Below, piece after piece: positions 1-64,000 of a stretch of DNA of 64,000 nucleotides. Position numbers and translations under genes: made by a program. This stretch comes from Candidatus Tectimicrobiota bacterium (lineage in GTDB: Bacteria; JACPUC01): the NCBI GenBank assembly GCA_016192455.1, contig JACPUC010000003.1, positions 62,001-126,000 on the forward strand, in the 5' to 3' direction. Numbering within the stretch: position 1 is the stretch's first letter; every line of letters begins with the position of its first letter. The notes beneath the pieces are model-generated. The model searched no databases, was not told where the DNA came from, and was given only the letters and a program-made list of their open reading frames with translations.

Positions 1-297
1 CGCCAAGGGCTGGGAGAGGACGCGCAGCCAGGTGTCATGAATCTTCTCCGGGGGAGTGCCGAGGGCCAGGGCGTAGACATCCCGCGAGGCGCCGACGAGG
101 GCGGTGCCCACCGACATCGAGGTCCCCTTGACGTTCTCGAACAGCAGCCCGAAGCGGCGGTCCTCCGGGAAGCCCTGGTAAATCCAGCGCGCCATGCAGG
201 AGACCTCCCAGCTCGGATCAACCTGCCGCTTCACCCGGCGCAGCTTGCCATTCTCTTCCAGCACCCTCAGGTAGTCGCGCAGATCCTTGTACGCCAT
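1..297 (-). CDS. UbiD-family (prFMN-dependent) decarboxylase, 5' part; gene runs off the window start; paralogue of 438-1919
   Basis: Not in the ORF track. Manual translation MAYKDLRDYLRVLEENGKLRRVKRQVDPSWEVSCMARWIYQGFPEDRRFGLLFENVKG... is nearly identical to the N-terminus of 438-1919. Alternative ATGs at 303 and 306. Confidence 0.9.
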   Translation of the reverse strand, partial: MAYKDLRDYLRVLEENGKLRRVKRQVDPSWEVSCMARWIYQGFPEDRRFGLLFENVKGTSMSVGTALVGASRDVYALALGTPPEKIHDTWLRVLSQPLA

Positions 298-437
298 CGC
301 CATCATCCTCTGCGAGAAGGTGAACCGCGTCGCCGGCTGCTGAGTGCCGCACCCCTGTCCCTCTCCCCTCCGTCCTCCGGTCATGCCACCCCCGTCCCCC
401 ACCCTCGAGGGCAGCGGCGGAGGCGGCGCCGCCAGCC

Positions 438-1919
438 CTAGCCCAGGCCGAGGAAGCGCCCCTTCTCGGAGCGCTCAAGTCGCCGGGCGTGCCAGTCGAG
501 GCTGTGCTCGACGCGCTGCGGGATGTTGAAGGCCGGCAGGTCGGTATCTTGCCAGCTCTCATACGCTTTCCAGAGCAGGTGCTTGGGGGGAAGCGAGAGG
601 TCCGTGTAGGAGTGGCCGATCTTGTGCGTGGCGTCAAGGACCATCTTGCCGCTCCTGCCCGCCGCATCCTGGGAGGGATCGAAGAACATGCAGGCATCCT
701 TGATGATCACTACGTCCGTGGCCGGGTTGATGAGAGAGTTCCAGACCCAGTCGAGATGTTGCTGGTAGCGGACATCGATGCCCGTGTCGACCAGGGTGAC
801 CATCTTGATGTGGCTCATCTCGCAGACCAGGCGGCCGACCTTCTTGGCATGGCCGCCGTAGAGCGGCGTCATCTGCACCACGGCGTGCCCCATGAGGCCC
901 CCATGGGTCTGGTTGATGGCGACGTCGGTCACCGTCTGCTCGCCGAACACATCGATGAGCTGCCAGTGGATGACGCACTCGTTCGCCTGGCCCTGGATCA
1001 TCGTGCTCTCGCTCGGCGGGCACTGGCTGGTGTAGCCGTAGTAAATCGGGTTCCGGCGGTGCGTGATGGCGGTGACCTCGAACCAGATGCGCTCCGCGGC
1101 GTGGCCCATGTAGCCGGCGAACTCGCCGAAGCCGCCCTCGACCATGCGCCCGGTGGGGTGCAGCAGCCCCTCGACGACGATCTCGGCGTGCGCCGGCACC
1201 AGGATATCGACCGTCTTCCCCCGCACCACCTCGATCGGCTCTCCCTTCAGGGCGCCGGCGACGTGCATCTCGTCCATCCCCTTCGGCAGGGCCGCCGAGG
1301 TGGCCAGGTGCACCGCCGGCTCGCAGCCGATGGCCACCGCAACCGGCGCCGCCTCGCCGCGCGCGGCGTAGGACTCGTAGTTCTGGTAACCCTGCCGGCC
1401 GGGGTTCGTGTTCAGGGTGATCTGGTTCTTCGACTGCACCTGGCAGCGGTAGGTGCCGATGTTCTGCACGCCGCTGTCGCGGTCGCGGGTGATGACGCAG
1501 GCGGTGATGCAGGGCGTCACGTCTTTCCCCGGCGTCCAGGTCGGCACCGGCAGGGAGGTGAGGTCCACCTTCTCCTTGGGGATGACCACCTCGTGCGCCG
1601 GGCCGGAATTGACGAGCTTCGGGGGCAGCGGGTTGCGCAAGGCGCGCAGCCAGGTGTCGTGGATCTTCTCCGGCGTGGCGCCCATCGCCAGGGCGTAGAC
1701 ATCCCGCGAGGCGCCGATGAGCGCCGTGCCGACGGACATCGAGCTTCCCTTGACGTTCTCGAACAGCAGCCCGAAGCGGCGGTCCTCCGGGAAGCCCTGG
1801 TAAACCCAGCGCGCCATGCAGGAGAGCTCCCAGCTCGGATCGACCTGCCGCTTCACCCGGCGCAGCTTGCCGTGCGACTCGAGCAGGCCGAGGTAGTCAC
1901 GCAAATCTCGGTAGGCCAT
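438..1919 (-). CDS. UbiD-family decarboxylase
   Basis: DLRDYL start, LLFENVKG, NIGTYR, VPAHAEIVVEG, EGGFGEFAGY catalytic loop, KMVLDAT near the C-terminus. Confidence 0.9.
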   Translation of the reverse strand: MAYRDLRDYLGLLESHGKLRRVKRQVDPSWELSCMARWVYQGFPEDRRFGLLFENVKGSSMSVGTALIGASRDVYALAMGATPEKIHDTWLRALRNPLPPKLVNSGPAHEVVIPKEKVDLTSLPVPTWTPGKDVTPCITACVITRDRDSGVQNIGTYRCQVQSKNQITLNTNPGRQGYQNYESYAARGEAAPVAVAIGCEPAVHLATSAALPKGMDEMHVAGALKGEPIEVVRGKTVDILVPAHAEIVVEGLLHPTGRMVEGGFGEFAGYMGHAAERIWFEVTAITHRRNPIYYGYTSQCPPSESTMIQGQANECVIHWQLIDVFGEQTVTDVAINQTHGGLMGHAVVQMTPLYGGHAKKVGRLVCEMSHIKMVTLVDTGIDVRYQQHLDWVWNSLINPATDVVIIKDACMFFDPSQDAAGRSGKMVLDATHKIGHSYTDLSLPPKHLLWKAYESWQDTDLPAFNIPQRVEHSLDWHARRLERSEKGRFLGLG

Positions 1920-2246
1920 GGCTCATCACCTCATGGAGTGGGTTCATCGAGCTGGTGCGTCCCTGTGACCGTGTACCACTTACCAAGTTCGGCGCCTCGG
2001 GTCAAGGTCAGCCGCGGCGGCCGGCGGCGCCCGCAACGCCTCTCAGCCGCTCTCTCCGCGAGCCGCCAACCCCGCTTGCCGAAGCGCCGACCCTCTGCTA
2101 GAGTCCCTCGATACCCTCTCCCGGCATGCGGCGGCAGGGGCGCGCGCGCCCGCCGGCGCTCAGGCGGTGACGCGGCGCGAGGCTGGCTCGAACGCCGGGC
2201 GGCAGAGGGATCAACGAACCTCGAGCAGGAGACGCGGGGGGAAAGT

Positions 2247-3329
2247 ATGAGCGCCCTCGACTACCCGATCATCGATTCAGATGGGCACGCCGTTGAATCG
2301 AACGCCCTCTTCGATATCTACCTCGACAAGGAGTTTCGGCACGTTGCGCCGCGCATGGTGCCCGATCCCGGCGGCGCCAACCGCATGTTCTTCGAAGGGC
2401 GCTACTGGCCTCCTTTCCCGGAAGGCGAAGGCTCGTCGCAGTTCCACGAGGAGGTGCCGGAACACCGCATCGAAGCGCTCGACGCCCTCGGCATCCAGGC
2501 GCAGGTGCTCTTCCCCTCGCGCGCCACGATCTTCCCCATCGCCCCCCACGCCAGGCTGGCGGAGGCGCTCTGCCGTTGCTACAACGACTGGCTCGGCGAC
2601 TTCTGCGGCCACAACCCGCAGCGCCTCTTTGGCATCGGCATCGTCTCCCTGCGGAACGTCGACGGCGCCGTGCGCGAGGCGCAGCGCTGCATCACCCAGC
2701 TCGGCATGAAAGGCATCGTCATCCGCCCCAACCCCGTCTGCGGGCGCAACCTCGACAACCTCGACTACGATGACTTTTACGCCGCCATGAGCGACCTCGA
2801 CGTCCCTCTCTGCGTGCACGAGACCACCGGCGTGGACGCCACCGCCGGGGGCGAGCGCTACGACATCCGCCGCCACGACCGCTACGCCTTCAACCACATG
2901 ATCTCGCACCCCTTCGAGCAGATGATCGCCTCCATGAGCCTGTTGGCCGGCGGCGTCCTCGACCGCTTCCCGAAGCTGCGCGTCGGCTTCTTCGAGGCCG
3001 GCATCGGCTGGCTGCCGTACTGGCTGGGACGCCTCGACGAGCATTACGAGCACAAGGTCCTCGGCAAGCAGTGGAGCCTCCTCACCATGAAGCCGAGCGA
3101 CTACTTCCGCCGCCAGTGCGCCATCACCTTCGATCCCGACGAGGCGACCGCCCCCTTTGCCATCCAGTTCGTGGGCAGCGAGCGCGTCCTCTTCGCCAGC
3201 GACTTCCCGCACTTCGACGCCAGCGCCGACGCTGTGCGCGAGCTGTTCGAGGGCGGCGCCCTCGACGACGCCGCCAAGCGCCGCATCCTCTGCGACAACC
3301 CGCGCGGCTTCTATAAGCTGACGGTGTGA
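2247..3329 (+). CDS. Amidohydrolase_2 family metal-dependent hydrolase or decarboxylase
   Basis: IIDSDGH metal motif, YNDWL, PLCVHE, FEAGIGW, LFASDFPHFD, ILCDNPRGFY; true start lies inside the long 489..3329 ORF. Confidence 0.88.
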   Translation: MSALDYPIIDSDGHAVESNALFDIYLDKEFRHVAPRMVPDPGGANRMFFEGRYWPPFPEGEGSSQFHEEVPEHRIEALDALGIQAQVLFPSRATIFPIAPHARLAEALCRCYNDWLGDFCGHNPQRLFGIGIVSLRNVDGAVREAQRCITQLGMKGIVIRPNPVCGRNLDNLDYDDFYAAMSDLDVPLCVHETTGVDATAGGERYDIRRHDRYAFNHMISHPFEQMIASMSLLAGGVLDRFPKLRVGFFEAGIGWLPYWLGRLDEHYEHKVLGKQWSLLTMKPSDYFRRQCAITFDPDEATAPFAIQFVGSERVLFASDFPHFDASADAVRELFEGGALDDAAKRRILCDNPRGFYKLTV

Positions 3330-3387
3330 CCCGCGGCGTCTCCGCGGCCCCTCCCCGCGGCAGCCCGCGGCCCGCGCCCGCGGCGCC

Positions 3388-3667
3388 CTAGTATCGTGTC
3401 CCCTACGTTCCATCACCTAATCCTGAGAGGGGACCTTCTCCCCAACCGCGCCCGCGGGGGCTGATCGTAGGGGCGGGGCTTGCCCCGCCCGCAACCTCAG
3501 TCTAGGAAGGAACCGTGTCTCCTCGCGCGCCCCGGCTTGGAGGGGCGGTTCGCGAACCGCCCCTACGGGATGGGAGTGTGGGGGAGCATGGGTTCCTCAC
3601 AAGCCCCTTGCCAATGCAGCGAACAGCGCCGCAACGATGTGAGCGAACTTCTGAGACGCAACACTAG
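3388..3667 (+). mobile_element. Non-autonomous ~280 bp MITE-like element, copy A
   Basis: CTAG-tatcgtgtccc...gagacgcaaca-CTAG; imperfect terminal inverted repeats; internal REP-like hairpins; 5 substitutions versus the copy at 10558. Confidence 0.85.
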
Positions 3668-4281
3668 CGCAGCGGCGAGCAGGCCGCCGGCAGGCAGATT
3701 TTCACCTCTTGGCTGAGCATGAAGTCGCGCGTCTTCGGCGGCCAGTAGTCCTGCTTGCTGGCCTCGGCGCGCAGCTTGGCGCGCGCGTTGAGGTCGGGGT
3801 ACGCCCAGATGTGGATGAACTGGTTCAGGGCGCCGAACTCGCTGGTGAAGGCGGCGACAAGGGGAGAGATGGTGACCCGCTTCGGCATCACCTCGCCGAA
3901 ACGCTTCAGCACCTCCGGCAGCGTCCCCGGCCGGTAGGTGTAGGTGCGCACCTCGAAGACGCCTCCCGTCTCCTGGGGTTGCGGCTCGGGAGAGAACGGC
4001 GCGGGCTTGGCGATCATCGTGTGCTGCCGCAGGATGGTGTTCGGCGGGAACTTCGGCGGCCACTCCTGCGTCTGCCGGGATGCCAGGCGCACCTCGTCAC
4101 GCTGCTGCAGGCTTTCGTAGGGCCAGATATGAATGACTTGGTTGAGCGGCCCGATCTCGGTATGCCAGAGGGCCAGCAGCGGGGAGTAGACCGTCCGCTT
4201 CGGCAGGACCGCGGCGAAGCTGCGCTCGAACTCGGGCACCATGCCGGCGCTCAGGTCGTAGGTGCGTATCTCGTAGATCAT
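3664..4281 (-). CDS. NIPSNAP family protein (two tandem domains)
   Basis: IYEIRTY...EIGPLNQVIHIWPYESL and VFEVRTY...EFGALNQFIHIWAY; AAGGAGG RBS. Confidence 0.9.
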   Translation of the reverse strand: MIYEIRTYDLSAGMVPEFERSFAAVLPKRTVYSPLLALWHTEIGPLNQVIHIWPYESLQQRDEVRLASRQTQEWPPKFPPNTILRQHTMIAKPAPFSPEPQPQETGGVFEVRTYTYRPGTLPEVLKRFGEVMPKRVTISPLVAAFTSEFGALNQFIHIWAYPDLNARAKLRAEASKQDYWPPKTRDFMLSQEVKICLPAACSPLR

Positions 4282-4303
4282 GGCAATCCTCCTTGCTGCC
4301 CTG

Positions 4304-6202
4304 CTAGCGGGCCTGCTCCGCCGCCGGGGCTGGTTCCCCTGCCGCAATCTGGGACGAACGAAGCGCCTCGCGGCCGGAAAGCTCGTGGAACTCCTCCTGG
4401 AGCCGCCGCAGCCAGGAGGCGTGGTCGGGGAAGGCGCGGAGCAGGGCCTGCGTCTCCGCGTAGAGCGGCTCCAGGTCCGTGTCGCCCCGCGCGCGCTTCT
4501 CGCGCAGCAGCACGCAGCGCGCATCCGGGTCGTTCCAGAAGACCTCGACGAGGTTGGCGATGCGCGCGATGCGCTCGTCGCGGCGTCCCAGCTTGCCGAG
4601 GACGGCGGCCAGCTTGCGCAGCACCGGCGGCACGCCGGGGCGCACCCGCAGCGAGCGCTGCCAGCCGACGGCCGCCTTGATGCGCTCTCCCTGCCGATCC
4701 CAGAGATCACCGAGGCGATCCCAGGCCGCCGCGCCGAGGATGGCGCCGCACTCCTCCAGCCGCCGCGCTGCGTCCCGCAGGTGCTCGTAGTGCGCCTGCT
4801 GCCAGGCGACCTTGAAGAGGAGGGCGTGGAAGGGATCGCGCTCGTCGACGATGGCAAGTCCGTCGAGCATCTCCTCCCGGAGCGCGCTCCCCTCCAGGAT
4901 CAGCAGGCAGTTGAAGAGGGCCTTCTCGGCATCCTCGGCGGCGTTGAGGAGGGCGAAGAGCTGCCCGAGGTTGAAGTAGCCCAGGGCGTAGTCCGGCAGC
5001 GCCTCGACCGCCGCCAGGGCATCCCGGACCGCCTGCGCCAGGAGCTGCTGCTCGATCTCCGGCTGGTTGTCGACCAGCGAGGCGAGGCAGGCGTGCAGCA
5101 CGGCCCGCGCATTCCAGGCGCGCGCCTCGCCCGGCGCCAGCTCCAGCGCCCGGCTAAGGAGTTGCCGCGCCAACTCGCAGGGCGCCACGCCCCAGGTCCT
5201 CCCCATGCGCTGGTAGACATGGTTGAACGCCTGCACCCCTTGCCAGTAGAGCTGCTGCGGCTCCGCGAGGCGTGTGGCGAAGCGCCGCGCGCCGCGCCCC
5301 CGGCCGGCGGCGCGCCCGCGCACCCCCTCGAGCAGGGCCTGGAGCGGCACGCGCGGCGGCCTCGCCAGAACGTTCGCCCGCCCCGCCGCCGCGATGCGCC
5401 GGCGCTCCTCCTCGTGGCTGAGGTAGTACTCCAGCCGCGCCTCGAAGTTCTCCTCGTTGTAAAGGACGCAGTCGACGCCGTCCGTGAAGCGCTCGCCGAT
5501 CTCCAGGTTGTCGGCTTCCATGAACAGGAGCGCCTCGCTGAGGGCGATCTCGTAGACGCGGAAGTTGAGGTCGCTCTGCAGCGACTGGTTGAAGGCGATC
5601 CTGCTGCGTCCGAGGGCGCGGTAGTAGGCGGGCGGGTCGAGCTGCTCGAAGAGCCCCACCCGCCACCTGCCGGAGAGCCGCGCGATGCGCCGCAGGTAGG
5701 CATCGCGCCGCGGGTAGACCGGCCCGTAGGCGCCGGCGAAGAAGATGTCGTAGTCCTTCTCCGGCGAGGGCCGCGCCTCGTTGAGCGGGTAGCGCGAGCT
5801 GTACACCTCCCAGGGCTCGACGTTGGGGTAGCCGAGGTCGCGCAGGAGCTGCGTGCACTTCGCACCCGCCACGATGGCGTCGAAGCGCCGCAGGTTTTCG
5901 CGCAGGCTCGTGAAGGCGCGGTTCCAATCGCAGACGATGGCCAGGGTGAAGCAGGGGCACTCATCGAGGCCGGGAGGGAAGGTGTGGTGCTCCGCCCAGA
6001 AGAAGATCAGCACATCCGGCCGCCAGGCGCCGAGCTGCCGCGCCATGGCCTCGGTGATCGTCTCGCGGTGCGGCTCATAGACGAGGTCGGCCGGCGGCGT
6101 GAGCTGCCCGGCCTCGTGGAACAGCTTGATGCTGATGTCCGCCGCAAGGCCCTGGAACATCAGGTGCGTGGGCCGGTTGAAAGGGCCGAAGAGCACCTTC
6201 AT
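4304..6202 (-). CDS. Glycosyltransferase (CgeB/Glyco_trans_1_2-like) with C-terminal TPR repeats
   Basis: YDIFFAG, SRIAFNQS..DLNFRVYEIA, F.DG.DCVLY, ERRRIAAAG; TPR-like repeats (PDYALGYFNLG). Confidence 0.75.
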   Translation of the reverse strand: MKVLFGPFNRPTHLMFQGLAADISIKLFHEAGQLTPPADLVYEPHRETITEAMARQLGAWRPDVLIFFWAEHHTFPPGLDECPCFTLAIVCDWNRAFTSLRENLRRFDAIVAGAKCTQLLRDLGYPNVEPWEVYSSRYPLNEARPSPEKDYDIFFAGAYGPVYPRRDAYLRRIARLSGRWRVGLFEQLDPPAYYRALGRSRIAFNQSLQSDLNFRVYEIALSEALLFMEADNLEIGERFTDGVDCVLYNEENFEARLEYYLSHEEERRRIAAAGRANVLARPPRVPLQALLEGVRGRAAGRGRGARRFATRLAEPQQLYWQGVQAFNHVYQRMGRTWGVAPCELARQLLSRALELAPGEARAWNARAVLHACLASLVDNQPEIEQQLLAQAVRDALAAVEALPDYALGYFNLGQLFALLNAAEDAEKALFNCLLILEGSALREEMLDGLAIVDERDPFHALLFKVAWQQAHYEHLRDAARRLEECGAILGAAAWDRLGDLWDRQGERIKAAVGWQRSLRVRPGVPPVLRKLAAVLGKLGRRDERIARIANLVEVFWNDPDARCVLLREKRARGDTDLEPLYAETQALLRAFPDHASWLRRLQEEFHELSGREALRSSQIAAGEPAPAAEQAR

Positions 6203-6522
6203 GGGATCATGGCCTCGCAGGCTCGCATCGCCGCGGCGCCCCCTTGGTCGAGAGCCGCGGGTCGCGGCGGACGGTGAGGGATCGGGGCGCGGCGGAGCTG
6301 GCAGCGTAGCCAAGGGCGCGGCGACCCCCGCGGCCCTCGCCGCGGCAGCCTTGCCGCCCCCAAGGCTGCGCCCCGCTCTCCCCTTCCTGTCGCGCCAGGA
6401 CTGGCGTATGCTGAGAGCTCGCGCAGCCCGACCCGCGTCGGCAATCTCCGGGGAGACGACCGGCGCCGGCGCTCGAACCCCGGCGTGCAGGGCAGCTTGA
6501 ACTGAGCTGAGTGGAGATGTCC

Positions 6523-7377
6523 ATGAAACGCGGCAATCGACCCGGCAGAGGGGCGGGAACCCACGTCCTCCTCGGCGTGATCCTGCTCGGCGGTCTTCTT
6601 CTCTCAGCGCGGCAGGGCGGCGCGGCTCCCCGGGCCCCGCTCCTCAACATCTTCCCCCAGCCGCTGGTGCTCAGCGAGGCGGTGCGCGTCGGCCAGTTCG
6701 TGCGCTACCGGCAGAGCGGCGGACCGGAGCTGTTCACCTGGGAGCTTGCCGCGGTCGGCAAGGAGACCGTCGACAGCAAGGAGCAGGTGTGGCTGGAACT
6801 CCACTTCCAATACCCCAACCGCCTGCAAGGGCGCGAGATGACGATGAAGTCGCTCTACGAGGTGGAGAGCCTGCGGACGAGCCCCTGGGGTGTGCCGGCG
6901 CGCCCGAGCCAGCTCATCATGCTGCCGCCGGGGTTCACCGCGGCGCTCGCCCTGCCGCCCGGCTCCATCAGCAGCATGGTGCAGCAGATGACGGCCGCCG
7001 ACGGCGCGCCGAAGCTCGATCTGCGGGGCTACTTCGCCAGGCGCGCTGATCTCCCCGAGGAAGAACTGCGCCTGCCCGCGGGGACGTTCCGGACCCGCGT
7101 CTGGCGCGCCGTCATCGAAGGCGTGAGCGTGGCCGCCTACTTCACGCCGGAGGTGCCGCTCTCCCACCTTGCCCTGGTGACCATGCAGAGGAAGGGGACG
7201 CCCGAACCAGTGCGCGTCGAGCTCCTGGCGATGGGGGAGAGCGCCGCGACGCGCATCACCGTGCCGGTGGTCGACCGCATGCTCAGTCCGGCGCAGCACC
7301 CGGCGGCCGCGCCTGGCGCCGCGCCGTCCCCGGCGGCTCCCCGGCCCGCGGACCGCCCGGCGGGCGCCGGCAGGTGA
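6523..7377 (+). CDS. Hypothetical exported protein
   Basis: Basic plus hydrophobic N-terminus, LPAGTF motif, Ala/Pro tail, coding-like GC3. Confidence 0.6.
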   Translation: MKRGNRPGRGAGTHVLLGVILLGGLLLSARQGGAAPRAPLLNIFPQPLVLSEAVRVGQFVRYRQSGGPELFTWELAAVGKETVDSKEQVWLELHFQYPNRLQGREMTMKSLYEVESLRTSPWGVPARPSQLIMLPPGFTAALALPPGSISSMVQQMTAADGAPKLDLRGYFARRADLPEEELRLPAGTFRTRVWRAVIEGVSVAAYFTPEVPLSHLALVTMQRKGTPEPVRVELLAMGESAATRITVPVVDRMLSPAQHPAAAPGAAPSPAAPRPADRPAGAGR

Positions 7378-7402
7378 GGAGCGGCGGACGCGTCGCGGCC
7401 CG

Positions 7403-8197
7403 TCAGGAACGCGCCCGCGCGGCGGCCTCGTGGTGCGGTTCGTTGCGCTCGATGATGTCCAGGATGCGCTCCTCGAACTCGACCAGCTCGGCGCGGCTGG
7501 CGCGCGTGGGGCACTGCACGTCGTAGAGCACCCGGCTCGGCTTGCCGAGGACGATCAGGCGGGAACCGATCTCGAGGGCCTCGTGGATGTTGTGCGTGAT
7601 GAGCAGGCAGGTCTTCTTCGTCTCGCCGATGAGGGTCAGGAAGACCTCCCGCAGGCGCTGCGCGGTGGACTGGTCGAGGTGCCCGAAGGCCTCGTCGGCG
7701 AAGAAGACGTCGGGCGACAAGCAGAAGGCGCGCGCGATCCCCACGCGCTGGCGCATGCCGCCGGAGAGCTCGTGCGGGTAGGCGTCCTCGAAGCCCATGA
7801 GCTCGAGCTTGTGCAGCCAGTGCCTGGCGATCTCACCTTGCTCCGCCTCGGAGTAGCCGAGGATCTCGAGCCCCACCTTGGCGTTCGCGAACGCTGTCCG
7901 CCACGGCAGCAGGCGGTCGGTCTGGAAGATCACCCCGAACTTGGCGCGAAAGAAGTCGAAATCCTGGTACGGGTCTCTGCCGAGAACGGTAATGGAACCC
8001 GCGGTCGGGTTTTCCAGCCCGAGGAGCAGGTTGAACATCGTCGACTTGCCGCAGCCGGTTTTGCCGACGATGGAGACGATCTCGCCCTCCCGCACCTCGA
8101 GCGTCAGGTCATCCACCGCCACGAAACGACTGCCGTCCACGCTGGTGAAGACGTGGCGCACATGCTCCATCTGAACCACGGGCGCGGAGGGGATCAT
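7403..8197 (-). CDS. NitT/TauT-type ABC transporter ATP-binding protein
   Basis: Walker A GKTGCGKS, signature LSGGMRQR, Walker B FADEAF, ITH. Confidence 0.92.
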   Translation of the reverse strand: MIPSAPVVQMEHVRHVFTSVDGSRFVAVDDLTLEVREGEIVSIVGKTGCGKSTMFNLLLGLENPTAGSITVLGRDPYQDFDFFRAKFGVIFQTDRLLPWRTAFANAKVGLEILGYSEAEQGEIARHWLHKLELMGFEDAYPHELSGGMRQRVGIARAFCLSPDVFFADEAFGHLDQSTAQRLREVFLTLIGETKKTCLLITHNIHEALEIGSRLIVLGKPSRVLYDVQCPTRASRAELVEFEERILDIIERNEPHHEAAARARS

Positions 8198-9030
8198 TGG
8201 ATACCCCCTTCCTTCGACGGCCGCCAGCGCAGCAAGTGCCGTTCGAGGAGGAGCAGGAGGTACTGCGTGAGGAGCAGGAAGATCACCAGGATGAGCGTCC
8301 AGGCAACGGCTTTCGGCATGTCGAAGAGCTCCTGGGCCAGCAGGAGCTTGTTGCCGATGCCGACCGTGGCGCCGACCAGCTCCGCCACGATGACGACGCG
8401 CGTGGCCAGCCCGATGTTCACCTTCCAGGAGGTCAGCACCGCCGGCAGCATGCCAGGCAGAACGAGCTTGCTGAAGAGCTGCCGGCGCGTCGGCCGCATG
8501 GCGCGCAGCATATCGTAGTAATCGCGCGAGATGCCCTTGATGCCGTCATGGATGATCAGGCTGTAGTTCGGCAGGCAGCCAGCCAGGAGGATGAAGGCGA
8601 CGCGGAGTTCGACCGGCTTGAACCAAATGATGGCGAAGATGACCCAGGAGAGCGCCGGCACCCCCATGATGAAGTGCAGGACCGGCAGGATGTACTTCTC
8701 CAGGGTGTTCGAGAACCCCATCAGCACGCCGACGATGATGCCGGCAAGGAAGGAGAGGCCGAGCCCGATGAAGATGCGCATGATCGTGCGCAGGGTATCG
8801 ACCATCAGCGTCGAGCTGCTGACGATCTCCACGAACGAGACGATGATGGTCGCGAAACTCGGCACGAGGTAGCGCGGCAGGAAGAGGGAGAGAATCTGCC
8901 ACATCACGAGGATGATGAGGACGGAGATGACCGGTTCCTTGCGGGAGGCGAGGGCGCCCCACCCGCGAGTCACGGCTCCGGCATCTTCGCTCACCGCGGC
9001 GATCTCGGCCTCAAGGGCTTTCGTACGCAT
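8194..9030 (-). CDS. NitT/TauT-type ABC transporter permease
   Basis: Multiple TM segments, VIVAELVG.TVGIG motif; ATGA overlap with the ATPase. Confidence 0.9.
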   Translation of the reverse strand: MRTKALEAEIAAVSEDAGAVTRGWGALASRKEPVISVLIILVMWQILSLFLPRYLVPSFATIIVSFVEIVSSSTLMVDTLRTIMRIFIGLGLSFLAGIIVGVLMGFSNTLEKYILPVLHFIMGVPALSWVIFAIIWFKPVELRVAFILLAGCLPNYSLIIHDGIKGISRDYYDMLRAMRPTRRQLFSKLVLPGMLPAVLTSWKVNIGLATRVVIVAELVGATVGIGNKLLLAQELFDMPKAVAWTLILVIFLLLTQYLLLLLERHLLRWRPSKEGGIQ

Positions 9031-9179
9031 GCGCCATCACCCCTCCCGCCACGTCGCCCCCGTCGGCCCCCTCGTCCAGCGCAGCTCACTCCTGGACGAC
9101 CGCGCACCCCTCGCCGCTTCGGGAGGGGAGCCTCGCGAGCCCTCCCCGCGGCGTCCCCCCTCCTCGCCGCCGCCGGGCG

Positions 9180-10151
9180 CTACTCCTTCAGGCCGGTGTA
9201 GATGATGCCGTCGTCAGGCATCTCTTTCATGTAGCCGATTTCCAGGCCGGCCTTGAAGACGTCCTTGATCTGCTCCGCAATGGCTCCGGCGGACACCACG
9301 TCGTAGGCCAGGCGCTTCGCGCCCAGCGCCGCCTTGATGGCCGCGGGTGCGATCCCCGTCGCTCCGCTGACGATCGCGGCCGCCTCGTTATGGTGGCTCG
9401 GCACCCACCCCTCGAGGTCCTTGAAGGCGCGGTAGACCTTCTGAATGATCTCCCGGTTGCCGGCAACGAAGTCTTCATGCGCCGCCACCCCGAGGTAGCC
9501 GCGCATCGGCCGCTTGTTGTAGCGCAGCCAGTCATCCACGTACTCGATGTTACGGAAGCGCCCCGGATTCTTGTCCAGGATGTGCGAGAGATTCGGCTCC
9601 CAGACTTGCGAGGCGTCCACGCGCTTGGCCAGCAACAGCGTCCCCAGCCCAGGAGCGTTCGAGGACTGGATGCGCACCTTGTTGAGATCAACTCCCGCCT
9701 TCAAGACGAAGTAGCGGAACATCGCGTAGTTCGTCGTCACCGTGTCGGCGGCGATGGTCTTCCCCTCCAGGTCCTTGAGGGTTTTGAGGTTGGGGTCCTC
9801 CGTCAGGAGGGCGCCGTGGAGCGGCACGACGTTGAAGAGCCACACCGACTTCACGCCCTTCAGGCGGCGGTTCGCCTCGGCAAGGAGCGACGAGGAGAAG
9901 GTGATCTTGTCGCGGCCGGCGGCGAAGTCCATGTTCGCCGCCCGGCTCTGTTTGAAGAGCCATTTGATCTTCACGCCGTTCTTCTCATCGAACTTGTTGG
10001 CCGAGAGCATGCTTGCGGTGGAGTGGCCGAAGGAGGGTTTATCGAAGGAGCTGATCTCGACCTCCGGCATCTGGGCCAGGGCGGTGGGCGCCAGGAGCGC
10101 CGCGATGCTGACGAGAAGTGTAAGTATATTCACAACGCGCTTCATGAGCAT
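9180..10151 (-). CDS. NMT1/SsuA-like ABC substrate-binding protein
   Basis: Signal peptide ending ALA-Q, LKDLEGKTIA, RVDA..VWEP; upstream of permease and ATPase. Confidence 0.85.
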   Translation of the reverse strand: MLMKRVVNILTLLVSIAALLAPTALAQMPEVEISSFDKPSFGHSTASMLSANKFDEKNGVKIKWLFKQSRAANMDFAAGRDKITFSSSLLAEANRRLKGVKSVWLFNVVPLHGALLTEDPNLKTLKDLEGKTIAADTVTTNYAMFRYFVLKAGVDLNKVRIQSSNAPGLGTLLLAKRVDASQVWEPNLSHILDKNPGRFRNIEYVDDWLRYNKRPMRGYLGVAAHEDFVAGNREIIQKVYRAFKDLEGWVPSHHNEAAAIVSGATGIAPAAIKAALGAKRLAYDVVSAGAIAEQIKDVFKAGLEIGYMKEMPDDGIIYTGLKE

Positions 10152-10557
10152 TCTCCCCTCATGCGACCCTACGGTTGTCAAGCCGTGAAGCGACAAGGCA
10201 ACGATGCGGCAAGTGTAAACCGAGGCCGGCTCCACTGTCAATGTGCCTCCCCGCCTGCCGTGACAGGATGCGGTGGGTGGCGGCGGGCTGACGCGCTGGG
10301 GAGTGGAGAGTGCTGGGCGGGCGGCTGGCAAGGGAGGCGCCGGCATCTGTCAAGAGAGGCACGCGGCGTGACGACGAAGCCGTTGCGCTCCCCTTCTTGC
10401 GCCAGCCGCTGTCCAGCCGCACTGGCCCGACCGCGACCGGGGCAGAGGCCGGCTGGTGATGAGCTGGATCGGAGAGACGCTGGAGCCGCGAACAAGGGAA
10501 GCAGGATGGCGGCGCGCCGGCGGGGCGCCGAGGCGCGGAAATGTCTGCGGGGAGGGG

Positions 10558-10837
10558 CTAGTATCGTCTCCCCTACGTTCCATCACCTAATCCTGAGAGG
10601 GGACCTTCTCCCCAACCGCGCCCGCGGGGGCTGATCGTAGGGGCGGGGCTTGCCCCGCCCGCAACCTCAGTCTAGGAAGGAACCATGTCTCCTCGCGCGC
10701 CCCGGCGTGTAGGGGCGGTTCGCGAACCGCCCCTACGGGATGGGAGTGTGGGGGAGCATGGGTTCCTCACAAGCCCCTTGCCAATGCAGCGAACAGCGCC
10801 GCAACGACGTGAGCGAACTTCTGAGACGCAACACTAG
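10558..10837 (+). mobile_element. MITE-like element, copy B (direct repeat of copy A)
   Basis: 280 bp, 275/280 identical to 3388-3667, CTAG at both ends. Confidence 0.85.
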
Positions 10838-11775
10838 CGGACGGCGATGAGGAGGTAGAGGTCCCCGCAGGCGGCGGGCGTGCCCCCGGGCATGCCCTTG
10901 CCGGCCAGGCGCAGCTTCGTGCCATCCCGGACGCCGGCGGGGATCTTCACTTTGATGCGCTCTTTCTGGCCGTTGCGGCGGTAAGCGATGAACTTCTCCG
11001 CGCCGCGCGCCGCTTCCCGCCTCGAGAGGGGGAGCCGGAAACTGAGATCGGCTGCGCGCGCTCCGTCGGCCCCGGCGCTCTGCGCGGCGGTTGCCACGGG
11101 CGGCGCTTCGTCAACCGTCTGCTGGTTGGCCCCCGGCGCGCTTGGCGCGCCCACCAGATAGCCGAGCGCCTTGCGGCCCAGTTTGGCGAGCAGCGACTCG
11201 CCGGGGTTGCGCGCGCCCTCGTCCTCGTCCGCCTCGAGGCGGGCGTTTCGGGCGGCGCCGCCCATCCGTCCCCCCTCGTCCCTGTCTCCGACGTGCCGCC
11301 GACCGAAGCCGGTGTTGCCGAAACGCCACGTCCTCCCCAAGGGACCGAAGATGACCCCGCCGAAGAAGATGCCGCTGCGCTTAAAGAAGAGGTTGTTGAA
11401 GAACTGCTCGTCGAAGCGGATGCCGAAGCGCTGGAACTCCCGCTGCAGCTCGGCGAAGATGTCGGCCGCTTGCGGGTTCTGGAAGATGTCGCGGAAGATC
11501 TCCTCCTGCGAGTAGGAGAAGCCGCCCGCCTGGCGGCGATCAAAGCCGGCCGCCCGCAGGTGGTCGTACTGGGCGCGTTTCTCCGCATCCATCAGCACGC
11601 CGTACGCCTCGCTGATCTCCTTGAAACGCTCCTCGGCGGCGGGGTTGCCGCCGTTGCGGTCGGGATGGTACTCGAACGCCAGCCGGCGGTACGCCTTGCG
11701 AATCTCCTCCGCTGGGGCGTTCGGCTCCACGCCGAGAATCTTGTAGTAGTCCTTCGCGGACGAGCGCGGGCTCAT
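10834..11775 (-). CDS. DnaJ/CbpA-like J-domain co-chaperone without zinc finger
   Basis: [22 protein letters not shown]-rich region, VKIPAGV..G..LRLAGKG, GDLYL. Confidence 0.9.
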
Positions 11776-11953
11776 CGTTCCCTCTTCCGCGGGCAACCAG
11801 GCCGGGAGATACGAGAAATCACCCCGCCGCGCGCCTTCACAGCGACACCGGCAGCGTCAACTCACCTCCAACATAGGGATAGCCGCCAGGCCTGTCAATG
11901 AGTCGTCATGTCCACCCCGCTGCCACCGCAGCGGTTGCCGCTGGCGCGAGGGG

Positions 11954-13279
11954 TTACGCGCCGTACGCCTCCGCCAGCAGGGTGATGGGATGGACGACGC
12001 GGCAGGTCAGGCCGGCGCGCGCCACCCCCAGGCGAAGCTGCAGGAGGCAGCCGGGGTTGCCGCTGGCGATGATGTCCGGCGCGGCGGCGGCGATGTGCGC
12101 CATCTTGCGGTCGAGGATTTGCAGGGAGAGGTCGGCGTGGGCGAGGGTGTAGATGCCGGCGCTGCCGCAGCAGGCGTCGGCCTCCGGGAAATCGACCAGC
12201 TCAACTCCCTGGATCAGGCGCAACAGCTCGCGCGGCTGGCGGCTGATCTGCTGCCCGTGCAGGAGGTGGCAGGGGTCGTCATAGGCGACGCGCGCCGCGA
12301 CGGCCTTCGGCGGCCGCTTCAGCTCGAGCGCCGCCAGGAACTCGCTCACGTCGCGCACCTTCGCCGCGAAGGCGCGGGCGCGCTCGGCGTAGGCCGCATC
12401 CGCCGCCAGGAGCCGGCCGTAGCTCTTCAGGTGCGCGCCGCAGCCGGCGGCGTTGACGAGGACGGCGTCGCAGGCCAGCTCCCCGAGCTGGTCGATGACG
12501 CGCCGCGCCATGGCGCGGGCCTCCTCGCCCCGCCCCGCATGGGCGTGCAGGGCGCCGCAGCAGCTCTGCGGGCGCGGCACCAGGACGTCGCAGCCGTTGG
12601 CCCGCAGGACGCCCACCGTCGCCTCGTGGACGTCATCGAAAAGCACGTCCATGACGCAGCCGGTCAGCAGCGCCACCGTGGCCCGGCGCTCATGGCGGGC
12701 CCGATACACCGGCTTCGCCCGCAGGCTGAAGGAGCCCCCCGCCGTGGGGGGGAGCATGGCGGCGAAGTTGCGCTGTTCCGGCGACAGGAGCGCCCGCGCC
12801 GGCCCCAGGAGGAGCGGCCGCGCCCAGCGCAGCAGCGCAAAGGCGGCGCGCAGCAGCGCCGGCCTGGCAATCAGGTGGCGCAGCAGCAGTTCGCCCTGGC
12901 TCCCCTGCTGGTAGCGCTGCGGCGCCGCCCGGTAGAGGCGTTCGCGCGCCGACTCCATCAGCGCCCCGAACCGCACCCCGGAAGGGCAGGCCGTCTCGCA
13001 GGCGCGGCAGTTGAGGCAGAGGTCGAGGTGCTTGATGTAGTTGTCGGTCAAGCCGATGCGCCCCTCGGCCTGGGCGCGGATGAGGTAGATGCGGCCGCGC
13101 GGCGAGTCGGTCTCGCGGCCCAGGGCACGGTACGTCGGGCAGTGGTCGAGGCAGAGACCGCAGTGGATGCACGGCAACGCCAGGTCGATGCCGGATCCGT
13201 TCGCCTCGCCGGGCGCCGTGGTCGAGGCGGCGGCGTCGGGGAGATCGGCGCGCTCGCCGCCGGGAGTGAGGGGACCCAC
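11954..13279 (-). CDS. glcF: Glycolate oxidase iron-sulfur subunit
   Basis: CIHCGLCLDHCP and CLNCRACETACP ferredoxin motifs plus two CCG domains; follows glcD and glcE. Confidence 0.85.
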   Translation of the reverse strand: MGPLTPGGERADLPDAAASTTAPGEANGSGIDLALPCIHCGLCLDHCPTYRALGRETDSPRGRIYLIRAQAEGRIGLTDNYIKHLDLCLNCRACETACPSGVRFGALMESARERLYRAAPQRYQQGSQGELLLRHLIARPALLRAAFALLRWARPLLLGPARALLSPEQRNFAAMLPPTAGGSFSLRAKPVYRARHERRATVALLTGCVMDVLFDDVHEATVGVLRANGCDVLVPRPQSCCGALHAHAGRGEEARAMARRVIDQLGELACDAVLVNAAGCGAHLKSYGRLLAADAAYAERARAFAAKVRDVSEFLAALELKRPPKAVAARVAYDDPCHLLHGQQISRQPRELLRLIQGVELVDFPEADACCGSAGIYTLAHADLSLQILDRKMAHIAAAAPDIIASGNPGCLLQLRLGVARAGLTCRVVHPITLLAEAYGA

Positions 13280-13280
13280 G

Positions 13281-14654
13281 CTAGATGCCTCCTGCGAATC
13301 GGCCGGGGTTCATCACCCCGTTCGGGTCGTACTGCTGCTTCAGGGCGCGCATGATCGGCAGCGCCCCCCCCACTTCGCCCCAGGTCTCGCAGTGCTGCTT
13401 GAACGCCGGCTCGGCGCGCTCCAGGATGAGGCAGCCCCCCTGCGCGACGGCCCGCTGGCGCGCCCGCCGCACGCTCGCCGCGGCTTCCTCCAGGCGCTCC
13501 GCTTCGTAGAACGCCGCAAGCCGCGCCTCGCCGTTGCCGGCCTGGGCGTAGATGTAAGGGGTGAAACCGCCGGCGCGCAGATCATCCTGCACCGCCTGGA
13601 GGAAGCCGGCGAGGCCGGAGACCGGCAGGCTGGCGGCGGCGAGGAAGAACGGGCGATCGAAGGAGGCCAGCACCTTCGGGAAATCCTGGATGATGTTCCA
13701 GATCATCGTGGTGTCGAGGCCGTCCAGGACGATCCACTCGCTGCTCAGGCCGCCGGCGTGCCGCCGCGTGATCTCGTCCAGGCTGCGCTGCAGCTCGCTC
13801 TGCGTCCCCTCCAGGCCGATGAGCAGGGCGCACGTCTCCCCGGCGGGCTCGAGGTTGGCGCGCTCGGCCAGCAGGCTGAGGGCCGGCTGGTTGAGAAGGT
13901 CGAGCGCCGTCGGCACGAGGCAGGACCCGCGGATACGCCGCAGGGCCTCGCAGGCGCCGTCGAGCTCCCGCGCCATGAGGAGGAGGACGCTCTCCTTCAG
14001 CGGCAGCGGCTGCAGCTTGCACGTGCACTCGACAAGCACGCCCAACGTCCCGAAGGAGCCGATGTAGAGCTTCATGAGGTCGTAGCCGGTGACGTTTTTG
14101 ACGACCCGGCCGCCGGCGCGCGCCACCGTGCCGTCCGGCAGCACGATCGTCGTCCCCAGGACGAGGTCGCGCATGCCGCCGTGGCCGTAGCGCCGCGAGC
14201 CGACGCTGGCCGCCGCCATGATGCCGCCGATGGTGGCCTCCTCGACGAACGGCGGGTCGATGGGGAGCCATTGGCGGCTGGGGCGCAGCATCTCCTGCAG
14301 CCTCTTCAGGCGCAGCCCGGCCTGCATCGTGGCGGTGAGGTCCCCCGGCACGTGGTCGACCAGCCGGTCGAGGCGCTCCAGCCCAAGGACGAGGCCGGGA
14401 CGAGCCGGCACGTTGCCCGTCGCCAGCTTGCTGCCGCCGCCGCGCGGCCAGACGGCGACCCCGCGCGCGTTCGCCCAGCGCAGCACCGCCGCCACCTCTT
14501 CGACCGTGGCGGGGAAGACGGCCCCCAACGCCGCCACGCCGTCGACGGCGTAACCGTCGGCGCCAGTCGGGGCTACGGAGGAGAATGCCTCGGCGGGCAG
14601 CTCGCAGCGCAAGGTTGAGAGGTCCAGGGTCGTCGGGTCGGTCATGTTCGTCAC
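13281..14654 (-). CDS. glcE: Glycolate oxidase FAD-binding subunit
   Basis: PRGGGSK, GGRVVKNVTGYDL, GSFGTLG, K..YDPNGVMNPG. Confidence 0.85.
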   Translation of the reverse strand: MTNMTDPTTLDLSTLRCELPAEAFSSVAPTGADGYAVDGVAALGAVFPATVEEVAAVLRWANARGVAVWPRGGGSKLATGNVPARPGLVLGLERLDRLVDHVPGDLTATMQAGLRLKRLQEMLRPSRQWLPIDPPFVEEATIGGIMAAASVGSRRYGHGGMRDLVLGTTIVLPDGTVARAGGRVVKNVTGYDLMKLYIGSFGTLGVLVECTCKLQPLPLKESVLLLMARELDGACEALRRIRGSCLVPTALDLLNQPALSLLAERANLEPAGETCALLIGLEGTQSELQRSLDEITRRHAGGLSSEWIVLDGLDTTMIWNIIQDFPKVLASFDRPFFLAAASLPVSGLAGFLQAVQDDLRAGGFTPYIYAQAGNGEARLAAFYEAERLEEAAASVRRARQRAVAQGGCLILERAEPAFKQHCETWGEVGGALPIMRALKQQYDPNGVMNPGRFAGGI

Positions 14655-14675
14655 GCACGAGGGAGCGGGGGCTGC

Positions 14676-16109
14676 TCAGGCGGAAACGTTCGGCGCCTTG
14701 GCGAAGGGCCTGGTCTCGACACAGCGGCCGGGCGTGGGAAAGACCTTGCCGGGGTTGCACAGCCCCTCGGGGTTGAAGACGCTGCGCACCCGCTGCATCA
14801 GCTCGAGGTCTTGGTCAGTAAAGAACCAGGGCATCCACTCGCGCTTCTCCAGGCCGATGCCGTGCTCGCCGCTGAGCGAGCCGCCGAGATCGACGCAGAC
14901 CCGCAAAATCTCCTCCCCCGCCTTCAGGGCGCGCTCCTGATCGCCGGGCTTGCGGTCATCGAAGAGCACGAGAGGGTGCAGGTTGCCGTCGCCGGCGTGG
15001 AAGACGTTGGCGATGCCCAGGCCGTGCTTCTCGACAATGGCGTAGATGCGCCGCAGCGCCTCCGGCAGCTTGGTGCGCGGGATCACGCCGTCGTGGGTGT
15101 AGAAGCTGCGCGTCACCCGGCCCAGCGCCCCGAAGGCCTCCTTGCGCGCCTTCCAGAGCAGGGCGCGCTCGGCGTCGTCCTTGGCGACGCGCACCTCCAG
15201 GCTGCCGTTCTGCCGGCAGATGGCCTCGATGCGCTCAGCCAGCTCGTCGAGGCCGTCGCGGATGCCGTCGAGCTCGATGAGGAGCACCGCCCCCGCAGCC
15301 GCCGGGAAGCCGAGGTGCAGGTACGCTTCCACCGCCCGCAGCACGAAGTGGTCGATCATCTCCAGGGCCGCCGGGATGATGCCGGCGCCGATGATCTCCG
15401 TCACCGTGGAGCTGGCGGCATCGATGCTCGGGAAGACCGCGGCCAGCGTCTTGTACGCCTCGGGCAGGCGGGTCAGGCGGACGATGATCTTGGTGATGAT
15501 GCCGAAGGTCCCCTCCGAGCCGACGAGGAGGCCGGTGAGGTCGTAGCCGGGGCCGCGTCCCGCGCGGCTGCCGCAGGTGATCGTCTCGCCGTTCGGCAGC
15601 ACCATTTCGAGCCCCAGCACGTGGTTGGTGGTGACCCCGTACTTCAGCGTGTGCGGGCCGCCGGAGTTCTCGGCCGCGTTGCCGCCCAGGGTGCAGGCCG
15701 CCTGGCTGGAGGGGTCCGGCGCGTAGTAGAGCCCCATCCCCTGCACCGCCTGGCTGAGGCGCAGGTTCACCAGGCCCGGCTCGACGACCGCCACCTGGTT
15801 GACCTCGTCGATCTCGAGCACGCGGTTCATCCGCGCCATCTCGATGAGCACGCCCCCCTCCACCGGCAGGGCGCCGCCGCTCAGGCCGGTGCCGGCGCCG
15901 CGCGCCAGGAAGGGGACGCGCAGGCGGTGGCAGAGGCGCACCACCTCGGCGATCTGCTCGGCCGTCGTCGGAAAGACCACCGCCGTCGGCAGGGCGCGCT
16001 CAATCGTGTGGCCGTCGCACTCGTAGACCAGCAGCTCGTCCGCCGCCGAGGTCACCGCCTCGACCCCGAGCAGCTTTTCCAACGACTGGATCAGGCTTGC
16101 GGATTCCAT
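14676..16109 (-). CDS. glcD: Glycolate oxidase subunit D (FAD-linked oxidase)
   Basis: RGAGTGLSGG, PDPSSQ, HTLKYG, FHAGDGNLHP, SGEHGIG, NPGK. Confidence 0.9.
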   Translation of the reverse strand: MESASLIQSLEKLLGVEAVTSAADELLVYECDGHTIERALPTAVVFPTTAEQIAEVVRLCHRLRVPFLARGAGTGLSGGALPVEGGVLIEMARMNRVLEIDEVNQVAVVEPGLVNLRLSQAVQGMGLYYAPDPSSQAACTLGGNAAENSGGPHTLKYGVTTNHVLGLEMVLPNGETITCGSRAGRGPGYDLTGLLVGSEGTFGIITKIIVRLTRLPEAYKTLAAVFPSIDAASSTVTEIIGAGIIPAALEMIDHFVLRAVEAYLHLGFPAAAGAVLLIELDGIRDGLDELAERIEAICRQNGSLEVRVAKDDAERALLWKARKEAFGALGRVTRSFYTHDGVIPRTKLPEALRRIYAIVEKHGLGIANVFHAGDGNLHPLVLFDDRKPGDQERALKAGEEILRVCVDLGGSLSGEHGIGLEKREWMPWFFTDQDLELMQRVRSVFNPEGLCNPGKVFPTPGRCVETRPFAKAPNVSA

Positions 16110-16373
16110 ACGCTAGAAGGTACGGTGAAGAAGAGGCGGTTTGCAAGTCCTTCCGGCTGCGGTGAGCGGAGGGCACGGAAGCGGGAATAGCTTGCCCCGC
16201 GTCTCAAGTTAAAGAATAATGGCGCGCAGACCGCCTCCGCCCCGGGGAGTTGCAACTCCGCCCAGGACATCGGGGAGGGCGGCGGGGTCGCCGCGGTGCG
16301 GCGACCCGGCGGCTGCTGGCCGCGATGCGGCATTACGTCCAAGCCACGAGCTCTGGAAAGGGGGGAAACGCGC

Positions 16374-17000
16374 ATGCAACCGCGCTCCGACTACTACGAC
16401 ATGCCGCCGGACAAGTGGATCAGCTTCAAGTATTGCGACCTCACGAAGCTGATCAAAATCCGCTTCAGCCGCCAGATCAGGAAGCGCTACGCGAATTTCG
16501 ACGCCGCCGTGCGCCTCGGCGAGACGGCCCCCGAGGTGGACCTGCGGGGCGACGACGGCAGGCGCTACCGGCTCTCCGAGCGCGTCGGCAAGAAGTACGT
16601 CGTCATGAGCTTCGGCGCCATCACGTGACCCCCCTACCGCGGGCAGGTGCCCGCCCTGGAGGAGATCGCGCGCGCGTACGACGACGTGGACGTCTGGCAC
16701 ATGTACGTGCGCGAGCCGCACCCGCAGGAGCGCAAGTTCAAGAAGTACTGGCCCCACAAGGACTACGAGCACCGCGTGGCGTACGCCAAGGAGATGCGCG
16801 AAGTGCTGCACATCGCCTCCCCCATCGTCATCGACGGCATGGACGAGAAGGTGCACCACGCCTACGGCAACATGCCGAACGCGGTCTACGTCATCGACAA
16901 GGCGGGCAAGGTCGTCTACAAGGCCAACTGGACCGACTCGCCGGTAATCGATCAGGTGCTCGCCCAGCTCCATGCGGAAGAGACCCCCGTGGCTCGCTAG
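16374..17000 (+). CDS. Iodothyronine-deiodinase-like, peroxiredoxin-fold selenoprotein (UGA at 16626-16628 read as Sec), 208 aa
   Basis: ORFs 16296..16628 and 16647..17000 share a frame. Read-through gives APEVDL...FGAIT-U-PPY...YVREPHP...DGMD...AYGNMPNAVYVID, matching the deiodinase motifs FGS(C/A)TUPPF and YIEEAH. Confidence 0.85.
16629..16662 (+). promoter_or_regulatory. Candidate bacterial SECIS element
   Basis: Stem GCGGGC (16639-44) / GCCCGC (16649-54) with loop AGGU; the loop starts 16 nt after UGA and has G at position 2. Confidence 0.7.
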
Positions 17001-17200
17001 TGTTGGTACTCGCAAGTTCGCTCACATAGTTGCGGTGTTGCTCACTGCATCGGCAAGGGGCTTGTGCGGGACCCATGCTCCCCCACATCCCCCCATCCCG
17101 TAGGGGCGGTTCGCGAACCGCCCCTACAAGGCGGGGTGCGCGAGGGGACAAGATTCCCTGGCAGACTTCGGTTCCGGGCGGGGCAAGCCCCGCCCCTACG
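16997..17200 (-). mobile_element. MITE-like element, copy C (inverted, diverged, one end missing)
   Basis: CTAG-tgttggtactcgcaagttcgc end, then GTAGGGGCGGTTCGCGAACCGCCCCTAC and GGGCGGGGCAAGCCCCGCCC hairpins. Confidence 0.8.
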
Positions 17201-17289
17201 AAGCGGGGGGCCTGGGGGATCAAGGATGCCCCAGGGTCCCTCGCTTATAAGTCCGAAATCGCCCCTCCCGTCCTCCTGCCTTCCTCGCC

Positions 17290-19149
17290 TCAGCCCCCCT
17301 CCGCCGGCTCCAGGTAGCCTTTCCACCAGTAGTAGAGAATCCCCGCCGCCTCATGGGCCAGGGCGCCGAGCTGCTGCGCGCTGATGCCGCGGGTGTGCTC
17401 GTAGAAGCTGCTCGTGCGCACCGGCGCCGGCAGGAACCGCACCCTCGGCGCCTGCCGCTGGAAGGTCAGCATCGCCCGGCGCATGTGGTACGACGCGGAG
17501 ACGAGGAGCACCGAGCTCCAGCCGTGGGACGCGGCGAGTTCGCTGACGTAGCGCGCGTACTGGAACGTGTTGACGCCGCGCTCCTCGAGGAGGATCGCCT
17601 TCTCCGGCACCCCCAGCGACATCAGGATGCGGCGCAGGTCGCGCGTCTCGCGTTCCACGTAGCGGAAGCCGCTGACGACCACGACCGTGCCGGAGAGGCC
17701 GCGCGCATAGAGCTCGCCGGCGGCGTGGGCGCGCTCGAAGGTGCTGGTGCCAGGCCGTCCCGTCTCGCCGACGCCGCCGGCGAGCACGACGATGGCGCTG
17801 CTCGGTTGCGGCGGCGCCGCCATCAGCAAGGGGCCGGCAAGCCGCCAGACGAGGGGCGACTCGAAGATCACCAGGTAGAGGAGGAGCAGCGCCGCCAGCC
17901 CCTGGGCGGTGCGCGCGTAGGTGCGCCGGACCACCTGGCGCATGCGGCGCTGCCAGGTCTTGGCGCGCTCGTGGCGGAGCTGCTCGAGGCGGGCGGAGAT
18001 GAGCACGGAGAGCGCCTCCATGCGCCGCGGCCAGTGGTAGGTCTGGGCGATGGCGCGGCGTCGGCTGCGGCGCTCGGGGGTATCCTGGGCCAGCTCCGCC
18101 GCAATGGCCGCGACGAAGGCGGGCGCATCACCGGCGAGCGACAGGAGGGGGCCGTGCTCGTCGCGGAAGGCGCTGACCTCCGGCAGCGGCGTGGAGACCA
18201 CCGGCAGCCCGAAGGCGAAGTACTCCGGCAGCTTGGCGGGGAAGACGTTGTCGGTATAGGCGCTGCGCGCGTAAGGGATGAGCGCCACGTCGAAGGCGGC
18301 CAGGTACGCCCCCAGCTCGGCGTGCGGGCGCTCGCCCAGGAAGTGCGCGTTCGGCAACCCCGCCAGCGGCCCGGGGTCCGCTTGCAGCGGCCCCACGAAG
18401 ACGAACGACCATTGCGGCGCCTGCCGCGCCGCCGCCGCCAGGAGGGCGAAATCGACGTGCTGGTGGATTCCCCCGACGTAGCCGATGATCGGGCGCGGCA
18501 GGCGCGCCAGCTCCGCCGGGGGCTCGGCGGGACCAGCGAGGTGCTCGAGGTTGACGCCGTAAGAGAGCTGGTAGGTCTCGCCGTTCTCCCGCAGCGAGTC
18601 CCGCGCCAGACTGCGCGAGTTCGTGATGACGAGGTCGGCGGCGCGCAGCATGCGGCGCTCGAAGGACTCGATGCGGCGCGCCTGCGGCGAGCTGCTGCGG
18701 AAATCGTCGGCGCGGTGGTAAAGGAGGAGCTTGCCGTCGAGGCGCCTGGCCAGGTTCAGGGCCAGGGGGGTGGGCAGGAACGACCAGACGATGGGGTTGG
18801 CGAAGCCGAGGGACTTCATCCAGCGGCGCACCACCCGCCAGATAACGGCGCCGTTGATCCAGCGGGCCAGGCGCGAATAGGGGAAGGGCAGCAGGAGAGG
18901 CGACAGGATGTAGAGGTTCTCGGACTCCTGCCGCACGCCGGCGTAGCTGCGCCACCAGTTGCGCAGGCGCTGCTTCAGGCGCGGCAGGTCCGCGAGGCGC
19001 GGGCGGCGCACCCCGGTGTTCTCGATGTAGAGCACCCGGTTCCCGGCCTGGGCCAGGCGGGACATGATCTCCTGCTGCCCCTGCCAGAGAAAGTCCCAGT
19101 CAATGGAGGAGATGCAGACGATATCGTGGTTCTGCACGGTGCTGGTCAT
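17290..19149 (-). CDS. TuaH-like glycosyltransferase fused to a YdcF/ElyC (DUF218) domain
   Basis: IDWDFLWQGQQ, IGYVGG, FDVALIPY, FPAKLPEY; TM linker; AIVVLAGG, ILLEE..VNT, LVSASYHMRRA, HE..G. Confidence 0.82.
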   Translation of the reverse strand: MTSTVQNHDIVCISSIDWDFLWQGQQEIMSRLAQAGNRVLYIENTGVRRPRLADLPRLKQRLRNWWRSYAGVRQESENLYILSPLLLPFPYSRLARWINGAVIWRVVRRWMKSLGFANPIVWSFLPTPLALNLARRLDGKLLLYHRADDFRSSSPQARRIESFERRMLRAADLVITNSRSLARDSLRENGETYQLSYGVNLEHLAGPAEPPAELARLPRPIIGYVGGIHQHVDFALLAAAARQAPQWSFVFVGPLQADPGPLAGLPNAHFLGERPHAELGAYLAAFDVALIPYARSAYTDNVFPAKLPEYFAFGLPVVSTPLPEVSAFRDEHGPLLSLAGDAPAFVAAIAAELAQDTPERRSRRRAIAQTYHWPRRMEALSVLISARLEQLRHERAKTWQRRMRQVVRRTYARTAQGLAALLLLYLVIFESPLVWRLAGPLLMAAPPQPSSAIVVLAGGVGETGRPGTSTFERAHAAGELYARGLSGTVVVVSGFRYVERETRDLRRILMSLGVPEKAILLEERGVNTFQYARYVSELAASHGWSSVLLVSASYHMRRAMLTFQRQAPRVRFLPAPVRTSSFYEHTRGISAQQLGALAHEAAGILYYWWKGYLEPAEGG

Positions 19150-19217
19150 CCACCTGAGAAAGCCCGCAGGCCGCAGCGGTAGACGGCCCGGCTGGCTTGC
19201 ACGAGGCCGGCGTTCCT

Positions 19218-20384
19218 TCACGTCCCGGTTGGCGACACTCCCCACACCTCGCACATGCTTGTCGCGCACCTCCGAATGCCGAAGACGCTCGCGGGAAAGG
19301 CTTCCGGGGCGCGATGGCGCTGTGCCGCCAGGTTGGCATCGGCACGGAGCTCTTCAGCCCGCCGCGCCCACGCCTGATCGCTGGCCGTCAAGGACAGCGA
19401 TACCACCCAGGGGAAGTGGGCGGCGATCTCCTGCACTGACGCCAGGTCGCTGGCGAGCACCGGCAGGCCCGCGGCACAGGCCTCCAGCACGACGCCTGGC
19501 AGCCCCTCTGCCAGGGACGGGAAAAGCAGAAGGTCGGCCGCCAGCAGCAGCCGCGCCACGTCGCCGCGCTCACCGGCCATCACCACGAGCCCCTCGAAGC
19601 CGCGCCTCGCGACCTGCTCGCGCAGGCGCACCTCTACCTCGTTGCCACCGCGGCCCACCAAGAGCAGGCGCGCCGCGGGTTGCTGCTTCACCACGTGGCC
19701 GAAGATCGCCAGCACCCGGGCGTGGTTCTTAGCGGGAGCCATGCGGCCGACGTGCAGGTAGAGGGGGCAGTCCGCCTGGAAGCCAAACTCACGGCGCACC
19801 CCCTCATGGTCCGCCGGCTGCGCGAAGGCGCCGCTCTCCACGCCGTCGTAAATAACCCGGCAGCGCGTATCGGAGCGCCAATCCGGTCGCCACGCCGCTG
19901 CCATCGCCGCCTCGCTGACGGCCAGGATGTGGGTGGCGTGGTGCTGAATCCAGTGGCGCAGGAGCCGTCGCCGCAGGACACGCAGAGGACCGTCGACGTG
20001 GTGATCCTGCGTGTCGCGGAGATGGGCGACACGCACCGGCACCCCTTCCCTGCCCGCCAGCCGCAGGAGGTAGCCGGAAAAATAGAACAGATGAGCATGG
20101 ACGACGTCGAAGCGTTGCCGGCGAAGCAGCCGCTGGAACTGCCACGGAAAGGTTGCCCCCATGGGGCATGGGTGGATAATGCCGCCCAGGTTGCGGACGT
20201 CGGCCTCCAGGGACCCGCCACCCCGTCCGTCCGGCATACCGGGAAGGCCGCTAATGGTGCAGACGTGAAACTGCACGCCGGGGCAGGCCAGCTGCCGCAT
20301 CAGCTCCAGGGTGCGCAGCTCGGCACCGGCCCGTTCCAGGCGTCCCAAGACGTGGCAGATCTTCCGTGGCGCTGCCTGCCGCAT
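19218..20384 (-). CDS. Glycosyltransferase family 4 (EpsF-like)
   Basis: AGAE, HVGR...KNH, FPS..EGLPGV.LEA.AAGLP. Confidence 0.88.
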   Translation of the reverse strand: MRQAAPRKICHVLGRLERAGAELRTLELMRQLACPGVQFHVCTISGLPGMPDGRGGGSLEADVRNLGGIIHPCPMGATFPWQFQRLLRRQRFDVVHAHLFYFSGYLLRLAGREGVPVRVAHLRDTQDHHVDGPLRVLRRRLLRHWIQHHATHILAVSEAAMAAAWRPDWRSDTRCRVIYDGVESGAFAQPADHEGVRREFGFQADCPLYLHVGRMAPAKNHARVLAIFGHVVKQQPAARLLLVGRGGNEVEVRLREQVARRGFEGLVVMAGERGDVARLLLAADLLLFPSLAEGLPGVVLEACAAGLPVLASDLASVQEIAAHFPWVVSLSLTASDQAWARRAEELRADANLAAQRHRAPEAFPASVFGIRRCATSMCEVWGVSPTGT

Positions 20385-20553
20385 GCTGCCCCTTGCGAAA
20401 CCAGGATCGCGGCTGTTCCACGCAGTGCTCAGTCGCCCGTTTTGACTGGGCCGGGCCGATTCCTTACAATATCATGCTCAGATGCCCATGGCGCGACATT
20501 CGTGGTGACCCGTGCCAGCAACTGCCCGGCCGCGGGGGAGGGGAGACGGCACC

Positions 20554-21006
20554 ATGACGTTTCGTTCAATCCTCGTTCCGACCGACTTCTCAGAGAATGC
20601 CCGTCAGGCCTTGCAGCTCGCCCTCTTCTTCGCCGCCGCCAAGGGTACGGTTCTGCACCTCTACCACGTGGTGGACAGCCGCGTGCTCGAGGTGGCGGAT
20701 TTCGGCGGCGCGGTGCGGGAGAGCCTCTTGGAGGGCGCCCGCAAAGAGATGGAGGCGTTCGCGGCGGAGGCCGCGGGCCGGCGGGTGGTGGTCCAGAGCC
20801 GCGTCAGCGAAGGGTTCGCCGCTCCCTTCGTGGCCATTGTCGAAGAGGCGCGGCGCCTCGGCGTGGACCTGATCTGCATGGGGACGCATGGGCGGACTGG
20901 GCTGAAGCACGCCTTGCTCGGCAGCACGGCCGAGAAGGTGGCGCGGAAAGCTCCTTGCCCGGTCCTCACGGTGCGCCTCGCGGAGCACAAGTTCGTGCAT
21001 CCTTAG
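20554..21006 (+). CDS. Universal stress protein
   Basis: ILVPTDFS, DLICMGTHGRTG, LLGSTAEKV..APCPVL. Confidence 0.92.
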   Translation: MTFRSILVPTDFSENARQALQLALFFAAAKGTVLHLYHVVDSRVLEVADFGGAVRESLLEGARKEMEAFAAEAAGRRVVVQSRVSEGFAAPFVAIVEEARRLGVDLICMGTHGRTGLKHALLGSTAEKVARKAPCPVLTVRLAEHKFVHP

Positions 21007-21094
21007 CCCGAGGTTCGGCTCCGGCGCGCCAGGGGGCGCGGCGCTCAAGAAAGGGAAGAGGGCCGGCTCTGAGTTGCCGCGACGGGCCGATGGA

Positions 21095-21302
21095 GCAGTA
21101 TCGTGTCCCCTAAGTTCCACCACCTAATTCTGAGAGGGGCCCTTGTCTCCTCGCGCACCCGCAGGGGCTGATTGTAGGGGCGGTTCGCGAACCGCCCCTA
21201 CGGGATGGGGGTGTGGGGGCGCATGGGTCCCTGATAAGCTCCTTGCCAATACAGCGAGCAAAGCCGCAACTAGGTAAGCGAACTTGCGAGACGCAACAGC
21301 AG
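21095..21302 (+). mobile_element. MITE-like element, copy D (short, single REP hairpin)
   Basis: GCAG-tatcgtgtcccctaagttc...gaacttgcgagacgcaaca-GCAG; both ends present with a GCAG direct repeat. Confidence 0.8.
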
Positions 21303-21413
21303 GACAGTGAATCGCTCGCGGGGTTGCGCCGCGCCCGGCCCGCGCCGTGCCGCCTCAGCCCCTCGGGTCAGCTCCTCGCCGCCCAGCCGATCTGCAAGGG
21401 AGACGCGCCGCCC

Positions 21414-22052
21414 ATGGAAATGTACGACAGCCCGCGCATGGAAATTCGCAAGATCACGGTCGGCCCCTACAGCAACAACGTCTATGTCCTCATCTGCAAA
21501 GCAACCAGAAAGAGCGTCATCATCGACGCCTCCTTCGAGGTGCCCCGCATCGTCGAGGCGGCCGCCGGCAGCACCGTGCAGGCAATCCTGCAGACGCATT
21601 GCCATATGGACCACGTCGCCGGCCTCGACGAGCTGAAAGCCACGACCCAGGCGCCGGTCGGCATCCATCCGCGGGACGAGGAGCAGTTCCACCTGCGGGG
21701 CGACTTCCAGCTCGAGGACGGCGCAACGATGCGGTTTGGGGAGTGCGCGCTGCGGGTCATGCACACCCCCGGCCACTCCAAGGGCGGCCTCTGCTTCCTC
21801 CACGAGCCACACTGCTTCTGCGGCGATACCGTCTTCCCAGGCGGACCCGGCAAGACCTGGAGCGCCCGCGACTTCGACTCGCTGCTGCAGAGCATCACCA
21901 AGCGGCTCTACGTGCTTCCCGATGACACCATGCTCTACCCCGGCCACGGCCTCAACACCACCATCCGCGAATCCAAGGCGGAGTATGCCGTCTTTGCCGC
22001 CAAGAAGCGGAGCGCGCCGGTGTACGGCGACGTGCTCTGGAGCCAGAGCTAA
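21414..22052 (+). CDS. MBL-fold metallo-hydrolase (glyoxalase II-like)
   Basis: THCHMDH, HTPGHS.GG, GDT.F, YPGHG. Confidence 0.9.
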   Translation: MEMYDSPRMEIRKITVGPYSNNVYVLICKATRKSVIIDASFEVPRIVEAAAGSTVQAILQTHCHMDHVAGLDELKATTQAPVGIHPRDEEQFHLRGDFQLEDGATMRFGECALRVMHTPGHSKGGLCFLHEPHCFCGDTVFPGGPGKTWSARDFDSLLQSITKRLYVLPDDTMLYPGHGLNTTIRESKAEYAVFAAKKRSAPVYGDVLWSQS

Positions 22053-22128
22053 GCCCGCCGCCGGGGCCGCGCCGGCAAGGCGGCGGCGCCCCGCGGAGGC
22101 GTGACCGGCTGGCGGGGCGGGCGCCAGG

Positions 22129-22189
22129 TTGACTCTCTCTCGCCCGCGTGCTATCACGCCTACGGTTAATTGTTCGATAGCGAATCATT
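22129..22189 (+). promoter_or_regulatory. Sigma70-type promoter with overlapping imperfect palindromic operator upstream of marR
   Basis: TTGACT-17 bp-TATCAC, then AATTGTTCG-ATAG-CGAATCATT (22168-22189) in an AT-rich patch. Confidence 0.55.
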
Positions 22190-22273
22190 TGCTGCCCCGC
22201 GGCGTTTTCGGCTGCCTCGATGCCGCGCCTCGAGCCGTGTTCCCCGCCGGCAGCAGCACCTGGTGGATCACCT

Positions 22274-22729
22274 ATGACCGGTCTCGATAGCTGTATCGGC
22301 TTCCTGGTGAACAACCTGGCGCGCCAGTTCAAGAAGGGGATGAACGAACGGCTGGCGCCGTATGAGATCACGGTGGCCCAATGGACGATCCTGGCTCGTC
22401 TCTGGGAGCAGGACGGCGTCACCCAAAAGGACCTTGCCAAGAGCCTGCAGCTCGAAGGCTCGACCATCGTCTGGCTCATTGACAAGCTTGAGAAAAAACG
22501 CTTCGTGGTTCGCAAGACGCTGCCGGCCGACCGTCGCAGCACGCAGATTTTTCTTACCCCCGCCGGCAAACGTCTGCGCGACGAGCTTCCCGCCTTTCAC
22601 GTGGGTCTCGACGAGATCGCCACCGCCTCGGCCAGCGCGGCGGAGGTGGAAGGGTTCTACAAGCTGCTGCGCTTGATGTCGGTGAACCTCAGGAACTACC
22701 AGCCCGCGGAGCAGCTCAACGATGAGTAG
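22274..22729 (+). CDS. MarR family transcriptional regulator
   Basis: ITVAQW.IL, TQKDLA, IDKLEKK, DRRS..I.LT..G. Confidence 0.9.
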   Translation: MTGLDSCIGFLVNNLARQFKKGMNERLAPYEITVAQWTILARLWEQDGVTQKDLAKSLQLEGSTIVWLIDKLEKKRFVVRKTLPADRRSTQIFLTPAGKRLRDELPAFHVGLDEIATASASAAEVEGFYKLLRLMSVNLRNYQPAEQLNDE

Positions 22730-23175
22730 CAAGCCCCTGGCAGGGGAGTGGTTGCGGCGCCGCCACGCCGAGCCAACCGATTCCCTCCTCGCCCGGGCAA
22801 CCGGAGAAGCACCCGGTCCGCGCAATGCCGGCGACGAGCGTCCGACGGCATTCCCCCACCAGCGCCGCAACTCCTCGCCACGGAGCGCGCCGTCGGCAGG
22901 CGTCCACAATCTCAGCATGCCGCCGCCGGCAGGCCCGAGCCGCGCCGTTGGTCCGGACGCCACGCGGCTGCCATGGTTGAACCCGCCTGACGTCGCATTC
23001 CTCGACTCAGGCGCGACTGCCGCTGTCTGATTTTTTGACGCAGCACGGAGCTTGCTTACCCCCCCCCGCCAGCGCCTTCGGGGGAGGCAACCGAGCGAGG
23101 CAGCAGCGGCCGCGCGGCTCTCCCAGCCTGCCGCGGACCGCCCCGATCCCAGCTCCCCGCCATGGAGCGAGGAGT

Positions 23176-23191
23176 TGGCACCCTTCTTGCT
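23176..23191 (+). promoter_or_regulatory. Sigma54 (-24/-12) promoter
   Basis: TGGCAC-CCTTC-TTGCT with exact spacing, 100 bp upstream of the HDOD gene. Confidence 0.65.
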
Positions 23192-23290
23192 GCCCTCCCA
23201 GCCTGCATTCCCATCACATCCCTGAGCTCACCAGGCAGGATGGAGGCCGCCGCATCCTCGGGCGCATCGACGAGAGGAGAGGTTGCGCGC

Positions 23291-24160
23291 ATGGAACCGA
23301 GACTTGCCGCAGATGAATTGCGCCGTCACATCGTGCGGACGAAACGGCTCCCCACCATTCCCATCGTGCTGTCGAAAATCCTGGACTTGATTGAAGACGT
23401 GAACTCCTCGGTTTTCGATCTCGAAGAGGTGATCTCGCACGATCAGAGCATTGCCGCGAAGGTGCTCGGCCTGGCCAACTCCGCCTTCTACGGGTTTGGG
23501 CGCAAGATCGACACGATCTCCCAGGCCATCATCGTGATCGGCTTCAATGCCGTGAAGAGTCTCGCCATCGGGGTGAGCATTTTCGACAAGTTCTACAACA
23601 CGGTGCAGGGGACGCTGCTGGACCTCAACGGGCTCTGGATGCACTCCGTCGCCACCGCCGAAGGTACGCGCCTCATCAGCGAGCGTTTGCGGCGCGGCAA
23701 TCTGGAGGCCTCGTTTATCTGCGGGCTGCTGCACGACCTGGGCAAGGTCGCCTTCATCTCCATCCTGCCGAACGACTACCAGGAGGCCGTGGCGGAGTCG
23801 CTGCGGCTCAACCGTCGCCTCTACGAGGTGGAGCAGGAAGCCTTCGGGGTGGCGCACGATACCCTAGGCTCCTGGGTGGCCGAGCGCTGGCATCTCCCCA
23901 GCGACCTCGTTCGCTGCCTGCACGAGCACCACAACCCTTCCTACGCCGGACAGGATGCCGAGCTGGTCCATACCGTCGGCGTGGCGGATTACCTCAGCAA
24001 GAAGCTTGGCCTCGGCTCAAGCATTGATCCGGTCCTCCAGCCGCTGGCCTCGAACTCCCTGCGGGTTATCGGGCTGACGGTGGACCAGCTCGCCGGCATC
24101 GAGGCGGCGTTGCTCGAGCAGCGCGGGAGGATCGAACAGTTTTTCGCCATTCTCAAGTAG
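23291..24160 (+). CDS. HDOD domain protein
   Basis: LPTIP, DQSIAAKVL.LANSAFY, LW.HS, GLLHDLGK, W.LP, HH. Confidence 0.9.
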   Translation: MEPRLAADELRRHIVRTKRLPTIPIVLSKILDLIEDVNSSVFDLEEVISHDQSIAAKVLGLANSAFYGFGRKIDTISQAIIVIGFNAVKSLAIGVSIFDKFYNTVQGTLLDLNGLWMHSVATAEGTRLISERLRRGNLEASFICGLLHDLGKVAFISILPNDYQEAVAESLRLNRRLYEVEQEAFGVAHDTLGSWVAERWHLPSDLVRCLHEHHNPSYAGQDAELVHTVGVADYLSKKLGLGSSIDPVLQPLASNSLRVIGLTVDQLAGIEAALLEQRGRIEQFFAILK

Positions 24161-24473
24161 CCACCATGGGGTAGAATGACCACACGCGGGAGGGATGTTC
24201 CATGGTCGTGCGGCAGGTGGCGGGGACCGCCGCGGTACGGGCGGGAGGGCGAATGATGCGGCCGCATGCGTCGCGGCCCTGCGTCGGGACCACCCCCCGA
24301 AGCTTGGCCGCCGAAGGAGGGATCGTCGCGCCGCGCCGCCCTCTCCCTGAGGATCTCCGCGGCGGCGCCGCGGCAGGCCCTCTCCCGCTCTCCCCGAGGC
24401 AGCCGCGTGCGCCGCGCCAGCTCCGGCGGTCGACGCCGCGCCCCGTCCTCCCCCGCGCTGAAAGCCTGCGCAC

Positions 24474-26309
24474 ATGAGCGAGTTCCTTGCTGATCTTGAC
24501 GAGGTGCTGCGAGCGGTTCGCGCCGGCACGCTGCAGGCGCGGCTCACCTCCGCCGCCTATGCGGAGGAGGAGCAGGCGCGCGCGGCAGCCCTGAACGCGC
24601 TTCTCCGGCAGCTCGAGAAGACCACCATCAACAAGGAGACGTACGCGAAAGCGCTGCGTCAAACCCTGCAGGAACAAGATGACCTCCTGGCCGCCCTGAC
24701 GACCTTCCGCCGCTTCAGCCACCTGTTGACCTCGAACGTCCCCCTGCCGGACCTCTGCCAGCAAGCGGTGCGCATCATCGTCGAAGAGCTGGACCTGGAG
24801 AACTGCAGCATCCTCCTCGCCAATGAAGAGCGCACCCACCTGCGGCTGGCGGCGGCGTTCGGCCAGGCCGACCGCTTCCGGCTGCCGCTGGAATCGAAGT
24901 CGTACAACAGCCTGCTCAGTATCGAGATGGGGGTCGGCATCGCCGGCCAGGTGGCGCTTTCGCGCCTGCCGCGCTTCGTTACCGATGTGCAGGCCGACGA
25001 GTCGTTCGCCTTGCTGAGCAGCCGGGTGCCCCTCGCGTCGATCCTCTGCCTGCCGCTCGTCGCTGATGACGAGCTCATCGGGGTCCTCAACCTCAGCCAC
25101 GCCAATTTCGCCTCCATCACCAAACACCAGGAACGCTTCTTCACCATCACCGCCGACCTGCTGGCGACCCTCCTGCGCCGCTGCCAGCTCGCGGCGATCA
25201 TCGAGGAGGGCAGCCGTATCGAGCTGAACCAGGCGATGCGGCGCGAGGCGCTGCTCGATCAGGCGGCGCACGAGTATGTCCTCCTCCTCGACGCCGACGG
25301 CCGGATCGTCTATTCCAACAGCATGGCGCGCCGGTACCTCGGCCAAGAGCAGGCCGACCTTGTTGGGCTGCGCTTCGGAGACCTGCCGGTGCTGCACGCC
25401 ACCTCGGTGGCCCGCCATGAGGCGGCCGTCGAGGCGGTCACGACTGGCGTCCTGGCGGCCCCCTACGAGGTGGAGCTGCGCCTGCCCGGCAGTCCCGTCC
25501 ATATCATCGAATTCCGCCTCACCATTGCCGGCCGGGCGGAGGATGGCAGCGTCAACGTGTTGGCCATCGGCCGCGATGTCACGGAGCGCAAGCTCCTCGA
25601 AGCCCAGGTGCTGCGGGCCGAGAAGTTGGCCTCCATCGGCACCCTCGCGGCCGGCATCGCCCATGAGATTCTCAATCCCCTGCATATCATCTCCATGAGC
25701 ACCCAGCTTCTCGAGCAGGAGGATCGTAATCCCGCGGTGCGCAAGGAGAGCTACGCCTCGATCACCCGTCAGGTTGATCGCATCACCAAGATCGTCCGCG
25801 GCATCAAGTCCTTCGCCCAGCTGCAGGGCCCGAAGACGCGCGCCATCAGCCTGCTCGACGTCGTCGATCAGGCGGTTGATCTGCTGGCGCACGAGTTCCG
25901 CTCCCACGGCATCCAGGTGAGCCAGGACCTTGCTCGTACCCTCCCCCCCGTGCTGGCGGACTACGATCAGATTCTGCAAGTCCTCGTCAACCTCTTCACC
26001 AACGCGCGCGATGCCATGCCGCATGGCGGCGCGATCACCATGTCCTCCAGCGCCGCCACCCTGCGTGGCGAGCCGATGGTGCGGCTGCATATCACCGACA
26101 CCGGCACGGGCATCCCCCCCGAGGTGAAGGATCGCATCTTCGATCCGTTCTTCACCACCAAAGACCTCGACAAGGGCACCGGCCTGGGGCTGTCGATCTG
26201 TCACGGCATCATCGCCGAGCATCGGGGCGAGCTGGTCGTGGAGAGCACCGTCGGCAAGGGCACCACCATTATCCTCGCCCTCCCCCTGGCGGAGTCCACG
26301 GAGCCCTAA
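24474..26309 (+). CDS. GAF-PAS sensor histidine kinase (NtrB-like)
   Basis: GAF (GIAGQVA), PAS (GRDVTERK), H-box AHEILNPL, N-box NARDA, FDPFFTTK, GTGLGL. Confidence 0.9.
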   Translation: MSEFLADLDEVLRAVRAGTLQARLTSAAYAEEEQARAAALNALLRQLEKTTINKETYAKALRQTLQEQDDLLAALTTFRRFSHLLTSNVPLPDLCQQAVRIIVEELDLENCSILLANEERTHLRLAAAFGQADRFRLPLESKSYNSLLSIEMGVGIAGQVALSRLPRFVTDVQADESFALLSSRVPLASILCLPLVADDELIGVLNLSHANFASITKHQERFFTITADLLATLLRRCQLAAIIEEGSRIELNQAMRREALLDQAAHEYVLLLDADGRIVYSNSMARRYLGQEQADLVGLRFGDLPVLHATSVARHEAAVEAVTTGVLAAPYEVELRLPGSPVHIIEFRLTIAGRAEDGSVNVLAIGRDVTERKLLEAQVLRAEKLASIGTLAAGIAHEILNPLHIISMSTQLLEQEDRNPAVRKESYASITRQVDRITKIVRGIKSFAQLQGPKTRAISLLDVVDQAVDLLAHEFRSHGIQVSQDLARTLPPVLADYDQILQVLVNLFTNARDAMPHGGAITMSSSAATLRGEPMVRLHITDTGTGIPPEVKDRIFDPFFTTKDLDKGTGLGLSICHGIIAEHRGELVVESTVGKGTTIILALPLAESTEP

Positions 26310-26694
26310 CCCTACCCGCCGCCGCGACCGAAGCTCCGCCGCTTCCCGCCAAGAGGCCTCGGGCGCCGCGCGCCGGCCGCCACCTCTGCCACCCCAGCAT
26401 CGATGCCGCGAGGGACCCTCGCCCATCTCTGCGCCCCAGGGCCGCCGCCTCGCGCTGAGTGGGGGCGTGGGGGGCCAATGATCCCCCGCGAATCTGTTTG
26501 CTTGGCCGCTGAGGGAGAGAGGGGGATTGCCCTGAGTCCTCACCGCCCTTATGCTGAGCATGGCGGCGGCGCGAGGGCTGGCGGGTTTCCCCTCGGGGAG
26601 GGTGGTAGACTCGCGCGCGGCGCGGGGGCGCGTCGGCGGGGGGGGTACACCTGCCTGCGCAGCCGTCCGCAAGCGTGCCAGGAGCTGACGTATT

Positions 26695-26976
26695 CTAGTG
26701 TTGCGTCCCACAAGTTCGCTTATCTATTTGCGGCGTTCCTCGCTGTATTGGCAAGAGGCTTGTAAGGGACCCATGCTCCCCCATGCCCCCATCCCGCAGG
26801 GGCGGTTCGCGAACCGCCCCTACAAGGCGGGGTGCGCGAGGGGGCGCGGCTCCCTCGCAGACGTAGGCGCCGGGCGGGGCAAGCCCCGCCCCTACGATCC
26901 GCTCCTACGGAGTGCGCGGAGGAGACAAGGTCCCCTGTCAGAATTAGGTGGTGGACCTTATGGGACACGATAGTAG
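26695..26976 (-). mobile_element. MITE-like element, copy E (inverted, full length, extra hairpin module)
   Basis: CTAG-tgttgcgtcccacaagttcgc...gggacacgata-GTAG; carries both REP hairpins plus GCGAGGGGGCGCGGCTCCCTCGC. Confidence 0.82.
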
Positions 26977-27176
26977 TGTTACCTCACAAAAGTTCCATTC
27001 TTACTCTTAATTCGACGCCTTCTTCGTGCTATGCGGGAGGGGGAGTTTTGGGGGGGCCCTTGCTCCCCTACGCTCCCAATCCGCGCGAGCTGCGTAGCAG
27101 ATCGCGTAGTCGGGGTGCGCGAGGGGGCGCGGCTCCCTCGCAAAGTTATATGATCTAATCTGAGAAACAGCACACG
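26973..27176. mobile_element. Related non-autonomous element abutting copy E
   Basis: Starts GTAG-tgttacctcacaaaagttc, ends ctgagaaacagca; contains CGCGAGCTGCGTAGCAGATCGCG and GCGAGGGGGCGCGGCTCCCTCGC hairpins. Confidence 0.6.
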
Positions 27177-27245
27177 AAGAAGCCGGCAGGCCCGTGATCA
27201 ACGGGGCGGAGCATCGGCGCCCGCCGGCAACCTGCGAGGAGCGCC

Positions 27246-27629
27246 ATGGAAGAGAAGGCGAAACGCTACGGCGAGGAGGCGATCGAACGCGCCCAGCTCG
27301 AGAGCATCCCGAACCTCTACCCGGATCGGGACTACGAGATCAGCATCAGTTGTCCGGAGTTCACCTGTCTCTGCCCGATTTCCGGCTACCCCGATTTCGC
27401 GGTCATCAGCATCACCTACGTGCCCGACCAGCGCTGCGTCGAGTTGAAGTCGCTGAAGCTCTACATCAACAAGTTCCGCAACCAGCACCTCTTCCACGAG
27501 CAGGTGGTGAACCTCATCCGCGACGACCTCGTGCAGGCGTTGCAGCCGCGGCGTTTGAGCGTGGAGGGCGACTTCAACCGCCGCGGCAACATCAAGACCA
27601 TCATCCGCAGCCATTACCCAAGCGCGTAG
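27246..27629 (+). CDS. queF: NADPH-dependent 7-cyano-7-deazaguanine (preQ0) reductase
   Basis: [13 protein letters not shown], QueF motif [15 protein letters not shown]. Confidence 0.93.
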
Positions 27630-27704
27630 CTCCGCGCCTCCGCCGGGGCATCGCCGCCGCCTCCCCGTCGCCGCCCGCCGCGGAGCAAGCGAGCCCCCGT
27701 CGGC

Positions 27705-28229
27705 TCAGGGCGCCAGCACCTTGGCGGTGAGATCCGCGACGCGGCGACCGAGTTCCCGCGCCACCGCGCATTCCGGCTCGCTCGGCCCGGTGCTGCCGCG
27801 CGGCGTCGTGGCGGCGGCGCCATAGCAGGAGCCGGCGGTCATGGCATGAATCTCCGGCACCCCGACGACGTACATGCCGTGGTGGATGAGCGGCGTCAGC
27901 AGCGACATGAGCGCCATCTCCTTGCCGCAGTGCAGCGTGCCGCTGGTGCAGAAGGCCGCCCCCACCTTGCCGATGAGCTTGCCCTGCAGCCAGATCTCCG
28001 GCGCCCAGGTCTCGACGAACGCCTTCATCTTGGCGCTCATGCCCCCAAAGCGGTTCGAGGAACCGAGAATGATCGCGTCGGACCCCACGCATTCCTGGGC
28101 CTCGGCCTCCTCCACCCGGCGCAGCACCACGTCGGCGGCATCCACCTCCTTGGCGCCCTCCGCCACCTCCTTGGCGAGCTTCTCGGTGTTGCCCTGCGGT
28201 CCACTGTGATAGACGATCAAAATCTTCAT
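27705..28229 (-). CDS. Flavodoxin-like NAD(P)H:quinone oxidoreductase (WrbA family)
   Basis: KILIVYHS..GNTEKLA, GS.NRFG.M, L.GKVGAAF, HHGM, LGRRVA. Confidence 0.85.
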   Translation of the reverse strand: MKILIVYHSGPQGNTEKLAKEVAEGAKEVDAADVVLRRVEEAEAQECVGSDAIILGSSNRFGGMSAKMKAFVETWAPEIWLQGKLIGKVGAAFCTSGTLHCGKEMALMSLLTPLIHHGMYVVGVPEIHAMTAGSCYGAAATTPRGSTGPSEPECAVARELGRRVADLTAKVLAP

Positions 28230-28380
28230 GCTCTCTCCTCGTGCGACGTGCCCCAGAATATGTCATAGTGGCGCTCCCGGCGTTTCCACCAAGCGCCGCC
28301 CCGTGTCCCGCGTTTGCCGCCGGCCGCCGGCCGCAAGCGACCGTGATAGAACCCTCCGTGGAGTTCAGGAGGTTGTACCC

Positions 28381-29262
28381 ATGTCACCGGAGCTGATCAA
28401 GATCAAAGCGTTCCCGACCGGCATGCGCCTGCATGAGTACGTCGCCCTCGAAGAGGGAATGTACCGCGACGAAGGGCTTGACGTCGAGATCATGTGGGAG
28501 GTCCTGCGGGGCCAGATGGCGCGCTGGAAGAATGCGTACAAGGAACGTCCCCAGGACATCCCCTTCACGACCGGCGAGGTGAGCATCGGCTCGGCCTGCA
28601 TGTGGGGCACGATCAGCAACGCCGGCGCCGGCATGGGGAAGTTCGTGCCGGAGGTGCACGGCGTCTCGCCCTGGGGCATCTACGTCCGCCCCGACTCCCG
28701 CATCGCCGCCCCTGAAGACCTGAAGGATGTGCCGATCGCCGTCGGCCTGCGCGCCGGCAGCCACTTCAACGTGCCGTACCACCTCGAGCGCTACCTCCCC
28801 CTGGAGCGGATCAAGCCGGTCAACGTCGGCGGATTCGGCGCCCGCCTGAAGGCCCTGGTGGACGGCGAGTTCGAGGCCGCCAGTCTGCTGCCGCCGCAGC
28901 TCGATATGGCGGAGCAGCTCGGCATGCGCCAGGTGCTGGGCGGTGAGTTCAAGACGCTCTGGTGGGTGGACGAGCGCGTTCCGGTGCAGACGTTGCGGCG
29001 CTACTTCCGCGCCCTCACCCGCGCCGAAGAGGCGATCAGCGCCGAGCCGCGGCGCTACCTGCACCTCTGGAAGCACAGCAACCCGCCGGAGTTCCAGGAC
29101 CACCCTTGGGACTATAACCGCTTCAGCCGCGGCGAGCGCTTCGTGCCCGAGCCCCTGTCGCGGCAGGAGTTCGAGGCGATCATGGAGATGGTGCGGCGCT
29201 GGGGCCTGGACGACTACCTAAAGGAGCGCAGCTTCGACAAGATTGCCCTGAGCATCGCCTGA
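28381..29262 (+). CDS. NMT1/SsuA-like periplasmic-binding-fold protein with no signal peptide
   Basis: VALEEG.YRDEGLDVE, I..PEDLKD.PIAV..AGSHF, RLKAL..GE.EAA; AGGAGG RBS before ATG 28381. Confidence 0.7.
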   Translation: MSPELIKIKAFPTGMRLHEYVALEEGMYRDEGLDVEIMWEVLRGQMARWKNAYKERPQDIPFTTGEVSIGSACMWGTISNAGAGMGKFVPEVHGVSPWGIYVRPDSRIAAPEDLKDVPIAVGLRAGSHFNVPYHLERYLPLERIKPVNVGGFGARLKALVDGEFEAASLLPPQLDMAEQLGMRQVLGGEFKTLWWVDERVPVQTLRRYFRALTRAEEAISAEPRRYLHLWKHSNPPEFQDHPWDYNRFSRGERFVPEPLSRQEFEAIMEMVRRWGLDDYLKERSFDKIALSIA

Positions 29263-29527
29263 ACCCCCAGGGCGCAAGCGGCGATTCAGCCCTACGGCGG
29301 GAGACGATTCGTGCCATGCTCAAGTCCCAACCTTTGGGTTGCGCGTGGTGACTCCGAAGCAGTGTTGAATCTTCAGCATTTGCAGCATCTTACCCCAAAG
29401 GGTGGTTCTTTCCCCAGAGCAGAATCGCTCGGGCTAGGTTCTTGTGAGACGGAGCGCACCATCTCCCCCGCCCAATGGCTATCGGGAATGCGGCACCCAT
29501 TGAAGGCATCGCTTTTGGTGAGTCACC

Positions 29528-30289
29528 GTGGAGCATCTCAGAGAGTACTACGATCACCGTTATCGCGAAGGCTACCGGAACGTGCTGGCGGGCGCTGAAC
29601 GGGCGCGGAGCAAAGCCCTGGTCCACGTTCTGTCAAAGCTCCTCCGGGTGTCGCAGAGTGCCAGGGTCTTGGACTACGGCAGCGGGAGTGGTCTGCACAT
29701 TGCCACCTGGCGCTGTGTCTTTCCACAGGCCGACCTCTACTTTTGCGATATCAGCCCGGTTGCCCTGACCAAGCTGTGTGCCGCCCATCCAGAGTACCAC
29801 GCCCACTGCGCGGAAATCACCGAACGGGGAGCCTCATTCGCGGACCGCAGCTTCGATGTGGTAGTGAGCGTTGAGGTCATGGAGCACGTGGCATCCACCG
29901 CTGCTTACCTTCACGATATCTATCGGCTACTTAAGCCCAATGGGACGTTTGTGTGGACGACGCCGTGCGCCAATCGCGGCTCGATTGAACACCTGTACAG
30001 CCTCGTCACCGGCCAGATCGAGGCTACCCCGGAAGGTTTCAGGCGATGGAGGTGGGAGGACCCATCACATCTGCGCCGACTGCGTAGCCGGGAAGTGCGG
30101 CAGCGCCTGCAAAGGGTCGGCTTCACCGATATCGGATTCCGGTTTCGCGCCCACTTCTTCTCTTTCGTGTGCGGCTACGGCTTTCGGGGCCCGCTGCGTG
30201 GGATTGGCCAACGGCTGCTGTTCCTCGACTATGCGTTGTTTCGCAGGCTTCCCAATGGTGCCTCGATGATCGGCTTCGCCAGGAAATAG
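29528..30289 (+). CDS. Class I SAM-dependent methyltransferase
   Basis: VLDYGSGSG, DIS, FDVVVSVEVMEHV, LKPNG..V.TTP; GC lower than flanks. Confidence 0.85.
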   Translation: MEHLREYYDHRYREGYRNVLAGAERARSKALVHVLSKLLRVSQSARVLDYGSGSGLHIATWRCVFPQADLYFCDISPVALTKLCAAHPEYHAHCAEITERGASFADRSFDVVVSVEVMEHVASTAAYLHDIYRLLKPNGTFVWTTPCANRGSIEHLYSLVTGQIEATPEGFRRWRWEDPSHLRRLRSREVRQRLQRVGFTDIGFRFRAHFFSFVCGYGFRGPLRGIGQRLLFLDYALFRRLPNGASMIGFARK

Positions 30290-30415
30290 CGTCCAGGGCC
30301 GCGCCCATCCGTCTGCGCGCGACATGGCGGCACGAGGGTGCTCCAAGGGTGTCGTGACTCATCCGACTCACCTGTACTTAGTTGCGTTATTTCATTTTAC
30401 GTGCTCTATGCAAGC

Positions 30416-30620
30416 ATGAACAACTCATCCTTCCCCGTCACGTTGAGTCAGGACGAACGGCAGACCCTGGAGTATTGGCTCCGCATGAGCACCACGGAGC
30501 AGCGCCGGGTGCTGCGCGCCAGCACCCGGGCGCTCGGGGTGAGCACACCAACCAACACGAAGTGGCGACGGCGCTTCGCCACGGAGCGTCTGGCTGGCTT
30601 GCAGGACGCGCCGCGGCCGC
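30416..30620 (+). pseudogene. IS630-family transposase remnant (internally deleted HTH region; no DDE domain)
   Basis: LSQDERQTLE...RRVLRA...LGVS.PT..KWRRRF..ERLAGLQDAPRP is the typical IS630 N-terminus; homology then stops. Confidence 0.7.
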
Positions 30621-30792
30621 TTTTCCACGGCTGGGGCGATTCCTCCTTGCTGTTCTCTCTTCCTTCTCCTCATAATACGATATCTCATACGCTCTCCGCG
30701 GCGTGACGGCGGCGCGGCCCGCCCCCCCAGTGGCGCCCGCCGTGCCATCCCGCGGTGGTCGCAAGACAGGCGACCGACAGGGAGGAGACGTC

Positions 30793-32211
30793 GTGCCAGC
30801 ATCGCAACCCCCGCAGTCCCAACCCTATGATGTGGTCGTGCTGGGCGCCGGGCCGGGTGGGTACTCGGCGGCCATTCGCGCCGCGCAGCTCGGCAAGTCC
30901 GCGGCGGTGGTCGAGCGCGACAAGGTCGGCGGCGTCTGCCTGAACTGGGGCTGCATCCCCACCAAGGCCCTCATCCGCAACGCCGAGGTGCTGGGGCTGG
31001 TGCGGCGGGCCGGCGAGTTCGGCATCAAGGTCGGCGGCATTGAAGCCGACTTCGGCGCCGCCGTGGACCGCAGCCGCCGCGTCGCCGGCAAGCTGGCGAA
31101 GGGCGTCGAGTACCTCCTGAAGAAGAACAAGGTGACGCTGATTCCAGGCAGCGGGCGCTTCCTGGGGCCGCGCGACATCGCCGTCGTCGGCGCCGATGGC
31201 GCGCAGACCGCGGTCCTGCGGGCGCAGCACGTCATCATCGCCACCGGCTCCCACGCCAAGAGCCTGCCGGGGGTGGAGGTCGACGGTCGGCGGGTGATCA
31301 CGAGCACCGAGGCGATGCTGCTGCGCGAGCTGCCGGAGTCGATGATCATCCTGGGGGGCGGCGCCGTGGGCGTCGAGTTCGCCTATGTCTTCAGCATGTA
31401 CGGCGTGCAGGTGACCATCGTGGAGATGCTGCCGCACATCCTCCCCGGCGTTGATGAGGAGATCAGCACCGGCCTGGAGCGCTCCTTCGCCAAGCGCAAG
31501 ATCGTGCTGCGCAGCGGCTGGAAGGTGGAGGGAGCCACGGTCGAGGCGGCCGCGGCGCGCGTGCGTGTCTCCAAGGCGGGGCAAATGGACGAGCTGCGGG
31601 CGGACGTCGTGCTGATGGCGGTGGGGCGGGGCGGCAACACCGAGGGGCTCGGGCTGGAGGCGGCGGGGGTCGCGGTCGAGAGGGGCGTTATCGCGGTGGA
31701 TGGCTTCTGCCGCGCCAGCGTGCCCCACATCTACGCCGTCGGCGATGTCAACGGCCCGCCGCTGCTGGCGCACGCCGCCGCCGCGGAGGGGGTGCTGGCC
31801 GCCGAGCACCTGGCGGGAACGTCGCCCCGGCCCCGCGACCCGGCGCGGGCGCCGAGCTGCGTCTATTGCCAGCCGCAAGTGGCGAGCCTGGGCCTGACGG
31901 AGGCGCAGGCGGCGGCGGAGGGCCGCGCCGTGAAGATCGGCCGCTACCCCTTCATGGCGAACGGCCGGGCGCAGGCGGAGGGGGACTACGAGGGCCTGGT
32001 GAAGCTCATCGCCGACGCCGCCAGCGGCGCCCTCCTCGGGGCGCATATCCTGGGACACAGCGCCGCCGAGCTGATCAACGAGATCAACGGCTTCAGCACC
32101 CTGGAGGCGCCGGTGGCCCGGCTCGGCCACACCATCCACGCCCATCCCACCTATGCCGAGTCCCTCATGGAGGCGGCCCTCAGCATCACCGGCGAGGCGA
32201 TCAACATCTAA
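30793..32211 (+). CDS. lpdA: Dihydrolipoamide dehydrogenase (E3)
   Basis: GAGPGGY, GGVCLNWGCIPTK, GGGAVGVE, HAHPTYAE; GGAGGAG RBS with GTG start. Confidence 0.93.
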   Translation: MPASQPPQSQPYDVVVLGAGPGGYSAAIRAAQLGKSAAVVERDKVGGVCLNWGCIPTKALIRNAEVLGLVRRAGEFGIKVGGIEADFGAAVDRSRRVAGKLAKGVEYLLKKNKVTLIPGSGRFLGPRDIAVVGADGAQTAVLRAQHVIIATGSHAKSLPGVEVDGRRVITSTEAMLLRELPESMIILGGGAVGVEFAYVFSMYGVQVTIVEMLPHILPGVDEEISTGLERSFAKRKIVLRSGWKVEGATVEAAAARVRVSKAGQMDELRADVVLMAVGRGGNTEGLGLEAAGVAVERGVIAVDGFCRASVPHIYAVGDVNGPPLLAHAAAAEGVLAAEHLAGTSPRPRDPARAPSCVYCQPQVASLGLTEAQAAAEGRAVKIGRYPFMANGRAQAEGDYEGLVKLIADAASGALLGAHILGHSAAELINEINGFSTLEAPVARLGHTIHAHPTYAESLMEAALSITGEAINI

Positions 32212-32228
32212 GGGAGCGAGGGGGCGAG

Positions 32229-32390
32229 GGGCGCGTCTCACGAGTTCGCAAAGAAAAGTTATGGATGGCACGTAGCATTGAGAGGAAGATTTCTTGTGGG
32301 GGACCCATGCTTCCCCACGCCCCCATTTCCCGCGAGCTGCGTAGCAGCTCGCGTAAGGGGGGTGCGCGAGGGGGCGCGGCTCCCTCGCAG
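32229..32390 (-). repeat. Degenerate member of the MITE/REP family
   Basis: gcgtctcacgagttcgc end-like sequence, ggacccatgcttccccac segment, CGCGAGCTGCGTAGCAGCTCGCG and GCGAGGGGGCGCGGCTCCCTCGC hairpins. Confidence 0.7.
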
Positions 32391-32509
32391 AAATATGGGA
32401 TGAAGATGAGGCGCGGCCCTGGATGGGGTATACTGACTGCCGGGTGCGGGCCGGCGCCGCGACGCGGTACCGGGCACAAGGCGCTGACTTCGAGTGTGGA
32501 GAGGAACGC

Positions 32510-33055
32510 ATGAAGCCGGAGGAGACCACCAAAGCCGACCCGCGCAAGGGCGCCGATGTTCACCTCGTCCACCCGCGGGAGCTGCCGGGGCGCCCGGAGA
32601 AGCCGCGCGCGCGGCGTTGCTGCCTGGCGCGCGCCTTCCTCGATCCTCTTCTGGGAGCGCCGTGGGATGAGGCGGAGTTCCTCAACCGCGACCTGGAGCA
32701 CGAGCGCGCCATGGCCGAGCTCTACCGCCGCAACGCCGGGCGCTTCCGCATCCGCGGCCTGCAGGCGGGCCTGCTGAAGCTGGCGCAGCTTGCGGAGCGA
32801 CAGGTGGAGGCCCTGGAGCATCATCTGCGCCTCCATGGTGGGGAGCCCAGCGGCACGCCGAGGGAGGTCCCCCTGCACCACAATCCCCTCGAGGTGCTCG
32901 GGCAGCTCTGGGAGATCGAGGTCGATCAAGCCCAGATTTACCGCGAGCAGATGAGCGGCTGCGACGAGGGGCCCACAAAGCGCCTGCTCGCAACGCTCTC
33001 CGAGACGAAGCAGCGCCAGACGCGCGACATGCGCGGCCTCCTCGGTTCCTTCTGA
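32510..33055 (+). CDS. Hypothetical ferritin-like four-helix protein
   Basis: LN..L..E..M.ELY...LE.HLR.HGGEP...E......Y......D...K.LL pattern; GGAGAGG RBS. Confidence 0.55.
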   Translation: MKPEETTKADPRKGADVHLVHPRELPGRPEKPRARRCCLARAFLDPLLGAPWDEAEFLNRDLEHERAMAELYRRNAGRFRIRGLQAGLLKLAQLAERQVEALEHHLRLHGGEPSGTPREVPLHHNPLEVLGQLWEIEVDQAQIYREQMSGCDEGPTKRLLATLSETKQRQTRDMRGLLGSF

Positions 33056-33220
33056 GGCGGCCCACGCGAGCCGCACGCGGCTCGCGCGAACAGGGTCCAG
33101 GGATCAATGATCCCGCGGAACAATGTTCCGGCGGGGGCCCGGGGCGGAGCCACCGGCCCTCCATCCGTGTCCATCAGTGGTTCGCCTTCCCCCGCGTCCT
33201 TTCGCAAAGAAGGGCCGCCC

Positions 33221-34795
33221 ATGCCGTTCCTCGGAACAATGTTTCTCTCCGCCGCTCCCGAAGTGAAGCTGGTGCGGGCTTTCCAGGAGCCGTTCCGCAA
33301 CGCCGTGGCGACGGCGCGCACCTGCTACTCCGGCTCCGGCATCATCGCCGACCCGGAGCTGGACGAGCGCACCACGCGCATCGCCCAAAGCATCTACGCC
33401 GCCGGCCACCACACCACCCTGCAGCACGCCCACTTCCAGTTCACGCTGGCCAACGTGTCGCGGCACTTCCTCTGGTCCTTCCTGCACAGCCACCCCTTCT
33501 ACAACTCCGAGCAGGTCAGCCAGCGCTACGTGCGGGTGAAGCCGGAGACCTTCGCCGTGCCGCCGCTGGAGGGGCGCTGCCTGGACATCTACCTCGAGGC
33601 GGTGCGACGGCAGCAGCAGCGCTACGAGGCGCTCATCACGCTGCTCGAGCCGCTGGTGGCGGAGGCCTACTACGGCATCTTCCCGGCCCGCCGCAAGCGC
33701 CCCCGGAACAATGTTCCGCGCGCCCAGCGCGACGTGCGCAAGAAGGCCCAGGAGATGGCGCGCTACGTCCTGCCGGTGGCCACCTTCGCCTACCTCTACC
33801 ACACCGTCAGCGGCATCACCCTGCTGCGCTATTATCGCCTCTGCCAGGAGGGGGACTGCCCGCTCGAACAGCGCCTCGTCGTCGGCGCCATGGTCGAGGA
33901 GCTGCTCAACTTCGACCCGAACTACCGCCTCATCCTGGAAGAACCCCTCGAGGCGCTCCCCTACGAGGAGCCGGGCGCGGCCTCGCTCGGCCCACGCCGC
34001 ATCGATTGCCAGCGGGCGCGCGAGTTCACCGCCGAGTTCGACGCAGCCCTCGGCGGCCTCTGCTCGCGCCTCATCGACGCCAAGCCGGAGAACGAGCCCA
34101 TCTTGGCGGACGCGGTGCGCGGGGTGCTGGGGCTGAGCCGCGGCCGCCTCTCCGACGACGCGGCCATCGCCCTCGTCCTCGACCCGGCGCGCAACCCGAT
34201 CCTCGGCGAGACCCTCAACCTCACCACCCTGTCAAAGCTCAGCCGCGCCCTCTCCCACCCGTCCTACACCTTCCGCAAGAAGCTCAGCCATACCGCCGAC
34301 TCGCAGAACCAACGCCACCGTATGACGCCGGCCTCGCGCCCCTGCCTGGCGGCGCACTTCACGGGCGAGCCGGACTACGTGACGCCGCCGCTGGTGCGGC
34401 GCGACGCGGCCGCCGCCGACCTCTACCGCACGAGCATGGAGGAGAGCTGGCAGGCGATGCGCCAACTCCTCGACGCCGGCACACCAGCGGAGTTCGCCCT
34501 CTACCTGCTGCCGAACGCCACGGCGGTGCGCTTCACGGAGTCCGCCGACCTCCTGAACCTGCACCACAAGCACGCCATGCGCCTCTGCTACAACGCTCAG
34601 GAGGAGATTTGGCAGGCCTCGGTGGAGGAGGCGCGGCAGATCAGCCAGGTCAACCCGCGCATCGGACGCTACCTCCTGCCACCCTGCACCCTGCGCGTCA
34701 TGGCCAAAACCCGCCCCATCTGCCCCGAAGGCGACCGCTTCTGCGGCGTCAAGGTCTGGTCCCTCAAACTCGATGACTACCAAAGGGTGATTTGA
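33221..34795 (+). CDS. thyX: FAD-dependent thymidylate synthase, tandem two-domain form
   Basis: GH.T.LQH..F.F, EQVSQRY, E.ARYVLP; second domain QNQRHR, YLLPNA, RLC.NAQEEI; start could also be 33239. Confidence 0.82.
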   Translation: MPFLGTMFLSAAPEVKLVRAFQEPFRNAVATARTCYSGSGIIADPELDERTTRIAQSIYAAGHHTTLQHAHFQFTLANVSRHFLWSFLHSHPFYNSEQVSQRYVRVKPETFAVPPLEGRCLDIYLEAVRRQQQRYEALITLLEPLVAEAYYGIFPARRKRPRNNVPRAQRDVRKKAQEMARYVLPVATFAYLYHTVSGITLLRYYRLCQEGDCPLEQRLVVGAMVEELLNFDPNYRLILEEPLEALPYEEPGAASLGPRRIDCQRAREFTAEFDAALGGLCSRLIDAKPENEPILADAVRGVLGLSRGRLSDDAAIALVLDPARNPILGETLNLTTLSKLSRALSHPSYTFRKKLSHTADSQNQRHRMTPASRPCLAAHFTGEPDYVTPPLVRRDAAAADLYRTSMEESWQAMRQLLDAGTPAEFALYLLPNATAVRFTESADLLNLHHKHAMRLCYNAQEEIWQASVEEARQISQVNPRIGRYLLPPCTLRVMAKTRPICPEGDRFCGVKVWSLKLDDYQRVI

Positions 34796-34844
34796 GGATA
34801 GAGGGAAGAGAGAGAGGGGGGGGAGGGGAAAAAGGAAGAAAAAG

Positions 34845-34902
34845 GCGAGGGAGCCGCGCCCCCTCGCGCACCCCACTCGCGCGAACTGCGTAGCAGTTCG
34901 CG
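34845..34902. repeat. Two stand-alone hairpin modules of the repeat family
   Basis: GCGAGGGAGCCGCGCCCCCTCGC and CGCGAACTGCGTAGCAGTTCGCG, the reverse complement of the modules at 27.1 and 32.35 kb. Confidence 0.75.
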
Positions 34903-34963
34903 GGGGGCAGCAAGGGCCTCTTTTTCATAACAAGGGCATTTGCTCGGAGAGAAGGAACGTACT

Positions 34964-35992
34964 ATGGATTTTCTGGCACAAGAGCAAACGGTCAGGGAAG
35001 CACTCCAAACCATATTATCTAACCTTACACTTATTTTATCGCAAGACTTGGTGCGAACAAATGAACTAGGCACTGAGCTAGATTTCAGCGATGGACTTAA
35101 AGTATTTGATCGCACACTTGCACTTTTTAGATCTCTCCAAGACGCCAACCTAGACAATGTGCCTCTTCAACGCTTGCAGGAATTAAAGTCGTTAGCAGAC
35201 GAAGCATCTCAACACTTCAAGGATGTTCAAACCTTCAGCTCAGCAGGACAAGATAAACCCAAACAAGCTAGGGATCAGCGTATTCGGGCAATAGCGGAGC
35301 AATATAATAATCAATTTCAGTCAATTTCGCCCATTATTGCTTATTCGGTAAGGAAGGGGACAGACTTTCAAAGGTTAGAAGAAGATGCGCGGAAAACCGT
35401 GGCTGAAGCTAAGGAAATCCGCGATGGTATGGAAAAAGAGAGTAAAGAGTGGCTAGCGCAAATTGAAGATACTCAAGAGAAAGTGAGAAGGGCGGCTGCA
35501 GAAGTGGGTGTAGCCCAACATGCCATTCATTTTTCTGAAGAGGCTATAAAGTATAGAAAGCAAAGTATCGGGTGGCTTATTGTAACTGGATGTTTATCCT
35601 TAATTACTATATTATACGGTTTGTATAACGCTTGGAATTATACTTGGCTTTTTAAGAGTGGGCCTTCGATATTAACTACTGAGCAAACCATACAAATAGC
35701 CATGTCGAAGCTAGTAGTTTTCGCAGTTCTCTATTATGGGCTAATCTGGTCTGGAAGAATTTACAAGGCTCAGCGGCACAATTATGTGATAAATCGGCAT
35801 AGGCAAAATGCTTTAAGCACGTTCGAAACATTTGTGAAAGCGGCCAGTGATGATGGGACGAAAAACGCTGTTCTTATCCAAGCTACGCAATCAATATTTT
35901 CTCCTCAAAACTCTGGGTTTTTGTCTAAGGATTCGGAGCCTTCAGCGTCCCCTAAGATTCTGGAAATAATTAGAAATGCAATACGAGGATAG
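34964..35992 (+). CDS. Hypothetical coiled-coil membrane protein (two TM helices), low GC
   Basis: Long open frame with A/T-rich codons, AAGGA RBS, helical N-terminus, two hydrophobic segments, then NRHRQNALSTF. Confidence 0.75.
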   Translation: MDFLAQEQTVREALQTILSNLTLILSQDLVRTNELGTELDFSDGLKVFDRTLALFRSLQDANLDNVPLQRLQELKSLADEASQHFKDVQTFSSAGQDKPKQARDQRIRAIAEQYNNQFQSISPIIAYSVRKGTDFQRLEEDARKTVAEAKEIRDGMEKESKEWLAQIEDTQEKVRRAAAEVGVAQHAIHFSEEAIKYRKQSIGWLIVTGCLSLITILYGLYNAWNYTWLFKSGPSILTTEQTIQIAMSKLVVFAVLYYGLIWSGRIYKAQRHNYVINRHRQNALSTFETFVKAASDDGTKNAVLIQATQSIFSPQNSGFLSKDSEPSASPKILEIIRNAIRG

Positions 35993-36186
35993 GGGCAGTA
36001 ATTTTCTTGTGTCCGTAAAGGTTGGCCTCGGGTTAAAGATTTAAGTACCTTCTGCAAACTACGTGGCCAGATTGGCCGGACGGACCTCCACGGATAGCCG
36101 GTAACGCGGGGGAAACCGAATCGATTCCAAGCCACATCTCCACCGCCACAACCCTCCAAATGAGCTAAGCACCCGTCGCTTTTCCC

Positions 36187-36436
36187 CTAGTGCTCATACC
36201 CCAGCCACCTGTTGAAGTTGTAGGCAACACTGATGCGGCCGAGGTGGGTGAAGGCCTGCCGAAAATTGCCCAGGGCTTCGCTCCGCAAGCTCATCGTCTC
36301 GCCATAGAGGCCGGGGTGCTTGGCACAGCCGGGCATCTCCTTGAAGGTGAGGCGCTTCATCCAGGCATCCGGCGCGCGTGAGCGCCTTGACGAGCTGGTA
36401 TGTGCACATGCTGAAGGTTCCCTCGCCTCCCCCCAG
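36187..36436 (-). pseudogene. Glycoside hydrolase family 15 C-terminal remnant (frameshifted)
   Basis: GEGTFSMCTY.LV.ALTRAG.LDEA in one frame continues as RLTF..M...AKH.GLYGE.....EALGNF.QAFTHLG.IS.AYN in another; matches the GH15 C-terminal EGxFxxCxFW...LGNFPQAFTH pattern. Confidence 0.72.
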
Positions 36437-36474
36437 GTGTTTTTACCACCACGCCCCATCCACTGCCTCCCCCC

Positions 36475-37860
36475 TCACCCCCTCCTCAAATTCCCATACC
36501 TTAGCAGGGCGTGGGTGGCGTGGGCGGCTTCGTCGGGGGTGTGGAAGACGGGGACGCCGACGGCTTGCAGGGGGGGCGCTTCGTGGCGCATCTCGTCGGC
36601 GTCGGCGAGGTAGTTGACGACGACGGGTTTGCGGTACATCTCGCAGAGGCGCCGCAGGCCGTCGGTGGGGGCGCGGAAGTGCTTGTGGACGTTGAAGATG
36701 AACAGGTAGGCGTCGGCGAAATCGGCCTGGAAGAGGACTTCGGCGGCGTCGCACCAGGGGCGGGCGGAGGCGCCGGGGCTGGAGAGGTCGATGGGGTTCT
36801 GCAAGAGGACGAGGCCGCCGAGCTTGACGGTGCGGTCGAGGGTGTCGATGAGCGGTTGCCCCAGCTCCGGCAGGGGCCAGCCGTGCCGCGCCAGGATGTC
36901 GGCGGCGATGATGCTCGGGCCGGAGGTGTGGGTCATGACGCAGACGCGCGGGCCGCGCGGCAGGGGCGCCAGGGCGAGGGCCTTGCACGCGGCGACGAAC
37001 TCGCTCGAGCCGCCGACGGCGACGGCCCCGCTCTGCCGCAGGGCGGCGTCCCACAGCTCGCGGGCGCCGGCGATGCCGCCGGTGTGGGTAAGGGCGGCGG
37101 CGCTCGCCACGTCCGTCGAGCCGACCTTCCAGACGACCACCGGCTTGCGCGCCAGCGCCCGGCGCACCGACTCGATGAAGGCGCGGGCCGTGCGCACCCC
37201 CTCGATGACGACGCCGATGACCGTGGTGGCGTCATCCTCGGCGAGGTAGTCGATGTAGTCGTGGAACTCGAGCACGGTGCGGTTGCCGACGCCGACGAAG
37301 GTGCTGATGCCGACGCCCGCGGCGAGGAAGGCGCAGAGCACGTTGACGCCGGTGCCGCCGCTCTGCGACAGGACCGCCACGCCGCCCGCCGGCAGCTTCT
37401 TCGGCCAGAAGGTGGCGTTCAGCGGCAGGTGGGGGTTGTGGAAGCCCAGGGTGTTCGGCCCGATGAGGAGGATGCCGAGCTCCTCCGCGACGCGGCGCAG
37501 CTCGTCCTCGAGCGCCTGGCCGCCGCCGCCCGACTCGCCGAAGCCGGCGGACATGCAGAGGACGCTCCGTATGCCCAGCTCGCCGCACTCCCGCAGGGCG
37601 GGGATGATCTGCTCCTTGCGCAGGGCGATGATGACCAGGTCGATGGGCGCGCCGACCGCCCGCAGCGAGGCGAAGCAGCGCTGCCCGTGGATGACCTCGT
37701 ACTTCGGGTTGACGAGGTAGACCGGGCCGGGGAAGCCGCTGCCGAGGACGCTGTCCACGGCGCTGTAGCCGACGCTCAGCGAGCGCGACGAGGCGCCCAG
37801 GATGGCGACGCTGCGGGGGTTCAGGGTGCGGCGGAGGAGGTCGCGGCGGTCGTGGTCCAT
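36475..37860 (-). CDS. Acyl-CoA synthetase (NDP-forming) alpha subunit / CoA-binding protein
   Basis: PRSVAILGAS, VNPK, SAGF.E, IGPNTLG, SQSGG, THTG phospho-His, NPIDL; no ATP-grasp domain. Confidence 0.85.
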   Translation of the reverse strand: MDHDRRDLLRRTLNPRSVAILGASSRSLSVGYSAVDSVLGSGFPGPVYLVNPKYEVIHGQRCFASLRAVGAPIDLVIIALRKEQIIPALRECGELGIRSVLCMSAGFGESGGGGQALEDELRRVAEELGILLIGPNTLGFHNPHLPLNATFWPKKLPAGGVAVLSQSGGTGVNVLCAFLAAGVGISTFVGVGNRTVLEFHDYIDYLAEDDATTVIGVVIEGVRTARAFIESVRRALARKPVVVWKVGSTDVASAAALTHTGGIAGARELWDAALRQSGAVAVGGSSEFVAACKALALAPLPRGPRVCVMTHTSGPSIIAADILARHGWPLPELGQPLIDTLDRTVKLGGLVLLQNPIDLSSPGASARPWCDAAEVLFQADFADAYLFIFNVHKHFRAPTDGLRRLCEMYRKPVVVNYLADADEMRHEAPPLQAVGVPVFHTPDEAAHATHALLRYGNLRRG

Positions 37861-37963
37861 GGCCAACGGGTCCAGCGGCAAGGGTGCGGAGGCGGGCCGC
37901 GCCGGGGCGGCGGTTGATCGCGCAGGTGTAAGTATAGCCAACGCGACGGCGGAGGACAGCAGC

Positions 37964-38074
37964 TCAGGCCAGCTTCAGGATGCGGCGCGCCGCGTCGCGG
38001 CTGAGGTTGGCGCGGGCGGTGGCGCCGAGGCGCGGCAGGATGTGCGTGTGGATGTCGATCTTGCTACCGCTCAT
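37964..38074 (-). pseudogene. Internally deleted amidohydrolase remnant
   Basis: 36 aa: KIDIHTHILP (family N-terminus) joined directly to AARRILKL (family C-terminus). Confidence 0.55.
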
Positions 38075-38369
38075 GGGGGGCTCACGAGGACGAAGGCCGA
38101 TGCCGGGGGGTAGCGCGTCCCGGCTCCTCGCCATGCCTTGCCAGGGAAGCGCCGCGAGGCAAGCTCCCTGGCGGCGGGCGGAGAGACGCCTTTCGCCGGA
38201 GAATCTCGAACCTTCGCACAGCACTACCGTTGTTTCTTCGTTGCCACGCGCATGCGGCCTTTCCCCGTCTCCCCCCCTTCCTGCCTCAACCACATGGCGA
38301 GAGATGCTCTGTTCATAGTATTCTCATAGCATGTAAAATGAAGACTCACAATCTAGAGTCACCTTGGCT

Positions 38370-39428
38370 TTAACGTCGCCGGCCAATTTCCACATAGTAT
38401 CTGGTTAACCCCATTGTATCACACCATGCTCTTATGCTATTAACGAGCAAACAGAATGTTACTAACACGGTGACGTAGTACCACCACTGGTGAACCCTCC
38501 ATGGCAGTCCAACTGGTTCCAAAATCCATCTCAAAATAGCCATGCAGACAACCAATCCCAGAAATGAATGGAAAGAAGTATAGAAGCTCGTCATGCGGCG
38601 AATTGTCCAGTCGTTCATTTTTTTTTCCATATAGCAATGGTTATGAATTGCTACTGGATACAAGTCATGCCGGTAGCCACTCAGCGCCCACCAGATTGCG
38701 GTCGCTGCAAGAATTCCCATGAACAACGTTAATGTCATACTTACGCCCCCCTGCCAAAACACGAAGAAATTACCAACAATACCTAATGCAATACCATCCC
38801 TGCAAAGCCTCCACTTCTTCTGCTTACCTTCAACGGCCTCTTGTGGCGTAGTGGTTCCTGGTTGGACAGTGCTTGTTTGCCCCCGATGCGTCACACGTCT
38901 GCCATTTAGAACTGCAAGCGCAACCCTCATATAGATAGCGGCCACAATGAGGCTTCCTATTACCCACCAACTTATTTTACTTACACGAAAGTACCACCAC
39001 GAGAAAACAATGAAAAAAGCAGATAGAATCATAACAAGCTTCCACCAGTCACCTCCATCACTTTCCGGCGTTATCGTTCCTTGCCTACCAGCGATTCTTC
39101 TCCTGATAACCGCTAGAGTGCCGTCATCTACAACAGCTTCATATTCGAAGCCGCCTAGAATGCCTACTAGTGTCAACAAAGCGATGCTGATAACGCTTAA
39201 TAAGTAACCAAGGGTTATCGTTAAGGCACCTCCAGCCACGAGAGCGGCTAATACACTTCCTAGAATAGTTTCGGCATGTGCTCCACTTGCAACAAGATAG
39301 TCTATCCATTTAGGAATTGGATTTTCTAAATTAAAGGAAGTAGTTGAAATTGCCGCAAGCGCAAAAATCATGACTACAATAGGCGGAACGATGAATCTGG
39401 GGCGACGGATATCATCCATTATGTTCAC
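38370..39428 (-). CDS. Hypothetical multi-pass membrane protein, low GC
   Basis: 352 aa with about 8 hydrophobic segments; AGGGGA RBS; A/T-rich codons. Confidence 0.72.
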   Translation of the reverse strand: MNIMDDIRRPRFIVPPIVVMIFALAAISTTSFNLENPIPKWIDYLVASGAHAETILGSVLAALVAGGALTITLGYLLSVISIALLTLVGILGGFEYEAVVDDGTLAVIRRRIAGRQGTITPESDGGDWWKLVMILSAFFIVFSWWYFRVSKISWWVIGSLIVAAIYMRVALAVLNGRRVTHRGQTSTVQPGTTTPQEAVEGKQKKWRLCRDGIALGIVGNFFVFWQGGVSMTLTLFMGILAATAIWWALSGYRHDLYPVAIHNHCYMEKKMNDWTIRRMTSFYTSFHSFLGLVVCMAILRWILEPVGLPWRVHQWWYYVTVLVTFCLLVNSIRAWCDTMGLTRYYVEIGRRR

Positions 39429-39543
39429 TCCCCTAAGGGATATACATCTTAGCCTGATTGTCTACTTTAAGAAAAACGATGGATGCAATGCGAAGCCGGC
39501 AATGAAGTATTCGATTGCCCCTTCCGTTACTCTCCCCTTTTCA

Positions 39544-40902
39544 CTAAGGGTCGATGATTGACTCTAAATCAGACCTCCCGCCGGTCGAGACGGGTCTAAC
39601 ACCGTCCTCTAATTCTTCCAGAAGAATACGATCAACTCCATTGAATTCAGAATACCAGCGCGGATATTCCCTGGCTCCTTTTACAATACTTTTTATCGCT
39701 TCATAGTGTTTATCCTCAATGATGCGGTCGACTGTAAAGGCACTCTTTGTCGCAGGAATCAGGTATCGGGGCACCGTAGATGTGCCCTTCTTGCCCATTA
39801 CAATCCACTCGTAGGTTTCCTCGGCATGTATATACTTCACGAAGGCTACGGCGGCCTTTTGGCACTTATCTCCACACTTTCTGTTTAATACAAAAGCGTC
39901 CACCATAAATACGTGACTATTCCTTTCCCCAAGTGGGAGTGGTGCGATATAGATGGGCTCCGCCGTGTCCTTCTTGACGTTATTGTGCTTCTTGACGTTA
40001 TGAAGACTTTCAAAATATCCGAAGATGGCCTTAACTTTATGATCTGCGAACTTAGACTCAGCCTTGTAAGGCTCCTCTTCAAATGAACCATCTAAACACT
40101 GACTTGGTTCTTCCGGATGTTTCCTACACTGAGACGCAAACTTACGGAGCGATAACAGGACATTCCGAACATATGGTGCGGACCTTCTCCGCAAGATAGC
40201 GCGAATAGCTGAGTCAATGTTTTCTGTCCGGGATTCATCAGCATCAGACCATGCCTTGACATAAAGAGTCGGTAAGCGCCATTGTCCAACCATGTTCCCA
40301 GCTAGATTGGGAATATCCTTAGTATTTAATTGTAGCGTGTCGATAAGTATATCAAGGCTTTGTGCCTTTGCGACTTTTTCGTCGCGAGCTAGAATGAAAT
40401 AGCCACATAACCAGTGAGGCACGCCGTAAAGCCTTCCATTTATGATGGAAGCCGATCTCCCCGCTTGGTACCAATCAGTTTGATCAAGCCCAGGCGCCTC
40501 CCAGGGTGCTATAATGTTGCGCTTATAGAGCTCACCGAGTAACATGGTATCCACTTCTACAACATCGTAGCCACCGTTTTCTGGACGGGTTGTTAACCAT
40601 TGAGCGAGCTTGTTAAGGTCATAATGATAATCTTCGTTGGGCTTGATGGGTCTTAAGTCTAAGCGTATAGAAGGGTGTGTGCTGTTAAATTCGTCGATGA
40701 TGGTGGACCGTAGTTTCTCATAGTTATCACTATCGCTATCTGGGATGTATGGATAAAGGGCGACTCGTAGAACTACTTTTTGGTTCTTATAGTCAAGAAA
40801 ATAAAAAACATTTAGTGCGACAACGACGAAAGCGTAGAATGCAATTCCAACGAATGCAATTGCACGACCTAACCGGAAAGTGACCTCACTGGCGCCGGGC
40901 AT
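39544..40902 (-). CDS. Thiaminase I (thiamine pyridinylase)-like protein with N-terminal TM anchor, low GC
   Basis: LRVALYPYIPD, DVVEVDT..L, YGVPHWLCG (nucleophilic Cys position), GYFESL (general-base Glu position), PRYLIPA. Confidence 0.75.
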   Translation of the reverse strand: MPGASEVTFRLGRAIAFVGIAFYAFVVVALNVFYFLDYKNQKVVLRVALYPYIPDSDSDNYEKLRSTIIDEFNSTHPSIRLDLRPIKPNEDYHYDLNKLAQWLTTRPENGGYDVVEVDTMLLGELYKRNIIAPWEAPGLDQTDWYQAGRSASIINGRLYGVPHWLCGYFILARDEKVAKAQSLDILIDTLQLNTKDIPNLAGNMVGQWRLPTLYVKAWSDADESRTENIDSAIRAILRRRSAPYVRNVLLSLRKFASQCRKHPEEPSQCLDGSFEEEPYKAESKFADHKVKAIFGYFESLHNVKKHNNVKKDTAEPIYIAPLPLGERNSHVFMVDAFVLNRKCGDKCQKAAVAFVKYIHAEETYEWIVMGKKGTSTVPRYLIPATKSAFTVDRIIEDKHYEAIKSIVKGAREYPRWYSEFNGVDRILLEELEDGVRPVSTGGRSDLESIIDP

Positions 40903-41129
40903 AAAGTAACCTACTTATGTCTGTTAGAGATGCATAGAGGATGTGCTCAGTATAACTACACAGTATACGCAACGCCAGAATAGGCATAGTATCTTCTGAT
41001 TCTGGTACTGTCAAGAGTTTTGCGTAGAAGAGCGTAGGAGAGGGCGTTTCTCGTGTTTCACCCACTGGGCGGTGAGGCGCTGATCTCCCACCCCTGCTTA
41101 TTTCAGGCAAGCTCAGCTTCGCGCCTCCC

Positions 41130-42278
41130 TCACCGTTTCGGCAGGTTGAGGCCGCGCATGGCGATGGCGTTGCGTTGAATCTCCGGCGTGCCGCCGCCGA
41201 TGAGGTAGAAGGGGATCGTCCGGTAGGTCTTCTCGAAGAGGCCCTCGGCGCCGTGGCTGTTGCTGCGCCGCAGACCCGCCAGGCCGTCGACCTCCATGCC
41301 GAGATCGGACATCTCGTAGATGAGCTCGGAGGTCGCCAGCTTCGAGAGCGAGGCTTCCCAGAAGAGGTCCTCCCCCTGATCCTGGCGCCAGGCGATCTGG
41401 TAGTTCATCCAGCGGCAGGTGAGGATTTCGGCCCGGAGCTGCGCCAGGCGGTGCGGCACGCGGGAGCCGGCGGCGGGCGGGGAGGTCATCACCTTGCGGT
41501 GCATGATGTCGTAGCCGCGCATCAGGAAGCCGACCTTGCCGATGGCGGAGCGCTCGAACCCCAGCGTCGTGAGGATGTGGTTCCAGCCGGTGTCCTTGCG
41601 TCCCAGGAGGTTCTCCGCCGGCGCCTCGACGTTGTCGAAGAAGCACTGGTTGACGCGCCAGCCGGCCATGCTCCAGAGGGGGCGGATGGTGATGCCGGGG
41701 CTGCGCATATCGACGACGAAGAGGGAGACGCCGTCGCGCGTGCCCACCTTGTCCGGCTGCGTGCGGGTGGCGACGAGGGCCATGTCCGAGCGGTGCGCGC
41801 CGCTGGTGAAGATTTTCTGGCCGCTGAGGCGGTAGGCGCCGCCGGCAGGGACGGCGCGGAGCTGCAGGTTCATCAGATCGCTGCCGGCTTCCGGCTCGGA
41901 GAGGCACCAGCAGCAGGTCACCTCGCCCGCGGCGATGCGCGGCAGGAAGCGGGCGCGCTGCTCGTTGTTCCCATAGGTGGCGATAGACTGCCCGACGAAG
42001 ACGACCGAGCCGGTGTAGGCGCCGAGGGGGGCCAGGGCGTAGTTCATCTCCTCGTAGAAGATGGCCATATCGACGTTGCTGCGTCCGCGTCCGCCCAGCT
42101 TCTCCGGCCACTGCATGCCGACGTAGCCGGCGGCGGCCAGCTTCTTGTGGAAGATCGGGCTGTAGCTCTCGTCCTCCTTGCTGAGGTCGGCATAGATCGC
42201 CTCGGTGAGCTCGCGGGCGATGAAGGCGCGGACCTCCTGGCGGAACTCGTCATGCTGCGGCTCGAAGGTCAGATCCAT
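41130..42278 (-). CDS. Acyl-CoA dehydrogenase (catalytic-type subunit)
   Basis: SEPEAGSDL, GQKIFTSGA, N..FFDNV, L.FER, IGGGTPEIQRN. Confidence 0.9.
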   Translation of the reverse strand: MDLTFEPQHDEFRQEVRAFIARELTEAIYADLSKEDESYSPIFHKKLAAAGYVGMQWPEKLGGRGRSNVDMAIFYEEMNYALAPLGAYTGSVVFVGQSIATYGNNEQRARFLPRIAAGEVTCCWCLSEPEAGSDLMNLQLRAVPAGGAYRLSGQKIFTSGAHRSDMALVATRTQPDKVGTRDGVSLFVVDMRSPGITIRPLWSMAGWRVNQCFFDNVEAPAENLLGRKDTGWNHILTTLGFERSAIGKVGFLMRGYDIMHRKVMTSPPAAGSRVPHRLAQLRAEILTCRWMNYQIAWRQDQGEDLFWEASLSKLATSELIYEMSDLGMEVDGLAGLRRSNSHGAEGLFEKTYRTIPFYLIGGGTPEIQRNAIAMRGLNLPKR

Positions 42279-42317
42279 GGCACGTTCCTCTGTGGCGGGG
42301 GCGGCCGGATTGCCCCG

Positions 42318-43430
42318 TCAACCGGCAAGGGGGGCAGCCATGAAGGGGCCCGCGTCGAGGAGGATGCGCTCCTGCTCGCAGGCGCTCCCCAGCCACACCT
42401 GCAGGTGCTTGGCGCGGCGGTAGAAGAGCTGGATGTCCGTATCGACGATGAAACCGTAGCCGCCGTAGGCCAGGTCCGCGATCGTCGTCACCTCCTGGGC
42501 GGCGCGTCCGGTCACCAGCTTCGCGGTGGCGGCCTCGACGCGGCAGGGCTGCTCGCGGGCCGCCACGGAGGCGGCGTACAAGGTGGCGGCGCGCGCCTTC
42601 TCGAGGGCCGTCTTGGCGTTGGCCAGCTTATGCTGCAGGGCCTGGAAGGCGCCCACCGGGCGGCCGAACTGCCGCCGCTCGCCGACGTAGCCCACCGCCA
42701 ACCGCAGGGCCTCCTCCATCATCCCCACGCCCCAGGCGGCGACGCAGATTTTTCCGCGATCGAGGGCGGCGTCCCAGCGTGCGCGCACCTCGCCCCCCTC
42801 GCTCCACTGCGCCTCGGGGAGCCGCGCCTCCTTGACGTGCAGCGCCGCCGCCGTTGAGCAATCCTGCAAGGCGCAGGCTTCCTGCTCCACGGTCGCCTCC
42901 TTGAGATCGAGGAGGGCGAGGGCGAGGCGCTCTCCCTGGGGCGCCGGAAGGAGGACGTAACGCGCCCCATCGACGTGCGGCACGAAGGACCATCTCCCGG
43001 CCAGGCCGGCGCCGCCGCCGGTCGGCTGCACCGCCAGGTCCGTCAGCCCCTCAAGGTCCCACGCCGCGGTCGCCAGCTCCTTGCCCAGCAGCACGGCCCG
43101 CCACCAGGCGGGCGGAGAGGCGCCGTCCCGAGGCGCCAGGAGGGGGAGCGCCAGCGCCACGGTCTCCAGCAGCGGCCCCGGCACCAGCCGCCGCCCCGCT
43201 TCCTGGAAGAAGATGATCACGTCGAGCCAGTTGCCGCCGGCGCCGCCGATCTCCTCCGGGAAGGCCAGGCCGAACATGCCGAGCTCGCCCATCTGGGCGT
43301 AGAGGCGGCGGTAGGCGCTCGCCCCCTCGCGCTCGACGCGGCGGATGAAATCGGGGCTGCACTCCTCCTGGAAGAACTCCCGCACCGTCATCTGCAGGAG
43401 CTGCTGGCCTTCCGTCAGATTGAAGTCCAT
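42318..43430 (-). CDS. Acyl-CoA dehydrogenase (partner subunit of an alpha2beta2-type ACAD)
   Basis: RRQFGRPVGAFQALQHKLA, GGYGF, QLFYRRA; lacks the SEP..GSD motif. Confidence 0.85.
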   Translation of the reverse strand: MDFNLTEGQQLLQMTVREFFQEECSPDFIRRVEREGASAYRRLYAQMGELGMFGLAFPEEIGGAGGNWLDVIIFFQEAGRRLVPGPLLETVALALPLLAPRDGASPPAWWRAVLLGKELATAAWDLEGLTDLAVQPTGGGAGLAGRWSFVPHVDGARYVLLPAPQGERLALALLDLKEATVEQEACALQDCSTAAALHVKEARLPEAQWSEGGEVRARWDAALDRGKICVAAWGVGMMEEALRLAVGYVGERRQFGRPVGAFQALQHKLANAKTALEKARAATLYAASVAAREQPCRVEAATAKLVTGRAAQEVTTIADLAYGGYGFIVDTDIQLFYRRAKHLQVWLGSACEQERILLDAGPFMAAPLAG

Positions 43431-43654
43431 GCGCGCCACTCCCTCGTAAGGCGGTTCTTGGCTCGGTGGTGGCATCCCAGGCTCGCCCGCGAGCCTGACG
43501 CAGCGCCAGGGAATTGCCGGGTGGAAGGCATTGTGCCAGATTCACCCAACCGCCGCAACGACCTTCCCCCGCCATGCCGCGGGGTTCGACAGCTCCGCCG
43601 GAACCGCGCCGCGGCGGCGCTGGATGAGACTGTTGGGAAGACGCCGGGGGGAAG

Positions 43655-43927
43655 CTACCCCGCATTTTCTTCGGGGCGCACTTGGCCGTCCTCTTCCACC
43701 ACGATGCCGCGGCCTTCGGCAAAGGCGCGCAAGCAGTCCGCGCAGAGGCAGCCGGCATACCGCCGGGAGATTTCGGTGAGGACCGATGCGGAAACGGGGA
43801 CGTAGGCGCACCAGCAGCCGCCGCAGCGAAACGCCGCGCCGCAGGCGGGGCAGACCTTCTGCCGCGTCCCGTCGCTCTGGGGAGGACGCTGAGGAGGCGC
43901 CGCTTCTGGAGGGTTGGGTGTCGGCAT
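43655..43927 (-). CDS. Cysteine-rich CWC family protein
   Basis: CPACG..F.CGGCWC...CLC..CL. Confidence 0.7.
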   Translation of the reverse strand: MPTPNPPEAAPPQRPPQSDGTRQKVCPACGAAFRCGGCWCAYVPVSASVLTEISRRYAGCLCADCLRAFAEGRGIVVEEDGQVRPEENAG

Positions 43928-44376
43928 ACGCTTCGGTCAACCTTACTGTGAGGGGGGGTAGGAAGCCGGGCGATTGATCCCCGCGGGCGAGGTGCGGCAT
44001 GCCCGGCGCGACGTCGCTCCGCGGCCTGGTGGTCCAGGCGGGGACTTCGTTTCCAAGGGGCGAGGGCAAGGTGGATCGCCGGGCTCCCGCGAGGGAACGA
44101 TTTCAGCCCGGCGCGCCCCTGCCGCGTCGAGTGCGCTCCCATGCAGCCCCTACATGCCATATCCGCGCCCCGGAGGCCAGCGGTTTTTGGCGGCGCCGCG
44201 CGGCAGGCGCGGCGGCCGCGCCGCCCGCGAAGAGAGCTTGCGCGGCAGCCTCTCCCTCCCTACCATACACGTTGAGACCATCATCAGGTTCGGGACCGGC
44301 GGCAGATCGAGACGCGGCCCTGCGAGGGAGAGCGCCGCGAGTCCCAAGGTTGACCACGCGGGAGTGAAGGAGGCGC

Positions 44377-44583
44377 ATGCGGGCAAGGTTGACGACGGCC
44401 AGCAACGCCGAGGTCCGCGCCTTTCTCAATAAAGTGGGAGAGCTGGAGCTGACCGAGCGGCTCGTCTTTACCTTTGGAGGATTCCAGTTTTCCCAGCCGA
44501 TTGCAAATCGCCAGGACGCAGCCGGCAGCGTCGTCATCACCGACGACAAGGGGAGGAACTACACCTTTCAGCTCATCGACTGA
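44377..44583 (+). CDS. Small hypothetical protein (68 aa)
   Basis: AAGGAGG RBS; protein-like composition unlike the surrounding GC-rich shadow ORFs. Confidence 0.6.
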   Translation: MRARLTTASNAEVRAFLNKVGELELTERLVFTFGGFQFSQPIANRQDAAGSVVITDDKGRNYTFQLID

Positions 44584-44765
44584 CGGCGCTGCGGGCGCCT
44601 CGCCGTCGCGGGGCGGCAGGGCCGCGCGGGCCGACGAGACCAAGGTCGGTCGCGAGTCGCTCCGCCCACGTCGAGCCGAGGATGGCGGGCCACGACCCAG
44701 GGCGGGGGACGCCGGGAACCGCGGCGCCATTGTCTGGGACCATGCAGCTTGAGGAGGGGAGAGCG

Positions 44766-45773
44766 ATGGAGCGGACGAACCGTGCGCTGAGTCGTCGTCA
44801 GGTGCTGAAGATGGGGGCCGCGGCGGGTCTGTCCCTTGGCGCCCTGCCGTTGACGCGCCTTGCCGCGCGCGCCGCGCAGGGGAGGCTGCGCCTGGGCTAC
44901 ACTCGCTTCTGGACGGAACCGCCGATCTTCGTCGGCATGAAGAAGGGCTGGTTCGACACGCCTGAGCTGAAGACGGAGTTCACCCATATCCCCGCCTCGA
45001 TGCGGCAGATCGAAGCTATTGTCGCCGGCGACCTGGATGCGGGGATTGTCTCGGGGAGCGCCGTGATGATCGCCGTCGAGCGCGGCCTGAAGGTCAAAGG
45101 CATTATCGACCACAACAGCTACAAGTATAACGACGGCCTGCCCGTTGCTTGGGTTGTTCCCGCCAACTCTCCGATCAAGTCGGTGAAGGACCTGAAGGGA
45201 AAGCAGATCGCCATCAGCAGCTACGGATCGGGCCTCGATGTCCGCACCCGCAGGCTCTTGCTCGACCATGGCATCGACCCGAAGACCGAGGCCCAGCTTC
45301 TCGAAATCCCCATGCCCAAGGCGGTCGCCTCAATCCTCACCGGACGCCTCGACGCCTCCTGCTTCCCGCCCTCCTTTTACTGGGACCTGCCGAAGGAGAA
45401 AATCCGCATCCTCGAGAACATGTGGTACCACGCCGAGTCGCGCGCCCACCGCGTGCCCAACTTCTTCATCGTCATGTCCGATGACTACATTGCCAAGCAG
45501 CGGCAGACGGCGGTGGCCTTCGCCAAGCAGTTCTTGAAGGCGGCGAACTTCTGCAACGACAACCCGGCCGAGGCGGACAGCATTTGGTCGGAGTGGGCCA
45601 AGGGCAAGCGGACGGTGAAAATCCTTTACATCCCGCGGGACGGGCGGATCGACGCCGAGGGCGCCCAGGAGGAGGCCGACATGATGCTCAGCTTCGGCTA
45701 CATGAAGCGGCGCGTCGATCTCAAGAAGGAAGCCCTGGACTACAGCATCATCGACGCCGCGCTGAAGGGGTGA
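44766..45773 (+). CDS. NMT1/SsuA-like ABC substrate-binding protein with Tat signal
   Basis: SRRQVLK twin-arginine signal, IKSVKDLKGKQIA, GRLDA. Confidence 0.85.
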   Translation: MERTNRALSRRQVLKMGAAAGLSLGALPLTRLAARAAQGRLRLGYTRFWTEPPIFVGMKKGWFDTPELKTEFTHIPASMRQIEAIVAGDLDAGIVSGSAVMIAVERGLKVKGIIDHNSYKYNDGLPVAWVVPANSPIKSVKDLKGKQIAISSYGSGLDVRTRRLLLDHGIDPKTEAQLLEIPMPKAVASILTGRLDASCFPPSFYWDLPKEKIRILENMWYHAESRAHRVPNFFIVMSDDYIAKQRQTAVAFAKQFLKAANFCNDNPAEADSIWSEWAKGKRTVKILYIPRDGRIDAEGAQEEADMMLSFGYMKRRVDLKKEALDYSIIDAALKG

Positions 45774-45946
45774 GGCGGGCGCAACGGCGCTGGCATTCTC
45801 TTGGCCGGTCTGCCGCCGGCCGCGGCAGATGCCCCGGCGGCCAACCTCAAACGACCAACGGGCGAGCCGTCCCACCGGCCCGCCCGTTCGTCTCTACCTC
45901 TTCTCTGACTCCGTCCCGCGCCGGGCTGCCGGGGGGCCTACGGCGC

Positions 45947-47035
45947 CTACCGGAAATGCTTCCCCTCGCTCACCAGGTTCTTCGCGGGAATGCGCACACG
46001 GCGTTCGGGGTCGGCCACCACAGTGCCGATGCGCCAGCAGCCCCGGCCGCGTTCTTTCAGCAACTCCAGGGCAAGGTCGGCGTCCCCCTCCGCCACCACG
46101 GCGCAGAAGCCCACCCCCATGTTGAAGACGCTGTGCATCTCGGCGTCGCTGATGCCGCCGGCGCGCTGCAGCAGCGGGAAGACCGGCGGCGGCTCCGGCA
46201 GGGCGTCGAGGACGAAGCCGACCGCCGCCGGCACACGCGCCAGGTTCAGAAAGCCGTCCCCGGTGATGTTCAGGTACGCCTTCACGTCCACGCCGCTGTC
46301 GAGCAGGGAGAGCGCCTCCTGCACGTAGATGGCGGTCGGTTCGAGGAGCTCCTCGCCGAGCGTCCGTCCCAGCTCGTCGAGGCGCCGGCCAACGTCCCAC
46401 CCTTGCTCGCTGAAGCAGATGCGCCGCGCCAGGGTCATGCCGTTGCTGTGGACGCCGGTGCTCGCCAGGCCGATGACGGCGTCGCCGGCGGCCAGGCGGT
46501 CGCCGGTCATCAGGTGCGCCAGGGTAACGAGGCCGATGCACGTGCCCACCAGGTCGAAGCCGCGTTCGTTCGGGCCGCCCATGATCAGGTCGCCGAGTTG
46601 CGCCGTCTCGCCGCCGGGGATGCTGATGCCCGCCTGGCGCGCCCCTTCGGCCAGGCCCTTGGCCAGCTCCACCATCACCTCCTCATCGTACCGCGCCAGG
46701 GCGATGTAATCGACCAGGGCGAGCGGCCGCGCCCCCACGCAGAGGAGGTCATTGACATTCATCGCCACGCAGTCGATGCCGATGGTGTCGTAGCGCTCCA
46801 TGAGCTGCGCGATGATCGTCTTTGTCCCCACCCCGTCGGTGCTGATGGCCATGCCCATGCCGTTGCCGAGGTCGATGACGTTGGCGAAGTAGCCGAGGTC
46901 CATCACCGGCCTGCCGACGCTGCCGCAGTAAGCGAAGGTGGCGCGCAGCAACCGGCTGAACTGCTGCTGCCGCTCGCTGCCGCCGATCGGCAGGACCCCG
47001 GCGCGCTCGTAGGCAGATTCGCTTCGTTCGCTCAC
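45947..47035 (-). CDS. purM: Phosphoribosylformylglycinamidine cyclo-ligase (AIR synthetase)
   Basis: Y..AGV, STDGVGTK, IGIDCVAMNVND, GGETA, HSNG, NITG.G, FNMG.G; AGGAG RBS with GTG start. Confidence 0.92.
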   Translation of the reverse strand: MSERSESAYERAGVLPIGGSERQQQFSRLLRATFAYCGSVGRPVMDLGYFANVIDLGNGMGMAISTDGVGTKTIIAQLMERYDTIGIDCVAMNVNDLLCVGARPLALVDYIALARYDEEVMVELAKGLAEGARQAGISIPGGETAQLGDLIMGGPNERGFDLVGTCIGLVTLAHLMTGDRLAAGDAVIGLASTGVHSNGMTLARRICFSEQGWDVGRRLDELGRTLGEELLEPTAIYVQEALSLLDSGVDVKAYLNITGDGFLNLARVPAAVGFVLDALPEPPPVFPLLQRAGGISDAEMHSVFNMGVGFCAVVAEGDADLALELLKERGRGCWRIGTVVADPERRVRIPAKNLVSEGKHFR

Positions 47036-47160
47036 CGTAACGCTCCTGTCGCCCGCGGTGCGGATCGTGCTCCCGTATCGCCCTGCCCCCGCCGTCCGGT
47101 CACCAGGCGCGAGTTGCCAGCCCGCCGCGCATCGCCTACAATCGCCCCGCATGCCGGCAC

Positions 47161-47188
47161 GTAGGGGCGGTTTGGGAGCCGCCCCTAC
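47161..47188. repeat. Stand-alone GTAG-type REP-like palindrome
   Basis: GTAGGGGCGG-TTTGGGAG-CCGCCCCTAC. Confidence 0.75.
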
Positions 47189-47370
47189 CAATGAGGCAGC
47201 GCGCGTTGCCTGCGGGGCTGCGCTGCTACGACAGTGGCGTCCCGCATCGTGCCGGGTTTACTATACCAGCAGGCAGGTTGCTTGGCGAGGCGGGGCGGCC
47301 GGCGAGCGCGGCATCCCGCGGCCACGCATGCGCCTCCTGTCTCGCGACGCTCCAGAACAGGGAAGAGCCA

Positions 47371-47892
47371 ATGGCGATCTACGAGCTTGACGGCAAGCGC
47401 CCGCGCCTGGGCGCGAACTCCTACGTCGATCCCTCGGCCAGCGTGATCGGCGACGTGGTCATCGGCGACGGCGTCTACATCGCGCCTGGCGCGGTGCTGC
47501 GGGGCGACTTCGGCCCCATCGTCATCGGCGACGGCACGAACATCCAGGACCACTGCCTCTGCCACGGCGAGGTCGATGCCCCGGTCGTCATCGGCAAGCG
47601 CAACCACGTCGGCCACCGCGCCATCATCCACTGCGCCACCGTCGGCGACGCCTGCCTCATCGGCATGGGCTGCATCATCCTCGATGGGGCGGTGGTCGAG
47701 GATCGCTGCATCATCGCGGCGGGCGCCCTGGTGACCAAGGGGAGCCGCGTGCCGAGCGGCAGCCTGCTCATGGGCATGCCGGGGAAGGTCGTGGGGAAGG
47801 CCAGCGAGGCCCAGCTCCTCGAGGTGCAGCGCGGCGCCAGCCACTACCAAGGCCTCGTCGAGCGCTACGCCTCGCTGAAGCGGCTTGATTGA
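47371..47892 (+). CDS. Gamma-carbonic anhydrase family (YrdA/CaiE-like) hexapeptide-repeat protein
   Basis: VIGDV.IG, VLRGD, NIQD....H, VGH.AIIH. Confidence 0.9.
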   Translation: MAIYELDGKRPRLGANSYVDPSASVIGDVVIGDGVYIAPGAVLRGDFGPIVIGDGTNIQDHCLCHGEVDAPVVIGKRNHVGHRAIIHCATVGDACLIGMGCIILDGAVVEDRCIIAAGALVTKGSRVPSGSLLMGMPGKVVGKASEAQLLEVQRGASHYQGLVERYASLKRLD

Positions 47893-48049
47893 CGACGCCC
47901 CGCCCCGGCCGCTCGTCGAGACCTCACCCCTCCTTCCCCGCCAGGCGCCGCACCCTTCCTTTCATGCGGACTGCTGAGAGAAAAGAACCTCGAAGTGGTT
48001 GATTTGACGTGGCGGTGAGGATGCCGTTTGGGCGGCCGGTGTCCTTTAC

Positions 48050-48230
48050 CCCTGCGTTCTCTGCGCCTCTGCGGTTTAATGGAGTGCACCGCGGAGACGC
48101 AGAGAGCGCGGAGAAGGTAGGGGAAGGAACCGCTGATGGACACGGATGCACACAGATATCAGTGTCCATCCGTGTTCATCAGTGGTTCTTTGCATCCCGG
48201 TGGTAGGGGCGGTTCGCGAACCGCCCCTAC
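48050..48230. repeat. Cluster of three different inverted repeats between convergent genes
   Basis: ctgcgttctctgcgcctctgcggt / accgcggagacgcagagagcgcgg; gaaccgctgatggacacggatg / catccgtgttcatcagtggttc; perfect 28-bp GTAG palindrome at 48203-48230. Confidence 0.8.
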
Positions 48231-48358
48231 GGTCGATGGCATGGAAGCCTGCTGAGAAAGAAGTGTCCGCTTACTTTCATGACCTTGCGGGTGGGCCGCA
48301 GGCCCATGGGGAACTGCTTGGAAGCGCCAGCCACCCAGTCCTGCCTCACCCCCGCCCC

Positions 48359-49426
48359 TCAGAATTGCAGCAGGGCGCCCTCGGCGCAGAGTCCGGGGCC
48401 CAGGGCCGCCATCACCCCCAGCTCGCCGGGACGGGGGGGATCGCTGCCCAGGACGCGCTCCAGAACGAAGAGCACCGTGGGGGACGACATGTTCCCGTAG
48501 TGGTAGAGGATGTGCTGCGACGCCGCGAGCTGGTCGTCCCGCAGGCCGAGGTGATGCTTGATGCTCTCGATCACCCGCACGCCGCCGGGGTGCAGCACCC
48601 AGCGCGCCACCCTGCTTGCCTCCACGCCCCGCGCATCGAGGAGGCGCTTCACCAGGTCCTGCACCACCGGGCCGCTGATGGTGCGCAGCTCCTTCGACAG
48701 GCGAATGCGATGCCGCCCATCGATGGTGTCGAAGCCCACGTGGCCGAGGTACTCCGGGTACAGCGCCGAGGCGAAGCCGAGGACGGTGGCGCCGCGGCTC
48801 TCGGGCGCGGCGGCGGGGCGCGCCCGAGAGCCGCTCGGCGCCAGCAGGGCCGCGGCGGCGCCGTCGGCGCAGAGGGCGTTGCCGATGACCGTCTCCAGGG
48901 AGGCGTCCTTGTAATAGGCCGCGGAACAGACCTCCACGGCCACCGCCAGGGCGGGCCCGCCGTTAGCCCGCGCGAAGTCGCCGGCGCGTTGCAGGGCCGG
49001 CAGGGCGCCGGCGCAGCCGTGGCCGACGATATCGGTATGTTGCAAGTGGTGCGGGAACTCGAGGGCGCCCATGAGGCGCGCCGAGAGTCCCGGGCAGACA
49101 TAGCCGGTGCTCGTCGCGACGGCGAGGAACTCGACCTGCCGCGGCTCGATGCCGGCGCGCCCCAGGCAGCGCTCAATCGCCTCTTTGGCGAGGCTGACGC
49201 TCCCCTCCGTGAACCGCCGGAGGAGGAAGTTGGGGTCTTCGTACGAGGGCGCCGTCTCGGCGTTGACCCTGTACAGGTGGCGGTAGCCGATCTCCGTGTT
49301 CAGGAAGAACTTGCGGATGGCGGCGCTGCGGTAGCCGATGAGCTCGTAGACCTCCTGCTGGCTGAATCGTTCCGCCGGCACGGCAACGCCGAGGTGGGTG
49401 ATGCGCGCCTGAACGTCACCACGCAT
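48359..49426 (-). CDS. Type III polyketide synthase
   Basis: Catalytic triad GHGCAG, LHPGG, YGNMSS; VEVCS, ADGAAA, GPG. Confidence 0.9.
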   Translation of the reverse strand: MRGDVQARITHLGVAVPAERFSQQEVYELIGYRSAAIRKFFLNTEIGYRHLYRVNAETAPSYEDPNFLLRRFTEGSVSLAKEAIERCLGRAGIEPRQVEFLAVATSTGYVCPGLSARLMGALEFPHHLQHTDIVGHGCAGALPALQRAGDFARANGGPALAVAVEVCSAAYYKDASLETVIGNALCADGAAAALLAPSGSRARPAAAPESRGATVLGFASALYPEYLGHVGFDTIDGRHRIRLSKELRTISGPVVQDLVKRLLDARGVEASRVARWVLHPGGVRVIESIKHHLGLRDDQLAASQHILYHYGNMSSPTVLFVLERVLGSDPPRPGELGVMAALGPGLCAEGALLQF

Positions 49427-50267
49427 GCTGCTCTCCAGCCTGGGATGAGGAGGCCGTCCCCACGGGTTCGGCGGCGAATCCCATCGGCGGGGGCGGGCGC
49501 CGCAGGGTCAGGACCGCCCGATACGGAAAGTGCCGGTGCAGGACGTAGCCCTCGGCCGCCAGCGCCGCGGCGAGGCGGCGCCACTCCGCGGGCGAGAAGC
49601 TGTTGCGCACCGAAGCCGGGCCGTCGGCGCGCGTCAGCCGATTGCGCGTCGTCGCGCGCACGATCGCCTGCACGCCGCGGTACGGCAGCCAGTGGCGCAC
49701 GAGGTCCTCGACAATGACGGCGCGCCGCGCCAGGCGCGCCAGGCTGCGCAGCAGCGCCCTTCCCTCCCCGTCCTCGAAATGGTGCAGCGCCTGGGAGCAG
49801 AGCACCACATCGACGCTGCCGTCGCGCAGCGGCAGGGCGCGCGCATCCGCCCGCAGGAGCCGCACGCCGGCGGCGGGCAGCCCTGAGCTGGTCGGCCGCG
49901 CGGCTCCATGCAGGAGCTCCCTGGCGGCGCGCAGCACCAACGCATTGGCATCCAGGCCGATGCAGGTGAGACGCAGGCCGCGCCGGGCGCCCCACTTCGC
50001 CAGGTGCTGCGGGATGTCCGCCGATCCCGTGGCGAGGTCGAGGATCGTCCAGCGCCGCCGCGGCTCGGCCAGGAGCAAGGGCGCCAGGTGGCGCATGAGG
50101 AACCGGCGGCCCCCCAGCCAGCGGTTGTAGCGGCGGATGTCCAGGAGGTTCTCGTAGAGCTCGGGATAGGAGGAGAGGGGCTGGTCGATGAGCTCAGGCA
50201 GCCGGGCGCGCCCCGCCTCCCCCCCTCCCTCTCTCGCCCCCAGCCGCGCAAGCAGACGGTGAAACAT
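49416..50267 (-). CDS. SAM-dependent methyltransferase associated with the type III PKS
   Basis: ELID, N.WLGG, ILDLATGSAD, LHHF, DL.R, DG..SV...F; 11-bp overlap with the PKS. Confidence 0.85.
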   Translation of the reverse strand: MFHRLLARLGAREGGGEAGRARLPELIDQPLSSYPELYENLLDIRRYNRWLGGRRFLMRHLAPLLLAEPRRRWTILDLATGSADIPQHLAKWGARRGLRLTCIGLDANALVLRAARELLHGAARPTSSGLPAAGVRLLRADARALPLRDGSVDVVLCSQALHHFEDGEGRALLRSLARLARRAVIVEDLVRHWLPYRGVQAIVRATTRNRLTRADGPASVRNSFSPAEWRRLAAALAAEGYVLHRHFPYRAVLTLRRPPPPMGFAAEPVGTASSSQAGEQHAW

Positions 50268-50589
50268 CCAGGCCCCCTCCTCCCAGCCCGGGCGCAGGCG
50301 CGACCCACGGCGGGCTCGCGCGCGCAGGCCGGCGCCGCGCCGGGGTTCGCCCGCGGTCTTCGTCGGCAGTCGGGGTCGATGGCGGGGAGATCACCCACCT
50401 GCCTGCCGCCTCGCCGGCCTCGGCGGAGCAGACAGGGCGGAGTCGGGGTGCGCCAGGTCTCCGCAACGCTCTGCCGCCGCGGCCGCCCGACCGCGCTCAT
50501 CCCACCCGGTGGGTTCGGCGGGCGGCGCCGGCGGTTCAGCCGCGAGCGGACGGCGCAGCAAGGAAGCAGGCAGGCAGGGGCGCGGCACG

Positions 50590-51387
50590 CTACGTCGTTG
50601 CCGCCAGGTTGATCTCAGGACGCCAGCTCGTCAAGCGCTTCTCGAAGAATTTGAAGATGCCCATCTCCAGCACCAGCATGACGAGCGCGAAGCCGACGGT
50701 CCAGGCGAGCACCAGTTTCATCGAGAAGAGCTCGAAGGCGTAGTTGATCATGAAGCCGACGCCGTTGCTCAACCCCAGCATCTCGGAGAGCACCACGACC
50801 TTCCAGGAGAGGGCGAAGCCAAAGCGCAGGGCGGCGAAGAGGTAAGGGACGAGCTGCGGCAGGATGATGCTGAAGATGATCTGCGGCTTGCTCGCCTGGA
50901 AGGCCTGCCCCATCTCGATGAGGTCCTTGTCCAGCGCCTTCGTTCCCTGCCACACGTTGATCGTGATGATGGGAGCGATGATGATGAAGATGGCGAACCA
51001 GGCCGCCAGGTCCGAGATGCCGAACCAGAGCAGGGCGATGATCGACCAGGCCAAACCGGGGATCGTCAGGCCGACGAGGATCGCCTCCTCGAAGTACCTC
51101 TCGGCGAGGCGGTTCACGCCCATCATGATGCCGAGCCCCAGACTGACGAGGAAGGCCCAGATGAAGCCGACGATCACCCGCACCAGGGTATGGTACATGT
51201 GGAAGAAGAAGCTGCCGTCGGCAAAGAGCTTGTACACCTCGCCGAGCACGATGAAAGGACCGGGGATGAACGCGGGGGGGAAGAAGAAGGAGATGATCTG
51301 CCAGACGAGGATGATGGTGGCGAACATCGACAGGCGGACAAGGTGATGCTTGCTTGTTGAGGTGCGCATGCTCTCCTGCTCCTCCAT
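50590..51387 (-). CDS. NitT/TauT-type ABC permease (no partner genes adjacent)
   Basis: TM segments, L.EM...F, SWKVVVLSEMLG.SNGVG. Confidence 0.88.
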   Translation of the reverse strand: MEEQESMRTSTSKHHLVRLSMFATIILVWQIISFFFPPAFIPGPFIVLGEVYKLFADGSFFFHMYHTLVRVIVGFIWAFLVSLGLGIMMGVNRLAERYFEEAILVGLTIPGLAWSIIALLWFGISDLAAWFAIFIIIAPIITINVWQGTKALDKDLIEMGQAFQASKPQIIFSIILPQLVPYLFAALRFGFALSWKVVVLSEMLGLSNGVGFMINYAFELFSMKLVLAWTVGFALVMLVLEMGIFKFFEKRLTSWRPEINLAATT

Positions 51388-51888
51388 GCGTGCGTCGTGG
51401 GGAGCGTCGGCGCCCCTGCCGGGAGCGCCCGTAGTCGGGGCGGCGCCCCGCGAGTTCTTCGTCAGGGCGCCCCCTGGCGCTGCCGCTCCTCACCGCCGGC
51501 GCAGCCGCAAGCGCCCAGCCACCCTTGCGGCGCGGTGATTCTTCCCCGCGCAACCACAGGACGATGTTCCATCGCTCAGGCTCGTCGCCCCCGCATGAGC
51601 CCTGCTCCTCTCCGACCCTGCCCGGCGCCCCCGCTCACCCTGGCGGCCGACGCCGCGTCCGCCCGGTCGGGACGCGCCATGACGCCGCCGTCGCGGGAAC
51701 GCTCTCCGCGCCTCAAGGCCTCTTTCGGCTCGCCACTTTCACTCACTATACGGAAGCGGCGCGAGCAGTGTCAATTCTCTATCCTGGGGCAAGCGGCGCC
51801 CTCGCCGGCAAAGAGCCTGCGCACCGGACGGCGCCGGCGGCGCAGCGGCGGCGGCCGGCGATGACCGGCGAACGAGGCCGCCCAGCCG

Positions 51889-52119
51889 CTAGCGGTTGGC
51901 GCGCTGCAGGCCCCGCACTGCTTCGGCCAGGCGTTCCAGCGCCTGCGCCTGCCGACTCGTGGCCTCGGAGATGCCCTTCACCGCATCAACGAGCGCCTGC
52001 GACAGCCCGAAGGAAAACTGCGCCTCGGCGGGCCGCGGACCACCCCGCGCCAGCAGGTTGGCCACCAGGGCGAGGAAGATGAGGGTCAGGAGCGCCTGCG
52101 TCAGACGGCTGCCGTGCAT
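51889..52119 (-). CDS. Small exported or membrane-anchored hypothetical protein (76 aa)
   Basis: AAGGAGA RBS, hydrophobic helix, AEA-Q cleavage-like site, amphipathic helical tail. Confidence 0.6.
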   Translation of the reverse strand: MHGSRLTQALLTLIFLALVANLLARGGPRPAEAQFSFGLSQALVDAVKGISEATSRQAQALERLAEAVRGLQRANR

Positions 52120-52267
52120 ATCGATCTCCTTGCCATTGAGGTGCGGCGATGCGCTTGCGCGCCCCCGGCGGCCGCCGGCGGGCATGCAGGCCGCGCCGGG
52201 CGCCCCGCCGCCACCGCGCGGGGCGTGTGCCGGGCCGGCTCGAAGGCCGCCTGGGCGGAGTCCCGTT

Positions 52268-52693
52268 TCAGGGGGGCGAGCCGCCGAGCAGGTGGCAGAG
52301 CTCGACGTCGGGGTGCGCGGCATCGTAAGGCTGGTCGTAGTACGACAGGAGGTAGATGACGTGCTCATCGATGTTGCGCACGGCGTGGCCAAGGCCGGCG
52401 GGAATCTCCACCACGGTGAGCTCCGCGGCCGAGAGCTCGAACTCCTCCCCGCCGTCGGCACCTTCGACGCGCCAGGCGGAACGCCCGCCCCACACGAAGA
52501 TCAGCTCATTCAGGCGCCGGTGCCGGTGGTTGCCGCGCACCGCGCCCGGCGCGATGGAGGCCAGGTGGAGGTGGCCGAACGGCCCGGCCGCGTACTGCGG
52601 CGGGATGGGGTTGACGACCCAGCCGCGCGCATCGACGAAGTGGCCGGCGCCGAGGCTGTGGCGTGTCACCCTGCGCCAGGCGGCCTTCGCCAT
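52268..52693 (-). CDS. Cupin domain protein (WxcM/CapF C-terminal-like)
   Basis: DARG, PGAVRGNH.H....E, IPAG..H...N, D...PD. Confidence 0.75.
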   Translation of the reverse strand: MAKAAWRRVTRHSLGAGHFVDARGWVVNPIPPQYAAGPFGHLHLASIAPGAVRGNHRHRRLNELIFVWGGRSAWRVEGADGGEEFELSAAELTVVEIPAGLGHAVRNIDEHVIYLLSYYDQPYDAAHPDVELCHLLGGSPP

Positions 52694-52813
52694 CTCCCCT
52701 CCGTTTCGGCGCTCAGGCCGAACCCACCCGAGACACAGGGCGCGGCCCCCGGCGGCTCCCGCGTCCCGCTGTCCTCGCCCTTTTCACCCCCGCGCACGGG
52801 CGCCCCGCGAGCG

Positions 52814-53272
52814 CTACCCGGCGCCGCCGCGGAACCCTCCCAGGGTGGTGCTCAGCTCCGCGCTGTCATAGAGCATCGCGTACATGCCGAGCTTCTCCTC
52901 GTAGAGGGCGCTCGGCACCTCATCCTTCAGAGCGGCTTCAAGGATGTGGAAGACAGGGAGTCCCAACGAGACCCCCGCCAAGGGCCCGGCGTAGGCGGGG
53001 TCGCCACTTGTCACCGTCTCCGCGGCGATCTTGATGGCTTCCAGTTCGCCCGCCCCCAGGACCACCACCAGGTCCGCAGCGCCGTGTTCATCGACGAGCT
53101 GCTTGATGGTGCCCTGGTTCTCCAGGTCCATGGCGCCGGCCGCCGTTCAGACGAAGCACTCGGTGGTCTGGTACACGACCTCGGCGCCGGCCGCCGCGGC
53201 AAGCTCGGCAATCACCGGCCCGGGAACGCCGTCGCGCTCGCCGATGGCGATAACCTTCTTCCCTTTCAGCAT
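52814..53272 (-). CDS. grdA: Glycine/sarcosine/betaine reductase complex selenoprotein A (UGA at 53147-53149 read as Sec), 152 aa
   Basis: [19 protein letters not shown]...[17 protein letters not shown]...[21 protein letters not shown] is the canonical GrdA pattern; the ORF track shows only the part after UGA. Confidence 0.93.
53113..53126 (-). promoter_or_regulatory. Candidate SECIS hairpin of grdA
   Basis: CCUGG-AGAA-CCAGG; loop starts 25 nt after UGA with G at loop position 2. Confidence 0.6.
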
Positions 53273-53348
53273 CGTTCGCTCTCCTTCCTAGCTGGGGTAT
53301 CCGCGTGGCGCGCCGTGGCGCCCGCGCTTGCCTCCTTCCACCGCCTCC

Positions 53349-54812
53349 CTACGCGACCTCCTCCCGCGCCTCCAAAATAAACGACATGCCGTCGGCAAGC
53401 TGCGTCATGCGCCCGAGGAAGAGACTGCCCTTGGCGATGAACATGGCGCGTCGCAGCCGGCCCTCCCGCAGCGCCGGCAGGGCGTGCGCCACGTAGGGCA
53501 CGGCGGCGGGCACGTGCCCCTGGGTGGGCGCGAAGCCGACCATGCCGCGCCGCGCCACGAAGGCGTCGATGTCGCCGCGTTCGATCTCGCCGCGCATGGC
53601 CGCGATGGCCGCCAGCATGCGGTAGTTGGCGCGCGGCACGTTGCCGCTCCCCGCCGGCTCGGTGATCTCCGGGTTGTGCAGCTCGACGGCGTAGCGATCG
53701 ACGTCGCACAAGCCCAGCCCATGGCGCCGCAAGGGCTCGACCACGAGGGCCTCCAGCATCCCCTGCGGCGAGGCGCCGTAGCTGACGTTGTGCTTGCCGA
53801 CCGCATCGAGCCGGAGCCGCGGGCTGCGGCCATCATCAGGGCCCACCCAGAAGGCCATGGCGGCCAGGCAGTCCTCCAGGATGGGCATCTCCTTCTCGAG
53901 GTGCCCCATGCACTTCATGCCGAGCTTCGCCAGCGAGCCGCCCCCCACCACCACGACGTTCTCGAACACCCCGGCCTGCACGAGCGCCGCCGCGTGCACG
54001 AGGGCATACACCGGCCCGGCGCAAAAGGCCTTCACGTCCGAGCCCGAGGCGTTGACGCAGCCGACCTCCTCGGCGATGGCCTTGGCGAGGTTGCCGCCGC
54101 CGCGGTTATAGCGGTCGCCCACCGCCTCCTCGGAACAGCTCAACAGGTAGCTCACCGCGCCCGGCTCGACCTCCAGCCGCTGCAGGAGATGGCGCAGGGC
54201 GAGGGCGCCGGAGGCTTTCGTGGCGAGGTTTTCCAGCAGCACCTCGCACCAGAGGCTGGGGTCGATCTCGTGCGCGCGGCGGATGCAGCCGACGACCTCG
54301 CCGCCGTGCTCGAGCGGCATCGCCGCGCCGCGCTCGATCTGCGCCAGGATGGCGGCCAGGTCGCGGCCCTTCGGTTTCGTTCCCCCGGCGCCCTCGCCGG
54401 CGCCCGCCGCCGCCAACAGGGGGTGCTCACGAAGCTGCGGCTCGGCCTGGCGCAGGAACTCCTCGCGCAGCCACAAGAGATCGAACTGGTCGGCGCGCCT
54501 CAGGAGGCAGTAGAACTCCTCCTCCGGCATGATCTCGCCGAAGGCGCCGAAACGGCGCGCCTCGGGCACGGGCTTGGCGTACCAGGGGCGATCGGCCTCC
54601 TTCAGCGCCTCCGGGGCCGCGTTGCCAAGGAAGACCTGGTTGGGCAGGTAGGCCAGGGCGGCGGCGTAGTCCCGCAGCCGCGGCCGCAGGCGCGCCAGCA
54701 GCTCGCCGTTCGACTGCTGCACCTCGCGGAACGGCTTCGAGCCGTAGCGCACCAGGTTCGGCATGTGCGCCAGAACCAAGGCAGCCTCTCGAATGACGGG
54801 GAACGTTCTCAT
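53349..54812 (-). CDS. grdC: Glycine/sarcosine/betaine reductase component C, beta subunit
   Basis: FPV....LAH.P, LENL..KASG, CSEEA.GD..RGGGN.AKAIAE, FCAGP, AKLGM, ELHNPEIT.PAG.G.VP..NY, PTQGH, KGSLFLGRMT.L.DG.S. Confidence 0.9.
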   Translation of the reverse strand: MRTFPVIREAALVLAHMPNLVRYGSKPFREVQQSNGELLARLRPRLRDYAAALAYLPNQVFLGNAAPEALKEADRPWYAKPVPEARRFGAFGEIMPEEEFYCLLRRADQFDLLWLREEFLRQAEPQLREHPLLAAAGAGEGAGGTKPKGRDLAAILAQIERGAAMPLEHGGEVVGCIRRAHEIDPSLWCEVLLENLATKASGALALRHLLQRLEVEPGAVSYLLSCSEEAVGDRYNRGGGNLAKAIAEEVGCVNASGSDVKAFCAGPVYALVHAAALVQAGVFENVVVVGGGSLAKLGMKCMGHLEKEMPILEDCLAAMAFWVGPDDGRSPRLRLDAVGKHNVSYGASPQGMLEALVVEPLRRHGLGLCDVDRYAVELHNPEITEPAGSGNVPRANYRMLAAIAAMRGEIERGDIDAFVARRGMVGFAPTQGHVPAAVPYVAHALPALREGRLRRAMFIAKGSLFLGRMTQLADGMSFILEAREEVA

Positions 54813-54917
54813 CTTCAGCTCATGGTCTGCTGCATCAGCGTTGCGCGGCAAGCCTCGGGTTGAGGGGCGCGGCCACCCTTCTCACTCCAGCACGCCGCGC
54901 CCCAAGGGAGAGCGAGC

Positions 54918-56141
54918 CTAGGCCAGCACTCGGTGCACGGAACGGCGCGGCGTCGGCAGGGCGGGCAGGGTCGGGTAGCCGAGGCGGAAGATCATCAGCG
55001 GCTTCCATCTCGGCTCGCCGATGAGCTCCTCCAGCGCCTTGCCGATGGTGGGCTCGACGCCCAGCACCGCTTCGCGCTCGGCGCGCTCGATGGCCTGGTT
55101 CATCGGCTGCATGGCGAGGTCCTGGGTGGTTCCCCACAAGTGCAGGCGCTGCCAAAGCCTGCCGCAGCGCAGCCAGCGTGCCGCCTCCGTCGCCCGCACC
55201 CCGCCGCCGCCGCTGGCGCCGCGAGGCGTCAGCTCGCCTCCCAGCCCCGCCAGAACCCCGAAGACGCTCGCCGTGGCCGTCTGCCGCTCGCGCGTCGCCC
55301 GCTGCCACAAATCCCGCACCCTCGCAGGGTCCGGCGTCGGCAACCACTTCGCCAGCGCCCGCTCCTTGGCGGAGAGGCCGAGGGCGTCGACCGTCAAGCC
55401 GTCCGCGAAGGCCTGCATTTCCCGCCAGCGGAAGCGCTCCCACTGCGCGCTGGCGCGCATCACCTCGTCGTCGCGGCGCATCGCCTCGGTCGCCCGCACC
55501 ATCACCTCGGCGAGGCGCCGACGTTTGCCCTCCTCGGCGAACCAGAAGAGCATCAGCTCAGGATCATCGTTCAACCCTCCGAGCGCCTGGAGGGCCGCCT
55601 GGGAGACCGGCCGCGCCATGTCGTAGGGGGCGCGATTGGTGTGCCGGCGCGGGATGGCGGCGTGCAGGGTCGCGGCCGGCGAGCGGCTGCCGGTCGGAGC
55701 GGCGGGAGCTCGCGTCAAGCCGATGGCGGCGGCGTGCTCCAAGCTGGCGGCATCGGGGAGATAGGCGACGTTGGCCAGAAACCCGTCAACCTGCGCCGCC
55801 AGGTGCAGGTTTTCGAGTGCGCAGCCGAGGCCGAGGTAGAGCTCGCGACGGAAGGGATCGAGCGGCCCGAGGCTGCGGCGCGGATCGGCAAACAGGTCAA
55901 GGCGCGAGGCGCTGAGGCGAAAGAGCCAGGGCTGGGTGTTGTGCGGGTTCGCCGCCAGGATGGCGGCGCGCACGTAGACCAGGGGTCCTTCACTGGGGTC
56001 GCCGCGCCAGGTGCTCCAGGGCTCGTAGGCGGGACCCCGGCCGGTGCTGAAGACGCCTCGGTCGGAGGCGCGCCAGACGCCGCCGCCCGCCGCCAGCACC
56101 AGGACCGCACCGGCCCCCTTGAGGATCGTCCTGCGCTTCAT
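54918..56141 (-). CDS. Acg-family nitroreductase-like FMN protein with Tat-like signal
   Basis: MKRRTILKG, LAANPHNTQPW, GCALENL, RRHTNR.PY, FRLGY, TPRR. Confidence 0.82.
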   Translation of the reverse strand: MKRRTILKGAGAVLVLAAGGGVWRASDRGVFSTGRGPAYEPWSTWRGDPSEGPLVYVRAAILAANPHNTQPWLFRLSASRLDLFADPRRSLGPLDPFRRELYLGLGCALENLHLAAQVDGFLANVAYLPDAASLEHAAAIGLTRAPAAPTGSRSPAATLHAAIPRRHTNRAPYDMARPVSQAALQALGGLNDDPELMLFWFAEEGKRRRLAEVMVRATEAMRRDDEVMRASAQWERFRWREMQAFADGLTVDALGLSAKERALAKWLPTPDPARVRDLWQRATRERQTATASVFGVLAGLGGELTPRGASGGGGVRATEAARWLRCGRLWQRLHLWGTTQDLAMQPMNQAIERAEREAVLGVEPTIGKALEELIGEPRWKPLMIFRLGYPTLPALPTPRRSVHRVLA

Positions 56142-56576
56142 CAACGGCGCTCCGCGCCAGCCCGCTCCCACCTTCGGAAGGCGGGGCGGCCCAGCCTCGA
56201 CTTCGCATACCGCTTTGCCCCCAAACCATGGTAGCATCACATGATCGCCGTGGCGGGTCAACGGCGAAACAGGGTGACCGAAGGTCGGGCTGCCTCAGTC
56301 GCCGCGCGTGCGCCTCAGGCGGAACCGCCGCCGGCTGGTCGGGAGCATCCGGGAAGGGATTCATCGCGCCGCGGGCGGGCACACTGCGCGTGGGGCCGGC
56401 TGATCAGCCGCGGTGATCGGCCGGCTTGATGCTCCGCAGCTTGCCTGCGTGCCGATGGCGCGGCGCGGCGCCAGAGGGCATGCAGCCGAGATGAGGGACG
56501 GTCTCCGGAGAGGGGCATGGCGAAGAAGGGAGCGTGACGCGGCACCACCACCTTGGCCAGGGAAAGGGGGAGGGCT

Positions 56577-57008
56577 ATGTTGAAAAACATTTTCGGGAAT
56601 TGGCGCAACGCGGTGCCGGTTTACATGCGCGTCGTGCTGGGGGTGGCGTTTTTCCTGTATGGCTATCAGAAGGTCTTCCGGATCGGCTTCGCGGGGATGA
56701 CGAAGTACTTCGCCACCGTCGTCGGGTTCCCGGTGCCGATGCTCTTCGGCTTCGTGGCGAGCTACCTCGAACTTCTCGGCGGCATCGCGCTCATCATCGG
56801 CTTCCAAACCCGCTGGGTGGCGCTGCTCTTCTGCATTGAGATGCTGGTGGCGATCTTCGGGCGCCACATCACGTACGGCTTCTTCTATGGCCCTCCCAAC
56901 AACCAGGGCTTCGCGAACGTCCTCAACCTCTTGACCATGTCGTTGACGTTGCTCATCCTCGGCTCCGGGCGGTGGTCGGTTGATAAGGCCAAGGGCTGGG
57001 ATGAGTAG
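56577..57008 (+). CDS. DoxX family membrane protein
   Basis: R..LG..F...G.QK, ELLGG..L..G..TR, G.G.WS.D. Confidence 0.88.
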   Translation: MLKNIFGNWRNAVPVYMRVVLGVAFFLYGYQKVFRIGFAGMTKYFATVVGFPVPMLFGFVASYLELLGGIALIIGFQTRWVALLFCIEMLVAIFGRHITYGFFYGPPNNQGFANVLNLLTMSLTLLILGSGRWSVDKAKGWDE

Positions 57009-57146
57009 AGGGCAAGATTGACGGCAGGCTCGCCGCTCCCGCGCGGGGGAGACCAAAAGCCGCGCCGAGCGCGCGGGAGCGGCGGCAGGCGGCGCCTTTC
57101 GCGGTGCGGGAGCGGCGGGGCGAGGGTGCGCGCCGCCGCGGCGCGC

Positions 57147-59213
57147 TCAGTCGAGGAGGCGCGCCAGCGCCGCGGCAGAGTGCACCGGGGCCGAGCAGGC
57201 GAAGCGGTGGCAGACATAGGCCGTGGGCTTGCCGTCGACCTGCCCCTTCCCCGCCAGCGCGGCGGGCAAGCGCGCGCCATTCGGGTCGGCGGGGTCGAGG
57301 CAGACCAGCCAGCGGTTCGGCAGGTAGCGCTGCCGCACGACCTCGAGCATGGACCGCACCGCGGCATCGTCCCGCCCGCCGACGATGACGATCTGCCGCG
57401 GCGTATCGAGGTAGAGGTGCAGGGCGCAGAGCATGTTCCCGAACCCGAAGGGGTTCTGCAGGAACTGCTCGCGGTAGAGGCGGAAAACGCCCTCGGCCAG
57501 GCTGCGGAACCGCTCCTCGCCGGTCAGGGCGTGGAAGCGCAGGAGGTTCTGCGCCGCCACGGAGCTGCCGGACGGGATCGCTTGGTCGGAAGCGCTCTTG
57601 GTGCGCACGATGAGCGGCTCGTGATCCTTGCCGGTGAAGAAGAAGCCGCCGGCGTCCGCATCGTGGAACTGGGCGATCATCGTCTCGTTGAGCTGCGACG
57701 CCAGGCTGAGGAGATCGCCGTCGCCGGTCGCTTCGTAGGCATCGAGGAGGGCGCCGACGACGTAGGCGTAGTCATCCAGGTAGGCGTTGAGCTTGGCGCG
57801 TCCCTCTTTGTAAGTGCGCAGGAGGAGGCCGTCGCGCAGCATCGTCTCGCGGATGAAGCGCAGGGCGCGCAGGGCGATCTCCAGGTAGCGCGGCTCGTCG
57901 AGGAGGCTGCCGGCGCGCGCGCAGGCGCTGATCATCAGGCCGTTCCAGGCGGTCAGCGCCTTCTCGTCGCGCCCCGGCCAGACGCGCCGGCGGCGCGCCG
58001 CGAAGAGCTTGGCGCGCGCCCGCGCCAGGACAGCCTCGGCGTCCTCCGTGGGGATGCGGAAGAGCTTGCCGAGCTGCTCGACGGTGAGGGTGCGATGCAG
58101 GATGCTGGCGCCGTGCTCGAAGTTGCCCTGCTCCGTGACGTCGTAGAAGCGCGTGAAGAGCTGCCGCTCCTCGTCGTCGAGCAGCTCGGCCACCTGCCGC
58201 GGGGTCCAGACGTAGAACTTCCCCTCCTCGCCCTCGCTGTCGGCGTCCTGGGTTGAGTAGAACGCCCCGCTGGCGGCATCGAGCATCTCGCGGCAGACGT
58301 ACTCCAGCGACTCCACCGCCACGCGGCGCAGCTCGGGGTCGCTGGTGAGCTGGAAGGCATCGAGGTAGAGCTTGATGAGCAGGGCGTTGTCGTAGAGCAT
58401 CTTCTCGAAGTGCGGCACCAGCCAGTGGCTGTCCACCGCGTAGCGATGGAACCCGCCGCCGAGCTGGTCGTAGATGCCGCCCCAGGCCATCTTCTCGAGG
58501 GCCAGGAGGACCATGCGCAGGTAGCGCTCCTCGCCGCTGACCTGGGCGTAGCGCAGGAAGAACTCCAGGCTCATGGGGTTGGGGAACTTCGGCTGAGTGC
58601 CGAAGCCGCCGTGCAGGGAATCGAAGACCTGGGCGAGACGCTCGGCGGCGCTCCGCAGGAGGTCGTCGCCGAGCTCGCCGGGCGCCGCCAGGGGGGTGTT
58701 CTGGCGCTGCAACGCGGCGGTGATCTGCTCGACGCTCTGGAGAATGTCCTCGGGCTGCTCGCGGAAGTGCCGGGCGATCGCCAGGAGAAGGCGCGGGAAC
58801 CCCGGTCGGCCGTAGCGATCCTCGGGTGGAAAGTAGGTGCCGGCGAAGAAGGGCTGCTGCTGGGGCGTCAGGAACATCGTCAGCGGCCAACCGCCGCCGC
58901 CGGTGATCATCTGCGCCACCGTCTGGTAAATGTGGTCGAGATCAGGCCGCTCCTCCCGGTCCACCTTGACGTTCACGAAGTGCTCATTCATCAGCGCGGC
59001 GATCTCTTCGTTTTCGAACGATTCATGCTCCATCACGTGGCACCAGTGGCAGGCGGAGTAACCGATGCTGAGGAGGATCGGTTTGCCCTCGCGCTTGGCC
59101 TTGGCCAGGGCCTCCTCGCCCCAGGGGCGCCAGTCGACGGGGTTGTGCGCGTGTTGCAGGAGGTACGGGCTGGTCTCGCCGGCGAGATGGTTCGTGAAGC
59201 GATGGGCTGGCAT
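57147..59213 (-). CDS. Thioredoxin-domain / alpha-alpha barrel protein (YyaL/SSP411 family)
   Basis: [53 protein letters not shown]. Confidence 0.92.
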
Positions 59214-59241
59214 CGTGCGACCTCGGGGTGAACATTCTAAT

Positions 59242-59256
59242 TAATAGATACTATTA
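59242..59256. promoter_or_regulatory. AT-rich palindromic operator-like site
   Basis: TAATAG-ATA-CTATTA, 29 bp upstream of the YyaL start in a divergent intergenic region. Confidence 0.45.
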
Positions 59257-59678
59257 GGAGCGCAGCGGCTGCCGGGGGAACTCCGTCAGAGCCGACGCGT
59301 GACCCCCCCTTGGAGAGGCGCCGCCAGCGCGCCGCCGGGGAGGTGGCGCCGCGCCGCCGTCCCTCGCGGACCTTCAACGGGAGGACCGTGGTGAGAAGGG
59401 CTGGCCGCCTCGCTCCGCGCCATGAGCGCAATATAGGAAAAGGTTCGCGCCATGCCGAGAAGAATTCCTCCTGTTGGCGGGCCCCCTGCGCGGCGCCCTG
59501 AAGGGTGGCCCGCGCGCCGCCCCTTGCCTGGTGAGGCTTGCGAGGCAGGGCGACTCCGCAGACCATCCCGCAGCCCGTTCAGGGGAAACGCGGTGGAGAG
59601 CGGAGGGAACGGTCTCGCGGCGCGCGCGGCAGCTCTCGCCCCCGTCGAGCCGCGGGGGCCTCGCTGAGGGATAGAACC

Positions 59679-62600
59679 ATGGAGGGCACGGACAAGCAGT
59701 TTGGAGAGCGGCCCCAGAGCTTCACCTCCGCGGAGTACGAGGTGCTGCAGCGCGTCGTCGAGGCTGCCAGCTCCCTGACCCTCGAGACCCTCCTGCGCCA
59801 TGCGCTGGCCGAGGTGGTGGCGGCGCTGGGCGGCTTCGGCGGGGCGGTGCACCTCATCGAGGGGGAGTACCGCACCCTGCAGGCGCAGATGGGCGAGGTG
59901 AGCGAGGAGTTCCTGCGCCGGGTGCAGAAGCTGGGGCGCGAAGAAGGCATCGCCGGGGAGGTGGTGCGGACGGGTCGTCCGATTGTCCTCGAAGATGTCT
60001 CGAAGGACCCGCGCCGATCCGTTGATCTTCTCCGTCAGGAGGGCATCCGGGGGTACGCCTGCGTGCCCCTCATCGCCGGCGAGCGCGTCTTGGGCACCCT
60101 GGTGGTGGCGGCGCGGGAGAGCCGCATCATCGCCGACGCCAAAGTAGAGCTCCTGGCCGCCGTGGGGCGCCAGGTGGGCCTCGCCGTGGAGCGCGCCCGC
60201 CTGCACGAGCAAGTGAAGCAGCACGCCGCCAACCAGCAGGTGCTGAACAAGCTCGCCCTGCAAGTCTCGGGCTCCCTCGACGAACAGGAGACCTTCCGGG
60301 AAATCGTGCGGGCCCTGGGAACCTTGCTGAACGTGCCGGAAGCTTCCGTCTACACCTATGACGCGGAGCGCGAAGTCGTCTTCTTCCGGGCCGGGCTCTT
60401 CCCCGATCCGACCGATTCGCGCCACAAAGAGTTCCGCCCCGGCGAGGGGCTCATCGGCGCCGTCCTGAAGGAGCGCCGGCCGCTGGTGGTGCCGCGCGTC
60501 GCCGAGTCGCCGGCCTGGCTCCCGGTGGGGCTTGCCGACCAGGCGAGGTTCGTCTCCTTCGCCGGCATGCCGGTGCTGCTGCGCGGCGAGCCTCTCGGCG
60601 TGCTCTCCATCCTCACCACCAGCGAGCGCCGCTTCGCCCCGGAGGAGATGCAGCTCCTCGGCGATTTCGCCCAGCACGCCGCCATTGCCATGCAGAACAC
60701 CCGCATGGTGACGCAGCTCCGCGACAGCGCCGACTCCCTGCGGCAGCTCGCGAAGCGCCAGGAGGTCCTGCAGGCGGCGGCGGCCGAGCTGGTAGGGAAT
60801 GTGGCGTCGGGCGAGGTGATCCAGCACATTCTGCAGGGCGCCGGCGAGCTCCTGAAGGCGGAGTTCGGCCACGTCGCGGTGTGCCATTGGGACAGCCGCG
60901 AGCTCGAGCTGCTGGCCGCCACGGGGATGCTCGCCGCGCACGTGGGCGCGCGCTACCCCCTTGCCGGCAGCCTCGGCGGCGAGGTCGCCGAGCGGGGCTC
61001 CTGCCAGGTGTTCAGGCGCGACGAGGTGAAGGCGCGCGGCTTCTTTCAGACCCATCGCCGCGGGCAGCCGATGGAATCGCTCATCTTCGTGCCGCTGCGC
61101 GTCGCCGACAGCGTGCGCGGCGTGCTGGGGCTGGCGCGTCCCCTCGGGCGGCCCCCCTTCAACGAGGAAGACCTGCTCCTCCTGAAGAGCTTCGGGAACT
61201 ACGCCGCCGCCGCGCTGCACGCCGCCGACCTCCTGCGCGACAGCCGGGCCAGCCGGGCGCGGCTCGAGCACCTCATCGAGGCCGCCGGCGACGTCATCAT
61301 CGCGGTCGATCGCCAGCTCCGCATCGTCACCTGGAACAAGGCGGCCCAGTCGGTCTACGGCTACACCGCCGCGGAGATGCGGGGGAAGCCGATCTTCACT
61401 CTCTGGCGGCGGGTGACGGAGGAGGCGGTGCGCTTCCATGAGCGCGTGCTGGCGGGCGAGACGGTGCGCGACATGGAGGTGTCCTGGAAGCACAAGGACG
61501 GCAGCCGCCGGCATGTCCTCTACACGCTGTCGCCGATCTCCGATGGGGCAGGGCAGCCAGCCGGGATCATGGGGGTGGGGAAGGATATCACCGAGCGCCG
61601 CCGCATGGAGCTGGCGATGCAGCGGCACAATCGGGAGCTGATCGCCCTGCAGGAGATTTGCAGCACGATTTCGGCCGCCCTCGATCCGCAGGCCGTGTTC
61701 ACGTGCGTCGTCGAGCATGGCGCCGCCCTGCTGAACGCCCGCGCCTGTTTCCTGCGCCTGCTGTCGAGCGACGGCGCGCGGCTCGACTGCTTCGTCTCCT
61801 CGGGACAGGCCGAGCCCATCGAGCTGGAGCCGATTCCGCTGCCGGGGTCCATCTCCGAAACGCTCTTCAGCACGCGGCGCGGCGTGCGCATGTCCTGGGA
61901 CGACATGCGGGCGCGAACGTGCGCCCACCCTCAGCTCGGCGGCAAGGTCCCCCCGCAGCACCTGATGATCGCGCCGCTCCACCTCGGCGAGCAGATTCTG
62001 GGCACCATGTCGGTGCGGCGCAGCAGCGAGCAGCCGATGTTCGAGGCCTCGGAGCTGGCGCTCCTCGAGCTCCTCTGCGCCCAGGCCGCCGTCTCCATCC
62101 GCAATGCCCAGCAGCATGAGACCCTCGAGAAAGCCGAGGCGCGGCTGCGCGATCTCTACGACCACGCGCCCGACCTCTACCACTCGCTGGACCGCAACGG
62201 CGCCATCCTGGGCTGCAACCAAACCTATGCGGATACCCTCGGCTACACCAAGGAGGAGCTCATCGGCAGCTCCTACCTCGACCTCGTGGCGCCGGGGGAG
62301 CGCGAGGAGGCGCTCAGCAACGTGCGGAACATCTTCGGCAGCGCCACGCCGATGCGCATCGAGCGCACCATGGTGCGCCGGGATGGCTCCACCTTGACGG
62401 TGGAGGTGAAGCGCCGGGCGGTCCTCGACGCCAGCGGCAACGTCGTGCGCACCGACACCCTCCTGCGCGACATCAGCGACCGCAAGCGGGCGGAGGCGGC
62501 GCTGCGCGCCAACGAGCTGCGCACCGGGCTCATCCTCGATAACGTCATGGACGCCATTGTCACGACCGACCGCGCCTGCGCCATCATCTCGTTCAACCGC

Positions 62601-64000
62601 GCCGCCGAGCGCATCTTTGGGTACAACGCCGCCGAGGCCATCGGCCAGAACGTCATCAGCCTCCTGCTGGCGCCGCGCCTGCAAGCCGAGTACGCCGCGC
62701 ACCTGGCCAACTACCTGCGCACGGGGGAGCGCCGCGTCGTGGGACACCCGCGGGAGACCGAGGGACAGCGCCGCGACGGCTCGATCTTCCCGATGGAGCT
62801 GGCCGTCTCCGAGCTCGAGCTGGACGGGCACCAGCTCTTCATCGGCATCCTACGCGATATCAGCGAGCGCAAGCAGGCCGAAGCGGAGCGGCGGCACTTG
62901 CAAGCGAAGATGCAGCAGTCCCAGAAGCTGGAGAGTCTCGGCGTGCTGGCGGGGGGGATTGCGCACGACTTCAACAACCTGCTCATGGGTGTCATGGGTC
63001 ACGCCAGCCTGGCCCTGATGGAGCTCCCTCCCGAGTCGCCGGCGCGGCAATCCATGCAACAGGTGGAGACGGCGGCCCGCCGCGCCGCCGAGCTGACCAA
63101 CCAGATGCTGGCGTACTCGGGGAAAGGGCGGTTCATCGTGCAGCCACTCAACCTCTCCAAGCTCGTCGAGGAGATGGCGCATCTGCTGCAAACAGTGATC
63201 TCCAAGAAAGCCGTGCTGCGGTTCGACCTGGCGAAGGACCTCCCCCCGGTCGAGGTGGATGCCACGCAGGTCCGCCAGGTGGTCATGAACCTCATCACCA
63301 ATGCCTCCGACGCCCTCGACGGCGCCACCGGGGTGATCACCCTGCGGACGGGCATCTTCGAGGCCGACCGCGCCTACCTGTCGCGGACCTACCTCGATGA
63401 GGAGCTGCCCGAGGGCCGCTACGCCTACATCGAGGTCGCCGATACCGGCGCGGGCATGGACCACGACACGGTCGCCAAGATCTTCGATCCCTTCTTCAGC
63501 ACCAAGTTCACCGGCCGCGGCCTGGGACTCGCCGCGGTGCTCGGCATTGTGCGCGGTCACCAAGGAGCGATCAAGATCGACACCAGAAAGGGCGTCGGCA
63601 CGACGATCCGCATCCTGCTCCCCTGTCAGGACCGCGCCGCCGAGGCCGGCCTTCCCGAAGAGCCGAAGCCCGCGGCAGGCTGGCGCGGCAGCGGCGCCAT
63701 CCTGGTGGTTGATGACGAGGCCGCGGTGCGCTCCATCACCCAGCGCGCCCTGGAGAAGTTCGGCTTCACCGTCCTCACCGCCGAGGATGGCCGCGAGGGG
63801 GTCAAGCTCTTCCGCGCCCACGCCGACGAGATCGTTGTGGTGCTGCTGGACATGACGATGCCGAACATGAACGCCGATGAAGCCTCGCGCGAGATGCGCC
63901 GCATCCGACCGGCGGTGCGCATCATCCTGTCCAGCGGCTACACCCAGGATGACGTCGCCGCGAAGTTCCCCAGGGACGCCCTGGCGGGGTTCATCCAGAA
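59679..64000 (+). CDS. Large hybrid sensor kinase: GAF-GAF-GAF-PAS-GAF-PAS-PAS-HisKA-HATPase-REC; runs off the window end
   Basis: Not in the ORF track (no stop in window). Manual translation from MEGTDKQF; H-box AHDFNNLL, NASDA, FDPFFSTK, GRGLGL, receiver LVVDDE in the same frame. Confidence 0.9.
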   Translation, partial: MEGTDKQFGERPQSFTSAEYEVLQRVVEAASSLTLETLLRHALAEVVAALGGFGGAVHLIEGEYRTLQAQMGEVSEEFLRRVQKLGREEGIAGEVVRTGRPIVLEDVSKDPRRSVDLLRQEGIRGYACVPLIAGERVLGTLVVAARESRIIADAKVELLAAVGRQVGLAVERARLHEQVKQHAANQQVLNKLALQVSGSLDEQETFREIVRALGTLLNVPEASVYTYDAEREVVFFRAGLFPDPTDSRHKEFRPGEGLIGAVLKERRPLVVPRVAESPAWLPVGLADQARFVSFAGMPVLLRGEPLGVLSILTTSERRFAPEEMQLLGDFAQHAAIAMQNTRMVTQLRDSADSLRQLAKRQEVLQAAAAELVGNVASGEVIQHILQGAGELLKAEFGHVAVCHWDSRELELLAATGMLAAHVGARYPLAGSLGGEVAERGSCQVFRRDEVKARGFFQTHRRGQPMESLIFVPLRVADSVRGVLGLARPLGRPPFNEEDLLLLKSFGNYAAAALHAADLLRDSRASRARLEHLIEAAGDVIIAVDRQLRIVTWNKAAQSVYGYTAAEMRGKPIFTLWRRVTEEAVRFHERVLAGETVRDMEVSWKHKDGSRRHVLYTLSPISDGAGQPAGIMGVGKDITERRRMELAMQRHNRELIALQEICSTISAALDPQAVFTCVVEHGAALLNARACFLRLLSSDGARLDCFVSSGQAEPIELEPIPLPGSISETLFSTRRGVRMSWDDMRARTCAHPQLGGKVPPQHLMIAPLHLGEQILGTMSVRRSSEQPMFEASELALLELLCAQAAVSIRNAQQHETLEKAEARLRDLYDHAPDLYHSLDRNGAILGCNQTYADTLGYTKEELIGSSYLDLVAPGEREEALSNVRNIFGSATPMRIERTMVRRDGSTLTVEVKRRAVLDASGNVVRTDTLLRDISDRKRAEAALRANELRTGLILDNVMDAIVTTDRACAIISFNRAAERIFGYNAAEAIGQNVISLLLAPRLQAEYAAHLANYLRTGERRVVGHPRETEGQRRDGSIFPMELAVSELELDGHQLFIGILRDISERKQAEAERRHLQAKMQQSQKLESLGVLAGGIAHDFNNLLMGVMGHASLALMELPPESPARQSMQQVETAARRAAELTNQMLAYSGKGRFIVQPLNLSKLVEEMAHLLQTVISKKAVLRFDLAKDLPPVEVDATQVRQVVMNLITNASDALDGATGVITLRTGIFEADRAYLSRTYLDEELPEGRYAYIEVADTGAGMDHDTVAKIFDPFFSTKFTGRGLGLAAVLGIVRGHQGAIKIDTRKGVGTTIRILLPCQDRAAEAGLPEEPKPAAGWRGSGAILVVDDEAAVRSITQRALEKFGFTVLTAEDGREGVKLFRAHADEIVVVLLDMTMPNMNADEASREMRRIRPAVRIILSSGYTQDDVAAKFPRDALAGFIQ

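Follow-up and report, generated by a model that had tools for sequence, protein, structure and literature searches.

Does the TGA triplet at 16626-16628 of this window (the whole 64-kb stretch of DNA that was analysed) end a short gene, or does it encode selenocysteine (Sec) within a single deiodinase-like protein, and in the latter case what chemistry might such a protein perform?

A single coding frame interrupted by one TGA

The sequence-only reading of this locus had joined two open reading frames across an in-frame UGA, and translation with TGA read as Sec (U) gave one frame of 208 codons, which runs from the ATG at 16374 to the TAG at 16998-17000 with this TGA as its single interruption. 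The features placed in and upstream of the gene are:

16374..17000, plus strand: complete gene for the deiodinase-like selenoprotein, made up of 208 codons, with read-through at codon 85, and a TAG stop
16626..16628, plus strand: selenocysteine codon TGA (U85), within FGAIT-U-PPY, aligning with the catalytic Sec of Dio3 and Dio2
16355..16368, plus strand: putative purine-rich Shine-Dalgarno-like run, proposed from reading the sequence, with a G-run ending 8 nt upstream of the ATG
16192..16220, plus strand: weak match to a sigma-70-like promoter, with 9 of 12 positions agreeing, inside the divergent intergenic region of 260 nt

The sigma-70-like match, found once against 0.1 expected, is a consensus match only. 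The start codon corresponds to the first Met of the Acidobacteriota homologues, GC content at third codon positions in this one frame is 0.96 on the 5' side of the TGA and 0.99 on the 3' side, and the same frame holds 145 open codons upstream of the TGA and 123 downstream. The motifs that had been named at the outset (FGAIT-U-PPY, YVREPHP and DGMD...AYGNMPN) were all found in the translation, and Cys21 proved to be, as claimed, the sole Cys apart from position 85. The gene also diverges, as had been noted, from glcDEF: a GlcD/GlcE/GlcF-like cluster occupies 11954-16112 on the minus strand, with its GlcD, GlcE and GlcF matches all under the NCBIfam cut-offs. A hydropathy scan of the 208 residues gave neither a signal peptide nor a membrane anchor, and no membrane segment was detected at a maximum Kyte-Doolittle 19-residue mean of 0.78; the gene product is a soluble protein of 208 residues.

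Throughout the window, only 3 TGAs have a coding-like frame on both sides, namely the one at 16626-16628, one within the grdA gene described below and one that is a true stop, lying between genes in tandem. The last of these, at 42318-42320 on the minus strand, was rejected as a Sec codon: it separates tandem in-frame acyl-CoA dehydrogenase genes and is followed by a ribosome-binding site and an ATG.

The hairpin behind the UGA is conserved among Sec forms

Downstream of the TGA, within the coding region, we located a further element:

16639..16654, plus strand: bacterial SECIS core hairpin, in agreement with the published bSECIS model and conserved among Sec forms

Its stem of 6 bp pairs 16639-16644 with 16649-16654 around an AGGU loop (16645-16648), and the spacing from UGA to loop, earlier given as 16 nt, is exactly that. 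In its account of the bSECIS consensus, PMC13188914 specifies a loop of 3-9 nt with G in the first two loop positions, a stem of 4-16 bp, a distance of 16-37 nt from the UGA and a minimum free energy of -7.5 kcal/mol or lower; the window hairpin fits all of these, with a 4-nt loop, a 6-bp stem, 16 nt and -12.8 kcal/mol. For DNA of 67% GC, the stability of the hairpin is unremarkable (z-score -0.60; 43 of 200 shuffles fold as well or better). Of all 1393 TGA triplets in the window, 60 (4.3%) have a simple hairpin of equal stability behind them, and 24 (1.7%) have one that also obeys the loop rules.

The evidential weight of the hairpin lies in its conservation in other genomes and not in its stability. 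All 13 Sec forms analysed have a GGU-loop hairpin 16-17 nt past the UGA (-8.5 to -15.6 kcal/mol), and none of the 15 Cys forms has one at the corresponding place, where the average is -4.3 kcal/mol; one TGA locus, L021, was left out of this analysis owing to a run of N after its TGA. Changes within the stem include swaps of G-C to C-G in Nitrospinota and G-U wobbles in four Acidobacteriota, and the stems of Binatia and Chloroflexota occupy the same place with a wholly different sequence. In L010-L012 the register of the hairpin is offset by 1-2 nt, which precluded counting on one consensus structure for all 13 SECIS sequences; the formal covariation count was therefore limited to 10 sequences, the remaining hairpins being scored one by one. 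Covariation is sparse: among these 10 sequences 1 pair is changed on both sides, and the covariation score was reached by 7 of 500 shuffles, a fraction that, following the tool's warning, is not to be taken as a probability. No Rfam family reached its gathering score in the window; matches at E <= 10 fell on palindromic repeats downstream of the gene and were discarded as chance-level.

Homologues carry Sec or Cys at the position of the TGA

The proposal implied that homologues should have Cys or Sec at the UGA position, and this was checked in 29 related genomic loci, where the codon at the U85 site was TGA in 13, TGC or TGT in 15 and cut off in 1. The 13 TGA loci come from Acidobacteriota, Nitrospinota, Binatota, Chloroflexota and one Syntrophobacteraceae MAG. 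More distant representatives have Cys at this position in 124 of 139 aligned stretches, and both halves of the window protein are 70-73% identical to Acidobacteriota homologues, across the break. In the tree, the window gene belongs to an all-Sec Acidobacteriota/Nitrospinota clade of 10 rows with an SH-aLRT of 97. A pattern match at L018:10580 lay outside the gene and was set aside as a chance match.

It had also been anticipated that standard gene callers would split the gene, which is what the databases contain: none of the 34 near-length relatives extends over more than 56% of the protein, all being fragments filed publicly as short hypothetical proteins, and the 32 of them that were aligned all start at residue 92 or beyond. 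The family as a whole comprises 1962 representative clusters at E <= 0.001; many relatives are marine bacteria, and close Cys relatives occur in cultured Alphaproteobacteria (Stappia, Dinoroseobacter). Among 31 long homologues, 4 carry a fused thioredoxin-like domain, which suggests that a Trx-type protein may act as reductant.

The only neighbour shared by Sec-form loci was a divergent Phosphodiest gene, seen in 4 Acidobacteriota of the 11 loci scanned and replaced in the window by the GlcDEF-like neighbours; no conserved gene neighbourhood was found among these loci, hence context offers no functional clue. In one Cys clade, a MarR regulator precedes the gene in L019, L023 and L027, and RND efflux genes adjoin it in L020 and L029.

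A second selenoprotein gene indicates Sec decoding in this organism

Within the 64-kb window we found no selA, selB, selC or selD and no tRNA genes, tRNA-Sec included; likewise, a tRNA scan of 13 TGA-bearing loci (L001-L012 and L021) yielded no tRNA genes, and no selA, selB or selD was found in these loci. An AIRS/AIRS_C protein at 45950-47257 on the minus strand was considered as SelD and rejected, since it is PurM (TIGR00878, 318.5 bits). The window does contain another gene of direct relevance:

52814..53272, minus strand: grdA, glycine/sarcosine/betaine reductase selenoprotein A (NF040748, 198.2 bits against a cut-off of 130)

This gene has its own in-frame TGA at 53147-53149 and a hairpin with an AGAA loop starting 25 nt past the UGA, and the table in PMC1088965 gives no known Cys form of GrdA. 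The presence of an obligate selenoprotein gene with an in-frame TGA implies that the organism needs Sec decoding. TGA is, additionally, the terminator of 13 of the 34 other family-supported genes in the window, and its use as a normal stop points to Sec recoding rather than an altered code or a pseudogene.

Family assignment, fold and active site

The profiles suggested for checking the family all matched above their Pfam cut-offs: T4_deiodinase (PF00837) with 54.5 bits against 27 (1.3e-14; residues 37-184 aligned to positions 64-217 of a 237-position profile), AhpC-TSA (PF00578) with 38.1 bits against 26, and Redoxin in addition. The NCBIfam model NF038285 (deiodinase_rel) stayed under its cut-off (106.9 against 250 bits), with a match confined to profile positions 177-324 of 347, the N-terminal domain of the model being absent from the protein. 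Sequence searches of the PDB returned mouse Dio3 (4tr3, 2.5e-10) and mouse Dio2 (9h48, 1.8e-7), together with thioredoxin-family proteins at up to 1.6e-5. In the alignment to the two deiodinases, U85 falls on the catalytic Sec, crystallised as Cys, and YVREPHP on YIEEAHP; U85 lies in a T-U/C-P-x-aromatic turn and aligns with Sec170 of Dio3. The AF2 model (pLDDT 87.7, pTM 0.84; residues 1-19 below 50) led to the same proteins, with Dio2 9h48 (4.3e-11) and Dio3 4tr3 (7.2e-11) as the top two Foldseek matches and ResA, Etrx and DsbE close behind (1e-10 to 5e-10), so that the lead of Dio is narrow.

The proton relay of animal deiodinases consists of Ser, Thr, Tyr, Glu, His and His, and Dio1 and Dio3 have proximal and distal resolving cysteines (PMC11592359). 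The predicted relay residues were found in the window protein as Thr84, Tyr111, Glu114, His116 and His128, with Ala82 at the Ser position; both resolving-Cys positions are filled, by Ile83 and Ser149. Conservation among 86 family sequences is high for T84 (81), Y111 (84), R113 (79), E114 (86) and H116 (84), and H128 is kept in 55. Ala82, the equivalent of Dio Ser167, is characteristic of the window clade, and Ser occupies this site in 53 of the 86. Residue 88 is Tyr or Phe, with Cys there in only 5 of 86. P168, kept in 81 of 86, stands at what we take to be the cis-Pro position of thiol-disulfide oxidoreductases. With this anatomy, we hold it very probable that the gene is a genuine selenoprotein of the prokaryotic deiodinase-like family.

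Comparison with known systems

The prokaryotic deiodinase-like selenoprotein family (PF00837) was first described from the Sargasso Sea metagenome by Zhang, Fomenko & Gladyshev in 2005 (PMC1088965), was met again in the GOS survey (PMC2398784) and is listed in two reviews (PMC9312934, PMC13188914); in the parts of these four sources that deal with it, the family is a computational prediction only, with its function given as not known. The window gene resembles it in being bacterial, in its PF00837 domain, in the Sec/Cys pairs at the catalytic position and in the SECIS right after the UGA. The motif entered for the family is UxxC in the two reviews (PMC9312934, PMC13188914), whereas the GOS table has none; the window clade has U-P-P-Y/F without Cys at +3, and is set apart by these published motif descriptions.

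With animal Dio1-3 the window protein shares the catalytic Sec after Thr and before Pro-Pro-aromatic, the Y-x-x-E-x-H-P motif, the insertion histidine, the VxD and AYG motifs and the thioredoxin/peroxiredoxin-like fold, and these enzymes are its best PDB sequence and fold matches. It differs from them in identity (about 24% in the fold alignment), in having no N-terminal membrane anchor and no proximal or distal Cys, in Ala for Ser167, in Arg113 where Dio has Glu, in Pro168 where Dio3 has Phe258, and in a SECIS that is a coding-region hairpin, whereas that of animal Dio lies in the 3' UTR. We do not expect thyroid hormones to be among its substrates.

The protein also resembles 1-Cys peroxiredoxins, Bcp/AhpE-type peroxiredoxins and the thiol-disulfide oxidoreductases ResA/TlpA: the fold is shared (matches at 1e-10 to 1e-8), helix 1 starts with one redox-active residue, the Redoxin and AhpC-TSA profiles score above cut-off, and a dependence on an external reductant is predicted. 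The peroxiredoxin active-site motif is PxxxTxxC; counted from U85, the window protein has its Thr at -1 instead of -3, where Ala stands, and Met in place of Pro at -7. It also has no CxxC, and its Glu/His relay and insertion are of the deiodinase type.

Proposed mechanism and alternative readings

The best explanation as a whole, to which we assign a probability of roughly 0.85, is a recoded deiodinase-like selenoprotein with a 1-Sec cycle. With the ribosome at UGA85, the AGGU-loop hairpin (16639-16654) would bring in SelB carrying Sec-tRNA(Sec), and Sec would be inserted in place of termination; we infer this SelB-dependent step from the conserved anatomy. Sec85 would then sit next to Thr84 at the N-terminus of helix 1 of the thioredoxin/peroxiredoxin-like fold, facing Tyr111, Arg113, Glu114 and His116 of YVREPHP and His128 of the deiodinase-type insertion. 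Its selenolate could attack a small substrate at an electrophilic atom (the oxygen of a peroxide or a halogen on an aromatic ring), with the Tyr/Glu/His network protonating the leaving group, and the oxidised selenium would be reduced by an external thiol, which might be a thioredoxin-like protein or a low-molecular-weight thiol. A cycle of the 1-Cys-peroxiredoxin type with an external thiol is proposed because the resolving-Cys positions hold Ile83 and Ser149, and the lack of the two Dio resolving cysteines agrees with the need for such a thiol that the sequence-only reading put forward. We regard the 1-Sec cycle with an external reductant as somewhat more likely than not. As to the substrate, a peroxide or other oxidant is our tentative candidate, with a slight lean over an organohalogen, for which the chances look rather low, and over a disulfide, which appears somewhat less likely again.

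The protein might instead be a true reductive dehalogenase acting as animal deiodinases do, in which the selenolate would halogen-bond an iodinated or brominated phenolic compound and take X+ as the Tyr/Glu/His relay protonates the ring. By analogy with Dio we consider this unlikely but worth weighing: T-U-P-P-[YF] and Y-x-x-E-x-H-P match the animal enzymes, Dio2 and Dio3 are the best fold matches, and His128 aligns with the Dio-insertion histidine (residue roles in PMC11592359). The many marine bacteria among the relatives would suit it, as would the MarR and RND neighbours in that Cys clade, a frequent context of detoxification genes. Against it, most family members use Cys, which is a poor replacement for Sec in animal deiodinases, Ala stands at the equivalent of Ser167, and the thyronine-site positions Phe258, now P168, and Arg275 are not conserved. 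We found no activity of any bacterial family member in print, dehalogenation included, and the 2005 authors, in their remarks on the family, expected a different, redox function (PMC1088965).

It is a little less probable that the protein is a monothiol-type thiol-disulfide (selenenylsulfide) oxidoreductase acting on protein or low-molecular-weight disulfides and functionally related to ResA/TlpA. Such a role would agree with the closeness of ResA, Etrx and DsbE in the fold search, the thioredoxin-family PDB matches, Pro168 at the presumed cis-Pro loop position and the thioredoxin-domain fusions. The window protein, however, has neither CxxC nor UxxC, and it lacks a signal peptide or membrane anchor, whereas ResA/TlpA work outside the cytoplasm; moreover, invariant residues of the Glu114/His116 type are not known as features of ResA/TlpA.

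It is very improbable that the locus is a pseudogene or the result of a sequencing or assembly error, with the TGA as a recent nonsense change that leaves it without a full-length product: the missing Sec machinery in the window and the public annotation of relatives as short hypothetical proteins are compatible with it, but the TGA is common to 13 loci across several phyla, the coding signal is intact on both sides, the hairpin is conserved and the similarity to Acidobacteriota homologues continues through both halves. Least credible of all is that TGA means Trp or Gly in an altered code or that the halves are separate small genes, since the W or G at the U85 site of two distant representatives (P0085, P0049) probably reflects gene callers using other codes, TGA stops 13 of the 34 family-supported window genes, homologues have Cys at the site and not Trp or Gly, and it is the active-site turn of one thioredoxin-fold domain that the break interrupts.

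Significance

The window gene is real but ordinary, belonging to a family of bacterial selenoproteins that was described in 2005, and taken alone it leaves existing knowledge unchanged. The all-Sec Acidobacteriota/Nitrospinota clade is without a resolving cysteine but has kept the insertion histidine, the Tyr/Glu/His relay and a T-U-P-P-aromatic turn like that of the animal enzymes. As a speculative and improbable reading, we raise that it may be a genuine reductive dehalogenase, oxygen-tolerant and cobalamin-independent, of natural iodo- and bromo-aromatics. If this were true, the chemistry of the clade would represent the bacterial origin of thyroid-hormone deiodination.

The immediate value of the result is a correction of annotation, as the window gene and its 34 near-length relatives are filed as truncated hypothetical proteins, and the numbers of selenoproteins counted in Acidobacteriota, Nitrospinota and related MAGs are consequently too low. 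The family is large and has its catalytic apparatus in common with the thyroid-hormone deiodinases, and this soluble member, with a clear SECIS and close cultured Cys relatives, offers a convenient entry for its first biochemistry.

The reading frame continues through an in-frame TGA

Translation of the window with TGA read as selenocysteine (U) gave a product of 208 residues carrying YVREPHP and DGMD...AYGNMPN. The sequence-only reading had also described the motif FGAIT-U-PPY, a downstream hairpin, a single N-terminal cysteine (Cys21, the sole cysteine apart from position 85) and divergence from glcDEF, and all these elements were confirmed in the sequence and its translation. The locus is organised as follows.

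11954-16112, minus strand: GlcD/GlcE/GlcF-like genes, divergent from the selenoprotein gene
16355-16368, plus strand: Shine-Dalgarno-like purine-rich run 5' of the ATG
16374, plus strand: start codon ATG, read from the window sequence
16626-16628, plus strand: codon 85, the sole in-frame TGA, within FGAIT-U-PPY
16639-16644 paired with 16649-16654, plus strand: hairpin stem of 6 bp, all G+C, starting after 10 unpaired bases past the TGA
16645-16648, plus strand: hairpin loop AGGU, 16 nt from the UGA
16998-17000, plus strand: stop codon TAG, from the translation with TGA as U

Third-position G+C in the same frame was 0.96 on the 5' side of the TGA and 0.99 on the 3' side. In a six-frame scan of the window, only three TGAs were flanked on either side by coding-like frames: codon 85, the Sec codon of grdA (selenoprotein A) and a true stop between tandem acyl-CoA dehydrogenase genes. 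The two dehydrogenase genes (41130-43541, minus strand) share one frame with a lone TGA between them (42318-42320), which was rejected as a read-through candidate because a ribosome-binding site and an ATG of the second gene follow it. A code using TGA as a sense codon throughout is ruled out, since TGA is the stop of 13 of the 34 family-supported genes in the window. The coding signal is much stronger evidence than the stability of the hairpin.

Most relatives carry Cys or an in-frame TGA at position 85

A word-indexed protein search returned 34 near-length relatives, each covering at most 56% of the query. After leaving out P0007 and P0020, database proteins whose rows duplicated their neighbours, all 32 aligned relatives started at query residue 92 or later, each at the first Met/Val codon past the TGA; the gene is therefore split everywhere by gene callers, as had been predicted. 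At E <= 0.001 the exhaustive search gave 1962 representative clusters, of which 546 reached E <= 1e-10. They include a fragment of 84 residues that shares 99% identity with the query and stops precisely at residue 84. The 150 best representatives gave 139 aligned stretches that cover position 85, with Cys in 124, Ser in 7, Ala in 2, Gly in 2 and Asn, Trp, Thr and Arg in one each, and 15 more stretches were fragments ending before or starting after it.

The expectation that homologues would have Cys or Sec at the UGA position held in the genomes, where the aligned codon was TGA in 13 of the 29 fetched loci (Sec forms), TGC or TGT in 15 (Cys forms) and cut by a contig end in one. The Sec forms come from seven Acidobacteriota or unclassified loci (70-72% identity), two Nitrospinota and one each of an unclassified bacterium, Binatia, Chloroflexota and Syntrophobacteraceae; the Cys forms are mostly from Alphaproteobacteria, the others being from Actinomycetota, Myxococcota and two MAGs, one of Gammaproteobacteria and one of Bdellovibrionales. 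In locus L021 (6166-6330) an assembly gap (run of N) directly follows the TGA and the active-site motif is duplicated on both sides, and in the Cys locus L029 (1036-1667) the frame is lost about 105 codons in, by frameshift or MAG error.

In a quick maximum-likelihood tree of 52 rows, made up of the window, 26 loci and 25 representatives (the first 25 of 59), the seven Acidobacteriota-type Sec forms were the sister group of the window gene (SH-aLRT 100), and adding the Nitrospinota gave a clade of 10 rows, all of them Sec (SH-aLRT 97). On this tree two changes of the Sec label were needed, one change still being possible, with 4 of the 25 representatives labelled Cys really having Ser, Ala, Gly or Asn at the column. 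Two distant representatives, P0049 with Gly and P0085 with Trp at this column, may be Sec forms in which gene callers used code 25 or code 4 to translate the TGA; P0049 grouped with the Chloroflexota Sec form.

A GGU-loop hairpin accompanies the Sec forms

On its own, the hairpin is no more than chance: its 61-nt region had a z of -0.60, with 43 of 200 shuffles equally or more stable, and an equally stable simple hairpin followed 60 of the 1393 TGA triplets (4.3%) of this 67% G+C window, 24 of the 1393 (1.7%) also satisfying the loop rules. In the bSECIS consensus of PMC13188914 (Fig. 2 legend), a stem of 4-16 bp carries a loop of 3-9 nt with a G within its first two positions, usually with G or U after it; the loop lies 16-37 nt from the UGA, and the MFE is at most -7.5 kcal/mol. 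The window hairpin agrees on all four counts, with its 6-bp stem, its AGGU loop at 16 nt and an MFE of -12.8 kcal/mol.

A GGU-containing loop on a stem 16-17 nt past the UGA was present in 13 of 13 analysed Sec forms (-8.5 to -15.6 kcal/mol, mean -11.6), L021 being left out for its run of N. The 15 Cys forms averaged -4.3 kcal/mol, and their occasional hairpins were located elsewhere and lacked the loop. In 10 sequences of one register, 96.7% of cells paired, compared with 33-60% when the partners were slid. Both Nitrospinota sequences switch one stem pair from G-C to C-G, a Gly-to-Arg codon change compensated by a synonymous Pro change, and G-U wobbles occur at two stem pairs; the covariation score was reached by 7 of 500 shuffles, a fraction that is not a probability. 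The three most distant Sec sequences build wholly different stems round the same invariant GGU. A search of Rfam gave no family match at the hairpin or the gene.

The protein is deiodinase-like in family and fold

With U written as C in the profile, structure and homology programs, the read-through protein matched Pfam T4_deiodinase (1.3e-14, 54.5 bits against a cut-off of 27), and Redoxin and AhpC-TSA likewise exceeded their cut-offs; T4_deiodinase and AhpC-TSA were the profiles that the sequence-only reading had proposed for this check. Identity as the NCBIfam hypothetical equivalog deiodinase_rel was rejected, the score being below cut-off (106.9 against 250) and the match confined to the C-terminal half of the model. 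The best sequence matches in solved structures were mouse Dio3 (4tr3, 2.5e-10) and Dio2 (9h48, 1.8e-7), whose catalytic Sec, crystallised as Cys, aligns with U85; their YIEEAHP aligns with YVREPHP, the histidine of the Dio insertion with His128, and the VxD and AYG motifs also align. The AlphaFold2 model, built from an 86-sequence alignment, had a pLDDT of 87.7 (below 50 at residues 1-19 only) and a pTM of 0.84. Used as a Foldseek query, it ranked Dio2 (4.3e-11) and Dio3 (7.2e-11) at the top, with ResA/Etrx/DsbE-type oxidoreductases and Bcp/AhpE peroxiredoxins close behind.

Active site and putative catalytic cycle

Sec85 stands at the start of helix 86-101 in the model. Conservation across the 86 sequences was 81 for Thr84, 84 for Tyr111, 79 for Arg113, 86 for Glu114, 84 for His116, 85 for Asp154, 81 for Pro168 and 55 for His128. 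In animal deiodinases, as presented in PMC11592359, the Ser/Thr/Tyr/Glu/His/His equivalents are proposed as a proton relay, and two cysteines, one proximal and one distal, help to reduce the oxidised selenium again; in the window protein the relay Ser position is Ala82 and the two cysteine positions are Ile83 and Ser149. We infer a 1-Cys-peroxiredoxin-type cycle, in which the Sec85 selenolate would attack an electrophilic oxygen or halogen of the substrate, the relay residues would donate a proton to the leaving group, and the oxidised selenium would be recycled by an external thiol. Thioredoxin-like domain fusions, found in 4 of 31 long homologues, are consistent with a Trx-type reductant. 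Cys21 is conserved in no sequences other than that of the window and the seven of Acidobacteriota type, and falls where the model has low confidence; it is a possible resolving cysteine. No hydrophobic segment was found in the protein, which is probably cytoplasmic.

Distant Cys homologues (P0084, P0096, P0135, P0141 and others) are fused to other domains, the 31 long forms including EF-hands (8), LTXXQ (3), BD-FAE alpha/beta hydrolases (2), DoxX (1) and a methyltransferase (1). The DoxX-deiodinase-like fusion is one distant homologue, P0046; at 56538-59240, roughly 40 kb away from the selenoprotein gene, the window encodes DoxX and a thioredoxin-domain protein (DUF255/Thioredox_DsbH), and this resemblance is probably coincidence.

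Gene neighbourhood and substrate

Among 11 Sec-form loci scanned for neighbours there was no conserved gene neighbourhood; a divergent phosphodiesterase gene occurred in four of them, all Acidobacteriota. The Chloroflexota Sec form (L012) has a MerR regulator upstream (5402-5833) and lies between it and a 4Fe-4S dicluster protein (6575-7882). Of 14 scanned loci, three in one Cys clade (L019, L023, L027) have a MarR regulator immediately 5' of the gene and in the same orientation, and RND efflux genes flank the gene in two others of that clade (L020, L029). This MarR/RND context points to a stress or detoxification role in the Cys clade, which fits peroxides as much as halogenated aromatics. 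Of the three substrate types considered, each with low confidence, a peroxide or general oxidant comes slightly ahead of an organohalogen and a disulfide.

A second selenoprotein gene in the window

Neither selA, selB, selD nor any tRNA gene was found within the 64-kb window, whose only AIRS-domain protein was rejected as SelD, being PurM. The window does encode selenoprotein A.

52814-53272, minus strand: grdA (selenoprotein A), 198.2 bits against a cut-off of 130, selenoprotein A equivalog

Its in-frame TGA (53147-53149, minus strand) lies inside the canonical active-site motif and is followed 25 nt downstream by a hairpin with G at the second loop position; a GrdC-beta gene adjoins grdA (646 bits against a cut-off of 450). 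The table of PMC1088965 contains no Cys-containing GrdA homologues, and grdA is therefore sensible only in a Sec-decoding organism. The grdC-grdA region (52814-54881, minus strand) is flanked by an Acg-family FMN oxidoreductase and a small cupin-like ORF; no grdB, grdD or grdE was recognised near grdA in the window, and the two genes look like an orphan pair.

Other features of the window

Several intergenic spots, among them one immediately 3' of the selenoprotein gene, contain a REP-like palindromic element with an arm of 10 bases. There were 31 matches with at most one mismatch in the window against 8.5 expected, and the element's Rfam matches were at chance level. Two low-GC islands, at 35000-36000 (0.42) and 38300-41000 (0.45-0.52), may be horizontally acquired; their ORFs had no family match, or a weak TIGR04541 (thiamine pyridinylase BcmE) match far under cut-off.

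About 3467-3566, 10637-10736, 17100-17199, 21174-21201, 26796-26895, 47161-47188 and 48203-48230: REP-like element sites
34940-35992, plus strand: low-GC island ORF
38370-39428, minus strand: low-GC island ORF
39544-40902, minus strand: low-GC island ORF

Place in a known family

Sec- and Cys-containing bacterial deiodinase-like proteins (PF00837) with bacterial SECIS elements were described in PMC1088965 (2005), which proposes for them a redox role distinct from thyroid hormone deiodination, and the family appears in GOS data (PMC2398784). In the literature searched, with most subscription journals outside it, we found no characterised bacterial member; PMC13188914 describes the functions of computationally found selenoproteins as still largely unknown. 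The family is presented with a UxxC motif in the reviews PMC9312934 and PMC13188914, whereas the window protein has a U-P-P-Y turn without the +3 cysteine. This turn and its place in the all-Sec Acidobacteriota/Nitrospinota clade are small distinctions. The window gene is a further member of an already known family, not new in kind; that it is a selenoprotein gene missed by annotation is a correct and well-supported finding.
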